Notes: generated by a model not told the origin, from the sequence alone. A DNA stretch of 64,000 bases from Solirubrobacteraceae bacterium (GCA_016463765.1 JAEMQS010000017.1:10168-74167), one strand, 5' to 3'; shown: positions 1 to 64,000, numbered from the stretch's first letter. A program made the numbers and translations.

Positions 1-1
1 C

Positions 2-3000
2 ACGCGCGCGCACGCGCACACGCGGGACAGCACCAGGAGGGTCCGCACCGAACCGGAGCTGCTGCTCGCCGACGTCGAGGAGTACGCCGAAGGGCTCGTC
101 TGCCTGTCGGGCTGCGCGCAGCACGGCGTCCGCGACGAGCCCACGATGCGGCGGCTGTGGCAGGTGTTCGGGTCCGAGTCCTTCCGCGTCGAGCTGCAGC
201 GCCCGATGCTCGCGTCCGACCGGGCGCGCAACCGCGGTCTCGCGGCGCTGGCCAAGCGGCTGGGCATCCCCACGGTGGCGACGGGCAACGTCCACGCGCA
301 CGCCCGGGCGCGGGCGTATCTCCAGGACGCGTTCGTCGCCGTGCGCAGCGGGCAGACGCTCGACGCGTCCGAGCCGCTGCGCCGCGGCAACCACAGCCAC
401 GTCCTGGCGAGCCCGAAGGCGATGGCGGCCCGCTTCGCCGACCACCCCGAGGCGGTGGCGGAGACCGCCCGCCTGGCCGACACGCTGACCTTCGACCTGC
501 GCAGCGACCTCGGCTACCGCTACCCGGGCGCGGAGGACGACCACGCGCCGCGGGAGCTCGCCGAGGTCTGTCGCCATCGCCTGGAGGAGCGCTACCCCCC
601 CGGGCACGAGCGGCGCGACCAGGCGCTGGCGCGGCTCGACGAGGAGCTGGCCATCATCGAGCGGCTCGGCCTCGCCGGGTTCTTCCTGCTGCACCGCGAC
701 CTGCTCGAGCTCGCCCGTGAGGTCGCCGTCGAGGTGCGCGGGCCCGACTCGGTGCGCGCCGTCCTGCCGCCCGGGCGCGGGCGCGGGTCCTCGGTGTCGT
801 CCATCGTCTGTTACCTGACGGGCCTGTCGCACGTGGACCCGCTCGTGGCCGAGCTGGGGCTCGGCCGGTTCCTCAACGACGACCTGCAGTCCCTGCCCGA
901 CATCGACCTCGACTTCCCGCGCGACATCCGTGCCGTGCTCATCCCGCGCGTGCACGAGCGCTACGGCCGCGAGCACTCCGCGCTGGTCGCCGCGTTCCCG
1001 ACGTACCGCGCGCGCGGCGCCATCCGCGATCTCGGCAAGGCGCTCGGCCTGCCGCCCGGGGAGATCGAACGGGTCGCGCGCGGGTCGGAGGGCTGGTCGT
1101 CGCGCAACGTCGACCAGGACATCGCCACCGCGCTCGGGCGGACCATCTCGAAGGAGGAGGCCGAAGCGGGTGCGCCACCGCCCAGCCGCTGGGACTGGCT
1201 CGCGCGTCTCGCCGACGAGGCGTACGGGCTGCCGCGCCATCTCTCCCAGCACTCCGGCGGAATGATCGTGGCGACGAGGCCGCTCGTGGACTGCGTGCCG
1301 CTCGTGCCCGCCGCGATGGAGGGCCGGCAGATGGCGCACTGGGACAAGGACTCGTGCTCGGACGCCGGCTTCCTGAAGATCGACCTGCTCGGCCTCGGGA
1401 TGCTCTCGTGCGTCGAGCGGTGCGTCGAGCTCATCCACGACCGCCGGCACGAGCGGATCGACCTCTCTCGCATCCCGCTCGACGACCCCGATACATACGA
1501 CGCGATCACCACGGCGGACACGACGGGCGTGTTCCAGATCGAGTCGCGCGCGCAGATGGCGTCGCTGCTGCGCACCCGGCCGCGGTCGCTGGAGGAGCTC
1601 ACGGTGCAGGTCGCGATCGTGCGGCCGGGGCCGATCGTCGGCGGGGCGGTCAACCCGTACATCGACCGGCTGCAGCGGCTGCGGGTCGACCCCACCTTCG
1701 AGGTGCCCTACCTGCACCACTCCCTGCGCGGCCCTCTCGCCGAAACGCTCGGGACGATCATCTTCCAGGACCAGGTCATCGAGGTCTCGCAGGCGTTCGC
1801 CGGGTTCACCGCTGGACAGGCCGAGAGCCTGCGCCGCGCGATGAGCCGCAAGCGCTCGGAGGCCGCGATCGAAGCGCATCACAGGGCGTTCGTCGAGGGT
1901 GCGCAGCGCACGCATCCCGATGTGACCGCCGCGCAGGCCGAGGCGGTGTTCGCGATGGTCGCGGGCTTCTCCGGATTCGGGTTCCCCAAGGCGCACGCCG
2001 CGGCGTTCGGCCTGCTCGCCTACCAGTCGACGTGGCTGCGTGTGCACTACGGGCCGGAGTTCCTGTGCTCGCTGCTCGACGAGCAGCCGATGGGCTTCTA
2101 CCCGCCCGACGCGCTCGTGCACGAGGCCCAGCGCCGCGGGATCGACGTGCTCGCGCCCGACGTCAATCACAGCGCCGTCGGCTGCACCGTGACCGACGAC
2201 GGTTCCGTGCGGGTCGGGCTCGGCTACGTCCTCGGGGTGCGGGCCGACCAGGTGCAGGCGCTCGTGGCCGAGCGCATGGCGTCCGGTCCGTTTCGGTCGT
2301 TGGAGGACCTCGCCTCGCGTGCGGGCGCCGGGCGGGCGGCGCTCGAACAGCTCGCGTGGTCGGGCGCGTGCGACGACCTGGCCGGCGGCGACCGCCGCGC
2401 CGCGCTGTGGCGCCTCGGGGTCGCCGCGCCGGGGGTCGAGCTCGGGCGCGGCGCGTCCTCGGAAGGCACGCAGCTGTCGCTGCCGCTGGACGTCGGCGCG
2501 ACGCCCGCGCTGCCGAAGCTCGACCGCTGGGGCGCGATGCTCGCCGACTACGCCACCACCGGCCTGACCGCCGCCGCGCATCCGCTCGCGTTGTTGCGCG
2601 ACGGCCTGGTCGCACGCGGGGCGGTCACCGCGCAGCAGCTGCGGGCGGTCCAGCACGGCGAGCGCGTGGTCGTCGGTGGGCTCACTGTCGCGCGGCAGCG
2701 CCCCGGCACCGCGAGCGGCATCGTGTTCCTGCTGCTCGAGGACGAGACGGGCACGATGAACCTCGTCGTCAAGCCCGAGATCTACGAGCGCGACCGGCTC
2801 GCGATCCGGACCGAGCCGCTGCTGGTCGCCGAGGGCGTGCTGGAGCGTCACCCGGCGGCGGCGGGCGGGATCAACGTGCTCGTCAGCCGGGTCCGGGCGC
2901 TGGAGACGCCGGTCGAGCGCCCGCGCGCGGAGGTAACCGACTTCCACCCGCTCGACGATGCCGAGCGCGAACGGCGAGCGGGAGAGGCCGGGGACTTCCG

Positions 3001-3049
3001 CGCCGTCGCGCCACCGGTGATGAGCTTCGCCCAGGGGAGGCGCCGATGA
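2..3049 (+). CDS. dnaE2: Error-prone DNA polymerase III alpha subunit (DnaE2), 5'-truncated by window edge
   Basis: Frame open from position 2 (PHP segment EGLVCLSGC). Motifs GRGSSVSSIVCY, PDIDLDF, PRHLSQHSGG, KIDLLGLGML, GFPKAHAAAF, QPMGFY, RQRPGTASG; C-terminal SFAQGRRR tail. Confidence 0.93.
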   Translation, partial: TRAHAHTRDSTRRVRTEPELLLADVEEYAEGLVCLSGCAQHGVRDEPTMRRLWQVFGSESFRVELQRPMLASDRARNRGLAALAKRLGIPTVATGNVHAHARARAYLQDAFVAVRSGQTLDASEPLRRGNHSHVLASPKAMAARFADHPEAVAETARLADTLTFDLRSDLGYRYPGAEDDHAPRELAEVCRHRLEERYPPGHERRDQALARLDEELAIIERLGLAGFFLLHRDLLELAREVAVEVRGPDSVRAVLPPGRGRGSSVSSIVCYLTGLSHVDPLVAELGLGRFLNDDLQSLPDIDLDFPRDIRAVLIPRVHERYGREHSALVAAFPTYRARGAIRDLGKALGLPPGEIERVARGSEGWSSRNVDQDIATALGRTISKEEAEAGAPPPSRWDWLARLADEAYGLPRHLSQHSGGMIVATRPLVDCVPLVPAAMEGRQMAHWDKDSCSDAGFLKIDLLGLGMLSCVERCVELIHDRRHERIDLSRIPLDDPDTYDAITTADTTGVFQIESRAQMASLLRTRPRSLEELTVQVAIVRPGPIVGGAVNPYIDRLQRLRVDPTFEVPYLHHSLRGPLAETLGTIIFQDQVIEVSQAFAGFTAGQAESLRRAMSRKRSEAAIEAHHRAFVEGAQRTHPDVTAAQAEAVFAMVAGFSGFGFPKAHAAAFGLLAYQSTWLRVHYGPEFLCSLLDEQPMGFYPPDALVHEAQRRGIDVLAPDVNHSAVGCTVTDDGSVRVGLGYVLGVRADQVQALVAERMASGPFRSLEDLASRAGAGRAALEQLAWSGACDDLAGGDRRAALWRLGVAAPGVELGRGASSEGTQLSLPLDVGATPALPKLDRWGAMLADYATTGLTAAAHPLALLRDGLVARGAVTAQQLRAVQHGERVVVGGLTVARQRPGTASGIVFLLLEDETGTMNLVVKPEIYERDRLAIRTEPLLVAEGVLERHPAAAGGINVLVSRVRALETPVERPRAEVTDFHPLDDAERERRAGEAGDFRAVAPPVMSFAQGRRR

Positions 3050-3106
3050 ACACCCGGTGACGAATCGTCCCCCGTCGGCCGAGGCCTGGGGTATGGTCGG
3101 CCGGCC

Positions 3107-3580
3107 ATGACGATCCTTCTCATCGCCGCCGCCTTCGTCTTCATCGCGATCATCATCGTGCTCGCCGCGATGCGGGCCGGTCCGCGCAAGGGCCCGCAGC
3201 CCTCGGGCGGGAACGGCGGGTTCATCCTGGCGATGCTCGCGATCACGCTGTTCGGGCTGGGCGTCCCGGCCTACGGCATCGTGCACAACGCCGAGGAGCA
3301 GAGCGACGAGGCGACGAGCGGGATCGAGCTCACGTCCGCGGAGGTCGACGGGCGTGACATGTTCAAGCAGAGCTGCGCGACATGCCACGCGCTCGAGGAC
3401 GCCGCGGCGGTCGGTGCGGTCGGCCCGAATCTCGACGAGCTGCGTCCCGCGCCGGAGCTGACGGTGAACGCGATCGAGCTCGGTCGCGCACGCGGTCAGG
3501 GCCAGATGCCGGCGGGGCTGCTGAACAACCAGGACGCCGAGGAAGTCGCGAACTACATCGCCAAGGTGGCGGGACGCTGA
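3107..3580 (+). CDS. Membrane-anchored c-type cytochrome
   Basis: Two N-terminal hydrophobic helices, CATCH heme motif, GPNLD, QMPAG axial Met. Confidence 0.88.
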   Translation: MTILLIAAAFVFIAIIIVLAAMRAGPRKGPQPSGGNGGFILAMLAITLFGLGVPAYGIVHNAEEQSDEATSGIELTSAEVDGRDMFKQSCATCHALEDAAAVGAVGPNLDELRPAPELTVNAIELGRARGQGQMPAGLLNNQDAEEVANYIAKVAGR

Positions 3581-3659
3581 CCCGTGTGTGACCGCGCGCA
3601 CACGGTTCCGACCGGGGCACTCTCCATAATCTCCACGCATATGCAGGGAAAACGAGCCC

Positions 3660-3668
3660 TGGTACGAT
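3660..3668 (+). promoter_or_regulatory. Extended -10 promoter element (TG-n-TACGAT) upstream of the riboswitch
   Basis: TGGTACGAT about 10 nt before the riboswitch 5' end. Confidence 0.55.
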
Positions 3669-3675
3669 GCCCACT

Positions 3676-3810
3676 GTCAAACGCCGAGTCCGCGCTGCCG
3701 TATGGCGTGGATCGGGGGACCCAGAAGTTGGGGCGAATCGACCTCCCGAGGTCGTAGCGCAGCTCTTTCAGCGCGAGCCCGTCAGCTAACCCCGAAGGCA
3801 CGGAAAGAGG
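3676..3810 (+). ncRNA. Cyclic di-AMP riboswitch (ydaO/yuaA class)
   Basis: Consensus blocks in order: CGCCGAGTCC, GATCGGGGGACCCA, TGGGGCGAATC, GTAG-CGC...GCG-CGAGCCCGTCAGCTAACCCCGAAGGC, followed by SD GAAAGAGG. Confidence 0.92.
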
Positions 3811-3824
3811 ACACCCACCCGCAC

Positions 3825-4436
3825 ATGGCTGATACGCAGCTCCAGTCCTGGTGGACTGACGTGGAGCATCTCCGTGAAGGCTATGAACGCCGTCGTGAGG
3901 CTGACGTCGAGCCCGCACGCCGCTTTGAGCGCATCCGCGAGCAGTCCGACGGACGCTTCGCCCGTGGTCAGCAGGCCGTGGCGCCCGCGCCCGCGCTGGT
4001 CGAGCGTGAGCCCGTGATGGCCGACCTGGCGCCCGTGGACGACCTGCTCGCAGGATGGGACGCCGATCGCCCGGCCGGTCCGATCGTGCGCGAGATCGTG
4101 CTGGAGCGCGACGACGCGCCGCGCCGACCGCGCCGCGAGGTGGCAACGAACTTCTCGACCGACCGTGATCCGAACGCGCCACGTGACGTCGAAGTCGCCG
4201 AGCTCCGTGGCGGTCGCCGCACCGTCGAGATCCGTGGTCGCACCGTCGCGTCGCCGACGCCGACGGCTGATCATGGCGCAGCGGTGGCACCCGCCGTCCG
4301 CCGGCGTGAGTCTGGTGGCGCCGTCGAGGTCTTCGGTCAGCGGCCCGACCGTATCGCCCTGTGGGCGCTGCTCCTGGGCATCGTGCTGATCCTCGTCGCC
4401 ATGGGCAGTGGCGACGCTTCCGCCGCCACGTTCTAG
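3825..4436 (+). CDS. Hypothetical protein, charged/disordered with one C-terminal TM helix; riboswitch-controlled
   Basis: ATG 3825 follows the SD at the riboswitch 3' end; R/E/D/P-rich body; C-terminal RPDRIALWALLLGIVLILVAM. Confidence 0.75.
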   Translation: MADTQLQSWWTDVEHLREGYERRREADVEPARRFERIREQSDGRFARGQQAVAPAPALVEREPVMADLAPVDDLLAGWDADRPAGPIVREIVLERDDAPRRPRREVATNFSTDRDPNAPRDVEVAELRGGRRTVEIRGRTVASPTPTADHGAAVAPAVRRRESGGAVEVFGQRPDRIALWALLLGIVLILVAMGSGDASAATF

Positions 4437-4566
4437 CCCCGCACCAGGATCCTGAGCGCGGCTTAGGGTTCCACTGAACCTGTCTTTAGGCAGCCTCCGT
4501 AGAAAGAGCAGGCAGCCTCGAACGAACCGTCGATCGAGGCAGTCCCACTCCCCCGGAAGGTCCCCC

Positions 4567-5130
4567 ATGAAGACAGCAGCCAGCAGGTTCCCGATCCACG
4601 ACGATCTCACCGCGCCCGAGGGCTCGATCCCCGTGCTGCGCGGAGCGATGGCCACCGGCGGTCAGCTCCCGAACTTCCTGGGTGTGCTGGCTGGTTCCCC
4701 GGCGGCGCTGCGCGGCTATGCACGGATGCGCTCAGAACTCCGGCGCGGCAGTCTGCCCGCGGCCACGCTTGAGCGGATCGCGCTGGCCGTCGCGGAGCAT
4801 CACGGCTCCCATCCGCAGATCGCCATGCACAGCCGGACCGCGCGTCTCGCCGGGCTCGGGATCGACGAGGTCGCCGCCGCGCGCCGGTGGAACTCCGCCG
4901 ACGAGCAGGAGGCCGCGATGCTGCGGTTCCTGCAGCCGCTCGTCGGCGCCAAGGGCAAGTCGCCCGCGTACCTCAAGGAGGAGGCGCTCGAGGCCGGCTG
5001 GACCGAGGAGCAGCTCCTCGAGGCCATCGCGACCGTCGCGCTCGAGTCGTTCACGGCGATGATCAACGTCGCCGGTGACGTCCCGGTCGACGGGTCCGTG
5101 GAGGAGACGCGCACCCTGCGCGTCGCCTGA
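4567..5130 (+). CDS. Carboxymuconolactone decarboxylase/AhpD-like protein (no Cys)
   Basis: LPNFLGVLAGSPAAL, ERIALAVA, EAGWTEEQLLEAIA are typical of the CMD/AhpD fold; CxxC absent. Confidence 0.8.
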   Translation: MKTAASRFPIHDDLTAPEGSIPVLRGAMATGGQLPNFLGVLAGSPAALRGYARMRSELRRGSLPAATLERIALAVAEHHGSHPQIAMHSRTARLAGLGIDEVAAARRWNSADEQEAAMLRFLQPLVGAKGKSPAYLKEEALEAGWTEEQLLEAIATVALESFTAMINVAGDVPVDGSVEETRTLRVA

Positions 5131-5138
5131 TCGACCAA

Positions 5139-5175
5139 CCGCACCGCCGTGAGGTTCGACCGCATGGCGGTGCGG
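5139..5175 (+). terminator. GC-rich stem-loop after the AhpD-like gene
   Basis: CCGCACCGCCGTG...CATGGCGGTGCGG inverted repeat. Confidence 0.55.
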
Positions 5176-5206
5176 CGCAACCGCGCTCCTCGCTAGGGTC
5201 CGCGCC

Positions 5207-6544
5207 ATGGCCGATCTTCCGAAGACCACCGAGGACGTCAAGGCGCTCGTCCAGGAGCACAACATCCGGTTCATCCGGCTCTGGTTCACGGACATCCTCG
5301 GTCAGCTGAAGTCCTTCTCGATCAACGCGGAGGAGCTCGACGACGCGTTCGAGGGCGGGATGGGCTTCGACGGCTCCTCGATCACCGGCTTCAACGCCAT
5401 CGAGGAGTCCGACATGATCGCCATGCCGGACCCGACGACCTTCGCGCTGCTGCCGTGGCGTCCCGAGGAGCAGGGTGTCGCGCGCATGTTCGCCGACGTC
5501 CAGACGCCCGAGCGCACCCCGTACGAGGGCGACCCGCGCCATGTCCTGCGTCGCGCGCTCGAACGGGCGAAGTCGATGGGCTTCGACACCTTCAACGTCG
5601 GGCCCGAGCTCGAGTACTTCCTCTTCAAGGACAAGAACGGCACCGAGGTGCTCGACGAGGGCGGCTACTTCGACCTCACGACGCTTGACGCCGGCTCTGA
5701 CGTTCGCCGCGAGACCGTTCTCGCCCTCGAGCAGCTCGGCATCCACGTCGAGTACAGCCACCACGAGGTCGGCCCGTCGCAGCACGAGGTCGACATGCGC
5801 TACGCCGACGCCATGAAGATGGCCGACGACTGCATGACCTACCGCATCACGGTCAAGGAGTACGCGCTGAAGTACGGCTGGCACGCGACGTTCATGCCCA
5901 AGCCGCTGTTCGGCGAGAACGGCTCGGGCATGCACACGCACATGAGCCTGTTCAACGGCGGCAAGAACGCGTTCTTCGACGCCGACGACCCGTACTTCCT
6001 CAGCGACGTGGGCAAGGCGTTCATCGCCGGCCAGCTGCGCCACGCACGCGAGATGAGCTCGATCTTCGCCCAGTGGGTCAACTCCTACAAGCGTCTGGTC
6101 CCGGGCTACGAGGCGCCGGTGTACGTGGCGTGGTCGCGCCGCAACCGCTCCGCGCTGGTGCGCGTGCCGCTGTACCACCCCGGCAAGGAGCAGACCACGC
6201 GGATGGAGCTGCGCTGCCCGGACCCGGCGTGCAACCCGTACCTGACGTTCGCGGTGCTGCTGCAGGCCGGCCTGGAGGGCATCGAGAAGGGCTACGAGCT
6301 GCCCGAGCCGATGGAGAAGAACCTCTACCACCTGGCCCCCGACGACCGGAAGCGGCTCGGCATCGAGCAGCTCCCGGAGACCCTCGGCGAGGCAATCGAG
6401 CTGACCGCCGAGAGCGAGCTCGTCCTGCGGACGCTCGGCGAGCACATGTTCAACCGCTACGTCGAGATCAAGCGCCAGGAGTGGGAGGACTACCGCGTGC
6501 AGGTCACGCAGTGGGAGCTCGATCGGTATCTGCCCGTCCTCTGA
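5207..6544 (+). CDS. glnA: Glutamine synthetase type I (GSI-alpha-like)
   Basis: FDGSSI, EESDM, GPELEYF, HHEVGPSQHE, TFMPKP, NGSGMH, NSYKRLVPGYEAP, ELRCPDPACNPY. Confidence 0.95.
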   Translation: MADLPKTTEDVKALVQEHNIRFIRLWFTDILGQLKSFSINAEELDDAFEGGMGFDGSSITGFNAIEESDMIAMPDPTTFALLPWRPEEQGVARMFADVQTPERTPYEGDPRHVLRRALERAKSMGFDTFNVGPELEYFLFKDKNGTEVLDEGGYFDLTTLDAGSDVRRETVLALEQLGIHVEYSHHEVGPSQHEVDMRYADAMKMADDCMTYRITVKEYALKYGWHATFMPKPLFGENGSGMHTHMSLFNGGKNAFFDADDPYFLSDVGKAFIAGQLRHAREMSSIFAQWVNSYKRLVPGYEAPVYVAWSRRNRSALVRVPLYHPGKEQTTRMELRCPDPACNPYLTFAVLLQAGLEGIEKGYELPEPMEKNLYHLAPDDRKRLGIEQLPETLGEAIELTAESELVLRTLGEHMFNRYVEIKRQEWEDYRVQVTQWELDRYLPVL

Positions 6545-6608
6545 GTCCGAGATCGAGCCCGCGGATGAGCGCCCGAAGCTCATCCGCAAGCTCGCAGAGC
6601 AGCGCGAG

Positions 6609-6929
6609 GTGCACCGGGCCCGGCCGCGCGTCATCCGCGTGCTCTACGCCGCGGTGGGCGTCACGGTGCTGCTCGCCGGGCTGATCATGCTCGTCACACC
6701 GGGGCCGGCGTTCGCGATCATCCCGATCGGTCTCTTCATCCTCGCGCTGGAGTTCACCTGGGCCGAGGCGGCGCTGGAGAAGTCCCTCGAACAGGCCGAC
6801 AAGGCCAAGCAGAAGGCCGCCCAGACGACGCGCACCCAGCGGGTGCTCACCGCGACGGCCGTCGTGCTGGCCGTCGCGGCGGTGGTGGCGTGGGCACTGA
6901 TGGGGGACATCCCCGTCGTGCCCGTCTGA
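6609..6929 (+). CDS. Small membrane protein (PGPGW/TIGR02611-like)
   Basis: LVTPGPAF...LALEFTWA motif, 3 hydrophobic segments; true start may be upstream. Confidence 0.75.
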   Translation: MHRARPRVIRVLYAAVGVTVLLAGLIMLVTPGPAFAIIPIGLFILALEFTWAEAALEKSLEQADKAKQKAAQTTRTQRVLTATAVVLAVAAVVAWALMGDIPVVPV

Positions 6930-6932
6930 TCG

Positions 6933-9332
6933 TCAGACCGGTTCGGTCACGGGCTCCGCGGCGGGCTCGTCGGGGTCGTCGATCTGCTCCTCGGCGTGGC
7001 CCTCCTCCTGCGCGAGCGACGATGGCCACCAGATCTTCGGCCCGATGATCTCCACGAGCGCGGGGACGAGGACCGACCGCACGAGGAAGGTGTCGAGCAG
7101 CACGCCGAAGGCGACGACGAACCCGATCTGCGTGAGGAACACGAGCGGCAGCACCGCGAGCACGCTGAACGTGCCCGCGAGCACGATGCCCGCGGCGGTG
7201 ATGACGCCGCCGGTGACCGCGACCGCCCGGACCATGCCGCGTCTCGTCCCGTACGTGACCGTCTCCTCCCGGGCACGTGTCATGAGGAAGATGTTGTAGT
7301 CGACCCCCAGCGCGACGAGGAAGATGAAGCAGAACAGCGGCAGGCCCGGATCGCTGCCCGGGAAGCCGAACACGACGTCGAAGACCACGGCGCCCACACC
7401 GAGCGCCGCGAAGAACGACAGCACGACGGTGGCGATGAGCAGCAACGGCGCCACGACGGAGCGCAGCAGCAGCAGCAGGATCACGAAGACGATCACCAGC
7501 GCCAGCGGCATGAGCAGCACGTTGTCGTCTGACGACGCGGTGCGCAGATCGGCCTCGACCGCCGTCGAGCCGCCCACGAGCCCCTCGGGCACGACCTCCT
7601 GCACCGCGTCACGGAGTTGCGGAATGACGTCGAACGCCTCGGTCGAGTACGGGTCCAGCTGGAGGAACGCGGCGAGCTGGACGTAGCCGCCGCCCTGGGC
7701 GACGGGTTCCGGCGGCACCGCGGCGACGCCCTCGATCCCGGATGCGGCCTCCACAACCGCGGGGATGTCGGTGCCCTCCGGCACGACGATGTCGGTCGGC
7801 GCCGACTGGCCCGACGGGAACGCCTGGGCGATGACCTCCTGGCCGGCGATCGATTCGACCTCGCCACGGAACGAGTTGCCCTGGGTCAGCCCGTCGTCGA
7901 AGTTCAACAGGCCGAGGCTGAACACGAGCAGGACGATCGTGGACACGACCGCGACGGGCACGGGCCGCTTGGCGACCCGCTCGGCGACGCGCCGCCAGGC
8001 GCCGTGTGTCTCGTCCGCGCCCTCGTGGTCGGAGGAGAAGCGGTGCTCGATGCGGAGGAAGACCTTGCGATCGAGGATCGGGCCGGCGAAGTAGAAGAAC
8101 AGACCCAGGACGATGACCACGACGATCGCGGGAATCGCCAGCGTGGGCACGGTCGCGAGCAGGCCGATGATCAGGAACGTCGTCACCGCCGGGCCGATCC
8201 GGTCCGTCACCCACGACAGGCCGGGCACCCGCATCGGGGTGTGGTCCGGGGCATCGGGACCCTCGGGGCCGTACGGCACGAACGGCCAGAAGCGGCGGCG
8301 GCCGACGATGACCAGGACGGCCGGCAGGAACGTCAGCATCGAGATGACGGCGATCGCGACGCCCATCGCCCCGACCGGTCCCAGGCCGGCGGTGCCGTTG
8401 ACCTTCGCCAGCGCCAGCGAAAGCAGTGCGGCCGACACGGTGGCGCCGGAGGCCAGGATCGCCGGGCCCGCGCGGCGCAGGGCGATGGCCATCGCCTCGT
8501 GTTTGTCCTGGTGCTTGTGCAACTCCTCGCGATATCGCGCGACGAGCAGCAGCGCGTAGTCGGTGCCCGCGCCGATCACGAGGACCGACAGGATCGACGA
8601 CGACTGCCCGTTGACCGTGACGCCGACCTCGGTGAGCCCGTAGCCCAGGCCGCGCGCGGCGATCTCCGCGAACACGACCGCCAGGATCGGGAAGAACCAG
8701 AAGACCGGGCTGCGGTAGATGATGATCAGCAGGAAGATGACGAGCCCGAGCGCGGCCGCCACCAGCGTGCCGTTGATGTTCTCGAAGACCTTGATGGCGT
8801 CGGCCGAGACGCCCGCCGGGCCGGTGACCTTCACCACGAGGCCGTCCTCGTCGCGCGAGACGGCGTCGCGATAGTCCTCGACGGGGTCGATGATGTCGCC
8901 GCTCTCGCCGGTGCCGGTGATCTGGTTGCTGATCAGCGCGGTCGTGCCGTCCTCGGAGAGCTGGAACTCCGCGCCCGCTCGCGGGCCCTCGGGGTTGCCG
9001 AACTCCGACGTGTTCCGGTACTCCGCCGTCGCCTCGTTGAGCTTGGCGATGTCGGCCACGATCGCCTGCTTGTCGGCGTCCGTGAGCCCGTCGTCGCGCC
9101 GGTAGACGATGACGGTGGGCGCCTTCTCGCCGTCGTTGAGCTCCTCGGTGATCTCGAGGGCCTTCGTCGATTCGGCATCACCTGGGAGGAAGGACGTGGA
9201 TTCGTTCTTCTCGGCGTCGGTGAACTTCTCGGGCAGGCCGGTGGCGATCGTGCCGACGACGATCAGGATCCAGGCGAAGAAGACGATCCACTTCGCACGA
9301 GGGCCGGCAGGGAAGGCGAAGAGTGAGCTCAT
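6933..9332 (-). CDS. MMPL (RND) family transporter
   Basis: GAGTDYALLLVARYREEL and ALGVDYNIFLMTRAREE repeats. Confidence 0.93.
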   Translation of the reverse strand: MSSLFAFPAGPRAKWIVFFAWILIVVGTIATGLPEKFTDAEKNESTSFLPGDAESTKALEITEELNDGEKAPTVIVYRRDDGLTDADKQAIVADIAKLNEATAEYRNTSEFGNPEGPRAGAEFQLSEDGTTALISNQITGTGESGDIIDPVEDYRDAVSRDEDGLVVKVTGPAGVSADAIKVFENINGTLVAAALGLVIFLLIIIYRSPVFWFFPILAVVFAEIAARGLGYGLTEVGVTVNGQSSSILSVLVIGAGTDYALLLVARYREELHKHQDKHEAMAIALRRAGPAILASGATVSAALLSLALAKVNGTAGLGPVGAMGVAIAVISMLTFLPAVLVIVGRRRFWPFVPYGPEGPDAPDHTPMRVPGLSWVTDRIGPAVTTFLIIGLLATVPTLAIPAIVVVIVLGLFFYFAGPILDRKVFLRIEHRFSSDHEGADETHGAWRRVAERVAKRPVPVAVVSTIVLLVFSLGLLNFDDGLTQGNSFRGEVESIAGQEVIAQAFPSGQSAPTDIVVPEGTDIPAVVEAASGIEGVAAVPPEPVAQGGGYVQLAAFLQLDPYSTEAFDVIPQLRDAVQEVVPEGLVGGSTAVEADLRTASSDDNVLLMPLALVIVFVILLLLLRSVVAPLLLIATVVLSFFAALGVGAVVFDVVFGFPGSDPGLPLFCFIFLVALGVDYNIFLMTRAREETVTYGTRRGMVRAVAVTGGVITAAGIVLAGTFSVLAVLPLVFLTQIGFVVAFGVLLDTFLVRSVLVPALVEIIGPKIWWPSSLAQEEGHAEEQIDDPDEPAAEPVTEPV

Positions 9333-9425
9333 GACAGGGGGAGGTTCTACCAGTGGTCGGGGGTCGTCGCAGATACGAGACCGTGAAGCCCGCCGGTTCT
9401 CATCGGTCCGGCGCGAAGAGTGTTG

Positions 9426-11402
<1,977 letters not shown>

Positions 11403-11446
11403 GGACCCGAGGCTATCCCTCGCGCCCGTGCCCTGACGCGGGCAGG

Positions 11447-13393
11447 TCAGCCCGCGTTGCGCAGCTTCCAGTTGCGCAGGACGTCCTCGACCTGCGGCAG
11501 CGACGTGTCGCGCACCGACGAGCTGTTGGCGAACGTCAGGCGGAAGCGCCGGCCGCCGAGCCGGCCGCTGATGACGTTGCCGTTGGCGCTGATCCGGACC
11601 GTGCCCGAGACCGCGCCGCCACCGCGGACCGACAGCGAGGCCGTGCCGCGGACGGGCACGGTGCCCGAGACGCGGACGTTGCGGATGTACTGCACGCTGC
11701 GCAGGCGCTGCGTCCCGCTGCTGGTGACCGTGGCCCGGCCGCCACGCAGACCGGCGACCGCCCGCGGGGACCGGCCAAAGTCCAGCGAGGTGCCGAGGAT
11801 CTGACGTCGGACGTCATCGGCGGTCAGCAGGACGGTGGCGAGCGTGCGCCCGAGGCGTCCGGAGGTTCCGCGCACCGTGGGCGCCCCGCTCAGCGTGGCC
11901 GGCGCCCGGGGAACCGGGGTGAAGAGGTTGTCCGCGTTCGTGCACTGGCTGACGGGCTGGTTGCCGAAGAACTGCTGCACGGCGCGCTTGGCGCAGTCCT
12001 CGTCGGAGATCTCGCTGCCGAGGACCGAGTGCCCGGTGTACGGGACCCCGACGGTCTGCGACCCCGAGATCCGCGCGCCGACCGCCTGGGCGTCGGAGAG
12101 CGGGGTCCGCAGGTCGGCGTTGCCGTTGAGGATGAGCGTCTGCGCGGGAGGCAGCGTCCCGTTGACCACGGGCGCCGGGCCGGCGTTCGGCCAGCCCTCA
12201 CAGAGCGCGAGCAGGGTGGACTCTCGGGCCGTCGTGCGGTCGAAGGGCAGGAAGGCGTTCGGCCCGATGCTGTTCAGCGCGGCGCGCAGCTGCGCGTCAC
12301 GCGTCCGGGCGTCGGCGTCGCGCGCCCACGGGAAGGGCAGCTCCTCGCAGGTCGTGGCCGCGTACAGCGCGGTGTTGACGCCCTCGTCATCGGCCTGGGA
12401 CGCCGTGAGGCCGCTGAGCCGGGCCACGAGGCGCGTCAGCTGCCAGTTGTTCCCGCGCTTGGCGTTCGCTAGGGCGGCGGGCAGTTCGGCGCGCAGCGTG
12501 GGGTTCAGGTCGCCCGCGACGAGGACGCTGAGCAGGTCGTCCCGGCCGAACGTGCCGCTGGCGGTGCGGCCGTTGGACCGGATGAAGCTGCCCCGCAGGT
12601 TGCCGCGCTGCATCTTGCGCACGACGTTGCGCAGGTCGCTCGTGGCCGAGTTCGTGATGCCGCGGCACGCGCTGCGGGAGCACAGCTCGCCGAGCACGCG
12701 CGAGATCGACCCGAAGGTCGAGCGCTGGAGCGGGTCGGGACCCTCGGGCGTCACGACGGAGTCGAGCACGAGACGCTCGACGCGCTGCGGGTAGGCCGCC
12801 GCGTAGGCGAGGGCGACCTTCGTGCCGTAGGACACGCCGTAGATGACGAGCTTCTCGTAGCCGGCCGCGATCCGGAGATCCTCGATGTCCTGGGCGCTGT
12901 CGTTCGTGGTGAAGAAACGGCGGCCCGCGCCGAGCTGGGATGCGCACTGGTTGGCCAGCGACGTCAGCGAGCTGGCGGAGTCACGCTGGAAGGCGCCGCA
13001 CGTCAGCGGGTTCGACCTGCCGGTGCCGCGCTGGTCGAACACGAGCAGGTCGCGGTTGGTCAGCGCCGGGGCGAGCGTCGAGGCGAAGTCGGTGGCCAGC
13101 GGGGCGGCCGCCTGGCCGGGGCCGCCGGCGAGGGCGACGACGGCCGAGCGCTCGGGGTTGCTCGATGCCGCGGCGCGGATGACGTTCAGGCTCACCGCGC
13201 CCGGCACGCCGCCGCTGCGGTCCAGCGCCACGGGCACCTGTGCGCACTGGTAGCCCTGCGGCTGCGCGCACGCGCGCCACGCGACGTCCGCCTGCGCGGG
13301 CGCCGCAGCGAGCCCGGCCGCGAGGGCGACCAGCGGCGCCGCAAGGGCGGCGAGGGACAAACGACGACGGGACAAGTCGGGCGACCGTAGCAA
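11447..13393 (-). CDS. Secreted alpha/beta hydrolase (TAP-like peptidase)
   Basis: Signal peptide, GGPG, DQRGTG, GVSYG nucleophile, DLRTP, GHS. Confidence 0.87.
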   Translation of the reverse strand: MLRSPDLSRRRLSLAALAAPLVALAAGLAAAPAQADVAWRACAQPQGYQCAQVPVALDRSGGVPGAVSLNVIRAAASSNPERSAVVALAGGPGQAAAPLATDFASTLAPALTNRDLLVFDQRGTGRSNPLTCGAFQRDSASSLTSLANQCASQLGAGRRFFTTNDSAQDIEDLRIAAGYEKLVIYGVSYGTKVALAYAAAYPQRVERLVLDSVVTPEGPDPLQRSTFGSISRVLGELCSRSACRGITNSATSDLRNVVRKMQRGNLRGSFIRSNGRTASGTFGRDDLLSVLVAGDLNPTLRAELPAALANAKRGNNWQLTRLVARLSGLTASQADDEGVNTALYAATTCEELPFPWARDADARTRDAQLRAALNSIGPNAFLPFDRTTARESTLLALCEGWPNAGPAPVVNGTLPPAQTLILNGNADLRTPLSDAQAVGARISGSQTVGVPYTGHSVLGSEISDEDCAKRAVQQFFGNQPVSQCTNADNLFTPVPRAPATLSGAPTVRGTSGRLGRTLATVLLTADDVRRQILGTSLDFGRSPRAVAGLRGGRATVTSSGTQRLRSVQYIRNVRVSGTVPVRGTASLSVRGGGAVSGTVRISANGNVISGRLGGRRFRLTFANSSSVRDTSLPQVEDVLRNWKLRNAG

Positions 13394-13437
13394 GGGAGGT
13401 ACCTTCGGGACGAAGATTCAACGAAGAAGGGATCCGC

Positions 13438-13830
13438 GTGTCCGAACCCCGCCGCACCCCGATCGATGCGCCCGACGCTCCAACAGCCGTGGGACCTTAC
13501 TCCCACGCGGTGTCGGCAGCGGGGCTGCTCTTCTGTAGCGGTCAGGTTCCTCTGGACCCGGTCTCCGGGGAACTCGTCGAAGGCGTCGCGGGGGTCCAGG
13601 CGCGGCGCTGCCTGCAGAACCTCGAAGCGGTCTGCGCGGCCGCTGGCGCCCGGTTGGCCGACGCCGTGCGCTGCACGGTCTACCTGACGGACATGGGCGA
13701 CTTCGCGGAGGTCAACGAGGTGTACGCCGAGTTCTTCCCCGCCGCGCCTCCGGCACGCGTGGCGGTCGCGGTCTCGGCACTGCCGAAGGGCGCGAACGTC
13801 GAGATCGACGCGATCGTGGCGCTCAGCTGA
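13438..13830 (+). CDS. ridA: RidA/YjgF family imine deaminase
   Basis: GPYSHAV, SGQVPLDP, VNEVYAEFF, PAR, LPKGANVEIDAI; GTG start 13438. Confidence 0.9.
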   Translation: MSEPRRTPIDAPDAPTAVGPYSHAVSAAGLLFCSGQVPLDPVSGELVEGVAGVQARRCLQNLEAVCAAAGARLADAVRCTVYLTDMGDFAEVNEVYAEFFPAAPPARVAVAVSALPKGANVEIDAIVALS

Positions 13831-13831
13831 C

Positions 13832-13856
13832 GGTTGTCCGCCGGCCCGCCCGGGTA
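13832..13856 (+). promoter_or_regulatory. SigB/SigF-type promoter (GGTTG-N15-GGGTA)
   Basis: GGTTG 13832-13836, 15 nt spacer, GGGTA 13852-13856, ATG 10 nt later. Confidence 0.55.
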
Positions 13857-13866
13857 GCCAGCGAGC

Positions 13867-14046
13867 ATGGACGACACCACACGCACAGACCAGAAGCCGG
13901 GCGTCGGCGCCGAGGGCGGCGATTCGGAGGAGAAGAACATTCCACCGGCCGCGCCCAACCCGGACGGCGACAGCGCACTCGGGGATTCCGACCAGCACTC
14001 GAAGGTCCCGACGCCGTCGGCCGACGAGGTCGTCGACACGCCGTAG
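13867..14046 (+). CDS. Small acidic hydrophilic protein (59 aa), not in the ORF track
   Basis: ATG 13867 to TAG 14046: MDDTTRTDQKPGVGAEGGDSEEKNIPPAAPNPDGDSALGDSDQHSKVPTPSADEVVDTP; fills the intergenic gap. Confidence 0.6.
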   Translation: MDDTTRTDQKPGVGAEGGDSEEKNIPPAAPNPDGDSALGDSDQHSKVPTPSADEVVDTP

Positions 14047-14049
14047 GAC

Positions 14050-15486
14050 TCAGGATTCGCCGCGCAGCAAGGCGCGGCGGATCTTCCCGCTCGCGGTCTT
14101 GGGGAGGTCGTCGGCGAACTCGATGACGCGCGGGTACTTGTACGGCGCGGTCTCGGCCTTGACGTGGTCCTGCAGCGCCCGGGCCAGGTCCGCGCCGGGC
14201 GCGAAGCCGTCGCGCAGCACGACGACCGCGCGGACGATGGACCCGCGCTCCTCGTCGGGGGCGGCGACGACCGCGGCCTCGGCCACGGCGTCGTGGGACA
14301 CCAGCGCCGATTCCACCTCGAACGGGCCGATTCGGTACCCGGCGCTGATGATCACGTCGTCGGCGCGCCCCTCGAAGTACAGCCAGCCGTCGTCGTCGGC
14401 GTGGACGCGGTCGCCCGTGCGCCACGGCGTCGCCAGATCGCGCGGCGGCTCGCCCAGGTACCCCAGGAAGAACGTCGGGACCGTCGCCGGGTCCAGGACC
14501 AGCTCGCCCTCGTCGACCCACGCGCGGACGCCGGGCAGCGGGCAGCCCATCGACCCCGGACGCGGCGGTTGACCCAAGGGCGCGCTGGTCGTCTGACCGG
14601 TCTCGGTCTGGCCGTAGCCGTCGCGCACGTCCACACCCACCGCGGCGCGCCATGTGCGCAGCACCTCGGGGTTCAGCGCCTCGCCCGCGGCCACGGCGGT
14701 GCGCAGCGGGAGCGGGCGCAGTTCCGTGCGCTTGGCCATGACGCGGTACTCCGTGGGCGCCATGCAGAGGACGTCGACCCGCTCGCGCTCGAGGATCTCC
14801 AGCCGCTCGGCGGGGTCGAAGCGATCGTCGTGCAGCAGCGCGGCGGCGCCCTGCAGCCAGGGGGCGACGAAGACGTTGCGCGCCGACTTCGACCAGCCGC
14901 TCGCCGCGGTGCACCAGGCCAGCTCGCCCTCGCGCGCGCCGAACCAGTGCTCGGCCTGGACGTGCTGACCTGCGAGGTAGCGGACGCCGTGCACGACGCC
15001 CTTCGGCGCCCCGCTGGTGCCGCTCGTGAAGACGATGACCGCGGGGTCGGTGGGGGTGAGGTCGGCGGCCGGCGCGGGCGCCGCGTCGTACAGCGCGTCG
15101 TCGGGGACGAGGAGGACGTCGACCTCGGGCCCGGCCGCTTCGAGCTCGGCGCGGTTGCGCACGTCGGCAATGACGAGCTTCGGCCGGGCCACGTCCAAGC
15201 GCAGGCGCAGGTCCTTCGCGCGGAGCATCTCGTTGCCCGGCAGCGCGACCGCGCCCAGCCGCCAGCACGCGAGCATCGCGAAGACCCAGTCCGGCCGGTT
15301 GCCGATGAGCGTCATCACGACGTCGCCGCGGCCGACGCCTCGGCCGGCCAGCGCGCCGGCCAGGCGAGCGGAGCGGTCGGCCACCTCACCGAAGGTCCAG
15401 TCGCGGCGGCTGCCGTCGCGGGCGAGTTCGAGCAGCGCGCGGCGCTCGGGGGGCGCGGACTCGACGAGGGCGGCGGCGACGTTCAC
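14050..15486 (-). CDS. AMP-forming acyl-CoA synthetase (medium-chain/ACSM-like)
   Basis: FTSGTSGAPKG, DGYGQTET, TGD, GRADD, PKTASGKI; GTG start 15486. Confidence 0.9.
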   Translation of the reverse strand: MNVAAALVESAPPERRALLELARDGSRRDWTFGEVADRSARLAGALAGRGVGRGDVVMTLIGNRPDWVFAMLACWRLGAVALPGNEMLRAKDLRLRLDVARPKLVIADVRNRAELEAAGPEVDVLLVPDDALYDAAPAPAADLTPTDPAVIVFTSGTSGAPKGVVHGVRYLAGQHVQAEHWFGAREGELAWCTAASGWSKSARNVFVAPWLQGAAALLHDDRFDPAERLEILERERVDVLCMAPTEYRVMAKRTELRPLPLRTAVAAGEALNPEVLRTWRAAVGVDVRDGYGQTETGQTTSAPLGQPPRPGSMGCPLPGVRAWVDEGELVLDPATVPTFFLGYLGEPPRDLATPWRTGDRVHADDDGWLYFEGRADDVIISAGYRIGPFEVESALVSHDAVAEAAVVAAPDEERGSIVRAVVVLRDGFAPGADLARALQDHVKAETAPYKYPRVIEFADDLPKTASGKIRRALLRGES

Positions 15487-15497
15487 GGCACGCGACG

Positions 15498-15791
15498 CTA
15501 GCCGGGGAGGTCGGCGAGGCGGTCGTCCCAGTACGCCTCGTACTCGACGATCCACTCGCGCACGACCCGCAGGGCCGACGGTTCGAGCCGGTACAGGCGG
15601 CGGCGGCCGTCCCGCCGCGCGGCGACGAGCCCCGCCTCGCGCAGGACCTTCAGGTGCTGGCTCAGCGACGGCTGGGTGATCCGCACGTGCGCGCCGAGAT
15701 CGCCCGCGCTCATCTCGCCGTCGCGCAGCTGATCGAGGATCGCGCGGCGGGTGGGGTCGGCGATCGCGTGGAAGGGGTCTCGGGGCGCCAT
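15498..15791 (-). CDS. ArsR/SmtB family regulator
   Basis: FHAIADPTRRAIL, QPSLSQHLKVLREAGLV. Confidence 0.92.
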   Translation of the reverse strand: MAPRDPFHAIADPTRRAILDQLRDGEMSAGDLGAHVRITQPSLSQHLKVLREAGLVAARRDGRRRLYRLEPSALRVVREWIVEYEAYWDDRLADLPG

Positions 15792-15804
15792 CTCTGCCCC
15801 AAAA

Positions 15805-15824
15805 ATATAGGCAGTTGCTTATAT
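15805..15824. promoter_or_regulatory. ArsR-type operator palindrome
   Basis: ATATAGGCA-GT-TGCTTATAT (1 mismatch), AT-rich, 13 bp upstream of arsR. Confidence 0.7.
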
Positions 15825-15914
15825 GGGCGACACCGCCGGGCATCGAGGGCCGATCGGAGCTATCCTCGTTGGTCCGTCCCGCTGCCTTTTGACCGACGAC
15901 TGGAGACCCAGACC

Positions 15915-17126
15915 ATGGCCGTCGCCGCCCCCACGTACAAGGACAAGACCGAGGAGCAGGAGGCCATCACGCAGATGGTCCGCCAGTTCGTCGACGAGCA
16001 GATCCTCCCGAACGCCGAGAAGTACGACCACGAGGATTCCTACCCGCAGCCGATCGTCGAGCAGATGCAGGAGCTCGGCCTCTTCGGCGTCACGATCCCC
16101 GAGGAGTACGGCGGCATGGGGCTGGACCTCACGACGTACTGCATGATCGTCGAGGAGCTCTCGCGCGGCTGGATCTCGATCTCCGGGATCATCAACACGC
16201 ACTTCATCGGCACGTACCTCCTCATGAAGTTCGGCACCGAGGAGCAGAAGGCGCACTACCTGCCGAAGATGGCGACGGGCGAGATCCGCGCGTCGTTCTC
16301 GCTCTCCGAGCCCGAGGCCGGCTCCGACGTCCAGGCGATCAAGACGACCGCCACGAAGACCGGCGACGACGCCTGGGAGATCAACGGCGCGAAGATGTGG
16401 GTCACGAACGGCCTCATGTCGTCCGTCTGCTTCGTGCTCGTCCGCACGGACCCGAACGCGCAGCCCGCCTACAAGGGCATGACGTGCTTCATCGCCGACA
16501 AGGAGTCGGGCGTCGGTGAGAACACCGGCGAGCTGAAGGGCTTCAACGTCCCGCCGAAGATCAAGAAGATGGGCTACAAGGGCGTCGAGTCCACCGAGCT
16601 CGTCTTCGAGGGCTACAAGCGCACCGACGGCGACATCCTCGGCGGCGAAGAGGGCCTGAACAAGGGCTTCGTCCAGATGATGGACGCGCTCGAGGTCGGC
16701 CGCGTCAACGTCGCCGCCCGCGGCGTCGGCATCGCGCAGCGCGCGCTCGAGCTGGCCCTGCGCTACTCGCAGGAGCGCAAGACGTTCGGCAAGCCGATCG
16801 CCGAGCACCAGGCCATCCAGTTCAAGCTCGCCGACATGGCCACGCAGATCGAGGCCGCGCGCCTCGTCACGCTGAAGGCCGTCCGCATGAAGGACGCCGG
16901 CGAGCGCTCGGACCTCGAGGCCGGCATGGCGAAGCTGCTGGCGTCGGAGACGGGCCGCATGTGCGTCGAGGAGTGCTTCCGCATCCACGGCGGCTACGGC
17001 TACTCCAAGGAGTACGAGATCGAGCGCCTGTACCGCGACGCGCCGCTGCTGCTCATCGGCGAGGGCACGTCGGAGATCCAGCGGATGGTCATCGGCAAGA
17101 AGCTCTTGCAGCGCAACAAGATCTGA
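15915..17126 (+). CDS. mcd: Acyl-CoA dehydrogenase, likely methylsuccinyl-CoA dehydrogenase (actinobacterial EMC type)
   Basis: ACAD motifs with catalytic IGEGT. GWISISGIINTHF, KMGYKG and EVGRVNVAARG match the Streptomyces ccr-operon dehydrogenase as I recall it; EMC context. Confidence 0.72.
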   Translation: MAVAAPTYKDKTEEQEAITQMVRQFVDEQILPNAEKYDHEDSYPQPIVEQMQELGLFGVTIPEEYGGMGLDLTTYCMIVEELSRGWISISGIINTHFIGTYLLMKFGTEEQKAHYLPKMATGEIRASFSLSEPEAGSDVQAIKTTATKTGDDAWEINGAKMWVTNGLMSSVCFVLVRTDPNAQPAYKGMTCFIADKESGVGENTGELKGFNVPPKIKKMGYKGVESTELVFEGYKRTDGDILGGEEGLNKGFVQMMDALEVGRVNVAARGVGIAQRALELALRYSQERKTFGKPIAEHQAIQFKLADMATQIEAARLVTLKAVRMKDAGERSDLEAGMAKLLASETGRMCVEECFRIHGGYGYSKEYEIERLYRDAPLLLIGEGTSEIQRMVIGKKLLQRNKI

Positions 17127-17146
17127 GGCTTGTAGGGTCTTCGCGC

Positions 17147-17521
17147 ATGAGCTCCTCGGAGGACGCGAAGACCCTCATCGAGACGGCCGTGCGCCGGTTC
17201 CTCGAGGAGGTGCCGGCGCTCGAGCCCATCAAGATCGTCGCGGTCGTCGAACTGCATGGCCGCGGCGACGTGCAGGTCTACCGGCTCGAGATGCCCGGAA
17301 CGAAGGTCACGAAGGGCGACGACCCGGCGGCGCGCGTGCGCGTCGAGATGCCGCGGGCGTTCTTCAACATCATGGCCAAGGAGGCGCACATCGCCGATTG
17401 GCGTGAGGCGTTCACGTACGGCCAGGCCAAGGCCACCGGCAACCGGCAAGTGCTCCAGCTCATCGAGCGCGTCGTCGCCAAGCAGGAAGAGCGCGGCCGC
17501 ACGCGCCGCGCCAGCCACTGA
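17147..17521 (+). CDS. Hypothetical protein (SCP2-like fold possible)
   Basis: ATG 17147 after TAGGGT; WREAFTYGQAKATG resembles the SCP2 C-terminus. Confidence 0.6.
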   Translation: MSSSEDAKTLIETAVRRFLEEVPALEPIKIVAVVELHGRGDVQVYRLEMPGTKVTKGDDPAARVRVEMPRAFFNIMAKEAHIADWREAFTYGQAKATGNRQVLQLIERVVAKQEERGRTRRASH

Positions 17522-17529
17522 CGGCTGGG

Positions 17530-18015
17530 TCAGAGCGCGGCCAGGCGCTCCAGCGCGAACTCCGCCTCGAAGGCGAGGCGGTCCGGCAGCTCATCGAGGG
17601 CGAACCACGCGGCGTCCGCGAGCTCGGAGTCCTGGAGCACGAGTTCGCCGCCCGGCCACTCGCCGAGCAGCACGGTGACCGTGTCCTTCTTGTGCAGCGC
17701 CTCGCTGTAGATGTCGCCGAGCGGCGTCCACGTCGTGATCTCCCCGCCGATCTCTTCGCTGACCTCGCGGGTCGCCGTCAGGTCGGCGGGCTCGTCGGCG
17801 TGACGGCCGCCACCGGGCAGGCCCCACGCCTCGCGGTCGCCGTAGGTGTGGCGGACGAGCAGGATGCGGCCGTCGCCGTCACGCAGCAGGCACTTCACGC
17901 CGAACACCGCGGGCCGGCGGACGTACCAGTAGCCCCGCGCGAGGTGATGGCCGTAGCGGTAGGCGACGCGCAGCACGGGCGCCGGGAGGGTGGGCAGCGC
18001 GGCGGGAAGCTTCAT
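17530..18015 (-). CDS. NUDIX hydrolase
   Basis: WGLPGGG...E...ATREVSEEIG Nudix box; ATGA overlap with fpg. Confidence 0.88.
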   Translation of the reverse strand: MKLPAALPTLPAPVLRVAYRYGHHLARGYWYVRRPAVFGVKCLLRDGDGRILLVRHTYGDREAWGLPGGGRHADEPADLTATREVSEEIGGEITTWTPLGDIYSEALHKKDTVTVLLGEWPGGELVLQDSELADAAWFALDELPDRLAFEAEFALERLAAL

Positions 18016-18842
18016 CGCTGTTCCTCCGGGCACCACCACGTCGTCCGGCCACCGACCTTGCCGCGCACCAGCGGCGCGCCGCAGCGCGGGCAGTGCCCGT
18101 CGCGCCGGCGGTGCTCGATGAGGGTGCCGGTGTGCACGCCTCCGAGGCGGATCGCGTCGCGGGTGGTGGCGCGGATCGCGCGGCGCAGGCGGTTCAGCTC
18201 GTCGTCGTCGAGCTCACCCGCCGCGCGCACGGGGGAGAGCTCGGCACGCCACAACGCCTCGTCGGCGAGCAGGTTCCCGACCCCGGCCAGGACCGACTGG
18301 TCCATGATCCGCGCCTTCAGCGGCGCGTCGCCACGGCCGACGCGCTCGCGGAAATCGGCGGCGGAGATCTCGGCGGCGTCGGGGCCGAGATGGGTCAGGT
18401 CGGGGTTCAGGACCGCACGGCCGAGCCGGCGCTTGTCGAACAGCACGAGACGGCCGCCGTCGGCGAACTCCAGCGTGAAGCGCGCCCAGGCCGGGTCCCC
18501 GGAGAGCCTCGGGTCGGGGTGGCCCCCCGCCTCTACAGCCTCACGGGCCTCGGCCGCGCTCAGCGGGTCGCCCGCGTGCGCGCCGTCGATGATGATCCGG
18601 CCCGCCATCCCGAGGTGCAGGCCGAGGCTGGGCCCTTCGCCGTCGTCGGTCTCCACCCACATCGACTTGCCGATCCGGTTGGCGGCCGTGAGCGTCCGGC
18701 CGCTGAGCGCGTCGGCGAGCTCGCCGGGCGCGTGGGGGCGGCACACGTACGTGTCCGCGTCGTCGACGACGGCGATCTCGCGCTGCAGCGCGGCGCGGGC
18801 GATCAGGGCGCGCGCGGCTTCGACCTCGGGCAACTCGGGCAC
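18012..18842 (-). CDS. Fpg/Nei DNA glycosylase
   Basis: N-terminal PELPEV, HLGMAG, AGVGNLLADE (H2TH), CPRC...C finger. Confidence 0.92.
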   Translation of the reverse strand: MPELPEVEAARALIARAALQREIAVVDDADTYVCRPHAPGELADALSGRTLTAANRIGKSMWVETDDGEGPSLGLHLGMAGRIIIDGAHAGDPLSAAEAREAVEAGGHPDPRLSGDPAWARFTLEFADGGRLVLFDKRRLGRAVLNPDLTHLGPDAAEISAADFRERVGRGDAPLKARIMDQSVLAGVGNLLADEALWRAELSPVRAAGELDDDELNRLRRAIRATTRDAIRLGGVHTGTLIEHRRRDGHCPRCGAPLVRGKVGGRTTWWCPEEQR

Positions 18843-18868
18843 ATGGCCACGGTATTAGCATCAGCGCC

Positions 18869-19456
18869 GTGGACGAGCTGACCGCCTATGCCACCGCACT
18901 GGGCGTCTCGGCCGCTGCGGGTCTGAACGCCTGGATCCCGCTGCTGACGATTGGGCTGCTCTCGCGCTTCACCGGCGTGATCGAGCTGACCGGCGACTGG
19001 GATCTGCTCGAACAGACCTGGCTGCTGGCGCTGCTCGCGGCCATCGGCGTGGCGGACTTCGTCGGCGACAAGGTCCCGGCCATCGACCACGTGCTCCACG
19101 CCGCCGGCACGGTGACCGCGCCGATCGCCGGGACCGTGGCGGCGCTCGCGGCGACGGGGGGAGAGGCCTCGCCGGTGGTCGTCGCGGTGCTGGCGATCTT
19201 CACCGCGGAGTTCGCGCACGGCACCCGCGCGGCGCTGCGGCCGATCTCGACGGTGGGTACGGCCGGCACGGCGACGCCCGCGGTCTCCGCGGCTGAGGAC
19301 ACCGGATCGGCGGCGCTGAGCGTGGTCGCGCTTGCCGCCCCGATCATCGCGGCGCTGGCGGTGCTCGCGGCGATGGTCGCAGCGGCGTTCGGCGGTCGTG
19401 CGCTGTGGCGCCGCCGGTCGGCACGCCGGGCGCGCTCGACACGCGGTCCAGCCTGA
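18869..19456 (+). CDS. DUF4126-like membrane protein
   Basis: AAGLNAWIPLL, DKVPAIDH, VSAAED. Confidence 0.85.
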   Translation: MDELTAYATALGVSAAAGLNAWIPLLTIGLLSRFTGVIELTGDWDLLEQTWLLALLAAIGVADFVGDKVPAIDHVLHAAGTVTAPIAGTVAALAATGGEASPVVVAVLAIFTAEFAHGTRAALRPISTVGTAGTATPAVSAAEDTGSAALSVVALAAPIIAALAVLAAMVAAAFGGRALWRRRSARRARSTRGPA

Positions 19457-19510
19457 CGGCGCACGGCTGTTCCGCCCGGTCGGTGGGCGCATCGGCGCGC
19501 AGCCGGTTGC

Positions 19511-20938
19511 ATGAGACGCACCGTGTCGTACCGCTGCACCCTCAGAGGCGAGACCTTCACCTTCGCGGATCTCCGCGAGCTGCTGGCCAAGGCCAACGAG
19601 GAGAAGTCCGGCGACGCGCTGGCGGGCATCGCCGCGAGAAGCGCCACCGAGCGGGTCGCGGCGAAGCTGGCGCTCGCTGACGTGCCGCTGCGTGAGATCG
19701 CGGACACGCCGCTCATCGACGACGACGTCACGGCGCTCATCGCCGACACCCACGACCGCGCGACGTTCGACCGCGAGTTCGCGTCGCTGACCGTCGGGGA
19801 GCTGCGCGAGCTCGTGCTCGGCCGCGCGTTCGCCGCCCGCTGGACCGACGAGGGGCTGGCGCGTGCGCTCACGCCTGAGATCGCCGCGGCGGTGGCGAAG
19901 CTCATGGGCAACAAGGACCTCGTCGTGGCCGCCGCGCCGCTGCGGACGATCACACGCCTGCGCAACACCATGGGCCAGCCGGGGGTACTGGCGGTGCGCG
20001 TGCAGCCCAACCACCCGTCCGACGCCGTCGAGGGCGTGCTGCTCTCGGCGATCGACGGCCTGCTGTTCGGCTGCGGCGACGCGATGCTCGGGCTCAACCC
20101 GGTCGACGACGGCGTGGACAGCGTCGCCTCGGTCCTCGGCGGCCTGCAGGACCTCATCGGCCGGCTCGGGGTGCCGACGCAGAGCTGCGTGCTCGCGCAC
20201 ATCACGACGCAGCTGGAGGCCATGCGCCGCGGCGCGCCCGTCGACCTGCTGTTCCAGTCGATCGCCGGGACGCAGGGCGCGAACGCGAGCTTCGGGGTCA
20301 CGCTCGACCTGCTGGCCGAAGGGCGCGAGGCGGTGGTCGCTCACCACGCCGAGCGCGAGGAGACGTTCATCGGCGAGCACGTCATGTACTTCGAGACCGG
20401 GCAGGGCAGCGCGCTGTCGGCCGGCGCCCACCACGACGTCGACCAGCTCACAATCGAGGCGCGCGCCCACGGCGTCGCCCGCGCGTATGACCCGTTCCTC
20501 GTCAACACGGTCGTCGGCTTCATCGGGCCCGAGTACCTCGCCGACGCGCGACAGATCAATCGCGCCGGTCTCGAGGACCACTTCATGGGCCGGCTGCTCG
20601 GCCTGCCGATGGGCTGCGACGTCTGTTACACCAACCACGCCGACGCCGATCAGAACTCCAACGACGACCTGCTCATGCTGCTGGCGATGGCGGGCTGCCA
20701 GTACGTCATGGGGATCCCGGGCAGCGACGACGTGATGCTCAACTACCAGTCGACGAGCTACCACGACGTCGCCGCGGTGCGCGAACTGCTCGGCCTGCGG
20801 CCGGCGCCGGAGTTCGAGGCATGGCTGGCCGAGATGGGCCTGTGGGCCGACGGTGGTCTCACCGGCGGCGACGGGCCGGTCCTCGACACCGCCGCCCGTG
20901 CCGTGGCCGAGGCCGCTCCGCGGGAGCTGCCCGCGTGA
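19511..20938 (+). CDS. eutB: Ethanolamine ammonia-lyase large subunit
   Basis: KSGDALAG, RVQPNHP, QSCVLAHIT, YFETGQGSALS, NTVVGFIGPEY, GCDVCYTNH, LNYQSTSYHD. Confidence 0.96.
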   Translation: MRRTVSYRCTLRGETFTFADLRELLAKANEEKSGDALAGIAARSATERVAAKLALADVPLREIADTPLIDDDVTALIADTHDRATFDREFASLTVGELRELVLGRAFAARWTDEGLARALTPEIAAAVAKLMGNKDLVVAAAPLRTITRLRNTMGQPGVLAVRVQPNHPSDAVEGVLLSAIDGLLFGCGDAMLGLNPVDDGVDSVASVLGGLQDLIGRLGVPTQSCVLAHITTQLEAMRRGAPVDLLFQSIAGTQGANASFGVTLDLLAEGREAVVAHHAEREETFIGEHVMYFETGQGSALSAGAHHDVDQLTIEARAHGVARAYDPFLVNTVVGFIGPEYLADARQINRAGLEDHFMGRLLGLPMGCDVCYTNHADADQNSNDDLLMLLAMAGCQYVMGIPGSDDVMLNYQSTSYHDVAAVRELLGLRPAPEFEAWLAEMGLWADGGLTGGDGPVLDTAARAVAEAAPRELPA

Positions 20939-21690
20939 CCGGGGAGGCGCTCACCACGCAGGACGACGTGCGCGCGCTGCTGACCCGGCGCGCACGCGAG
21001 GTCACACCCGCGCGGATCTTCACCGGGGGTCCCGAGGGCGGCTACACGACGACCGACCTGCTCGCCCTGCGCGCCGATCACGCAGCCGCGCGCGACGCGG
21101 TGCTGGCGCCGCTGGATCTCGCCGATCCCGCGCTGGCCGACATCGCGGCGCGCCACGCGGTGTTCGCGGTGGACTCGCAGGCCGGGAGCATCGAGGAGCA
21201 CCTGCTGCGCCCGGACCTCGGCCGGCGCCTCTCCGACGCCGGGCGCGCGGCGATCACCGCGGCGTGCACGCCCGCCACCGATGTGCAGATCGTCATCGGC
21301 GACGGACTCTCCGCCGCCGCGGTCCACGCCCAGGTGCCGACGCTGCTGCCATTGCTCGTCGCCGAGTGCCGGCAGCGCGGCTGGACGGTCGGCCGCCCGT
21401 TCGCCGTCCGGCACTGCCGGGTCGGCGTGATGAACGACGTGGGGGATGCCCTGGACCCGGCGGTCGTCGTCCTGCTCGTCGGGGAGCGGCCCGGCCTGGC
21501 GACCGCGGAGAGCCTGTCGGCCTACCTCGCCTATCGCCCGAGGCCCGGGGACACCGACGCCAAGCGCGACCTGATCTCGAACATCCACGCGCGCGGACTG
21601 ACGACCGAGGAGGCCGTGCGTCGCATCGGGGACCTCATCGCCGAGCAGCGCGCGCTGCGCGGCAGCGGCGTCGCCGCGCGCTCGGCCTAG
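20935..21690 (+). CDS. eutC: Ethanolamine ammonia-lyase small subunit
   Basis: TPARI, DHAAARDAV, LLRPDLGRRL, DGLS, GERPGL...ESLSAY, SNIH; GTGA overlap with eutB. Confidence 0.95.
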   Translation: MTGEALTTQDDVRALLTRRAREVTPARIFTGGPEGGYTTTDLLALRADHAAARDAVLAPLDLADPALADIAARHAVFAVDSQAGSIEEHLLRPDLGRRLSDAGRAAITAACTPATDVQIVIGDGLSAAAVHAQVPTLLPLLVAECRQRGWTVGRPFAVRHCRVGVMNDVGDALDPAVVVLLVGERPGLATAESLSAYLAYRPRPGDTDAKRDLISNIHARGLTTEEAVRRIGDLIAEQRALRGSGVAARSA

Positions 21691-22439
21691 GGCCCGAGCA
21701 GCACGGTCGCGTTGCGATACCAGCCGGTCCCGGCGATGCCGAGCCCCTGGACGCGCGTCTTGCCGAACAACCGCGCCAGCGTGCTCCCGGGAGCGAACGT
21801 CGCGGTCGCCCCGCCGACGAGGGCCTCGGTGGTCCGGTAGATCGTGTTCGTGGTCCGGATCGTCCCGCGCGGTGAGTCGGCGTACTGCTGGTTGATCGAC
21901 GGGAACCCGAGGCCGCGCGAGAGGAACAGCATCGAGCCGCCGAGGGCGTAGCCGCCGTCGTGATCGACCTGCGCGGCGTAGCGGCGGGTCCGGCCCTGCT
22001 GCGGCGGTGTGAAGCCGATGTCGACGACGCCGCCGGCATAGCCGGCCGCCGTCTTGGCCGCGGCGAGCTCCGGGTCTGAGTCCAGCAGCCACAGCATCCA
22101 GAGGTTGAGGTCGCCGAGCGGGAACGGGATGCCGCCGCGCAGGGTCGGCATGACGATCGCGGCCTCGGCGATGCGGTACGGCCCGGTCGGTTCCCCGTTC
22201 AGCGTCCCGCCCTCGCACGACGCGAGCTCGACGAGCCCGAACGCAGGGCGGGGGAGCTGGTAGCGCGCCGGGAGCAGCTCGCGCGCCGCCGCGCGGTCGA
22301 CCGGCGCGAAGATGCCGAAGTTCCGGCACTTGTCGCCGGTGTTCTCGAACAGGGGTGTCGGCGCGGCGGTCGCCGGGACCGCACACGCCAGCGCGGCGAG
22401 CACGGCGGCGGCGAGGCAGCGCAGGAACGAGGTCATCAT
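21687..22439 (-). CDS. Secreted hypothetical protein (acetoacetate-decarboxylase-like fold possible)
   Basis: Signal peptide; PVDRAAARELLP and GPYRIAEAAIV resemble ADC-like N-terminal segments. Confidence 0.6.
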   Translation of the reverse strand: MMTSFLRCLAAAVLAALACAVPATAAPTPLFENTGDKCRNFGIFAPVDRAAARELLPARYQLPRPAFGLVELASCEGGTLNGEPTGPYRIAEAAIVMPTLRGGIPFPLGDLNLWMLWLLDSDPELAAAKTAAGYAGGVVDIGFTPPQQGRTRRYAAQVDHDGGYALGGSMLFLSRGLGFPSINQQYADSPRGTIRTTNTIYRTTEALVGGATATFAPGSTLARLFGKTRVQGLGIAGTGWYRNATVLLGP

Positions 22440-22467
22440 GCGGAGCGGGACCTTAGATTGCGCGCAT

Positions 22468-22485
22468 CTTGGACGCAAGTCCAAG
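22468..22485. promoter_or_regulatory. Perfect palindrome over a predicted -35
   Basis: CTTGGAC-GCAA-GTCCAAG; minus-strand TTGCGT-N17-TAAGGT promoter overlaps it. Confidence 0.5.
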
Positions 22486-22538
22486 GTCGGTCACTCCGGG
22501 GAGAGTGGGAGAACCGCGCAGGACCGTAGGATCGCGGC

Positions 22539-24077
22539 ATGACTGACTTCACCGCGGCGATCGCCGCCGGGTACGCCGTGGACGGGCCGGCCATCGACCT
22601 GGGTCGCGGCGTCCACGACGGGGCGGTGCACCCGGAGGCGGTCGTGCGGATCCCGCTGGCGATGACGAACCGCCACGGCCTGATCGCCGGTGCGACCGGC
22701 ACGGGCAAGACGAAGACGCTGCAGGGCATGGCCGAGCAGCTCAGCGCCCACGGCGTCCCCGTCTTCGTCGCCGACATCAAGGGCGACCTGTCGGGCCTGC
22801 TGCACCCGGGCGACCCCGCGCCCGACGGCGTCGCGGGCAAGCGCAGCGCCGAGCTGGGCATCACCTACGCACCGACCGGCTTCCCGGTGGAGTTCCTGTC
22901 GATCGGCGGGATCGGGCCCGGCGTTCCCGTCCGCATGACGGTGTCGGACTTCGGCCCGCAGCTCATCGCGAAGATCCTCGGGGCCAACGAGACGCAGGAA
23001 TCCAGCCTCGCGCTGGTCTTCCACTACGCCGACCAGATGGGCCTCGGCCTGCTCGACCTGTCCGACCTGCGCGCGCTCCTGACGTTCCTGGACAGCAAGG
23101 ACGGCAAGACCGAACTGGAGGGCATCGGCGGGTTGGCGAAGGCCACGGTCGGCGTGCTCCTGCGTGAGCTCGTGCAGCTCGAGACCGGCGGCGGCACCGA
23201 GTTCTTCGGCGAGCCGCAGTTCGACATCGCCGACCTCATGCGCACGGCGCCCGACGGCCGGGGCGTCATCAGCTGCCTGGAACTGGCCGCGGTGCAGGAC
23301 AAGCCACACCTGTTCAGCACGGTCCTCATGGGCCTGCTCGCCGAGCTCTTCGAGACGCTGCCCGAGGAGGGCGATCTCGACAAGCCGAAGCTCGCGTTCT
23401 TCTTCGACGAGGCGCACCTGCTCTTCCGCGATGCGAGCAAGGACTTCGTCGCCGCCGTCACGCAGACGGTGCGGCTGATCCGCTCGAAGGGGGTCGGCGT
23501 CTACTTCGTCACCCAGACGCCGAAGGACGTGCCGGGCGACGTGCTCGGCCAGCTCGGCAACCGCGTGCAGCATGCCCTGCGCGCGTTCACGCCCGACGAC
23601 GAGAAGGCGCTGCGCGCGACGGTCAAGACCTTCCCGAAGAGCGAGTTCTACGACACGGCGGAGCTGCTGACGTCGATGGGCATCGGCGAGGCCGCGATCA
23701 CCGTGCTCGACGAGCGGGGTGTCCCGACGCCGCTGGTGCACAGCCGGCTGCCCGCACCACGCTCGCGGATGGACCCCGCCGACGACATCGACGCGGCGGC
23801 GAAGGCCTCACCGCTGTTCGCGAAGTACGGGACCCGGCAGGACGGCGCGAGCGCGCGAGAGCAGCTCACCGAACGCGTGCGCGAGGCGGCTGAACCGCCG
23901 GCCGAACCGGCCGAACCGGCCGAGGCGCCGCAGCCCAAGCCCAAGCGCATCCCACCGCCGGACTTCAGCAAGCCGGGGCCGGAGGCGATCGGTGACTACC
24001 TGCGCAGCCGCGAGGGCCAGAAGCTCCAGCGCGAGGTCGTGCGCGGCGCGTTCGGCGTCCTGCGCAAGATGCTGTAG
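22539..24077 (+). CDS. HerA-like ATPase (DUF853/YjgR family)
   Basis: NRHGLIAGATGTGKT, DIKGDLSG, FFFDEAHLLF, RLIRSKGVG, QHALRAFTP. Confidence 0.92.
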   Translation: MTDFTAAIAAGYAVDGPAIDLGRGVHDGAVHPEAVVRIPLAMTNRHGLIAGATGTGKTKTLQGMAEQLSAHGVPVFVADIKGDLSGLLHPGDPAPDGVAGKRSAELGITYAPTGFPVEFLSIGGIGPGVPVRMTVSDFGPQLIAKILGANETQESSLALVFHYADQMGLGLLDLSDLRALLTFLDSKDGKTELEGIGGLAKATVGVLLRELVQLETGGGTEFFGEPQFDIADLMRTAPDGRGVISCLELAAVQDKPHLFSTVLMGLLAELFETLPEEGDLDKPKLAFFFDEAHLLFRDASKDFVAAVTQTVRLIRSKGVGVYFVTQTPKDVPGDVLGQLGNRVQHALRAFTPDDEKALRATVKTFPKSEFYDTAELLTSMGIGEAAITVLDERGVPTPLVHSRLPAPRSRMDPADDIDAAAKASPLFAKYGTRQDGASAREQLTERVREAAEPPAEPAEPAEAPQPKPKRIPPPDFSKPGPEAIGDYLRSREGQKLQREVVRGAFGVLRKML

Positions 24078-24108
24078 CCGGCGCCCGGAGGCGCCGGCCA
24101 GCGACCCA

Positions 24109-24351
24109 TCAGGCGGGGAGGACTTCCCCGGAGTAGAGCTTGTGGATCTTCACGGTGCCCGCGGGCGCCGCATCGATGCACAGCCCGCAGAGCACGCACT
24201 CGTCGATGTTCTCCTCGACGATGTCCACGCCGGACTCGGTGCCCTTGAAGATGTTCACGGGGCAGACCTCGTCGAGCTTGGCGCCCATGGCGGCATCGGA
24301 GGCGACCCTGTCGTCGACCTCGACGCCGATGAAGATGGCGTCCTTCTTCAT
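24109..24351 (-). CDS. Ferredoxin-like protein (one 4Fe-4S site)
   Basis: EVCPVNIF and ECVLCGLC; ATGA-coupled to the ligase alpha gene. Confidence 0.82.
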   Translation of the reverse strand: MKKDAIFIGVEVDDRVASDAAMGAKLDEVCPVNIFKGTESGVDIVEENIDECVLCGLCIDAAPAGTVKIHKLYSGEVLPA

Positions 24352-25274
24352 GCCGCGCTCCTCTCAGCGATCTTGGCCTTCACGAGGTCGGGGATCTCGT
24401 CGATCCGCTCCACGACGGGGATGCCGGCCTCCTGGAGGCGGGCGATCTTCTCCGTCGCGCTGTCTTCCTTGCCTTCGACGATCGTGCCGGCGTGCCCGAA
24501 GGACATGCCCTGCATCTCCTCGTCGTCCATGAACTTGCCGGCCATGAAGGCGATGATCGGCAGGCGCGAGTTGTTCTCCTTCACCCACGCGGAGAGCTGG
24601 GCCTCCATGCGGCCGCCCGGCTCGGTGTAGATGACGATGGCCTCGGTCTGCGGGTCGGCCTCGAAGTACGGCATGAGCTCCGCGTACGTCGAGCCGATGA
24701 TCGCGTCGCCGCCGATCGAGACCGCCGTGGAGACGCCGAGGCCCGCGGCCGTCAGCGTCGAGGAGATCTCCGTCGTCATGCCGCCGGAGCGGCTCATGAC
24801 ACCGACCGAACCCGGCTGGTAGGCCTGCTCGGCGTTCTTCGCCGGACCGCCGATGCCGCCCATCTTCGCGACGCCGGGGACGATGAGCCCCAGGCAGTTC
24901 GGGCCGATGATGCGCGCGCCCTGCTGGTCGGCGAACTCGACCATCGCGGCGACGTCGCGGCGCGGGATGCGCTCGGTGACGATGACGATGGTCTTGATGC
25001 CCGCGTCGAGCGCCTCGATGACCGCGTCCTTCGTGCCGGCGGGCGGCACGGTCACGACCGAGCCGTCCGGGACGACGCCGCCGTTGTGCTCCACGACCTG
25101 CTCGACGGTGTCGAAGACCGGCACGCCGTGGACCTCGCGGCCCTTGCGGCCGGGGGTCACGCCGCCGACGATCTTCGAGCCGTAGTCCAGGCACTCACGC
25201 GTGAGGTTGACCGCCTCGCGCCCGGTGATGCCCTGGATGATGAACGTCGTGTTCTCGTCGATGAGGATGCTCAT
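24348..25274 (-). CDS. ADP-forming CoA ligase alpha subunit (SucD/MtkB-like)
   Basis: QGITGRE, GGVTPG, IIGPNCLG, SRSGG, IGGD, phospho-His FGHAG; ATG 25274. Confidence 0.88.
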   Translation of the reverse strand: MSILIDENTTFIIQGITGREAVNLTRECLDYGSKIVGGVTPGRKGREVHGVPVFDTVEQVVEHNGGVVPDGSVVTVPPAGTKDAVIEALDAGIKTIVIVTERIPRRDVAAMVEFADQQGARIIGPNCLGLIVPGVAKMGGIGGPAKNAEQAYQPGSVGVMSRSGGMTTEISSTLTAAGLGVSTAVSIGGDAIIGSTYAELMPYFEADPQTEAIVIYTEPGGRMEAQLSAWVKENNSRLPIIAFMAGKFMDDEEMQGMSFGHAGTIVEGKEDSATEKIARLQEAGIPVVERIDEIPDLVKAKIAERSAA

Positions 25275-26491
25275 GCGGCGACCTCTCCCTGGATCTTGGC
25301 CACCGCGCGGCCCGCGGCGTCCCACAGGGAGACGGAGCGGTCGCAGTACTCGATGCCGTACTTGTCGAGGATCTTGAAGCCCTCGTCCTCCCAGGCGCCC
25401 GGGATGCGGAAGATGGCGATGGTCTCGCCCGGGTCCTTGCCCAGCTCGAGGCACGCCTTGATGACGCCGCGCGCGACGATGTCGACGCGGGTGTTCGAGA
25501 CGATCGACATCATCACCGCGATCTTCTCGACGCCGTCCTTCTGCAGGACCTCCTTGGCGAGGCCGCAGGCCTTCGCGACCGACGGGTTGCCGCCGATCTC
25601 GGAGTAGTTCGCGGGCTTGCCGCCCTGCTGGCGGACCGCGTCGGTCAGCGTCAGCGAGCCGCCACCGGCGCCGATGACGAGGCCGATGTTGCCGTGGAAG
25701 CCGGTGTCCTTGCCCTGGATGACGCCGCGGTGGTCGGCGGCGTCGATGGCCTTGACGGCCTCCTCGAACGGGGTGGGGGTGTGACCCTCGCGGGTGCCCT
25801 CCTCGGCCCCGATGCCCAGCGCCTTGATGAGCGCCTTCTGGCGGGGCATGCCCTCGTCCTCCATCTCCATGTGCGCGTCGAGCGCGACGAAGGAGCCGTC
25901 GGTCAGCTCGGCCAGCGGGTTGATCTCCGCGAGCAGCATGTCGCCCTCGAGGAACAGCCGCGCGAGGCGGGCCAGCACCGGGGTGAGGCGCTGCAGCGGC
26001 TTGCCGGTCACGCCCGCCGCGGCGATGACCTGCTTGGCCTGGAAGTCATGGAACGGCTCGAGGGCGGAGAAGTGCCCCCGGCCGACGTGGTCGGGATGGT
26101 CCTCGGCGACCTGCTCGATGTCGATGCCGCCCATGTCGCTGAAGAGCATCAGCGGCTTCTTGGCGGTGCCGTCCCAGACGACGCCGGCGTAGTACTCCTG
26201 CTTGACCTCGGCCTTCGGGTCGACCAGGACGCCACGCGGCCAGTGGCCGTTGATCTCGAGCTGGAGGATGTCCTCGGCGTGCTGCCGGGCCTCGTCGGGC
26301 GTGTCGGCGAACTTGACGCCGCCGGCCTTCATCCGTCCTCCGGTGAGGACCTGGGACTTGATGACCGTGGGCCCGCCGATCCGCTCGGCGATCGTCTTGG
26401 CCTCGGCCGCGTCGGTGGTGAACCCGTAGTCGGTGACCGGGATGCCCGCGCGCTTGACGATCTCGCGGGCCTCATATTCAAAGAAGCGCAT
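25271..26491 (-). CDS. ADP-forming CoA ligase beta subunit (SucC/MtkA-like, divergent)
   Basis: MRFFEYEA, IKSQVLTGGRMKAGGV, GGIDIE, EINPL, PANYSEIGG; ATG 26491. Confidence 0.88.
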   Translation of the reverse strand: MRFFEYEAREIVKRAGIPVTDYGFTTDAAEAKTIAERIGGPTVIKSQVLTGGRMKAGGVKFADTPDEARQHAEDILQLEINGHWPRGVLVDPKAEVKQEYYAGVVWDGTAKKPLMLFSDMGGIDIEQVAEDHPDHVGRGHFSALEPFHDFQAKQVIAAAGVTGKPLQRLTPVLARLARLFLEGDMLLAEINPLAELTDGSFVALDAHMEMEDEGMPRQKALIKALGIGAEEGTREGHTPTPFEEAVKAIDAADHRGVIQGKDTGFHGNIGLVIGAGGGSLTLTDAVRQQGGKPANYSEIGGNPSVAKACGLAKEVLQKDGVEKIAVMMSIVSNTRVDIVARGVIKACLELGKDPGETIAIFRIPGAWEDEGFKILDKYGIEYCDRSVSLWDAAGRAVAKIQGEVAA

Positions 26492-26567
26492 GCGGCCGCG
26501 AACCGTAGCTGAGAGCCGGTGCCTGACGCCGTGCGGTCGAACCCCCTGTCTGCTTGAATTTTCTCGC

Positions 26568-28547
26568 GTGAAGCCTCCCCGTCCCCGGCGCGCCGCCCTC
26601 GCGGCCGTGCTGGCTCTCCTCACAGCACTGGGGATCGCTGCGCCGGCGTCTGCCGCGACGTCGTTCGGCCTGAACATCCAGAGCCTCGTCAACTGGGACG
26701 TGCAGTGGACGAGCGGGGCCGGCCCCGCGTGGGAGCCGTTCGTCGCCGCGATGGCGCGCGACGGGATGACGGTGGCTCGCACGGATGCCGCCTGGTCGCG
26801 CGTGCAGCCGAACGGGCCGGGCGACACTCCGGACTGGACCGTGACCGACCGGATCGCGCGGACGCTCGCCCAGCACGGCATCCGCTGGCTGCCCGTGGTC
26901 GACCTCGCGCCCGCGTGGTCGCAGGAGGCGGCGAACCCGCGGCCGGGCTGCGCGCCCCTCGGTCCGCGCTACCTGCCGCCGAAGCCCGAGCACTACGACG
27001 AGTTCGCCGGGTTCGCCGGGCTGCTCGCCGCGCGCTATGGCGACGGCGGAGCGTTCTGGGCTGCCAATCCGGACCTGGCCCCGCGGCCGATCACGCACTA
27101 CGAGATCTGGAACGAGCCGAACGTCGACGCGTACTGGAACAACCACGTCAACCCGGCGCAGTACCGCGCGCTGTACGACCAGGCGCGCGCGGCCATCAAG
27201 GCGGCTGACGCCGACGCGCAGGTCCTCGTCGGCGGCGTCGTGTGGGGCGGCCAGGTCGACTGCACGGTGCAGACGAACGACGCGCAGTGGCTCCAGGCCC
27301 TGGTGCGTGACGGCGGCCCGGGGTGGCAGACCGACGGCATCGCGATCCACCCGTACGGACCGGCGGCGGTGAACATCGTGGTGAACGTCCGGCGGATGCA
27401 GCGCGCCCTGGCCGCGGTCGGTCGTGGCGATGTCCCGCTCGAGCAGACCGAACTCGGCTGGGCACTGCGGCCCGGCGACGCGACACCCGGGTCGGCGGCA
27501 GCTCGCGACGACGGCTGGTTCCCGGAGCCCACCAGGGCGGCGAACTTCGCGCTGGTCACGGACATGCTCCAGGCCGCCGACTGCCGGCTGGGTGACCAGT
27601 ACGGCTACGCCGTCGTCGAGCGCGAGCGTCTGCTGCTCGAGCCCCCACCCGGGGTCACGAATGTGTTCGACCTCATGGAGCACTGGATGGGCATCTACCC
27701 GGCGACCGCGCCCGGAGCGGAGACGGTGACGAGCCGTGCGTACGCGGCAGCGATCGCCCGCGACCGCGCGGCGGGTGGCGCGACGCGCGATGTGCGCGTG
27801 TGCGGCGCAGACCCCTCCCCGGGCCGGACCATTCCCATCGACCTTGCGACGACACCGGCCGGGACGGGGTGCTGGGACGCGACCGTCACGTACCTCGGCC
27901 TGCCCGTCCGGGAGGCGCAGCTCATCGGGTCACCCGCCGTGCTGGCGCCGACCGGCGCCGACACCGTGTTCACGGGTATGGACGGCAGCGCGCGCTTCTG
28001 TGCGACCGCCGTCGGGGAGCTGCGCGTGCACGCCCAGATCGGGGCCGGCGCGTACGCGGCGGACTTCGCGCCGCTCGTGGCCCGCTCGGCTGAGACCGCG
28101 CTCGGGGCCACGGAGCTCCCTCCCGTCCTGACCCCGCCGGTGCCTCCCGCGGGGACGCCGCCGCAGCCGGTGCCCGCGTGCGTCCTCGGCCAGCTCGGGC
28201 TGCCGGCACAGCGGCTGAGCACCGTCGCCCGGCGCGGCCGGCTGACCACCCGGGTGCGCCTGTCGACGCTCGCGCCGACCGGGCCGTGCCAGACGACGCT
28301 GACCGTGTCGATCCCGGTCAAGACGACACGCCGGGGCAAGAAGCCGCGGGTCACCCAGGCGCTCCTCGGGACCGCGCGCGCCACGATCGGCTCGACCTCG
28401 CAGCAGACCGTCGTAGTCCGCCTGACGACGGCGGGACGCAAGCGCCTGCGGCGCGAGCGGTCGGTGCGCGCGACGGTCCGGATCGGGTTGCCGCAGGCCG
28501 TCGGCGGCTCGCAGGACTACGCGCGCGAGATGCGCCTGCGCAGGTGA
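26568..28547 (+). CDS. Secreted clan GH-A glycoside hydrolase (GH39/GH5-like) with basic C-terminal domain
   Basis: Signal peptide from GTG 26568, YEIWNEPN acid/base, AIHPY, TELGW nucleophile, Pro linker. Confidence 0.8.
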   Translation: MKPPRPRRAALAAVLALLTALGIAAPASAATSFGLNIQSLVNWDVQWTSGAGPAWEPFVAAMARDGMTVARTDAAWSRVQPNGPGDTPDWTVTDRIARTLAQHGIRWLPVVDLAPAWSQEAANPRPGCAPLGPRYLPPKPEHYDEFAGFAGLLAARYGDGGAFWAANPDLAPRPITHYEIWNEPNVDAYWNNHVNPAQYRALYDQARAAIKAADADAQVLVGGVVWGGQVDCTVQTNDAQWLQALVRDGGPGWQTDGIAIHPYGPAAVNIVVNVRRMQRALAAVGRGDVPLEQTELGWALRPGDATPGSAAARDDGWFPEPTRAANFALVTDMLQAADCRLGDQYGYAVVERERLLLEPPPGVTNVFDLMEHWMGIYPATAPGAETVTSRAYAAAIARDRAAGGATRDVRVCGADPSPGRTIPIDLATTPAGTGCWDATVTYLGLPVREAQLIGSPAVLAPTGADTVFTGMDGSARFCATAVGELRVHAQIGAGAYAADFAPLVARSAETALGATELPPVLTPPVPPAGTPPQPVPACVLGQLGLPAQRLSTVARRGRLTTRVRLSTLAPTGPCQTTLTVSIPVKTTRRGKKPRVTQALLGTARATIGSTSQQTVVVRLTTAGRKRLRRERSVRATVRIGLPQAVGGSQDYAREMRLRR

Positions 28548-28548
28548 C

Positions 28549-28998
28549 TCAGCGCCGCTCGACCTGCTGCTTGAGGCCCCCGGCCGCGCCGTCGAGCAGG
28601 TAGTCCCGCACCTTGTCGACCATCCCCGGGCCACGCAGCAACAGGCCCAGCATGCGGCCGGGATCGACCTCGAGCGCGTAGGTCGCGCGGGTCAGGTCGC
28701 CCGCCTCCACGAAGGTCCAGCTGCCGCGCAGCGCCTTGACGTCGCCCTTGTCCTGCTGCCAGGCGATGCGCGTGTACTCGGCGTAGTCGATGCGCCAGCG
28801 CGCGGTGATCGTGCGGACCTTCGCGTCGGACTTCAGCGTCGCGACGACCGGCCGCCCCTTGCTGTCGCGTTCGTGCACGTCGACGTCCTGCAGCGTGCTC
28901 TGCCAGGAGACCGCGCGCTCGAGGTCCGCAGCGACGGCAAAGCAGTCGTCGGCGGGTGCGGCGATCTCGATGGTGCGTTCCCCGGTGATGAGCCCCAT
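28549..28998 (-). CDS. SRPBCC/START family protein
   Basis: ERTIEIAAP...VAADLE...W, KGDVKALRGSW, ATYALEVD. Confidence 0.85.
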   Translation of the reverse strand: MGLITGERTIEIAAPADDCFAVAADLERAVSWQSTLQDVDVHERDSKGRPVVATLKSDAKVRTITARWRIDYAEYTRIAWQQDKGDVKALRGSWTFVEAGDLTRATYALEVDPGRMLGLLLRGPGMVDKVRDYLLDGAAGGLKQQVERR

Positions 28999-29039
28999 CC
29001 CGATGAGAGTAGGGGCCCCGGAACGATATGGTTGTACGG

Positions 29040-29303
29040 GTGAAGACAACCGTAGAGCTGTCTGATGACCTCCTCAAGCGGGCCAAGCGGCTCGCCGTGG
29101 AGCGCGGGACGACGCTGCGCGAGCTCATGGAAGCGGGGCTGCGCCGCGAGCTGCGCGAGCGCGAGCGCCCGCTCGCGGCCTTCACCATCGAGCCGTGGGG
29201 CGACCCCGACGAGCCGATCCCGGCCGACGTGCTCGCCCGCGAGCTGCACGGACCGCGTGCGGACCGTGAGCACGGTGACCTCGAGCGGCGGCTCGGCCAG
29301 TGA
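29040..29303 (+). CDS. vapB: VapB-like RHH antitoxin
   Basis: KTTVELSDDLLKRAK...TLRELMEAGLR; GTGA overlap with vapC. Confidence 0.85.
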   Translation: MKTTVELSDDLLKRAKRLAVERGTTLRELMEAGLRRELRERERPLAAFTIEPWGDPDEPIPADVLARELHGPRADREHGDLERRLGQ

Positions 29304-29728
29304 TCGCCCTGGATACGAACATCCTCGTCTACGCGCACCGCGCCGATGCACCGGAGCACGAACGTGCGGTCCGCGCCGTCGAGGGGCTTGCCTCGGACGG
29401 CGCGGCGTGGGGCCTGCCCTGGCCCGTGGTGCACGAGTTCGTGAAGGTCATGACCGGGATCTCGTGGCGGCCCGCGCCGCTGGAGGTGGCCCTGCGGATG
29501 GCGAGCCGCCTGCTCGATGCGCCGGGGTGCATCGCGCTCGCCGAGGGCTCCGATCATCTGGCGCGCCTGGAGTCGCTGGCGGCTCCCGCCAACGCCGTCG
29601 GTCCCCTGATCTACGACGCCCGGATCGCGGCGATCTGCCTCGACCACGCGGTCTCCGAGCTGTGGACCGCCGACCGCGACTTCGGCCGCTTCCCGCAGCT
29701 GCGCGTGGTCAACCCGCTCGTGGGCTGA
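29300..29728 (+). CDS. vapC: VapC PIN-domain toxin
   Basis: LDTNILVYA, VVHEF, YDARIAA, WTADRDFGRF. Confidence 0.93.
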   Translation: MIALDTNILVYAHRADAPEHERAVRAVEGLASDGAAWGLPWPVVHEFVKVMTGISWRPAPLEVALRMASRLLDAPGCIALAEGSDHLARLESLAAPANAVGPLIYDARIAAICLDHAVSELWTADRDFGRFPQLRVVNPLVG

Positions 29729-30311
29729 TGCCCGCGAAGCGCCCGGCGTAGAACAGCAGCGGGTCGCCGTCGCGGTGGACCATGTGCTCGACGCGGCCGA
29801 TCCACAGCACGTGGTCGCCGGCCGGGTGCACGTCGGTCACCCGGCAGCCGAGCTGGGCCAGCGAGCCTGCGACGAACGGCAGGTTGCCCTCCCAGTGAAA
29901 CCGCGGCGCGCCCGTGAGCGTGTGCTGGCCGGCGAAGTGCGCGGCGACGTCCTGCTGCTCGGCGGTCAGCACGCTGATGCCGTAGCGGCCGGTGCGCGGC
30001 AGGATCTCCGCCATCCGGCAGCGGCCGAGGGAGACGAGGACCAGCGGCGGATCGAGCGACACCGACAGGACGCCGTTGGCCGTCATGCCGTGGACGCCCT
30101 CGTCGGGGTCGGCCGTCGTGATGACCGTGACGCCGGTGGCGAAGCGACCCATCGCGTCGCGCAGCCGGCGGGGTGCGGTCGAGCGCGAGGTCGGCGTCAG
30201 TGCCGCCATGCCGGCGGACGTCACGTTGACGGGTGTGCCCGAGCGCGCCCGGCCGGCGGTGCGCGAGCGCGCGGGCGTGGTGCCGTGGCCGAGCTTCGCC
30301 GTGCGCTTCAT
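29709..30311 (-). CDS. Flavin reductase (HpaC/DIM6-NTAB family)
   Basis: RDAMGRFATGVTVIT, GMTAN, SVSLDPPLV, GDH, PLLFYAGRF; ATGA-coupled to tdm. Confidence 0.92.
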   Translation of the reverse strand: MKRTAKLGHGTTPARSRTAGRARSGTPVNVTSAGMAALTPTSRSTAPRRLRDAMGRFATGVTVITTADPDEGVHGMTANGVLSVSLDPPLVLVSLGRCRMAEILPRTGRYGISVLTAEQQDVAAHFAGQHTLTGAPRFHWEGNLPFVAGSLAQLGCRVTDVHPAGDHVLWIGRVEHMVHRDGDPLLFYAGRFAGISPRAG

Positions 30312-32623
30312 GCCCGCGGCCGCCGCTTGTCGGGGTCGTAGAACGGGACCGCCGTCACGGTGGCGTCCAGGGTCCGCCGGCGCCCCTCGGCACGCTGCAC
30401 GGTGAGCGCGGCGCCGTCGTTCGCGTGCTGGACGGCCACCCGGGCGAGCGCGACCGGCGCGCGGCGGTGGGGGGAGACGACGGCGCTGGTGACGACACCG
30501 ACGTCGCGGCGCCCGGCCAAGACGGCGTCGCCGTGGGCGGGTGCCTCACCGCCGTCGAGCAGCAGTCCGACGAGCTGCTCGCGCGGGTGGTCGCGCCGCT
30601 CGATGAGCGCGTCGCGGCCCGTGAAGTCCTCGCCGTCGAGTGCGACGGTGAAGCCGATCCCCGCCTCGTACGGGTCCTCGCCGTTGCCGAACTCGTGGCC
30701 CGCGAGAATGAGCCCGGCCTCGACACGCAGCAGCTCCAGCGCGTCGAGCCCGAGCGGCGCGATCCCGTGGTCCGCGCCCGCGTCGAGGACCGCGTCCCAG
30801 ACCGCCTCGCCATCGCGGGGATGGCAGAAGACCTCGTAGCCCAGCTCGCCGGTGTAACCCGTGCGCGAGACGACGACCGGGACGCCCTGCGGCCCGCCGA
30901 TCCGCCCGACGAGAAAGCGGAACCAGCGCAGGTCGGCGAGGTCGGGCTGGGTGGGGGAGGACCAGACGACCGACGTGAGCAGGTCGCGGCTGCGGGGACC
31001 CTGGATGGCGAGGTTGTGCAGGTCGTCGGTGGCGGCCTTGATCCACACCCGCTCGAGGCCATGGCGCTCCGCGGTCTCGCGCAGCACCAGCTCGTCGGTG
31101 TCGCAGCCCCCGATGAACCGCCAGTTGTCCTGGCCCAGGCGGAACACCGTCGCGTCGTCGACCATCGCCCCGGTCTCGTCGCACACCGCCGTGTAGGAGA
31201 CCTGGCCGACGGCGATCCGCCGGGCGTCGCGCGTGATGGTGCGCTGGATGAGCGTCTCGGCGTCGGGCCCGACGACCTCCCACTTGCGCAGCTGCGAGAG
31301 GTCCATCACCGCGACACGCTCGCGGCACGCCAGGTACTCGGCGGTCGCACCGTGGCCGTGGAAGCGCTCGGGCAGCCAGAAGCCGCCGCCGCCGTCCGTC
31401 ATGTCCGCACCCAGCGCGCGAACCCGCGCGCCGAAGGCCGAGTCGGTCGTCATGCGGGGTGGCAGCTCGATGTCCGGCCGATGCGCGATCGCGACGCTGA
31501 AGCGGTGCTCGGGGCGATAGACGCGGACGTGCACGTCGGTCACCTCCCATCCGTTGGAGGGGTCGATGTCGTCGGGGCAGGCCGACGACGCGCAGACGAG
31601 GTCGTCGAGCGCGCGCAGCAGGACGTGGTCGCCGGGCCGCGACCACGGCTCGTCGCCGACCAGCAGGTGCGATGCGTCGAAGGCCGTGTTGTAGAAGAGG
31701 TTCAGCGCGGGCCAGCCGCCGCGCGGCGCGATGCCCCACGGCGCGAGGACCCCGTTGAAGTTGTCGGTGCAGTTGACGTGGCCGGGGTAGCCGAGGTCCT
31801 CGTAGTAGCGCGCCGTGCACGCCAGGGCGAAGGTGTCGTGCCGGCCCACCGTGTCCTGCACGACCTCGATGAGCGGCAGCAGGTCGGTGTCGAAGAACTT
31901 GCCGCGCAGCCCGGGTTCGGGGTAGGCGCGCCCGGTCATCGAGCGGGTCGCCGTCGCATCGAGACCGCGCTCGATGCCGTCTTCCAGCTTCCCGCGTGCG
32001 AAGGCGACGAAGTCCGAGCACTGGCGCCCGGCGACGTCGATGATCTGGATGTATTCCCCGGCCTGGACGGTGTAGTCGCGAGCGGTGGCGGCGTCGACGC
32101 GCAGCTCCAGGCGCGGCTCGGCCAGCGGGGGCGGCAGCTCGGCCTCCTCCCGCACGGCGGGCGCGGCGCGGTGCAGCTGCAGCAGCAGGTCCGGCGCGTC
32201 GGGCTCGCCGGTCTCCGGCGCGGCGACGACGAGCACGGCGTCGCGGGCGGCGACGGCGGCGAAGACCGGGTCGAGGGTCAGCCGCGCCGACCGCGCCGCG
32301 TGCAGGTCGGCGCCGCCGGCGTGCAGCGTTCGCGCGAACGCACCGCCGTCCGATCCGGCCAGCGCCCGCAGCAGCCCGGCCGGGCCGTCGGGCGCCAGGC
32401 CCAGCGCGTCGAACGCCTCGACCCCGGCGTGGTCGATGAGCGTGACCTCGACGGCGCGCCCGCCCTGCGGGTCGACGAGCTCGACACGGTCGTCGCCGCG
32501 CAGCGCCACCGCCGTCGCCCCGCCCGGCCGCACCCAGAACGACTCACGCTCGCGGCGCACCGCGAGCAGGCCGTCGCTCGCCAGCGGCGCTCCCGGTCCG
32601 GCGATCGCGTCGATCGCGGCCAC
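30308..32623 (-). CDS. tdm: Trimethylamine N-oxide demethylase (DUF1989 + GcvT folate-binding domains)
   Basis: GEYIQIIDVAGRQCSDF, QDTVGRHDTFALAC, YPGHVNC, EPWSRPGD, SSACPDD, then GcvT motifs (DLSQLRK, SRTGYTGELGYE, LRVEAGL, PFYDP). Confidence 0.85.
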   Translation of the reverse strand: MAAIDAIAGPGAPLASDGLLAVRRERESFWVRPGGATAVALRGDDRVELVDPQGGRAVEVTLIDHAGVEAFDALGLAPDGPAGLLRALAGSDGGAFARTLHAGGADLHAARSARLTLDPVFAAVAARDAVLVVAAPETGEPDAPDLLLQLHRAAPAVREEAELPPPLAEPRLELRVDAATARDYTVQAGEYIQIIDVAGRQCSDFVAFARGKLEDGIERGLDATATRSMTGRAYPEPGLRGKFFDTDLLPLIEVVQDTVGRHDTFALACTARYYEDLGYPGHVNCTDNFNGVLAPWGIAPRGGWPALNLFYNTAFDASHLLVGDEPWSRPGDHVLLRALDDLVCASSACPDDIDPSNGWEVTDVHVRVYRPEHRFSVAIAHRPDIELPPRMTTDSAFGARVRALGADMTDGGGGFWLPERFHGHGATAEYLACRERVAVMDLSQLRKWEVVGPDAETLIQRTITRDARRIAVGQVSYTAVCDETGAMVDDATVFRLGQDNWRFIGGCDTDELVLRETAERHGLERVWIKAATDDLHNLAIQGPRSRDLLTSVVWSSPTQPDLADLRWFRFLVGRIGGPQGVPVVVSRTGYTGELGYEVFCHPRDGEAVWDAVLDAGADHGIAPLGLDALELLRVEAGLILAGHEFGNGEDPYEAGIGFTVALDGEDFTGRDALIERRDHPREQLVGLLLDGGEAPAHGDAVLAGRRDVGVVTSAVVSPHRRAPVALARVAVQHANDGAALTVQRAEGRRRTLDATVTAVPFYDPDKRRPRA

Positions 32624-32629
32624 GTTCGT

Positions 32630-34024
32630 CTACGCGGCCGCGGTGTCCGCCGCCTCGGCCAGGAGCTGCTCGGCCAGCGCGCGCTTGCCATCGGCGTCAA
32701 GCTTCTTGATCTCGTTCTCGACCGCCCGCCGGTTGTACGTCTGGTTCCAGTAGTCCAGCGCGTCGAAGCCCAGCAGGGCAGCCTTGCCGACGAACTGGCG
32801 CAGCACCTCGTTCGTCGGGCCCATGACCCAGCCGGCCTTCGCGTCGCGGAGGTACCGCTCGAGCTCCATGTCGCCGCGCTTGTAGCCCGTGCCGCCGCAG
32901 GCGTGCAGCATCTTGTCGACGACGTGCGCGGTGTTCTTCGCCGCGATGAACTTGATCTGCCACGACCAGTGCAGGAACCCCGCGCGGGCGAACTCGCCGA
33001 CCGCCAGCTCCTTCGTGTTGCCGTCGGTCGCCTCGTCCATGGCCTGGGCGACGCTGAACGTGAACAACCGGGCGGCGTTCGTGTCCATGATCGCCTCGCC
33101 GACGTAGTCCTGGATCGTCGGGTAGTCGGCGACGCGCAGGCCGACGTCGGCGTGGCGCTTGCGCGTGGTCTGGCGCTTGGCGATGTCGATCGCGCCCATC
33201 GCCAGGCCGTTCCACACCGACGAGGAGCCGATGAGGAACCACGGGTCCACTGACTCGTCGTTCGACGCCGCGCCGTCACCGACCGGCCCGACGATGCGGT
33301 CGGCGCCCAGCTCGGCGCTCGGCACCTCCAGCGGGCCGGACTGGTTGCCGCGCAGGCCCATCGCGTCCCAGGTCGCGGGCTTGGCCTCGGCGTCCTCGGC
33401 GTCGACGACGAAGACGGAGAGGTCGTCGTAGCCGCTGAAGTCCGGCGATGTCGTCTGCACGACGTAGAAGTCGGCAAAGCCCGCCGAGGTCGTCCACGAC
33501 GCCTTCTTGTGGACCGTGAAGCCGCCGTCGGGCAGCCGCTCGGCACCGGAGCTGATCGGGTACCAGAAGTGCGATCCGGTCTCCGGGTCGGAGTACGACA
33601 GCGTGCCGAGCTTGCCCTCGTTCAGCGGGCGGATGTACCGGTCGATCAGCTCGGGTGTCGGGCGGAACATGATCGCGTTGACCGCGCCCATGTGCATGAC
33701 GTAACACATGGCCGTCGACGCGCAGCCGTACCGCGCGATCGTCTCGCAGACCATCGCGAAGCAGACGTGGTCCTGCCCGAGTCCGCCGTACTCCTCGGGC
33801 ACGGTCAGGGCGAGCAGCCCCAGTTCGGAGCCCAGCAGCTCGAGGTTCTCGCGGGGATAGACCAGGCCGTCGTCGGAGACCTTCGCGTTGTCGCGCAGCT
33901 TGGTCTCGCACAGCGCGATCAGCTTCGCGCGCAGCTCCTGCTGGTCCTCGGTCAGGACCCAGTCCGGGTCCCAGTCGTAGCCGAGCCCCCAGAACGGGGC
34001 GGCGCCCCACATCTTCTCCGTCAT
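32630..34024 (-). CDS. ACAD-fold flavoprotein, probable two-component monooxygenase (catalytic Glu absent)
   Basis: VPEEYGGLG, CASTAM, SDPETGSH, WDAMGLRGNQSG, LERYLRDAKAGWVMGPT; ATG 34024 overlaps the dmmC stop. Confidence 0.8.
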   Translation of the reverse strand: MTEKMWGAAPFWGLGYDWDPDWVLTEDQQELRAKLIALCETKLRDNAKVSDDGLVYPRENLELLGSELGLLALTVPEEYGGLGQDHVCFAMVCETIARYGCASTAMCYVMHMGAVNAIMFRPTPELIDRYIRPLNEGKLGTLSYSDPETGSHFWYPISSGAERLPDGGFTVHKKASWTTSAGFADFYVVQTTSPDFSGYDDLSVFVVDAEDAEAKPATWDAMGLRGNQSGPLEVPSAELGADRIVGPVGDGAASNDESVDPWFLIGSSSVWNGLAMGAIDIAKRQTTRKRHADVGLRVADYPTIQDYVGEAIMDTNAARLFTFSVAQAMDEATDGNTKELAVGEFARAGFLHWSWQIKFIAAKNTAHVVDKMLHACGGTGYKRGDMELERYLRDAKAGWVMGPTNEVLRQFVGKAALLGFDALDYWNQTYNRRAVENEIKKLDADGKRALAEQLLAEAADTAAA

Positions 34025-35013
34025 GCGGCGGTCGCTCCCAGGGTCGCGTTGCGCTCGGCCAGCCACTGCACCGTCATGTCGCGGTAGCGGGCCAGGCCCT
34101 TGTAGTCGGTCAGGTCGTCGGGCAGCGAGGCCAGCACGCGCTCCAGGCGCATCGACCACGCCGGGACGGTGCAGAGCTCGTCGAGCGAGATGAGATACGT
34201 GCGGATCGGGAACATCACCGCGTTGCTGCGCGGCAGCCGCACGAAGTGCTGGACCTCGACGCGCAGGTGCAGCCGGGGGCCGATCTCGTCGTACGTCAGC
34301 GACGCGCGGTCCGGGCCCCACTCGGGGTAGACCTCGGTCACGGTGTCCAGCCGCCGGCCGACGGTCATCGTCCAGTTCGTGCGGCGGAAGTTCTGCCCGG
34401 CGCGCAGGCCCAGCAGGAACGTGTGGGCGCGCTGGAAGACGCCGAGCTCGTGGGCGCGCGGCACCGGCCCGTGGATCTCCAGGAAGCTCATGCCCAGGTC
34501 GAAGTCCAGCGACCAGTCCGCGCCGAACGTGAGGATGCCCGCGTCGACGTACAGCGCGTCCCCGCGGTGGTCGAGTAGCTCGATGTCCTCCTGGACCTGG
34601 CGCATCATCCAGTGGAAGGGCTCCTCGGGCAGCGTGTCCTCCACCCCGGGCGTGAAGACCTGCTCGAGGTCGAGCAGCCGGTTGGTCCAGCGCACCTCGC
34701 CGCCGCGCTCCTCGCGGGAGAACCAGTCCGGGTAGTCGGTGGCCATCGAGGTGGTCGCGTGCTCGACGACGTCCCACGCCGCCTCGCGCATGTGCGGCAG
34801 CACCTGACAGCGCAACGGGTCGCGGGCCAGGATCTCGTTGCGCAGCGCGATCTCGTCGCGGTAGTGCTCGCAGACGTCGTAGACCCGTCCGCCCCAGCCC
34901 GCCATCCCGTTGTCGCGGACCTGGTCGGCCGGCTCCACGTTCGTGGAGTACATGTACGTGTCCTGGTCGAACGGAAACGGGAAGTGGGCGATCGCGTCGG
35001 GGCTGTTGGCCAT
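34021..35013 (-). CDS. dmmC: Heme-dependent dimethylamine monooxygenase / N-demethylase alpha subunit (DUF3445)
   Basis: FPFPF..D.Y.YSTNVEP, QVQED, DWSLDFDLGMSFLEIHGPVP, RRTNWT, HLRVEVQ, LPRSNAVMFPIRTY. Confidence 0.9.
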   Translation of the reverse strand: MANSPDAIAHFPFPFDQDTYMYSTNVEPADQVRDNGMAGWGGRVYDVCEHYRDEIALRNEILARDPLRCQVLPHMREAAWDVVEHATTSMATDYPDWFSREERGGEVRWTNRLLDLEQVFTPGVEDTLPEEPFHWMMRQVQEDIELLDHRGDALYVDAGILTFGADWSLDFDLGMSFLEIHGPVPRAHELGVFQRAHTFLLGLRAGQNFRRTNWTMTVGRRLDTVTEVYPEWGPDRASLTYDEIGPRLHLRVEVQHFVRLPRSNAVMFPIRTYLISLDELCTVPAWSMRLERVLASLPDDLTDYKGLARYRDMTVQWLAERNATLGATAA

Positions 35014-35026
35014 GGATGGGCTCGTG

Positions 35027-35977
35027 TCAGAGGTCGAGGACGAGGGGCCCGCGCGCGCAGCGCGAGACGCAGGGCATGAGCGCGGAGCCGTGCTCCTCCG
35101 CGGGGAGGAAGATGTCGCGGTGGTCGGGCGTGCCGTCGACGATCGGCGTGCGGCACTCGCCGCAGATGCCCTGCCGGCACAGGTACGGGATCTCGATGCC
35201 GCGGTCCTCGAGCGCCTCGAGCAGGGTCAGCTCCGCAGGGACCTCGATGACCTCGTCGGTGCTGGCCAGGCGCACGCTGAACGGCAGGCGCGGGGCCTCG
35301 TCGAGCGCGAAGCGCTCGAGGTGCAGCCGGCTCTCGGGCCAGCCCAGCTCGCGCGCGAGGCCGAGCACGGCGTCCATCATCGGCGCGGGCCCGCACACCG
35401 ACAGGTGCGTGCCCAGCGGCTGTCCCGCAAGGCGCTCGCGCAGTCCCGCGAGCACGGCGGTGCCATCGTCGTCGACGTACGTGCTCAGTGCCCCGGGGCT
35501 CGCCGCCGCCAGGTCGTCCAGGAGCGCCGCGTGCTCGGGCCCGCGGAACGCGTAGTGCAGTTCGAACGGCACGCCGTCCCGTGCGAGCGCGTGGGCGTAG
35601 GCGACGAACGGCGTCACGCCGATGCCGCCTGCCACCAGGACGTGCCGGGTGGCCGCCCGGTCGGGCGCGAAGAGGTTGTGAGGCGGCTCGATTTCGATGA
35701 CGTCGCCCCAGCGGACACGCTCGTGCATGCCGACCGATCCGCCGCGGCCCTCGTCGATGCGGCGCACGGCGATCCGATAGCGGTCCTGTTCCCATGGGGA
35801 GGACGCCAGGGAGTACGGGTTCTTGCGCACGCGGTCCTCGCCGGGAACATGGACCACCACGTGGCTGCCCGGCGAGAACGGCGGCAGCGGCGTGCCGTTG
35901 AGCGGCACGAGATCGAACGCGCGGATCTCGGGCGTGAGTTCCGTGATCTCGGCGACGCGCACCTTGATGGTGGTCAC
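35027..35977 (-). CDS. dmmB: PDR/VanB-type FMN/2Fe-2S reductase (dimethylamine monooxygenase reductase)
   Basis: NPYSL, GRGGS, AGGIGVTP, VCGP, CRQGICGEC...CVSR; GTGA overlap with dmmA. Confidence 0.88.
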   Translation of the reverse strand: MTTIKVRVAEITELTPEIRAFDLVPLNGTPLPPFSPGSHVVVHVPGEDRVRKNPYSLASSPWEQDRYRIAVRRIDEGRGGSVGMHERVRWGDVIEIEPPHNLFAPDRAATRHVLVAGGIGVTPFVAYAHALARDGVPFELHYAFRGPEHAALLDDLAAASPGALSTYVDDDGTAVLAGLRERLAGQPLGTHLSVCGPAPMMDAVLGLARELGWPESRLHLERFALDEAPRLPFSVRLASTDEVIEVPAELTLLEALEDRGIEIPYLCRQGICGECRTPIVDGTPDHRDIFLPAEEHGSALMPCVSRCARGPLVLDL

Positions 35978-36498
35978 GGCCACGCCACCTCCGGCTCGGG
36001 GAGTTCGCCCGGCGCCTCGGCGTCGGCCTGGAAGCCGAGGTACGCGCCGTGGCGCCTGGAGAAGTGGTGGAAGACCTCGAGCGTGCGCCCGCAGCCGGCG
36101 CACGGCGCGACCGTGGTCGTGACGTCCTCGGTGACGGTCCGGCAGTGCGAGCACCAGACCCGGCGGGCAGCCGACGCGGTCACGGCGGTCTGCAGCTCGT
36201 CGTCGAGGATCCCGGCGGCGTGCGCGACGGCGGCGGTCGCCCGGACGAAGCCATCGTCGCCGGCGAGATAGACCCGGACGCCGACCTGGGCCTCGGCCAA
36301 CAGCGTGCCGAGCTTGTCGAGCACCGCGGCGGTGCCGGCGGTGCCGGTGTGCAGCAGCGTGACGTCGCGGCCGGCCGACCGCGCGTCGGCGAGCAGCTGC
36401 TCGACCTCGGGGCCGAGCGGACCGGCGACGACGACGTGGCGCACCCCGGACGGATCGAACGTCAGCGACCCGTCCTTCGGCAGCGTCGTGTGCTCCAT
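35974..36498 (-). CDS. dmmA: Dimethylamine monooxygenase subunit DmmA
   Basis: RVWCSHCR...CAGCGR.LEV.HHFSRRHGAYLGF; position before dmmB-dmmC. Confidence 0.85.
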   Translation of the reverse strand: MEHTTLPKDGSLTFDPSGVRHVVVAGPLGPEVEQLLADARSAGRDVTLLHTGTAGTAAVLDKLGTLLAEAQVGVRVYLAGDDGFVRATAAVAHAAGILDDELQTAVTASAARRVWCSHCRTVTEDVTTTVAPCAGCGRTLEVFHHFSRRHGAYLGFQADAEAPGELPEPEVAWP

Positions 36499-36552
36499 GG
36501 AGACCCCGTACGGCATCACCGCACATGCTCGATGGCGGGCCACCGGCATCCC

Positions 36553-36593
36553 ACCGACCACCGGTCCAACGTCCGATGGACAAATAGGTACAG
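36553..36593. promoter_or_regulatory. Tandem operator upstream of dmmA
   Basis: CCGAC-N5-GTCCA and TGGAC-N6-GTACA; aligns with 38371-38409. Confidence 0.65.
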
Positions 36594-36614
36594 CCTGGAC
36601 AGGAGGCAGAACGA

Positions 36615-36650
36615 CGGCGGCCCCGCGAACCGAGGTCCGCGGGGCCGCCG
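36615..36650 (-). terminator. Intrinsic terminator after the amt-small protein operon
   Basis: CGGCGGCCCCGCG...CGCGGGGCCGCCG 13-bp stem. Confidence 0.75.
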
Positions 36651-36678
36651 CCCGACTGAGGGTGCTGCGGTGCGACGT

Positions 36679-36918
36679 CTAGGACGCGGCCACCGGATCG
36701 GTGGCCGGCTCCTCGCCGATGGGGGCGGCGGCGTGCATCGAGGTGTCGCCCTCGATGCTCTCGCAGCCCGCGTACGCCTTGTTCTCGTGATTGATCATGT
36801 AGGCGATCAACCCGCAGAACACGACCACGCCGAGGATGAACGTGATCCAGACACCGAGGGAGTCGCCACCGAACGTGAAGTAGTCGGCCGCGCCCTCGAA
36901 GTCATCGATCGGGATCAT
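36679..36918 (-). CDS. Small single-pass membrane protein downstream of the amt-like gene
   Basis: SD GAAGGAG; YFTFG...TM helix...HENKAY. Confidence 0.8.
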   Translation of the reverse strand: MIPIDDFEGAADYFTFGGDSLGVWITFILGVVVFCGLIAYMINHENKAYAGCESIEGDTSMHAAAPIGEEPATDPVAAS

Positions 36919-36946
36919 GGTGTGTGTACTCCTTCGCTAGGTGGGA

Positions 36947-38290
36947 TCAGCGCTCAGGCGCCGCGGGGACGGTGGGGCTCGGGGCGGCGGCGGCCGAGCC
37001 GTTGCGGCCCACCGTCGACGGGATGCCCTCCGGGTACGGCACAGAGGGGACCTCGGCGAGGTCGAGGCCCATGACCTCGGCGTGCGCCGGCACCCGCAGG
37101 ATGCCCGCCTTCTTCAGGACCCAGGCCAGCACGTAGCCGGGGATGAAGCCGAGGGCGATGAACGCCACCATGCAGACCGCCTGGCCGTACAGGGTCGTGT
37201 CCGGGCCGACGACGTTCGGGTAACCCCAGGCGAAGATGCCGCAGGCCAGCAGCGACCAGGCGCCACACACGCCATGGACCGACACGGCGCCGACGGCGTC
37301 GTCGATGCCGAACCGCTCGATGAGCCGGCCCGAGTACGGGATCAGGAAGCCGCCGATGATGGCGATCAGGAACGCCAGCCCCGGGTAGTAGACGTCCAGG
37401 CCCGCACCCGCCGAGATGACGCCGGCGAGTCCGCCGGAGATCGTCCAGAACGGCTCGCCCTTCGACGCGATGTACGCGCCGATGATGCCGCCGGCCAGCG
37501 CCATGAGCGTGTTGAACACGAAGGCCGACATGTTCGTCGGGGTGCCGTAGATGGTGTTGAAGCCCTCGCCGGTGTAGATCAGGCAGCCCATGAGGAAGCC
37601 GAAGAAGCCGACGAAGATCAGCATGAGCCCGAGCATCGCGAGCGGCAGGTTGTGCGGCTTGATCGTGACGGCCCGGCCATCGGCGTCGAACCGTCCGATG
37701 CGCGGTCCGAGATGGATCAGCACGCCGAGCGTGAACGCACCGGCGATGAGGTGGACACAGCCCGCGGCGCCGACGTCATGCAGGCCGAACTCGGTGAGCA
37801 TCCAGCCCGCCGGGTGCCAGCCCCACGCCGCCCCGATGATCCAGACGACCGAACCGAGGAAGGTCGCGAGGATCAGGAAGGCGCTCACGCGGACGCGCTC
37901 GATGAGCGCACCGGACATGATCGACGCCGTCGTGGCGGCGAAGAGCGCGAAGGCGCCCCAGAAGACACCGCTGGCGGCGTCCTGGAGATTCGGCCCCATG
38001 TTCGCGCTCCACGGCAACGCGCCCTTGGCGAGCTCGTCGAGTCGCGGAACACCGGTCGGCATCGCGTTGTAGAGGAACCACCCGACGAAGAAGAACGACG
38101 GGATGACGACCGCGAGGGCCAGCAGGTTCTTCATGGAGGCGGCGAGCACGTTCTTCACGCGCGACGCCCCGCTCTCATACGCGAGGAATCCTGCGTGGAT
38201 GACCAGCATCAATGCGATGCTCATCCAGTAGAAGAACTCCATGTTGACGGCGTTGATGGTGTCCAACGCCTCTGTGACCTCTGGAGTCAC
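36947..38290 (-). CDS. amt: Amt-family transporter, probable methylamine permease
   Basis: GTG 38290 after AGGAGG; IMSGALIER, HDVGAAGCVH, LGPRIGRF, PHNLP, IDDAVGAVSVHG, EVMGLD. Confidence 0.9.
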   Translation of the reverse strand: MTPEVTEALDTINAVNMEFFYWMSIALMLVIHAGFLAYESGASRVKNVLAASMKNLLALAVVIPSFFFVGWFLYNAMPTGVPRLDELAKGALPWSANMGPNLQDAASGVFWGAFALFAATTASIMSGALIERVRVSAFLILATFLGSVVWIIGAAWGWHPAGWMLTEFGLHDVGAAGCVHLIAGAFTLGVLIHLGPRIGRFDADGRAVTIKPHNLPLAMLGLMLIFVGFFGFLMGCLIYTGEGFNTIYGTPTNMSAFVFNTLMALAGGIIGAYIASKGEPFWTISGGLAGVISAGAGLDVYYPGLAFLIAIIGGFLIPYSGRLIERFGIDDAVGAVSVHGVCGAWSLLACGIFAWGYPNVVGPDTTLYGQAVCMVAFIALGFIPGYVLAWVLKKAGILRVPAHAEVMGLDLAEVPSVPYPEGIPSTVGRNGSAAAAPSPTVPAAPER

Positions 38291-38370
38291 CTGAACCTCC
38301 TGGAAGCTGGCATGACGGCCCGCCGCAGCGGGGGTCACGCCATCATCCGGCGCGTTGCGCAGAGCGCACA

Positions 38371-38409
38371 CGGACCGTCGGTCCGAACTCGCTGGGCAAA
38401 TTTGTCCAG
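38371..38409. promoter_or_regulatory. Tandem palindromic operator upstream of amt
   Basis: CGGACCG-T-CGGTCCG (38371-38385) and CTGGGCAAATTTGTCCAG (38392-38409). Confidence 0.72.
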
Positions 38410-38442
38410 TCGGTAGGTCGGGCCGGGCGGGCCGATTTCGGG

Positions 38443-39708
38443 CTAGCGCTGGAGGCCGAGGCCCATGCGGTCCGCGCCCGACGCCAGGTCGTGATCCGGC
38501 GTACCCGGGGGATGGGCGCGGGCGATCTCGGCGTCGAGCATGGCGAGCTGGTGGTCGAGCGCCGGGTGGCGGATCGGGTCCGTCGCGTCCCGGAGGTCGA
38601 GGAGCTCCGCCCGCAGGCGCCGCGTGACCTGGACCGACGACGCGCCGTACGCGCGGATCTCGGCAAAGGCCAGGTCGAGCCACCCGTCCCACGTCGGCGT
38701 GGGCCAGACGACCCGCACGCGGCCGTCCGGCCCGCGGGCGACGGACGAGCCGAGATCTCGTCCGGCGAGTGCGCGGACGAGATCGCCGATGGTGTCCAGC
38801 GCCTGGACGGCGGTCGTCGGGTCGTTCACGGCGGGAGAGAGCGCGCGGATCGCGCTGTCCACCATGATGCGCAGCGCAAACGCCGGATCCTGCTCGATCG
38901 TCCGCTCGTCGCTGACGACGAGGCTGCTCAGCAGCCGGCGGTGGTCGAACGTCCCGGTCCCGTGGACGCGGAAGAGCTCGTCGCCCGGCGACAGGAACTC
39001 GCCGACCGTGGGCACCAGTTCGATGGTGAGGTCCGCGGCGGTCGCGGCGCGCTGCAGGGTGCGGGCGTCGAACGAAGCGAGCACGCCGCGGTGGGAACGC
39101 ACGCGGACGATGCGCGGGTCCGCGGTCTCCCAGTCGCGCGCGGGCGGCGTCGGGTCGGGACCGAGGGCGTCGGGATAGACCTGTTCTCCTGCGGCAACAC
39201 CGTCGGCGAGGACGCGGCCGAGCAGATTGCGCGGCCGCAGGCGGTCGAGGACCCGCTGGAGCAGGGCGAGGAACAGCACCGACGCGCCCACGAGCAGGGC
39301 CAGCGACAGTGCGACGGAGATGTCCGGTGTGATGCCGGACCCCGCGGTCAGCTCGCGCAGCGCGACGACCGGATAGATCGAGGCGGCGAGGAACGAGCCG
39401 ATCGCGTGCTTGACCAGCGCGTCGCGACGGAACCACAGGACGAGCCGCGGTGAGTACTGCGTCGCGGCGAACTGCACGACCAGCAGCGTGCTGGAGACCA
39501 CGAGCCCGGTGAACGCGAGCATGCCGGTCGCCGTCGACGTGAGGATCGCCTGTGCGGCATCGATGTCGACGTCGATCCGCAGCGGGAAGCTGCCCCGGCG
39601 ATCGATGTTCGGTGTGACGTCGCCCAGGATCAGGGCGGCGATGACGTACAGCGACGGCACGATGATCAGACTGCGCCGGATGCGCAGCCGCAGCAGGCGC
39701 GTGTTCAC
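38443..39708 (-). CDS. DUF2254 membrane protein
   Basis: QYSPRL, EQDPAFALRIMVDSAIRALSPAVNDPTTAVQ; GTGA-coupled to the antiporter. Confidence 0.88.
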   Translation of the reverse strand: MNTRLLRLRIRRSLIIVPSLYVIAALILGDVTPNIDRRGSFPLRIDVDIDAAQAILTSTATGMLAFTGLVVSSTLLVVQFAATQYSPRLVLWFRRDALVKHAIGSFLAASIYPVVALRELTAGSGITPDISVALSLALLVGASVLFLALLQRVLDRLRPRNLLGRVLADGVAAGEQVYPDALGPDPTPPARDWETADPRIVRVRSHRGVLASFDARTLQRAATAADLTIELVPTVGEFLSPGDELFRVHGTGTFDHRRLLSSLVVSDERTIEQDPAFALRIMVDSAIRALSPAVNDPTTAVQALDTIGDLVRALAGRDLGSSVARGPDGRVRVVWPTPTWDGWLDLAFAEIRAYGASSVQVTRRLRAELLDLRDATDPIRHPALDHQLAMLDAEIARAHPPGTPDHDLASGADRMGLGLQR

Positions 39709-40907
39709 GTCGGCGACCAGCCCGGCTCGGATGCCACCGCGGACGCGCGGTCTCCTCGGAGCTTGAGACCGATGAGCGGGAACAGCATCGTCGAGAGGAT
39801 CGCCGCGCCCACGAGCGCCGCGGAGGTCGACGAGCGCATCTCCTTCTCCTCGACGGCGATCGTGGTGATCGCGACCACGAGCGGCAGCTGGGTGGAGCTG
39901 AAGAACGCGAGCGCCAGGCGATCCTTCTTCTCGAGGACCTCGCGGTACAGCAGCATCGCGGGGGTGCCGCGGACGATCAGGAACAGGGCGAGGAACATGA
40001 CGACCTCGAGCAGCGCGGTCGGGTTGTCGAGCAGGGCGTCGAGATCGAACTTCAGCCCGCTCGTGACGAAGAAGAACGGGATCAGGAACCCGTAGCCGAC
40101 GGCGGTGAGCTTGCTCTCGAACACCGGGACCTCCCGGCCCTTCAGCGCCAGGCGCACGATGATGCCCGCCACGAACCCGCCGAGCAGCAGGTCCAGCCCG
40201 AGTTCGGACGCGAGCGCGGCCAGGGCGAAGACGATGAACACCGAACCGCGGATCGCGATCTGGCCGCTCGTCTCGATCGTGCGCTCCAGGGCGCTCCACC
40301 CGTGGACGACGGAGCGCGTCGCGATGACGGCCGTCACGACCGCGATGACGACGAACGCGATGAGCAACGCCGCGCTGGAGACGGGGTTCGTGGTGGAGAA
40401 GAAGATCGTCATGAGGAGGATCGGCCCGAACTCGCCGACCGCACCGGCGGCGAGCAGGTACGTCCCGAACCGGGTCTTCAGCTCCCCGGCGTCGCTGAGG
40501 ATCGGGATGAGCGTGCCGATCGCGGTCGTCGACATCGCGGTGCCGACGAACATCAGTGAGATCACGATGCCGGCCGCGGCGAGCAGGCCGCCGAGCGTGT
40601 ACGCGAGCACGAGCGAGAGCACCCAGCCAACCCCGGCGAGCCGCAGCGGGATGCCCCGGATGCGCTCGAGGTCGATCTCGTAGCCGGCGAAGAAGAACAG
40701 CAGCCCGAGGCCGAGGCTGGAGAAGAACGCGATGAAGTCGTCGGGCTCGGCCAGGCCGAGAACCTCCGGGCCGACGATGATCCCGAGGATCAGCTCGAGC
40801 ACGACGACGGGCAGCGGCAGCCACGAGGCCAGGCGCGCGGAGAGGATCGCCGCGATGAGCGCGACGCCCACCACGACGAGGAATGAGACGCCGTCGACCT
40901 CGACCAT
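39705..40907 (-). CDS. Cation:proton antiporter (CPA2/Kef-type)
   Basis: Multi-TM; LFFFAGYEID, GFLIPFFFVTSG, STQLPL. Confidence 0.9.
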   Translation of the reverse strand: MVEVDGVSFLVVVGVALIAAILSARLASWLPLPVVVLELILGIIVGPEVLGLAEPDDFIAFFSSLGLGLLFFFAGYEIDLERIRGIPLRLAGVGWVLSLVLAYTLGGLLAAAGIVISLMFVGTAMSTTAIGTLIPILSDAGELKTRFGTYLLAAGAVGEFGPILLMTIFFSTTNPVSSAALLIAFVVIAVVTAVIATRSVVHGWSALERTIETSGQIAIRGSVFIVFALAALASELGLDLLLGGFVAGIIVRLALKGREVPVFESKLTAVGYGFLIPFFFVTSGLKFDLDALLDNPTALLEVVMFLALFLIVRGTPAMLLYREVLEKKDRLALAFFSSTQLPLVVAITTIAVEEKEMRSSTSAALVGAAILSTMLFPLIGLKLRGDRASAVASEPGWSPT

Positions 40908-40933
40908 GGCGCGGACTCAACCAGAAGCGGCGG

Positions 40934-41389
40934 CTACAGGCGCTTCTCTCCCCAGAAGCTCGCGAACGGATTGGCGTTGAAGTTGCCGATCGGCGCGTAC
41001 CCCGCCGCGCGGTACATGCGCTCGGCGTGCGGCTGCTTGGGGCCCGTGTCCAGGCGCGCGATCAGGTAGCCGAGCTCACGCGCGCGGTCCTCGAGCGCGA
41101 CGAGCAGCTCCCCGGCGATGCCCCGCCCGCGGGCCTCGGGGACGACGTACATGCGCTTGATCTCGCACGCCTCGTGGTCGAGGCGCTTCAGGCCCCCGCA
41201 GCACACGACCGCCCCATCGTCGGTCCCGAGCAGGAAGTCGCCGCCGGGTGGCGCGAAATCGGCGGGCGTGGCGGACGGCGCGTCCGGGACGTCGATCCGC
41301 CCGTAGAGGGGCTCGAGTTCGGTCACCATCGCGGCGACCAGGGTGCTGCCGGGAGGTTCGCCCGCGGACCCCGAGGAGAACGTCGTCAT
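40934..41389 (-). CDS. GNAT acetyltransferase
   Basis: EIKRMYVVPEARGRG, LDTG..QP.A..MY...GY. Confidence 0.92.
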   Translation of the reverse strand: MTTFSSGSAGEPPGSTLVAAMVTELEPLYGRIDVPDAPSATPADFAPPGGDFLLGTDDGAVVCCGGLKRLDHEACEIKRMYVVPEARGRGIAGELLVALEDRARELGYLIARLDTGPKQPHAERMYRAAGYAPIGNFNANPFASFWGEKRL

Positions 41390-41407
41390 GCCAGGTAGGG
41401 TCGCACG

Positions 41408-41797
41408 ATGAGCTCCGATTTCGTCGTGGATGTCACGAAGGGCGACGGGTACGCCGTTAGCTCACTCGACCAGCTGGGGGAGGGGTGGGGCTTTCGCAAG
41501 ATCCGCGGCCCGCTCGGGCTGACGGCGTTCGGCGCGAACGCGATCGTCATGCCGCCGGGGTACTCGGCCGGCAAGCACGCGCACGAACGCCAGGAGGAGC
41601 TGTACTTCGTCCACGCCGGGACGCTGGAGATCGCGTTCGGCGACGGCACCGCCCACCGGCTGGAGGCCGGTGGGCTCGCCTGGGTCGATGCCAGCACCGT
41701 GCGAGGACTGACGAACGTCGGGGACACCGACGTCGTCTACCTGTGCGTGGGCGGCAAGGACGGGTACGTGGAGCGGGACGGCGTGAAGGTCGACTGA
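41408..41797 (+). CDS. Cupin domain protein
   Basis: LGLTAFGANA, HAHERQEELYFVHAG. Confidence 0.85.
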   Translation: MSSDFVVDVTKGDGYAVSSLDQLGEGWGFRKIRGPLGLTAFGANAIVMPPGYSAGKHAHERQEELYFVHAGTLEIAFGDGTAHRLEAGGLAWVDASTVRGLTNVGDTDVVYLCVGGKDGYVERDGVKVD

Positions 41798-41800
41798 CCT

Positions 41801-42868
41801 CTACGCCGCAGCCGGCGCGAACCCGTAGGCCTCGGCCAGCTCCGGATCCTTCTCGGCCAGCATCTGCGCGAGGTCGACCATGACCTTGCACTGCTTCCAG
41901 GTCGCGTCGTCCTGCATCTTGCCGTCGATCATGTGCACGCCGCGGCCGTCCGGGATCGCCTCGATGACCTTCTTGGCGAACAGGACCTCGTCCGGGTCGG
42001 GCGAGAAGACCTTCTTCGCGATGTCGATCTGCACGGGGTGCAGCGACCAGGTGCCGACGCAGCCCATGAGGAACGCGGCGCGGAACTGCACCTCGCAGGC
42101 CACCGTGTCCTTGATGTCGCCGAACGGACCGTAGAACGGCAGGATGCCGTTGGCCGTGCACGCGTCGACCATGCGGCCGATCGAGTAGTGCCAGAGATCC
42201 TGCTGCGAGCGCACGCGGCCGGTCTCGAGGTCGTCGGCCGACGTCGGGTCGGTGATCGTCTGGTAGCCGGGGTGGCCGCCGCCGACGCGCGTGGTCTTCA
42301 TGCGGCGCGAGGCCGCGAGGTCGGCCGGGCCGAAGCTCATGCCCTGCATGCGCGGGGAGGCCGACGCGATCTCCTCGACGTTCGTCACGCCCTGGGCGGT
42401 CTCGAGGATCGCGTGGATCAGGATCGGCCGCTGGATGCCGGCGCGCGACTCCAGCTGCGCCAGGAGGCGGTCCATGTAGTGGATGTCCCAGGCGCCCTCG
42501 ACCTTCGGGACCATGATGACGTCGAGCTTGTCGCCGATCTCGGTGACGAGCGTCGTGAGGTCCTCGAGCACCCACGGGCTGTCGAGGGCGTTGACGCGCG
42601 TCCACAGCTGGGTCGATCCGAGGTCGATGGTCTTGCCGACCTCGACGAGGCCCGAGCGCGCGGCTTCCTTGCGATCGACCGGCACGGCGTCCTCGAGGTT
42701 GCCCAGGACGATGTCCGCCTTCGCGGCGATGTCCGGCAGCTTGGCCCGCATCTTCTCGTTGCCGGCGTCGAAGAAATGAATCATCCGCGACGGCGGGAAC
42801 GGGATCTCGGTGACGGGGTCGGGAGCCCCCACGCAGAGGGGCTTGAGGAAGTCGCGAGGGTTACGCAC
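41801..42868 (-). CDS. mcl: Malyl-CoA/beta-methylmalyl-CoA lyase (CitE family, Chloroflexus-like type)
   Basis: [68 protein letters not shown]; GTG 42868 with SD AGGAGA. Confidence 0.88.
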
Positions 42869-43007
42869 GGGACGGTCTCCTGATCGAGTCTGGTGGGTGG
42901 ATCGTAGGTGGTCAGGCCGCATCGAAGAGGCCTCGTACGCCACGATGTACGGCCGCTGCGCCTCTCGCGCGCGCCTGACCCAGACCCACGGAAGACCACG
43001 GAGACCC

Positions 43008-43523
43008 ATGAGCTTCACGCCCGGCACCGATGATCAGCAGCGCGTCCGCGAGGAGTCCGGCGCGCACACGTACGGCCGCTACCTCGAGGAGTTCGAGGTC
43101 GGCGACGTCTACAAGCACTGGCCCGCGAAGACGGTGACCGAGTCCGACGATCACCTCTTCTGCCTCATCACCATGAACCACCACCCGCTGCACCTCAACG
43201 ACGTGTACGCGTCGAAGAGCCAGCAGGGCAGGAACGTCGTCGTCGGCCCGCTCGTCTACTCCCTCGCCCTCGGCATGAGCGTCTCGGACGTCTCCGGCAA
43301 GGCGATCGCGAACCTCGCGACCGAGGAGCTCTCGCACCCCAACCCGGTCTTCCACGGCGACACGCTGTTCGTCGAGACCGAGGTGCTGGAGAAGAAGGAG
43401 TCCAAGAGCAAGCCGGACCGCGGCGTGGTCAAGGTCCACACCCGCGTCTACAACCAGGACGGCACGCTCGTCGCCGAGTTCAAGCGCCTCGTGCTGGTCC
43501 CGCGCAAGACGCCGGGCGCCTAG
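43008..43523 (+). CDS. mch: MaoC-family hydratase, likely mesaconyl-CoA hydratase
   Basis: [47 protein letters not shown]; divergent from mcl. Confidence 0.78.
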
Positions 43524-43585
43524 CGACGACGGCATTTCGGGTTTCCCGCGGTTATTGCCGCGGGAACCCGCATGCCGCGGCGTCG
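43524..43585 (+). terminator. Long stem-loop after mch
   Basis: CGGCAT..CGGGTTTCCCGCGG-TTATTG-CCGCGGGAACCCG-CATGCCG. Confidence 0.7.
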
Positions 43586-43749
43586 GTGGCGTTGGTACCC
43601 TTCGCGGATCGGTAGCGCCCCGGGGTATGGCGCGCCTCGTGACCGACAGGACGTTTGGTCGCGAGCCGCCCCGCAGATCGAACGTGATCTGCGCCCTCGC
43701 GGCCGGCTCCGAACCAACTCCGGCTAGCGACACACGAGGCTTCCGTTCC

Positions 43750-45552
43750 GTGACTCAGACCACCGCCGCCCCGACTCAGAATCAGAAGCTCCTCGCCTGG
43801 GTGGAGGAGATCGCCGCCCTCACCAAGCCTGAGGCGGTGTACTGGTGCGACGGCAGCGCGGAGGAGTACGACCGGCTGGCGCAGGAGCTCGTTGATGCGG
43901 GCACCTTCCGCAAGCTCAGCGACGCCAAGCGCCCGAACAGCTACCTCGCGTGGACGGACCCGTCCGACGTGGCCCGGGTCGAGGACCGCACGTTCATCTG
44001 CGCGGCGACCGAGGAGGAGGCCGGACCGAACAACAACTGGCGCGACCCCGCCGAGATGCGCACCGAGATGAACGGCATCTTCGAGGGCGCGATGGCCGGC
44101 CGCACGATGTACGTCATCCCGTTCTCGATGGGCCCGGTCGGCTCGGACAAGAGCCACATCGGCGTCCAGGTCTCCGACTCGGCGTACGTCGTCACGAACA
44201 TGCGGATCATGACCCGCATGGGCCAGAAGGTCCTCGACCAGCTCGGCGCCGACGGTGAGTTCGTCCCGTGCGTGCACTCGATCGGCGCGCCCCTGGCGCC
44301 CGGTCAGGAGGACGTCGTCTGGCCGACGAACGCCGAGACGAAGTACATCGTCCACTACCCCGAGACCCGCGAGATCTGGTCGTACGGCTCGGGCTACGGC
44401 GGCAACGCGCTGCTGGGCAAGAAGTGCTTCGCCCTGCGCATCGCGTCGATCATGGCGCGCGACGAGGGCTGGATGGCCGAGCACATGCTCATCCTCAAGC
44501 TCACCTCGCCGGAGGGGAAGGTCAAGTACGTCACCGGCGCGTTCCCGAGCGCGTGCGGCAAGACCAACCTCGCCATGCTCGTCCCGACGCTCGAGGGCTG
44601 GACCGTCGAGACGGTCGGCGACGACATCGCCTGGATGAAGTTCGGCGACGACGGCCGCCTGTACGCGATCAACCCCGAGTACGGCTTCTTCGGCGTCGCT
44701 CCGGGCACGGGCGCGGACACGAACCCGAACGCCATCGCGTCGATCGCGAAGAACACGATCTTCAGCAACTGCGCGCTGACCGACGACGGCGACATCTGGT
44801 GGGAGGGCCTCACGAAGGAGAAGCCCGCGCACCTGATCGACTGGCACGGCAACGACTGGACGCCGGACAGCGACACGCCCGCCGCGCACCCGAACGCGCG
44901 CTTCACGGTCCCGGCCGAGCAGGCGCCGTCCATCGCCGCCGAGTGGGAGGACCCCAAGGGCGTGCCGATCGACGCGTTCCTTTTCGGCGGCCGCCGTGCC
45001 TCGGGCGTCCCGCTCGTGCGCGAGTCGTTCGACTGGGAGCACGGCACGTTCCTCGCCGCGACGATGTCCAGCGAGCAGACCGCGGCCGCGTTCGGCCAGG
45101 TCGGCGCGCTGCGCTTCGACCCGTTCGCCCAGCTGCCGTTCGCGGGCTACAACATGGGCGACTACATGGCCCACTGGCTGAAGCTCGGCGAGACCGACGG
45201 CGCGAAGCTGCCGAAGATCTTCTACGTCAACTGGTTCCGCAAGGACGAGGACGGGAAGTTCATGTGGCCGGGCTTCGGCGAGAACAGCCGCGTCCTGGAG
45301 TGGATCTTCCGTCGCTGCGACGGTGAGGGTGAGGTCGTCGAGACGCCGATCGGCTTCGTGCCGCCGGCGAGCGACCTGAACGTCGAGGGCCTGGACATCG
45401 CGCCCGAGACGCTCGAGGCGTTGCTCACCGTCGACGTCGAGACGGTCAAGCAGGAGCTGCCGCAGGTCGAGGAGAGCCTCACGAAGTACGGCGACCACCT
45501 GCCGGCCGGTATCCAGCGCCAGCTGGACAAGCTCAAGGCCGCCGTCGCCTAG
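43750..45552 (+). CDS. pckG: Phosphoenolpyruvate carboxykinase (GTP)
   Basis: [62 protein letters not shown]. Confidence 0.97.
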
Positions 45553-45565
45553 CGGCCTCTGCGCC

Positions 45566-45595
45566 CGGGAGGGCGGCCAGGCGGCCGTCCTCCCG
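45566..45595. terminator. Stem-loop between convergent genes
   Basis: CGGGAGGGCGGCC-AGGC-GGCCGTCCTCCCG. Confidence 0.7.
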
Positions 45596-45600
45596 TCTGC

Positions 45601-45927
45601 TCAGGCGGCAGCCAGCGCGAACGGGCTGCCCTCGGAATCCCGGCAGATCGCCCAGCGCTCGCCGGGATGGATGACCGTGCCACCGAGCTCGGCGATGCGC
45701 GCGAGCGTCGCGGGCAGGTCGGCCACGGTGAAGTAGGGGAGGGACCCGGTGTCGCCCGGGCCCTTCCCGCGCTCGTGGACGCCGAGGCGCAGGCCGTCGG
45801 TCTCGGTCTCCCAGCCTGAGCCCGCGTCCTGCTGGCGCGGCGCGAGGTCGACGCCGAGGACACCGTGCCAGAACCGCAGGGCGCGGTCGGGGTCGTCGGC
45901 GGGGAACTCGATCAGCGGAGCGGGCAC
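45601..45927 (-). CDS. VOC/glyoxalase family protein
   Basis: EFPADDPDRA..FW, YFTVADL, ELGG, RDSEGSPFAL. Confidence 0.85.
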   Translation of the reverse strand: MPAPLIEFPADDPDRALRFWHGVLGVDLAPRQQDAGSGWETETDGLRLGVHERGKGPGDTGSLPYFTVADLPATLARIAELGGTVIHPGERWAICRDSEGSPFALAAA

Positions 45928-45948
45928 ACGGACGAGTATGACCGTGCG

Positions 45949-46272
45949 CTACGGCGCCCGGCGCGGTCCATGCGCTGAGCGCTCCAGGGCGGCCAGCCGG
46001 TCGTCCCACGCCGAGCCCACGCGCGCCATCCAGGCGATCGCGTCGTTGAGCGGCGCCGGGGTCGCGCGCCAGTGCGTCTCGCGGCCGGCCCGCTCGCCCG
46101 CGACCAGCTCGGCCGCCGCGAGGACGTGCAGGTGCTTGGCGACGGCCTGCCGGGTCACCGGCAGGTCCGCGGCGAGCTCGGTCGCGGTGATGCCGGCCCG
46201 CGCGGCGATCGTGTCGAGCACGGTGCGCCGCGTCGGGTCGGCCAGCGCGGTGAAGACGGCGTCGGTCGGCAT
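45949..46272 (-). CDS. ArsR family regulator
   Basis: VFTALADPTRR, VTRQAVAKHL, GRE, WDDRL. Confidence 0.92.
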   Translation of the reverse strand: MPTDAVFTALADPTRRTVLDTIAARAGITATELAADLPVTRQAVAKHLHVLAAAELVAGERAGRETHWRATPAPLNDAIAWMARVGSAWDDRLAALERSAHGPRRAP

Positions 46273-46279
46273 GCGCCGG

Positions 46280-46696
46280 TCAGACCAGGACGGCCACGCG
46301 CGAGATGAGCATCGGGAGCGCCATCGCGGCCGGCCCGTACATGCCGCCGCCGCGCAGCACGGGATGGGTGCCGATCCGCGTGGTGCTGACGGCGTAGACG
46401 GGCGCGCTCTCGACGACGCGAACCCGCGTGCCGTCGTCCCCCTCGTCGAGCGTGAGGCAGACGCGCGTCATGAGTTCGTCGTCGCCCGCACGCCACCACA
46501 GGACCAGGCGCTCGCCGGGGACAACCTCCTCGACCTCGACCTCGCGTTCCTCACCGTCGCGCAGCCACAGCCAGCCGCGCTCGCCCTCGGCGAGCTCGAG
46601 CTCGGCGCCGGCGCAGAGCCAGCCGCGCAGGTCGGCGAGGGCCTCCCAGGCCGCGTCGCGGTCAAGGTCGAGCAGGATCTCGCGGGTCACGTTCAC
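46280..46696 (-). CDS. SRPBCC/AHSA1 domain protein
   Basis: GTG 46696 with SD AAGGAG; VTREI...[24 protein letters not shown]. Confidence 0.82.
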
Positions 46697-46713
46697 GGCG
46701 TCGGCTCCTTCGT

Positions 46714-46773
46714 GCAACCGTCGGGTTGCGTCCATGCTACCGTGCTCGCCACAAAAGGCAACCAGATGGTTGC
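46714..46773. promoter_or_regulatory. Two ArsR-type operators GCAACC-N4-GGTTGC
   Basis: Perfect arms at 46714-46729 and 46758-46773. Confidence 0.78.
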
Positions 46774-46790
46774 GGAAAGGGTGGTGGGCC

Positions 46791-47396
46791 ATGCCGCTGG
46801 TGCCGATGGTGATCCAGAACGACGGGCGCGGGGAGCGCTCGTTCGACATCTACTCGCGCCTGCTCAACGAGCGCGTCATCTTCCTGGGCACGCAGATCGA
46901 CGACGAGGTCGCCAACCTCATCGTCGCCCAGCTGCTGCACCTCGAGGCCGACGACCCGGAGAAGGACATCTCCCTGTACGTCAACTCGCCCGGCGGTGGC
47001 GTGTACGCGGGCCTGGCGATCTACGACACGATGCAGTTCATCAAGCCCGACGTGCAGACCATCTGCTGCGGGATCGCCATGAGCGCCGGCTCGCTGGTGC
47101 TCATGGGCGGGGCGCCCGGCAAGCGGATGTCGCTGCCCAACAGCCGGATCCTGATCCACCAGCCGCTGGGAGGCTTCCAGGGCCAGTCGACGGATATCGA
47201 GATTCACGCCAACGAGGTCCTTGCGCTGCGCCGCCGGCTCGACGAGCTGTACGCCCAGCACACGGGGCAGACCGTTGAGCAGCTGCACGACGACATGGAG
47301 CGCGACCGGTTCTTCACGCCCGAACAGGCGCGCGACTACGGCCTCATCGACCGGGTCATCGAGGACCGCGCGGCGGTCGTCAGCCCTGCGGGTTGA
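46791..47396 (+). CDS. clpP: ATP-dependent Clp protease proteolytic subunit
   Basis: [36 protein letters not shown]. Confidence 0.96.
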
Positions 47397-47811
47397 CGCC
47401 GAAGTTCTTCGCGTTGAACGTCACGGGCAGGCAGACGGACTTCTTGGGCGTCACGGTGCCCTTCGCGCGGTTGTTCGCGAACTTCACGGTGACCGTGACG
47501 TCCTTGACCACCGGTGGATTGCTGCCTTCGGCGACCTTCGCCTTGCCGCTGTAGGACACCGACCCGGCACTGGAGATCCGCACCTTGCGCAGGATCTGGA
47601 TGCCGCCGCCGGTGATCAGGCTCCCGTCGTTGCCCCGGTACTGGCAGGGGAACGTCATGGACTTCAGGGCTTTCGCGTCCTTGGTCGTCGTGAGGTACGC
47701 CTGCAGCTTCACGTCGATGTAGGTCCCGCGCTTGGGGTAGGCGGCCCAAGCGGCGGGGGCGAGCAGGAGAAGGACGGCGAGAGCGGCGGTGGCAGCGCGG
47801 CGCGGGGTCAT
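47380..47811 (-). CDS. Secreted Lys-rich hypothetical protein
   Basis: Signal peptide (..AAWAA), beta-rich, two Cys; TACGGT 6 nt before the ATG. Confidence 0.7.
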
Positions 47812-47870
47812 CCGGCGACCGTATCCGGCCGGCCCGGCCAGCGCAGCGCCTCGCTACGTCATCGTGCGTA

Positions 47871-48434
47871 TCAGCGGTGGTCGCCGCCCGCAGCGGCCGG
47901 CGGGCGCGACTCCTCGGCGAGTGACATCAGCGCGAGCGTGCCCCGCGCGGCGTCCTCGAGGACCTCGGTCGCCTCCTCCGCCGAGCGCGCGTAGAGCTCG
48001 ACGAGCAGATGCACCGTGATCGTGTTGTCGTCGTCGTGCTTGTGGAAGCGCACATGGGTGAAGAACTCGCGGGTGCCGTGATCGCCGAAGGCGGCGTAGG
48101 AGAGCGCGTCGCCGGCCTCGGGGCCCGAGCACGTCTCGACGTCGTCGGCGTGCACGGTGACGGTGCAGGAGGCGACCCACGGGGTGCCCGCGATCATCCG
48201 CTCCCAGCGGTCTTCGATGGGCTCGACGCGCCCGTTGTGGAAGGCGAGGTGCGGCTGGTCGTGCATGCACTGCAGGCACTGGACGACGGCTTCCTGCAAC
48301 TCGTCGACGACGTCGGCGCGCTCGCCGGTGTCCGGATCGATCCGGTGGATGCCCTCGTAGTGCACCTGCACTTCGAGGTCGGTGGACCAGCAGCGGTAGC
48401 AGCGCAGCCAGGCGCGAACCTCGGAACCCTCCAT
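47871..48434 (-). CDS. Hypothetical protein with two CxxC motifs (zinc-ribbon-like)
   Basis: CYRC and CLQC; TAACAT 7 nt before ATG 48434. Confidence 0.72.
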   Translation of the reverse strand: MEGSEVRAWLRCYRCWSTDLEVQVHYEGIHRIDPDTGERADVVDELQEAVVQCLQCMHDQPHLAFHNGRVEPIEDRWERMIAGTPWVASCTVTVHADDVETCSGPEAGDALSYAAFGDHGTREFFTHVRFHKHDDDNTITVHLLVELYARSAEEATEVLEDAARGTLALMSLAEESRPPAAAGGDHR

Positions 48435-48444
48435 CGGTGGCATG

Positions 48445-50448
48445 TTAGTGGCGGGCGGCGAAGGTGCCGCGGATCGCGTCCGAGAGCGTCGCGGGGACGA
48501 TCCTCAGCGCCGAGCTCAGCAGGACGGCATCCGCTGCGCGCAGGCGGTCGAGGTCGATCCGCTCCTCGGCGGCTGCGCGTGCGCCGCCAGTGCCCGGATC
48601 GGCCAGGATCGCGGCGCGTCGCACGCCGGGCAGGAGCCGGCCGTCCGCAGGTGGGGTGACCAGGCGGTCGCCCTCACGCAGCCAGACGTTGGCCCACGCG
48701 GCCTCGAGCACCTCGCCGCCGCGGTCGCACAGCAGCCATGACGCATCCGCGTACGGCCCGCGCAGGACCGAACGGTCCGCCCACTTGTGTTCGCCCAGGC
48801 CGCCGGGCAGCAGCACCGGCACCAGGCCCACGGGCGCGGTCACCGGCGCGGGGGCGGGGCGGGCCATCACGGTCACCGTCCAGCCGCCGCGGTCGTCGGG
48901 CACGGCGATGATCCGCACGGCAGCGGCGCCCTCACGTGCGAGCGCGCGTGCCTCCTCCGTGGCGACGTGCAGGTCGGGCGCCGTCCCGCGGAGGGCCATG
49001 GCGCTGCGCCGCAGCCGCGCGGTGTGGGCATCGAGGGCCACGGGCGCACCGGCATCGACGAGCACGGTTTCGAAGATCCCCTGTGCGGGATCGGGTCGCG
49101 CGGTGGTCGTGGTCAGCAGCGGCGGGGGCGAGGCACGCCGGCGCGCCGCGCCGGTGGCGACGGATGCCAGACCGAGGCCGGCGAGGATGGGCGCGGCCTT
49201 CACGAGGCATTCGCGGTACTCGTCCGCGGGGACCGAGTCGGCCACGATGCCGCCGCCGACGCCCAGCGCGATCGCGTCGCCCTCGACCTCGAGCGTCCGG
49301 ATGGCGACGCTGAGCTCCAGGCCCGCGTGGGGACTCGCGAACCCGATGGCGCCGCAGTGCGCCCCGCGGGCCGTCGTCTCCTCCGCGGCGATGACCTTCA
49401 GCGCCTGCACCTTCGGCGCGCCGACCACCGAGCCCGGCGGGAAGCAGGCGCGGACGAGGTCGGCGTCGCCCACGTCGTCGCGCAGCGTCCCGGAGACGCG
49501 GCGCACGAGCTGCCAGACGCCGGGATGCGGCTCGACCCGCGGGGGATCGACCTCGATGCTGCCGTACGCGCAGACCCGGCCGAGGTCGTTGCGCATGAGG
49601 TCGACGATCATCACGTTCTCGGCCGCGTCCTTGGTCGCGGCGGCCAACTCGGCGGCGGCGGACTCGTCGTCGTGGTCGGCGCGGGGCCGCGTGCCCTTCA
49701 TCGGCAGCGTCTCGACCCGTCGCCCGCGCCGGCGCAGGAACAGCTCGGGCGACGCGCTGAGCACCGCGCCGTCGTCCCACGCGAGGTAGGCGCCGTACGC
49801 GGCGGGCGCGGCGTCCATCAGCGCCAGCCAGGCCTCTAGGGCCGAGCCGTCGAACGATCCGGCGAGCCGCAGACAGAGGTTCGCCTGGAAGATCTCGCCG
49901 GCGCGGATGCGCTCGATGACCGCCTCGACGGCCTCCTCGTGGCCGGCGCCGCCCGGCGCGAGAGGTTCCATGGGGCCGACCGCCCACAGAGCCTGCGCGG
50001 ACGGAGCGGTCAGTCGCGCGCGCAGCACGTCGGCCCGTGCGGCGACGGCGTCGTCGCGTCCGGGCAGGCCGAGGGACTCGAGCCAGCAGCGACCGTCCGC
50101 GTCGAGGACGAGCACGTGGTCGTACGAGGCGAGCCGGTGGGCGGGCGAGGTCGCGCCGCGGACCGGAGGCGACGGGGGGAGATCCTCGAGCCGCGCCCCG
50201 AGCGCGAACCCCAGGAGGCCCACCCAGCCGCCACCGAAGACGACGTCGCCGTCCGGTGCCGGGAGGTCGTCCAGCGCCGCGAACGGGTCCTCGTCGTCGC
50301 CGAGTTCACGGACGGGGGCCGACCCGGCGATCGCGACACCGTCGGCCCAGCGCCCGCTGAGCACGAACGGCCGGTGATCACCGCCCACCGCGCGCGCGAG
50401 TGCGGGGAGGGTGATGTCCTCGGCGAGGAGCTGACGGGTGGCCGGCAT
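48445..50448 (-). CDS. pabB: Fused aminodeoxychorismate synthase component I / ADC lyase
   Basis: GEIFQANL, SASPELF, PMKGT, AENVMIVDLMRNDL, FPPGSVVGAPK, GVGGGI, then class-IV aminotransferase GIFET...HKW...LLPGVRR. Confidence 0.88.
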   Translation of the reverse strand: MPATRQLLAEDITLPALARAVGGDHRPFVLSGRWADGVAIAGSAPVRELGDDEDPFAALDDLPAPDGDVVFGGGWVGLLGFALGARLEDLPPSPPVRGATSPAHRLASYDHVLVLDADGRCWLESLGLPGRDDAVAARADVLRARLTAPSAQALWAVGPMEPLAPGGAGHEEAVEAVIERIRAGEIFQANLCLRLAGSFDGSALEAWLALMDAAPAAYGAYLAWDDGAVLSASPELFLRRRGRRVETLPMKGTRPRADHDDESAAAELAAATKDAAENVMIVDLMRNDLGRVCAYGSIEVDPPRVEPHPGVWQLVRRVSGTLRDDVGDADLVRACFPPGSVVGAPKVQALKVIAAEETTARGAHCGAIGFASPHAGLELSVAIRTLEVEGDAIALGVGGGIVADSVPADEYRECLVKAAPILAGLGLASVATGAARRRASPPPLLTTTTARPDPAQGIFETVLVDAGAPVALDAHTARLRRSAMALRGTAPDLHVATEEARALAREGAAAVRIIAVPDDRGGWTVTVMARPAPAPVTAPVGLVPVLLPGGLGEHKWADRSVLRGPYADASWLLCDRGGEVLEAAWANVWLREGDRLVTPPADGRLLPGVRRAAILADPGTGGARAAAEERIDLDRLRAADAVLLSSALRIVPATLSDAIRGTFAARH

Positions 50449-50495
50449 GCCCTTCCGTGATAGCGGATCCGCGCGCGCGGCGAGCGCCCGGGCGG

Positions 50496-50672
50496 TCAGC
50501 CGCGCAGCAGGACCCAGACCAGCACGGCTGCGAACGCGAGCTGGCCGACGCTGAACGCGATCCCGAGATTGGCGGCGCCGAACAGCAGCGCGACGAGCGT
50601 CCCGGCGCCGAACGCGCCGAGCACGAGTGCGAGCTGCGCGGGCCAGCCGGACGGGGGAGCGGGGACGTTCAT
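50496..50672 (-). CDS. Small two-TM membrane protein (58 aa), not in the ORF track
   Basis: ATGA overlap with the meaB stop; MNVPAPPSGWPAQLALVLGAFGAGTLVALLFGAANLGIAFSVGQLAFAAVLVWVLLRG. Confidence 0.7.
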   Translation of the reverse strand: MNVPAPPSGWPAQLALVLGAFGAGTLVALLFGAANLGIAFSVGQLAFAAVLVWVLLRG

Positions 50673-51646
50673 GCCGCCACCTTAGCCTCGAGGACCGCCA
50701 CGAGCGCGGGGACCTCCAGCGCGGGGTCCTGCTCGGCGAGCAGCTTGACCGCCGCACGGCGCCCCCCGAGACCGCGCACCCCGCGCTCGCCGTGTTCGAC
50801 GGCGAAGTCCGCCAGCGCGGCGGCGCGACGGGCGGCAAGTCGTCGCCCGGGCAGGTCAAGCGCGGCGCGGTGGTCTTCGAAGGCGTCGGCGAGATCGGCG
50901 ATACCGCTCGGGGGCGGGACCGAGCTCACCATGACGACCTTCGTGTCGCGAGCCCCGAGCGAGCGCAGCGCCGCGGAGAGGTCACGTCGCGCGCTGATCG
51001 CGATCTTCCCCAGGTCGGCCTTCGTCACCACGAGGACGTCCGGGGTCTCCATGATCCCGCTCTTGAGGAACTGCAGCGCGTCGCCTGAGCCGGGCTGCAC
51101 GATGACGGCGACGGTGTCGGCGACGTCGGCGACATCGGTCTCCGACTGGCCGACGCCCACGGTCTCGATTACGACGATGTCGAACGCCGGCGCCAGCGCC
51201 TGCGCCGCGGCGCGCGTGGCGGGAGCGAGGCCGCCGAGTCGTTCACCCGCGGCCGTGGAGCGGATGAACAGCTCCCGGTCGCCCGGGTCGAAGTCGATGC
51301 GCGCGCGGTCGCCGAGCAGCGAGCCACCCGAGCGCTTCGACGACGGGTCGACCGCGAGCACGGCCACGGACTTCCCCCGCGTGCGCCACTCGCGCACGAG
51401 CGCGGACAGCAACGTCGACTTCCCGGCGCCCGGCGGCCCCGTGACCCCGATGACGTGGCCCTGCGCCTCACCGCCGAGCTTCGCGGGGGAGAGCTCACGC
51501 AGCAGGGCGGCGGTCTGCTCGCGGTCCGCGGGCGTGCGGGACTCGACGAGATTCAGCGTGGCCGGCGCGGCGCTGAGATCGCGGTCCCGCAGACGGACGC
51601 CGAGTTCGGCGCCGCGTCCGGCGGACGGTGGGGCGGGGACGGACAT
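50669..51646 (-). CDS. meaB: MeaB/ArgK GTPase chaperone of B12 mutases
   Basis: GVTGPPGAGKST, AVDPSS, GDRAR, ETVGVGQSE, TKAD. Confidence 0.95.
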   Translation of the reverse strand: MSVPAPPSAGRGAELGVRLRDRDLSAAPATLNLVESRTPADREQTAALLRELSPAKLGGEAQGHVIGVTGPPGAGKSTLLSALVREWRTRGKSVAVLAVDPSSKRSGGSLLGDRARIDFDPGDRELFIRSTAAGERLGGLAPATRAAAQALAPAFDIVVIETVGVGQSETDVADVADTVAVIVQPGSGDALQFLKSGIMETPDVLVVTKADLGKIAISARRDLSAALRSLGARDTKVVMVSSVPPPSGIADLADAFEDHRAALDLPGRRLAARRAAALADFAVEHGERGVRGLGGRRAAVKLLAEQDPALEVPALVAVLEAKVAA

Positions 51647-51709
51647 CGCGGACACGCTACACGTCGGCGTTTGACCCGCTCTGCGGGCCTTTCGTCGGCC
51701 GAAGACGCC

Positions 51710-53704
51710 CTAGGCGGGGGTGGACACCCCGCCCTTGGCGGCGACGAGCGCCACGATGTCCGACATGATCCGGTTCATGTCGAAGTCCTTCGGCGTGTAG
51801 ACCCCGGCGACGCCCGCGGCCTTCAGCGGGGCGACGTCGGCCTCGGGGATGATCCCGCCGACCACGACGGGCACGTCGACGCCCGCGGCGCGCAGCTCGT
51901 CGATGACGGTCGGGATGAGCTCCTTGTGCGAACCCGAGAGGATCGACAGGCCGATGACGTGCACGCCCTCGTCGAGTGCGCTGCGCGCGATCTGCTGCGG
52001 CGTGAGGCGAATGCCCTCGTAGACGACGTCCATGCCCACGTCGCGGGCGCGGACGGCGATCTGCTCGGCGCCGTTGGAGTGGCCGTCCAGGCCGGGCTTG
52101 CCGACGAGGATCTTCACCGTGCGGCCGAGCGCCTCGCCGACGCGGCCGACCTCTTCGCGCAGCGCCTCGAGGTCGGCGCCGTGATCGGCCGCGGTGGCCT
52201 CCCCGACGCCGGTCGGGCCGCGGTACTCGCCGAAGACGTCGCGCAGCGCCTGCGACCACTCGCCGACCGTGACGCCCGCGCGGGCGGCCTCGATGCTCGC
52301 GGGCATGATGTTCTGGCTGTCGTCGGCGGCGACCTCGCGCAGCTTGGCCAGCGCGGCATCGACGGCGGCCTGGTCGCGCTCCGCCCGCCACGCCTCGACG
52401 GCTTCACGCTGGTGGGCCTCGACGGCGGCGTCCACGGTCATGATGCCGCCGTCCTCGTCGACGAGCGGCGACTCGGACGTCTCCACGAACTTGTTCATGC
52501 CGACGACGACCTGCTCGCCGGACTCGATGCGACGCCAGCGCTCGCGATGGCTGTCGACCAGTGCGGCCTTCATGTACGGCACGGCCTCGACCGCGCCGCC
52601 GTGCTCGGCGACGACCGCCATCTCGGCACGCGCCCCCGCGAGCAGCTCGCCGACGAGCCCGTCCATGACGACCGAGCCCTCGAAGATGTCCGGATACTCG
52701 AGCAGGTCCGTCTCGAACGCGAGGACCTGCTGGATGCGCAGCGACCACTGCTGATCCCACGGGCGGGGGAGGCCGAGCGCCTCGTTCCAGGCCGGAAGCT
52801 GGACCGCACGGGCGCGGGCGTTGCGGCCGAGCGTGACGGCCAGCGCCTCGAGCACGATGCGCTGCACGTTGTTCTCCGGCTGCGCCTCGGTGAGGCCCAG
52901 CGAGTTGACCTGCACGCCGTAGCGGAAGCGCAGATGCTTGGGATCCTCCACGCCGTAGCGCTCGCGGCCGAGCTCCTCCCAGAGGATGCTCATCGCGCGC
53001 AGCTTCGCGTGCTCCTCGACGAAGCGGACACCCGCGTTGACGAAGAACGAGATGCGGCTGAAGACCTTGCCCATCTGGTCCGCGGGCACGCGCTCACGGG
53101 CGGCGTCGAGGACGGCGATGGCGTTGCTCATCGCGTACGCGATCTCCTGGACCGGCGTCGCGCCCGCCTCCTGCAGGTGGTAGCTGCAGATGTTGATCGG
53201 GTTCCACTTCGGCACCTCGGTCACCGTGAAGGCGACCATGTCGGCGATGAGCCGCATCGAGGGGCCGGGCGGGAACGCGTACGTCCCGCGGGCCAGGAAC
53301 TCCTTGATGATGTCGTTCTGCGTCGTGCCCTGGAGCTTGGCGCGGTCGACGCCGTTCTCCTCGGCCGTGCCGATGTACAGCGCCAGCAGGAAGGCCGCCG
53401 TCGCGTTGATCGTCATCGACGTGTTCATGTCGTCGAGGGGGATCCCGTCGAGCAGCGTGTGCATCTCGCCCTTGTGGGGGATCGGGACGCCGACCTTGCC
53501 GACCTCGCCGCGAGCCAGCTCGTGGTCAGGGTCGTACCCGGTCTGCGTGGGCAGGTCGAAGGCGATCGACAGGCCCGTCTGGCCCTTCGCCAGGTTGCCG
53601 CGGTACAGCTCGTTGGAGGCCTTCGCCGTCGAGTGGCCGGCGTAGGTCCGCATCATCCACGGCCGGTCGCGCTCGGGCAGGCGGTGCGCAGGAGTCTCGC
53701 TCAT
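51710..53704 (-). CDS. ecm: Ethylmalonyl-CoA mutase (MeaA/Ecm), B12-dependent
   Basis: PWMMRTYAGHS, KGQTGLSIAFDLPTQTGYD, CSYHLQEAGA, RFRYGVQVNSLGL, QLPAWNEAL, KPGLDGHSNG. Confidence 0.93.
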   Translation of the reverse strand: MSETPAHRLPERDRPWMMRTYAGHSTAKASNELYRGNLAKGQTGLSIAFDLPTQTGYDPDHELARGEVGKVGVPIPHKGEMHTLLDGIPLDDMNTSMTINATAAFLLALYIGTAEENGVDRAKLQGTTQNDIIKEFLARGTYAFPPGPSMRLIADMVAFTVTEVPKWNPINICSYHLQEAGATPVQEIAYAMSNAIAVLDAARERVPADQMGKVFSRISFFVNAGVRFVEEHAKLRAMSILWEELGRERYGVEDPKHLRFRYGVQVNSLGLTEAQPENNVQRIVLEALAVTLGRNARARAVQLPAWNEALGLPRPWDQQWSLRIQQVLAFETDLLEYPDIFEGSVVMDGLVGELLAGARAEMAVVAEHGGAVEAVPYMKAALVDSHRERWRRIESGEQVVVGMNKFVETSESPLVDEDGGIMTVDAAVEAHQREAVEAWRAERDQAAVDAALAKLREVAADDSQNIMPASIEAARAGVTVGEWSQALRDVFGEYRGPTGVGEATAADHGADLEALREEVGRVGEALGRTVKILVGKPGLDGHSNGAEQIAVRARDVGMDVVYEGIRLTPQQIARSALDEGVHVIGLSILSGSHKELIPTVIDELRAAGVDVPVVVGGIIPEADVAPLKAAGVAGVYTPKDFDMNRIMSDIVALVAAKGGVSTPA

Positions 53705-53757
53705 CACCCTGGATTGTAAGGTTCCGCGCCATCTCCGGGACGCCCGACCCCATCGAC

Positions 53758-54570
53758 GTGCGACATCTCGGTCGCGAACAGGTCATCTGCTGTTGGCGTG
53801 TTGACGACGTGCTGGTCGATCCCGGGCCGGCGTCGTCGCTGCCGAATCTGCTCGAAGCGCTCGGCGACTGGCGGCCGAACCGCATCCTGCTGACGCACAT
53901 CCACTTCGACCACGCCGGTGGCGCGGGCGTGCTCGCGCGGCGCTGGCCCGACGTCGAGGTGTGGGTCCACGAGCGCGGAGCGCCGCATCTCGCCGACCCC
54001 TCGAAGCTCGTCGCCTCGGCCACGCGGCTGTACGGCGACGACATGGACCGGCTGTGGGGGGAGATCGCCCCGATCCCGGCTGAGCGCCTGCGCGTGCTGA
54101 GCGGTGGCGAGCAGATCGACGGGTGGGAGGTCGCGTACACCCCCGGCCACGCCAGCCACCACGTCGCCTATCGCCACGAGCGCACCGGGTGGGCGTTCAC
54201 CGGGGACGTCGCGGGGTGTCGCATCGCACCGAGCGACTTCATCATGGCGCCGACGCCGCCACCCGACATCGACATCGAGGCGTGGCACGCCTCGGTCGAC
54301 ATCCTCCAGGCCTGGCAGCCGGTCGCGCTCGGCCCGACGCACTTCGGGGCCATCACCGACCCCGCGGATCATCTCGAGCGGCTGCACGTGGTCCTCGACA
54401 CCTGGGCCGAGCTCGCCCGCCGCCTGGATACGGAGGACTTCGCCGCCGCCACGCGCGCGGCGACCGCCGCGGCGCTGCCGCTCGCTGCGCGCGACGCGCT
54501 GGCGCAGGCGATGCCGCCCGACCACCTCTGGCCGGGCCTGCACCGCTATTGGTCCAAACGCGACGCCTGA
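53758..54570 (+). CDS. MBL-fold metallo-hydrolase
   Basis: THIHFDHAGG, TPGHASHH, FTGD, PTHFG. Confidence 0.9.
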   Translation: MRHLGREQVICCWRVDDVLVDPGPASSLPNLLEALGDWRPNRILLTHIHFDHAGGAGVLARRWPDVEVWVHERGAPHLADPSKLVASATRLYGDDMDRLWGEIAPIPAERLRVLSGGEQIDGWEVAYTPGHASHHVAYRHERTGWAFTGDVAGCRIAPSDFIMAPTPPPDIDIEAWHASVDILQAWQPVALGPTHFGAITDPADHLERLHVVLDTWAELARRLDTEDFAAATRAATAAALPLAARDALAQAMPPDHLWPGLHRYWSKRDA

Positions 54571-54623
54571 GCACGCGTGCGGCCTTGGACGATCCCCGCC
54601 CGCTCGCTAGGCTGCCGAGACGT

Positions 54624-54911
54624 ATGAGCCAGACCATCGAGCTCCCCCGCGTCTCCGGTCCCGGCTCGGGCCTCGGGGACGCCTGGCGGGTCATCGTCAA
54701 GAACGATGACCACAACACCTTCCAGCATGTCGCGCACACGCTTGCGCGGTTCATTCCCGGCGTCACGGTCGACGCCGGCTACGCGATCGCGGATCGCATC
54801 CACAACAGCGGCCTGGCCGTCGTGTGGACCGGCCACCGCGAAGCGGCCGAGCTGTACTGGGATCAGCTGCGCGAGGCGGGCCTGACGATGGCCCCGCTCG
54901 AGCAGGGCTGA
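54624..54911 (+). CDS. clpS: ClpS adaptor protein
   Basis: WRVIVKNDDHNTF, IHNSGLAVVW, AELY..QL...GLT. Confidence 0.9.
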   Translation: MSQTIELPRVSGPGSGLGDAWRVIVKNDDHNTFQHVAHTLARFIPGVTVDAGYAIADRIHNSGLAVVWTGHREAAELYWDQLREAGLTMAPLEQG

Positions 54912-54946
54912 CCGCCCGTCCCCGACAGGTCACCGGTTCTCGGGAT

Positions 54947-54970
54947 GTTTGGCGCGGGTCGCATCGGGCA
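54947..54970 (+). promoter_or_regulatory. Putative autoregulatory SigB/F-type promoter (GTTT-N15-GGGCA)
   Basis: GTTT 54947-54950, GGGCA 54966-54970, 18 nt before the sigma ATG. Confidence 0.55.
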
Positions 54971-54988
54971 GGATCTGTCCCAGGGACG

Positions 54989-55753
54989 ATGAAGGACCGC
55001 GACGCCAGCACGACCACTGCTGCGCGCGCTCGCCGTGAACGCGAGCTGCTGCGCCGATACCACGAGCAGGGAGACGTGCGCGCGCGCGAGGAGCTCGTCC
55101 AGGAGATGCTGCCGTTGGCCCGCTCACTGGCCGCGCGGTATGCCGGTCGCGGCGAGCCGCTCGACGATCTCGTCCAGGTGGCGTCGGTCGGCCTGGTCAA
55201 GGCGATCGACGGCTTCGACCTCGAGCGCGAGGTGCGCTTCTCCAGCTACGCGACGCCCACGGTGCTCGGTGAGCTGCGCCGCCACTTCCGCGACACGACC
55301 TGGATGGTCCGCGTGCCGCGCGGCATGCAGGAGCTCCAGCTCGAGATCGCACGGCATCGCGACCGGCTCACGACCGAGCTCGGCCGGGCGCCGACGGTGC
55401 AGGAGCTCGCCGACGCCGTCGACCAGCCCTTCGAAGAGGTGCTCGCCACCATCCAGAGCCAGGACGCGCGCCGCGCACGCTCGTTCGAGGAGCCGACGGG
55501 CGAGGATCTGACGCTTGGCGACACGCTCGGCGGAGGTGACCCCGAGCTGGCCCACGCCGAGACGCGCGCGATGCTCGGTGAGGCCTCGGAGGTGCTCTCC
55601 GAGCGCGACCGCGAGGTGCTGCGACTGCGGTTCGTCGAGGACCTCACGCAGTCGCAGATCGCCGAGCAGGTCGGCGTCTCGCAGATGCAGATCTCGCGGA
55701 TCATCCGCCGCTCCCTGGAGCGGCTGCGCGAGCGGCTGGGCCATTCGGGCTAG
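54989..55753 (+). CDS. SigB/SigF/SigG family sigma factor
   Basis: DDLVQVASVGLVKAIDGFD, FSSYATPTVLGELRRHFRD, TQSQIAEQVGVSQMQISR. Confidence 0.95.
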   Translation: MKDRDASTTTAARARRERELLRRYHEQGDVRAREELVQEMLPLARSLAARYAGRGEPLDDLVQVASVGLVKAIDGFDLEREVRFSSYATPTVLGELRRHFRDTTWMVRVPRGMQELQLEIARHRDRLTTELGRAPTVQELADAVDQPFEEVLATIQSQDARRARSFEEPTGEDLTLGDTLGGGDPELAHAETRAMLGEASEVLSERDREVLRLRFVEDLTQSQIAEQVGVSQMQISRIIRRSLERLRERLGHSG

Positions 55754-58700
55754 CGGGACCTCGCGCGCTCTGCGCGCGCCTTGGCCGCGTCACGCTTCTC
55801 GTTGTCCTGCGCGGTCTGCAGCACGGTGAACGGCGCCTCGGTGCGCTTGTACCGCGCTGCCTCGGTGGGCTTGGTCCAGTCGTTGTCGGGGCCCTGGGCG
55901 CTGACCGTCACCCGGCCGGCGAACTCCGCGTCGACCTTCGCGATGCGCAGTGACCGCTGCTCCCTGCTCGCCCGGTGGCGCTGGACTTCCCCGTTGGCCT
56001 GGGTGACGACGATCCCGTAGGCCTTGGCCTGCTCGGCCTTGTCCCACGTCACGACGAGCCCGGCGCCTCGGCGCTGGACCTCGACGTCGGTGGGCGGCGT
56101 GACGGCAGCCTCGGCGGAGGCCTTGAACTTGGCGAGTGTCTGCTCGGCGATCGGGACGCCGTTGATCAGCGCCACCGCGACGATCTCGCGCGAGCCGCGT
56201 GCGCCGTCGGCCGGGGTGAAGGTGATCTCGCCCTTGCCGCTCTTCGCCGTGCCGATCTGCTGATAGACGTCCTCGCCCTTCTCGTAGAACGTCACCTGCT
56301 GGTCGCCGCCCTTGGGCCCGAGGTCGTACTTCAGGATCCGCTTGGCCTCGTTGCGCGCCGTGTCGATCTCACCCTCGAACTCCGAGTCGTAGCCCTTGCG
56401 GCTCTCGGCGACCTGGGTGATCTTCGCCGAGCCCGGCTCGGGGGTGACGGTGTACCTGCCCGGCCCGTCGTTGAGGCTGATGAACGTCCGCTTGCCGGTG
56501 AGCTCGCGCATCGCGCCGATGTCGTTGCCCGGCGCGTAGGTCAGGTCGTCGCCAGTGACGGTGAGCGCCTTGCCTGACGGGCCGCGCACGGTGACCTCGG
56601 GGGCCGCCGTGTCGCCCTGCAGGCGCAGCTGCTTGACCGCTTCGCCGGCCTCGCGCTGGAACGTCAGGACCCCTGCCTGGGCCGCGCGTGCGCCCGACGC
56701 GGTGCGCGCCCGCACGTCGGTGATCCAGAACTGGCTGGGCTTGCAGCCGTCGATCGGCCAGATCCCGATGTACTTGTCGGCGAAGCGGTAGCCGCCGCCC
56801 GGGCGGAGCCCGACCGCCTGGCCGCACGCGGAGAACCCGCGGCTGCCGACGTTCGCGTTGGCCCCGAAGCAGACGACGTCGATGCCCAGGCAGGCCTCGC
56901 CCTCGCCGCCGAGCTGGAACCGCTTCGTCGCGAGGGACATCTCGCCGGAGACGCCGCCGGTGACCGCCAGGCCGGGGAGGATCAGCCGCACCTGACCGCC
57001 GAAGAAGACGTAGTCGGGGTACGAGTACATGAGCGCGGCGTTGCCGAAGCCGAGGGTGCCGAACTCAGGGACCTTGATGCCGACGTCGCCGCCGACGGCC
57101 ACGGTCGGACTGGTGAACCGCTTGCCGGCCAGCTGCTTGAACTCACGGCCCGCGTCGCGCTCGTTCAGGACGTAGGGCCGCGACGCGGTCGGGAAGGCCA
57201 GCAGCAGCGCGCCCTTGACGGTCGCGACCTCGCCGACGCTGATCTGCCCACCGCCGCGCACGAGGAACGGGTTGAGCTGCAGGGCGAAGTTCACCTCGTC
57301 GAGGAGCACCCCGGGGAACAGGACGGGCTTGGGGATCGGCCCGCCGAACTGCAGGGCGCCGCCCGCGTGCTTGAAGCTGCCGTTGCAGAAGCCGACCCCG
57401 TTCTGGCTCGGGGGCGCGGTCAGCCGGAATCCGGCCTCCCCCGACTTCCCGCCGCTGATGAAGACGTTGCCGCGCGCCTTCCATTCCTTGCGGGTGCACG
57501 AGGTCCCGGGGTTCGTGTCGCCGTCGATCCCGCCGGCCAGGCGGTACTCAAAGCTCAGGTCGGTGAAGCGCACGGCGCCGATGTACGCCTCGGGGACGGT
57601 GACCTTGAGCTGGTCGAGCACGGGATCGTTGTCGTTGTCGGCGCGCAGCGACGTGCTGGCGCTCGGCGGGTTGCCCCCGAACAGGCTGAATGCGGGAGGC
57701 AGCCTGAGGCTGATCGCGCCCTCCGACCAGCGCTTGCCGTCGGTCGCTCCGATCGAGAGCGAGATCGCCCCGTCGATCTTGAACCCCGCGATGTCCGGGA
57801 TGTCCTTGTTGCCGTCGAACGTGAACAGCGGCGCCCGGCCGGTCGGGAAGTCCTTGGCCCGCTGGCCGAACGCGATGGCCTTGACCTGGTCGACGAGGTT
57901 GAGGTCAAGCGCGCCGCTCTTGACGGTGATGCCGTTCCAGATCATCACCGCGTCGGCTGCGAGCAGGCGCTCGGCCGCGGGCAGCAGCACGATGCTCCTG
58001 CCGTTGCGGGGCCGGATGGTGATCCCGTTGAGCTTGATCGCCTGCTTGGAGACGTAGAACTCCTGGGGCTTCTTGAACATCGCCTTCGCCTGGTCGCACT
58101 TCGACTGCGGGAGCTCGCCCAGGTCGGCTCTGCGGCAGAGGTTGTTGACGACCGCCGGCACGGAGTACTGCTGCTCGAAGTAGTGCGCCTGGCCGACCGC
58201 GCGCTCGGCGGGAGGGACGTCCGCCGGGTCCTCGGTCCGGACGAAGCAGCCACGGGCCTCGACGAGCCGGAAGATGACGGTCGTCCCGTCGATGCACGGG
58301 CGGTTGGCGAGGATGGACGTCGACGCGGAGATCTCGGCGGGACCGCTGGTGAGCACGGCGGGGAGCTGCTTGAGCACCGAGCCGGAGAGCAGCTGCGACG
58401 GGGTGAACGTCACGTTCTGGACCTTCGTGTCCGTCGCCCCGCCCGCGCCCGTGACGATGAGCTTCACCGGCAGCGTCTTGTTCCCGGGGACGGTGAGGCG
58501 CACCGCCGAGTCGCGTGGGGGCGAGGTGAGGTCGATCTTCCCGTCCGAGTCGAAGTCCCACTGCAGCCGGGTGGCCCCGGTCGTCGAGCCGGCGTTCAGC
58601 AGCACCGGGGAGAACGCCGAGGCGCGTGTGGGGGCGCTGAAGGACGCCACCGGCGGCGGCGGGGGCGGTGACGACGGCGGCGCCGGGTCCGGCGTGGCCA

Positions 58701-59799
58701 CGGGCGGCGGGAGCTCCGGCGGGAGGATCGTCGTCCCGGGGACATCGATCATGCGCGCCCGGTGGTTGAAGGAATCGGCGATGAGCACGTCGCCCGCGGC
58801 GCTCAGGGCGATCCCGGCGGGCCGGTTGAGCCGGCCGGCTGTGGCGTTGGCCGCATCGGCGAACCCTGCGGTCCCGTCGCCGGCGATCGTCGTGATCGTG
58901 CCGCCCGTCACCCGCCGGATGCGGTGGTTGAGCAGGTCGGCGATGACGAACCCGCCGTCGGACGTGGCGAGCACGCGCGACGGGCTCGCGAGCTGCGCGG
59001 CGGTCGCCGCGCCGCCGTCGCCCGAGAAGCCGTTGGTCGTTCCGGCGACGGTGGAGATCGTGCCGCCGGCCGTGACCTTGCGGATGCGCTGGTTGTCGCG
59101 GTCGGCGATGAGGTATCCGCCGTCGGCGGTGAGCGACACGCCGAACGGCTTGTTGAGCTGGGCTGCGGTGGCCGCCCCTCCGTCTCCGCCGAAGCTCGCC
59201 ACGCCGGTGCCCGCGACGGTGCTGATGACGCCGCCGGGCGAGACCCGGCGAATGCGGTGCTGGTCGACCGACACGATCAGGTACGAGCCGTCGGACTGGG
59301 TGGCGATGTCGTACGGGAACGCGAGCTGCGCGCTCGTCGCGGGGCCGCCGTCGCCGAAGCCGCCCCCGCCGCCGGCCACCGTCGAGATCACGCCACCGGG
59401 GGTGACGCGGCGGATGCGGTTGTTGTTCGCGTCCGCGATGAGGATCGAGCCATCGGCGGCGATGGCCAGACCGGACGGCGCGCTCAGCTGCGCGGCGGTC
59501 GCGGCCCCACCGTCTCCTGAGAAGCCGGCGGTGCCGTTGCCGGCGACGGTCGTGATGGTCCCGTCCACGGCGACCCGGCGCACGCGGTGGTTGACCTGGT
59601 CGGCGATCAGGTACCCGCCGCTCGACAGCGCGGTGACCCCGACCGGGAAGCTCAGCTGCGCGGCTGTCGCCGGGCCGGCATCACCCGCGAAGCCGGCGAC
59701 CCCGGTGCCCGCGACGGTCGTCAGCGGGTCGGCCGCAGCCGGGGCGGCGCTCGCGGCACAGACGGTCGCGGTGAAAAGGGCGGCGAGAGCGTGACGCAC
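55750..59799 (-). CDS. Large secreted protein: NHL repeats + PKD-like + unknown beta-rich region + FN3-like tail
   Basis: Signal peptide; about 6 repeats of TVAG.G...GDGG.AT.AQL..P..V.....G..LIAD..NHRIRRV; QWDFDSDG. Confidence 0.85.
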   Translation of the reverse strand: MRHALAALFTATVCAASAAPAAADPLTTVAGTGVAGFAGDAGPATAAQLSFPVGVTALSSGGYLIADQVNHRVRRVAVDGTITTVAGNGTAGFSGDGGAATAAQLSAPSGLAIAADGSILIADANNNRIRRVTPGGVISTVAGGGGGFGDGGPATSAQLAFPYDIATQSDGSYLIVSVDQHRIRRVSPGGVISTVAGTGVASFGGDGGAATAAQLNKPFGVSLTADGGYLIADRDNQRIRKVTAGGTISTVAGTTNGFSGDGGAATAAQLASPSRVLATSDGGFVIADLLNHRIRRVTGGTITTIAGDGTAGFADAANATAGRLNRPAGIALSAAGDVLIADSFNHRARMIDVPGTTILPPELPPPVATPDPAPPSSPPPPPPVASFSAPTRASAFSPVLLNAGSTTGATRLQWDFDSDGKIDLTSPPRDSAVRLTVPGNKTLPVKLIVTGAGGATDTKVQNVTFTPSQLLSGSVLKQLPAVLTSGPAEISASTSILANRPCIDGTTVIFRLVEARGCFVRTEDPADVPPAERAVGQAHYFEQQYSVPAVVNNLCRRADLGELPQSKCDQAKAMFKKPQEFYVSKQAIKLNGITIRPRNGRSIVLLPAAERLLAADAVMIWNGITVKSGALDLNLVDQVKAIAFGQRAKDFPTGRAPLFTFDGNKDIPDIAGFKIDGAISLSIGATDGKRWSEGAISLRLPPAFSLFGGNPPSASTSLRADNDNDPVLDQLKVTVPEAYIGAVRFTDLSFEYRLAGGIDGDTNPGTSCTRKEWKARGNVFISGGKSGEAGFRLTAPPSQNGVGFCNGSFKHAGGALQFGGPIPKPVLFPGVLLDEVNFALQLNPFLVRGGGQISVGEVATVKGALLLAFPTASRPYVLNERDAGREFKQLAGKRFTSPTVAVGGDVGIKVPEFGTLGFGNAALMYSYPDYVFFGGQVRLILPGLAVTGGVSGEMSLATKRFQLGGEGEACLGIDVVCFGANANVGSRGFSACGQAVGLRPGGGYRFADKYIGIWPIDGCKPSQFWITDVRARTASGARAAQAGVLTFQREAGEAVKQLRLQGDTAAPEVTVRGPSGKALTVTGDDLTYAPGNDIGAMRELTGKRTFISLNDGPGRYTVTPEPGSAKITQVAESRKGYDSEFEGEIDTARNEAKRILKYDLGPKGGDQQVTFYEKGEDVYQQIGTAKSGKGEITFTPADGARGSREIVAVALINGVPIAEQTLAKFKASAEAAVTPPTDVEVQRRGAGLVVTWDKAEQAKAYGIVVTQANGEVQRHRASREQRSLRIAKVDAEFAGRVTVSAQGPDNDWTKPTEAARYKRTEAPFTVLQTAQDNEKRDAAKARAERARSR

Positions 59800-59835
59800 G
59801 CGCGGAGCGTAGGTCCGCGGGGTTCGCCGCCGAAA

Positions 59836-59872
59836 CCACCCAGTGGGGTGAAGATCTCACCCCACCAGGTGG
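59836..59872. terminator. Inverted repeat after the ccr operon (terminator or operator)
   Basis: GTGGGGTGA-AGATC-TCACCCCAC with CCACC/GGTGG extension. Confidence 0.45.
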
Positions 59873-59888
59873 CGGCATGACGCTGGTG

Positions 59889-60206
59889 CTAGGCGCTGGT
59901 TTCCAGCTCGAGCCGGCCGCTGGCCGTGCGCTCGGTGGGCGAGTAGAGCACCGGGACCGTGTACCAGCCCGCGGTGGACGCGCGGAAGTCCTGGAAGTCC
60001 TCGCCGTACCAGAACCGCTCCCACTCGAGCTTGTTCGGGAACTCCAGGATCTGCGTGAACTTGTACCGATCCTCCTTGGACCGGTAGAGGTCGAAGCGCA
60101 GCGCGCCGCGCTTGAGCGCGACGTTGCTGATCTTCTCGAGCGCGTACTCCATGTCGTCGGCCCGCAGCGCCGTGGCGTACCACGGGACCGTGACGATGTA
60201 GGACAT
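59889..60206 (-). CDS. Hypothetical ABM-like (dimeric alpha+beta barrel) protein coupled to ccr
   Basis: TGATG overlap with ccr; RGALRFDLYRSKEDRYKFTQILEF...WERFW pattern. Confidence 0.72.
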   Translation of the reverse strand: MSYIVTVPWYATALRADDMEYALEKISNVALKRGALRFDLYRSKEDRYKFTQILEFPNKLEWERFWYGEDFQDFRASTAGWYTVPVLYSPTERTASGRLELETSA

Positions 60207-61462
60207 CAGGCGCCCACCTCCGCGATGATCGCGCCGGGGCCCTCGGCCGTGCGGCCGAGACCCTCGGACTCGGCGCCGACGAGGACCGAGATCTTGCCGG
60301 CGTGCTTGTTCTCGTGCATGAGCTGGTGCGCGTGGGCGACGTCCTCGAAGGGCATCGTCTTCCACAGCACCGGCTGGATCAGGCCCTGGTCGATCAGTGC
60401 GTTGGCCTTCGTGCACTCCCACGCGTTGGCGAAGTGCGAGCCGATGATCTCCTTCTGGCGCATCCAGAGGTAGCGGACGTCGAAGTCCAGCGTGTATCCC
60501 GACGTGGCGCCGCAGATGACGACCTTGCCGAACGTCTTCACGGTGAAGACCGACGTGGGGAACGTGGCCGCGCCGACGTGCTCGAAGACGATGTCGGGCG
60601 ACTCGCCGAGGATCTCCTTGACGCGCTTGGCGAACGCACGCGAGACCTTGAAGCGCTCCTTCTCCTCCTCGGGCGTCTCCTTGCCCGTGCGCATCATCCC
60701 CGCGAACTCCTTGCGGTTGATGTAGTCCTTCGCGCCGAGCTGCTTGACGAGCTCGCCCTTCTCGTCGGAGGACACGACGCCCACCGACTCACCGCCCGCC
60801 GCCTTGACGAGCTGCGTGGCGAACACGCCGAGGCCGCCCGCGGCGCCCCAGATCAGGACCTTCTGGCCCGCCTGGATCTGCGCGCGGTTGAAGAGCATGC
60901 GGTACGCGGTGAAGTACGTCAGGCCGTAGGACGCGGCCTCTTCCCAGGACAGCGACTTGGGCTTGGGCAGCAGCTGCTGGGCCTGGACCTTCGTGAACTG
61001 CGCGAACGAGCCCCACGTGGTCTCGTAGCCCCAGATCTTCTGCGACGGCGCGGCCATCGGGTCGAGACCGTGGACCTCGGGGTCCTCGTAGCTCGTCTGG
61101 TTGCAGTGGATGACGACCTCGTCGCCGACCTTCCAGCGCGTGACGCCGGGGCCGACCTTCCACACGACGCCGGACGCGTCCGAGCCGCCGATGTGATGGC
61201 CGTACTCGGGGTGGTCGGCGTAGCCGAAGACGGAGACGGGCTGCCCGAGCGACGCCCAGACGTTGTTGAAGTTCACGCCGGCGGCCATGACGCGCACGAT
61301 GACCTCGAACGCCTTGGGCTCGGGGACTTCGATCTCCTCGAGCTGGAAGGCGTCCTTCGGCTCGCCCTCGCGCTCCTGACGGATGACCCAGGCGGCCATC
61401 GTCGCGGGCAGCTCGCCCGGCTCGGCATCCACTCTGGTGACTTGGCTCAGATCGATGGCCAC
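60206..61462 (-). CDS. ccr: Crotonyl-CoA carboxylase/reductase
   Basis: MAAGVNFNNVW, HIGGSDASG, IWGYET, LIWGAAGGLG, RYLWMRQK, GSHFAN (CO2-binding N/E/H present). Confidence 0.95.
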   Translation of the reverse strand: MAIDLSQVTRVDAEPGELPATMAAWVIRQEREGEPKDAFQLEEIEVPEPKAFEVIVRVMAAGVNFNNVWASLGQPVSVFGYADHPEYGHHIGGSDASGVVWKVGPGVTRWKVGDEVVIHCNQTSYEDPEVHGLDPMAAPSQKIWGYETTWGSFAQFTKVQAQQLLPKPKSLSWEEAASYGLTYFTAYRMLFNRAQIQAGQKVLIWGAAGGLGVFATQLVKAAGGESVGVVSSDEKGELVKQLGAKDYINRKEFAGMMRTGKETPEEEKERFKVSRAFAKRVKEILGESPDIVFEHVGAATFPTSVFTVKTFGKVVICGATSGYTLDFDVRYLWMRQKEIIGSHFANAWECTKANALIDQGLIQPVLWKTMPFEDVAHAHQLMHENKHAGKISVLVGAESEGLGRTAEGPGAIIAEVGA

Positions 61463-61541
61463 GGTGAAAGAAACCCCATACGTTTCGCGGTCAGGACAGC
61501 TGCGGAATCCTACCCGCCGAGCCGCCCTCGTCGCGTTACGC

Positions 61542-61988
61542 CTACGGCTGGAGCAGGTCGTTGTCGGAGTTCGGCCGCTCGGGGCCGACCGCGAGGGTCT
61601 CCGACGTGGCGCGTGAGCCCTCACCGGCGGTGACGGTGTACTCGCCCTCGGGGAGGTCGGCCTGCAGCGATGCGGTGTCCGACGGGTTGATCGGCCCGGT
61701 GCGCTGGCGCAGCCCGGAGTCCTGGCCGGCGGTCTCCAGCCGGAGCTCCTTGGTGTTGCCGGTCTGGTTGGTGACGACCAGGCGGATCGGGCCGGCGCCG
61801 AAGCGCTTCGGCGAGATCGCGAGCGTGTCGTCGAGGATCGCGGCGTTGACGACGATGGGCGTCGGCGGCCGGTTGCCCCGCTCCTCAGGCTCGTCCGACC
61901 CGCAGGCGGACAGCAACAGGGCAGCGGTCACCACGCCCGCGGCAAGGCGCGGGCGGGTAGGGGTCATGGCAGGCGTCGCGGTCTCCAT
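61542..61988 (-). CDS. Lipoprotein, cupredoxin-like fold
   Basis: Lipobox LSAC; AGPIRLVVTN...PGDT-like PSDT...GEY; no Cu ligands evident; start may be 61967. Confidence 0.7.
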   Translation of the reverse strand: METATPAMTPTRPRLAAGVVTAALLLSACGSDEPEERGNRPPTPIVVNAAILDDTLAISPKRFGAGPIRLVVTNQTGNTKELRLETAGQDSGLRQRTGPINPSDTASLQADLPEGEYTVTAGEGSRATSETLAVGPERPNSDNDLLQP

Positions 61989-62022
61989 CCCGTGCGTGCG
62001 TCGAACGAACGCGGAGCAGACC

Positions 62023-62226
62023 CTAACCGACGAGGGAGCGGCGCTCGGCTTCGAGCTGCTCGAGTTCCGTCTGCAGGTGGTCCCACGCCTCGGTTTCCGC
62101 CTGGTCGTAGGCGCGGCCTTCGAGGTCGCGCAGCGCCAGGCGGTAGTCCATCCAGGCGTCGGTGACGGCGACGTCGAGCTCGGCGAGCCGGACGGCGGGG
62201 TCGTCGGATGTCGCGTACGAGGACAT
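62023..62226 (-). CDS. Small acidic helical hypothetical protein
   Basis: TACAGT 7 nt before ATG 62226; AW..Y...LRDLEG..YD.AE..AW pattern. Confidence 0.62.
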   Translation of the reverse strand: MSSYATSDDPAVRLAELDVAVTDAWMDYRLALRDLEGRAYDQAETEAWDHLQTELEQLEAERRSLVG

Positions 62227-62329
62227 GGTCTCGACTGTAGATGATCGTTGGGTGAGATGACTCGCGCAATCGTCCTCCTGTCCGCAAGCGCGCATGCACG
62301 GCGTCGGGCCGGCGTCGTATCACTGCGGC

Positions 62330-63991
62330 ATGGACCTGGCCGACCATCCGCTCGCGACCGCCGAGTACCTCGTGGTGGACTGCGAGACGAACGGCCGGGC
62401 GGGCGCGGCGTGCGAGCTCACGGAGGTCGGCGCGGTGCTCGTCGGCGGTGGCGAGCTGCACGAGCGGTGGTCGTCGCTCGTCACCGTGCGGGCCCCGCTG
62501 ACGCGCCGGATCCAGCGGTACACCGGCATCACGCAGGCCATGGTCGACGGTGCGCCCGCGCCCCAGGCCGTCCTCCAGCAGCTCGCCGCGCGGATGGACG
62601 GGCGCGTGCTCGTCGCCCACAACGCCCCGTTTGACCGCCGGGCGCTCGCGCAGGGCTTCCGCGAGGCGGGACTGCGGTGGCCCGACCCGCCGGTGCTCTG
62701 CACCGTGGCGCTGGCGCGCCGCTTCGCCCCGCTGCAGACGCGCCGCGGCCTGGCGGTGCTCGCGGGCGGTCTGGGCATCGACGTCGAGCAGTCGCACCGC
62801 GCGCTGCCCGATGCGGAGACCTGCGCGCGGATCCTGTGCGCGCTGCTGCCACGCCTCATGGGCTCGGTCGAGACGGTGGGCGAAGCGGTCGCGCTGCTGC
62901 GACCCGTGCGCCGGCGTCCGCGCAAGGTGCGGGCGGGCAGGACGGTCGGCGGGCTCCCGGGCGTCGCCGGCACGCCGCCGCCGGGGCTCGCCGAGCTGCC
63001 CGATGAGCCGGGCGTCTACATCTTCCGCAACGCGGCGGGTCAGCCGCTGTACGTCGGCAAGTCCGTCGCCGTGCGGTCGCGCGCGCGGGCGCACTTCCAG
63101 CCGTCGGCGCCGCCGGAGGCGTGGACCGGGCAGGCGGCGTCCGTGGAGGCCCGTGCGTGCGGCTCGGAGCTCGGCGCGCTGGTGCTCGAGTGCCGGGAGA
63201 TCAAGCGCCTGCGCCCGCCGGGCAACGTCCGCCTCAAGCACGACGACCCGTATGTCTTCCTGCGCTGCCGGCTGGACATCCCGTTCCCGGTCCTCGAGGT
63301 CGCCCGGGAGCCGGCGTCCGGGCATGCGGTGACGATCGGGCCGCTGGCCGGGCACCGCGCGGCGGTCGAGCTGATGGAGCAGCTCAACTCGCTGTTCGGG
63401 CTGCGCCACTGCGGCCGCGGGCTGCCCCGCCGCGAGCATCCGTCGGCGTACGGCCAGATGGGCCGCTGCCTGTCACCGTGCCTGCAGGACCTCGACCCGA
63501 ACCTCTACCGGACCCGGCTCGACGCCGCGCTCGACCTGTTCTGCGAGGACGGCGACGGCGGGGCGGCGCTGCTCGAGCACGTGGCGATGGAGATGGAGGA
63601 GGCCGCCGCGGCGCAGCACTACGAGCGCGCGGCATGGCTGCGGCGGCGGCGCGAGCGCCTGAAGGTGCTGTGCCGGCGGCTGGCCGAAGCGACGGGGACG
63701 CTGCGCGCGACCCACGCGCGGCCGTCGCTGGTCATCGCGCCGCATCCGCGCGGGACGGCGCCAGGGGACGCGTTCTGGCTCGTCGGCGGGCGCCTGGTGG
63801 ACTGGTGCCGTGCGAGCTCGGAGGAGGAGCTGGAGCGCCGCAGCGCGGCGGCGCTCGTCCGGGCTGCCGGACGCCGGGCGGCGCACGTGCCGGCCGAGGA
63901 GGTCGACGAGCTGCGGATCGTCGCGACGTGGCTGGCCTCACACGAGCACGAGGTGCGTGAGCTGGCGCCGCTGAACGCCGCGGTCGCCTGA
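62330..63991 (+). CDS. DEDDh exonuclease fused to UvrC/Cho-like GIY-YIG nuclease
   Basis: VVDCETNG, VAHNAPFD, HRALPDA; LPDEPGVYIF, LYVGKS, PPGN, CLSPC, UVR-like YERAA..R. Confidence 0.9.
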   Translation: MDLADHPLATAEYLVVDCETNGRAGAACELTEVGAVLVGGGELHERWSSLVTVRAPLTRRIQRYTGITQAMVDGAPAPQAVLQQLAARMDGRVLVAHNAPFDRRALAQGFREAGLRWPDPPVLCTVALARRFAPLQTRRGLAVLAGGLGIDVEQSHRALPDAETCARILCALLPRLMGSVETVGEAVALLRPVRRRPRKVRAGRTVGGLPGVAGTPPPGLAELPDEPGVYIFRNAAGQPLYVGKSVAVRSRARAHFQPSAPPEAWTGQAASVEARACGSELGALVLECREIKRLRPPGNVRLKHDDPYVFLRCRLDIPFPVLEVAREPASGHAVTIGPLAGHRAAVELMEQLNSLFGLRHCGRGLPRREHPSAYGQMGRCLSPCLQDLDPNLYRTRLDAALDLFCEDGDGGAALLEHVAMEMEEAAAAQHYERAAWLRRRRERLKVLCRRLAEATGTLRATHARPSLVIAPHPRGTAPGDAFWLVGGRLVDWCRASSEEELERRSAAALVRAAGRRAAHVPAEEVDELRIVATWLASHEHEVRELAPLNAAVA

Positions 63992-64000
63992 CCCGGTTCA

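Follow-up and report, generated by a model that had tools for sequence, protein, structure and literature searches.

A candidate two-component flavin monooxygenase for trimethylamine, encoded between dmmC and tdm in a Solirubrobacteraceae bacterium

Introduction

How is trimethylamine (TMA) oxidized in a bacterium that encodes the later steps of its breakdown and no recognizable Tmm? This question is raised by a DNA stretch of 64,000 nucleotides (the window) from a Solirubrobacteraceae bacterium, in which a gene for a protein with the acyl-CoA dehydrogenase (ACAD) fold is situated between the genes for dimethylamine monooxygenase and for the TMAO demethylase Tdm. The route from TMA via TMAO and dimethylamine (DMA) to monomethylamine (MMA) is outlined in two earlier papers (PMC5520151, PMC13390433). 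A sequence-only reading of the window had suggested that the ACAD-fold protein and a neighboring flavin reductase form a TMA monooxygenase non-homologous to Tmm or, alternatively, that they act on MMA. The analysis reported here favors the first of these: the ACAD-fold protein probably supplies the oxygenase component of a two-component flavin monooxygenase, which converts TMA into TMAO as its main reaction and replaces Tmm.

The locus

The genes concerned are all on the minus strand, in the order amt, 79-aa ORF, dmmABC, ACAD, tdm, and flavin reductase:

36947..38290, minus strand: amt, Amt-fold channel with altered pore motifs, a candidate methylamine uptake channel (PF00909, 222 bits; under the TIGR00836 cut-off)
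36679..36918, minus strand: small hydrophobic protein of 79 aa that travels with amt (no family match)
35974..36519, minus strand: dmmA, DmmA (PF22289 and NF041259; start codon uncertain, ORF extendable to 36561)
35027..35977, minus strand: dmmB, FAD/NAD/2Fe-2S reductase of Dmm (by its domains; 44% to Paracoccus DmmB)
34021..35013, minus strand: dmmC, haem subunit of dimethylamine monooxygenase (PF11927, HODM_asu-like; 50% to Paracoccus DmmC)
32630..34024, minus strand: ACAD-fold flavoprotein of 464 aa, candidate TMA N-monooxygenase, oxygenase component (four ACAD Pfam domains; catalytic Glu gone)
30308..32623, minus strand: tdm, TMAO demethylase Tdm, 771 aa, GTG start (DUF1989 and GCV_T; E 4e-234 to the solved Tdm 9q59)
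29709..30311, minus strand: HpaC/StyB-type NAD(P)H:flavin reductase of 200 aa, likely reductase component (PF01613, Flavin_Reduct)

The ORF coordinates bear out the arrangement that had been described from the sequence, with the ACAD gene between dmmC and tdm and the reductase gene after tdm. Both ATGA couplings are present, at 34024-34021 (dmmC/ACAD) and at 30311-30308 (tdm/reductase); dmmA and dmmB overlap by GTGA, and 6 bp separate the ACAD stop codon from the GTG start of tdm. The 79-aa ORF adjoins amt also at loci L001, L002, L079, and L219-L221. The best NCBIfam match of the reductase is StyB (142 bits), followed by HpaC types (112 bits), all under the respective cut-offs. Tdm has the DUF1989 plus GcvT architecture of the solved enzyme and has in common with 9q59 the residues D204, C269, H282, C285, and C349, which we take to be metal ligands. 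Its score on NF053776 is 1004 bits and does not reach the cut-off of 1100, which is exceeded by the other sampled ACAD-linked tdm genes (10/10). The closest named relatives of the ACAD-fold protein are from Solirubrobacteraceae, with 96% identity in Svornostia abyssi J379.

Sequence and structure of the ACAD-fold protein

The three-domain ACAD fold is evident from the Pfam domains and from an AlphaFold model (pLDDT 95.2), which matches 4kto with a Z score of 50.4 and an rmsd of 1.6 over 373 residues. According to the Pfam domains, the model, and the fold comparison, the protein itself lacks an NAD(P)H-binding domain. Among the matches listed in the fold searches there are ordinary ACAD-family entries and no group D monooxygenase, a result that does not exclude membership of group D. 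Its best NCBIfam model is NF049984 (Rv1679/FadE16; 208 of 600 bits), and the profile scores to group D enzymes are weak (DszC 44, HsaA 50, and HpaH 32 bits). ESM Atlas matches carry automatic names only, either ACAD or DszC. There is no match to NF058570, the model of Tmm, which represents an FMO fold and has a cut-off of 675 bits. A counterpoint to the assignment as a TMA oxygenase is that, in both sequence and fold, its nearest matches are true acyl-CoA dehydrogenases (Z about 50).

The catalytic Glu of ACADs is missing from both of its usual sites, as had been noted before. In alignments with solved ACADs, G402 occupies the site in the J-K loop (YEG motif), and Glu is found at this position in none of the 113 proteins aligned, which comprise 20 actinobacterial, 43 other, and 22 animal members of the family and 28 sister sequences. 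In helix G, VDPWF is found instead of the LDHTR of solved ACADs, with loss of the alternative Glu (the IVD/LCAD site) and of the conserved Arg; positions 261-263 are Pro, an aromatic residue, and Phe throughout the bacterial members. SDPETGSH replaces the SEREAGSD of solved ACADs. The two motifs that had been pointed out as substitutes for the usual ACAD motifs are likewise present, SDPETGSHFWYP at residues 145-156 and RDAKAGWVMGPT at residues 393-404.

His111, R393, and D394 are invariant in the 113 aligned proteins. Conserved acidic and aromatic positions specific to the clade are D146, H152, W154, E257, D260, F263, W353, and W399, and these may line an amine pocket. Met401 is present in 85/85 clade members at the position of the J-K loop His of DszC and C2-HpaH, as placed by motif spacing; this His is not universal in group D, and its replacement counts against the assignment. 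A further feature of the clade, missing from the sister group, is an N-terminal extension rich in Trp.

The methylamine pathway in this genome

The genome is 89% complete. Among its 13 FMO-like proteins, the best match to NF058570 reached 132 of 675 bits and is nearest to other FMOs, and none was accepted as Tmm. Paracoccus Tmm found no match in the genome by tblastn, and a search of the phylum with the Tmm model found none in this genome. The earlier observation that an FMO-type tmm is lacking thus extends from the window to the 89% complete genome, as far as profile search and tblastn reach. Of two OYE matches considered as a TMA dehydrogenase, the long one (675 aa) is FadH (1ps9, 795 bits), and the rejection covers this match; the other is a shorter, 412-aa frame. 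A Rieske carnitine/betaine oxygenase as a source of TMA was also rejected, there being no PF00848 match, and no TmoP-like protein was matched in this genome.

Genes for the later steps are found on other contigs. DmmD (63%) is on C228. Contig C210 carries soxDAB at 41-46 kb and, at position 67595, a GmaS gene (513 bits, above cut-off) that adjoins mgsABC. The glutamine synthetase gene at 5207-6544 of the window was considered as gmaS and turned out to be type I GlnA. The statement that gmaS, mgs, and mgd are absent is therefore correct for the window and incorrect for the genome, given GmaS, mgsABC, and the mgd-like soxDAB on C210. With these genes on another contig, the proposal that the ACAD-fold protein acts on MMA loses its premise and becomes unnecessary. 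The first step of the route from TMA via TMAO and DMA to MMA is the only one without a known gene in this genome.

Co-occurrence of the ACAD gene, tdm, and tmm

Phylogenetic profiling, which the sequence-only reading had named as a check, supports its main proposal, a TMA monooxygenase unrelated to Tmm: the ACAD gene and tdm co-occur exactly, no Tmm was found in the ACAD genomes tested, and plasmid-borne tdm is associated with tmm instead of the ACAD clade. Actinomycetota, the sole phylum sampled at genome level, was represented by an even sample of 401 genomes, which were searched for ACAD and with the Tdm model. Both genes are present together in 11 of them, from five families, and neither in 390. 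In each of these 11 (this genome and 10 found via the Tdm model) the ACAD gene immediately precedes tdm, and Tmm is present in 0/11; the single genome with Tmm (1/401) has neither ACAD nor tdm. Since so few Actinomycetota have Tmm at all, its absence carries little weight on its own.

A scan of GTDB yielded 434 stretches that encode ACAD relatives. Within the best 80 of these loci, tdm is found within 10 kb in 78, both misses ending at a contig edge, and a flavin reductase gene in 72, either next to ACAD or at a distance of a few kb, and on either strand; dmmC is found in 2. An mgsC-like gene is situated within 10 kb of ACAD in 48 to 53 of the same 80 loci, 62 encode an APC permease with distant similarity to TmoP (195 of 690 bits), and GmaS-like genes are also seen beside ACAD in relatives. 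In 50 ACAD genomes, picked for long contigs and spanning the listed taxa, no Tmm was detected (C. glutamicum served as a positive control). A distant branch, about 64% identical, was represented by 80 metagenome loci, many on short contigs, with tdm in 33, a reductase in 41, and neither tmm nor dmmC in any; of the 20 with 3 kb on both sides, tdm is present in 15 and absent from the available sequence of 5. These counts are not independent, since the surveyed genomes are related to each other and most of them are incomplete.

On plasmids the partner of tdm appears to be tmm. The former occurs in 137 plasmid records and the latter in 139, with similar numbers by genus (tdm/tmm: Rhizobium 94/95, Acinetobacter 20/22, Paracoccus 10/9; counts not paired record by record), and the ACAD clade is absent from them, the best ACAD match having 33% identity. 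In Paracoccus aminovorans, tmm occupies the slot directly upstream of tdm.

Named bacterial members of the clade include Alpha- and Gammaproteobacteria, Cyanobacteria, and Acidobacteriota, and a member from Geminicoccaceae falls in the cluster of the query that led to the distant branch. The module is real, widespread, and uncharacterised; no description of the clade was found in the literature searched, which consisted largely of the main texts of open-access papers.

The DMA step as a control

DmmC is missing from 48/50 ACAD genomes and from 10/10 sampled tdm genomes. Since most ACAD genomes lack Dmm, they leave open whether the ACAD-fold protein carries out the DMA step. A gene of the DAO family, which recurs in 29 of the best 80 loci, helps here. 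It is present in 56/60 ACAD genome entries (one genome counted twice), and the four entries without it are two DmmC genomes and two small assemblies. Among the 48 ACAD genomes without DmmC, 46 have the DAO-family gene and 2 have neither. A family-wide search found DmmC in 10/151 genomes, from four genera, and the DAO-family gene in none of these 10. Six of them, from three genera, keep ACAD, and tdm adjoins it in the five that were checked for it (all but G459); the four DmmC genomes without ACAD are also without tdm. Dmm and the DAO-family gene thus alternate, and ACAD goes with tdm either way, which suggests that ACAD tracks the step before Tdm; the genomes compared are related and incomplete, and the independent events are few. 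The DAO-family protein, for which a search of solved structures gave no relative at E 1e-10 and whose match to SoxB is weak, is a candidate Dmm substitute.

Reductase partners, animal fusions, and the family tree

A search of 50% cluster representatives revealed ACAD members fused to FAD_binding_6 and NAD_binding_1 domains, from a lobster and an ostracod. Further carriers of the fusion are decapods, a mantis shrimp, krill, amphipods including Hirondellea gigas, an isopod, and barnacles and, outside the crustaceans, the brachiopod Lingula, the annelid Owenia, a chiton, and stony corals. The fusions are often on chromosome-scale records and occur as paralogues. Identity to the window protein is 37-55% for 24 animal homologues, and NADH-cytochrome b5 reductase is the closest match of the fused domain (E 1e-44). 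Two unrelated types of reductase, the HpaC-type neighbor in bacteria and the b5-type fusion in animals, therefore accompany the same oxygenase domain; this is the best evidence that the domain consumes reduced flavin. The carriers include terrestrial and freshwater species which, together with the corals, leave room for a substrate range beyond TMA, with other amines or DMS.

In a FastTree analysis of 73 rows, which came with a long-branch warning, the animal forms nest within the family (branch support 100), accompanied by a single unnamed sequence (support 99). Corals group together, as do barnacles, and Lingula pairs with Owenia, a consistent grouping that argues against contamination. The clade itself stands on a long, fully supported branch. 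In view of the long branches, we propose neither a donor nor a direction of transfer.

Comparison with known systems

Tmm, the FMO-type class B enzyme described by NF058570, catalyzes the reaction predicted here, TMA to TMAO, and in Paracoccus aminovorans its gene occupies the same slot upstream of tdm. It is a single NADPH-binding chain without homology to the ACAD-fold protein, whereas an ACAD-fold oxygenase and a separate reductase are encoded here, and the two were found together in no genome or locus tested. The Rv1679/FadE16 family (NF049984) gives the best NCBIfam match, under its cut-off. Proteins of an uncharacterised sister group have in common with the clade His111, an RDxxAGxxMxP tail, and the loss of Glu; identities are 28-38%, terminal extensions are missing, and one sister is found with sfnG and ssuD, not with tdm.

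The amino-sugar N-oxygenases DnmZ, KijD3, and ORF36 have the ACAD fold and use externally supplied reduced flavin to oxygenate nitrogen; they act on nucleotide sugars that bear a primary amine. DnmZ matches the whole ACAD-fold protein at E 5e-11, ranked under some 40 ordinary ACAD sequences, and matches the C-terminal tail, whose RDxRAGxxMxP motif the sequence-only reading had likened to that of these enzymes, at E 0.11. Group D monooxygenases (C2-HpaH, HsaA, DszC, MsuC, Dms1-3, and isobutylamine N-monooxygenase) likewise combine an ACAD fold lacking the catalytic Glu with a partner flavin reductase. The present clade differs from them in its own N- and C-terminal extensions, in weak profile matches, and in the single-chain fusions of its animal forms. 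The literature describes N-hydroxylation by group D enzymes, including that of isobutylamine (PMC6165268), and the oxidation of DMS to DMSO, and of DMSO (PMC13352529). No report of a group D member acting on a tertiary amine was found in the literature searched.

Proposed function and alternatives

That the ACAD-fold protein is part of a two-component flavin oxygenase seems very probable, and TMA is a good, somewhat less certain candidate for its main substrate. The HpaC/StyB-type reductase, to judge from its family, would reduce free flavin with NAD(P)H. Two points favor FAD as the flavin: StyB heads the matches of the reductase, and the FAD motifs GGxG and Arg290 are conserved. By analogy with group D chemistry, the ACAD-fold protein would bind the reduced flavin, form a C4a-hydroperoxyflavin with O2, and pass oxygen from it to the amine nitrogen. 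The conserved lining of D146, H152-F153-W154, D256-E257, D260, W262-F263, and W399 presumably replaces acyl-CoA-handling residues, and its acidic and aromatic character would suit a small methylated amine. By homology, Tdm would then turn TMAO into DMA and a C1 unit, DmmABC with DmmD would turn DMA into MMA, and GmaS, MgsABC, and SoxDAB would complete the route. The idea of a non-homologous TMA monooxygenase has thus been strengthened by the profiling, and it is still one drawn from sequence. A counterpoint is that Tdm could work on imported TMAO, which the TmoP-like permease of relatives would fit, although this genome gave no TmoP-like match. Also on the opposing side are the five longer loci of the distant branch in which tdm is missing, the two ACAD genomes that have neither DmmC nor the DAO-family gene, and the score of the window Tdm under its cut-off.

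The oxygenase might instead serve mainly another tertiary amine (a dimethylamine compound derived from betaine, carnitine, or choline) or a sulfide (DMS), with the Tdm-like neighbor demethylating that N-oxide and TMA being at most a side substrate. Carnitine dehydrogenase in 17 and BKACE in 12 of the best 80 loci point in this direction, as do a PhyH dioxygenase gene after tdm in 16, a 33% sister protein encoded directly after sfnG and near ssuD, the DMS oxygenases of group D (PMC13352529), and the score of the window Tdm under the NF053776 cut-off. However, the carnitine, BKACE, and PhyH neighbors vary and tdm is nearly constant; Tdm of relatives scores above the cut-off, once at 1151 bits; and the sulfur-linked sister lies outside the clade by identity, the clade having a long, well-supported branch to itself. 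On balance this reading appears rather unlikely. It seems distinctly unlikely that the protein stands in for Dmm by hydroxylating the nitrogen of DMA, with subsequent release of formaldehyde, whether DMA is its sole substrate or is used besides TMA. The rarity of DmmC in the ACAD and tdm genomes would fit such a role, but here ACAD stands beside a complete dmmABC, it occurs with DmmC in 5 more genomes (three genera in all), and it is the DAO-family gene, not ACAD, that alternates with DmmC.

An atypical acyl-CoA or amine dehydrogenase, a flavoprotein that is no oxygenase and whose neighboring reductase serves something else, would agree with the ordinary ACADs that head both the sequence and the structure matches, and alignments show Gly at the Glu site in some ACAD-fold proteins. 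This explanation is given a small probability, since neither Glu site nor the helix-G Arg is retained and the two unrelated reductase types fit the use of reduced flavin, not the export of electrons. Substitution for the N-methylglutamate pathway, with MMA as the substrate, could be argued from a window that holds no gmaS, mgs, or mgd and a GlnA gene as its glutamine synthetase; it is made highly improbable by the pathway genes on C210 and by relatives in which ACAD lies near mgsC-like and GmaS-like genes.

If the TMA oxygenase proposed here is taken as a starting point, a much wider role can be considered, which we put forward tentatively and hold to be possible rather than probable. The ACAD family may represent a second, FMO-independent TMAO synthase across domains of life. 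Its role in Actinomycetota of soil and freshwater, and in further bacteria, would be the first step of TMA catabolism. Crustaceans (among them the hadal amphipod Hirondellea), corals, a brachiopod, an annelid, and a chiton would use it as a self-sufficient oxygenase-reductase fusion to produce TMAO, an osmolyte and piezolyte whose synthesis is at present assigned to FMOs by default.

Significance

Surveys of TMA oxidation rely on counts of tmm. If the proposed function is correct, TMA oxidizers without tmm are overlooked; in the Actinomycetota sample every tdm is accompanied by ACAD and none by tmm. Solirubrobacteraceae are described in one study as active degraders of methylated amines in soil (PMC12872456). 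The comparison of Dmm with the DAO family also flags an uncharacterised gene as a possible Dmm substitute. Group D flavin chemistry would, if the assignment holds, be extended to the formation of tertiary amine N-oxides. In crustaceans, TMAO increases with depth and is ascribed to FMOs, according to a further paper (PMC9511220), and the animal fusion provides a testable candidate gene for TMAO synthesis in these animals.

A Candidate Substitute for Dmm and a Dioxygenase Gene Behind tdm

Two genes recur among the neighbors of the ACAD clade in other genomes.

L078:467-1801, plus strand: DAO-family flavoprotein, 444 aa, with homologs in other ACAD genomes
L031:13753-14619: PhyH-family dioxygenase, directly after tdm (also in L103, L106, L107, L109, and L110)

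The DAO-family gene is found in 56 of the 60 ACAD genome handles (one genome counted twice) and in none of the 10 genomes encoding DmmC. No close known family was found for this flavoprotein and its homologs, which we predict as a candidate non-homologous dimethylamine demethylase. Frequent neighbors of the gene are mgsABC, a C26 peptidase gene, and a divergent GmaS-like ligase gene, whose profile score is 338 bits against a cut-off of 470 bits.

The PhyH-family gene lies immediately behind tdm in 16 of 80 loci (the best 80 of 434) and in 5/10 sampled genomes.

The Amt-Fold Protein and Other Genes Around the Operon

Window 36947-38290, minus strand: Amt-fold gene
Window 36679-36918, minus strand: 79-aa protein, companion of the Amt-fold gene
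Window 29028-29728, plus strand: small antitoxin-like ORF and PIN-domain gene, a VapBC-like pair
Window 24109-26881, minus strand: succinyl-CoA-ligase-like alpha/beta pair, then small ferredoxin-like ORF (both labels from sequence appearance)
Window 19511-21690, plus strand: ethanolamine ammonia-lyase eutB (profile score over cut-off), then likely eutC

In a comparison of pore motifs with those that we take to be canonical for Amt (F/Q, W-F-N-S, DFAG, and pore His), the Amt-fold protein retains both His motifs and is altered in the other three. Its gene co-travels with that of the 79-aa protein and with dmm, and the product is possibly a methylamine channel. The eut genes lie ~8 kb from the amine operon. 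The PIN-domain gene and the flavin reductase gene converge, and their ends share 20 bp.

Loci with Other Neighborhoods

In three metagenome loci (L143, L170, L125), neither tdm nor a reductase gene was found within at least 3 kb on either side of the ACAD clade member, which may be an orphan or repurposed copy. In the loci of one distant branch (L140, L144-L150, L152, L166-L172), a cold-shock-like ORF and an ammonia-lyase-like gene lie ahead of the reductase-ACAD pair, and a hydroxymethyltransferase-like gene often comes after it; these neighbors are named purely by the look of their sequences.

L098:6001-7182, Methylocystis plasmid: sister ACAD-fold protein, 33% identity

On this plasmid, sfnG directly precedes the sister gene and ssuD is close by. 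The sister protein is possibly a further DMS or DMSO oxygenase.
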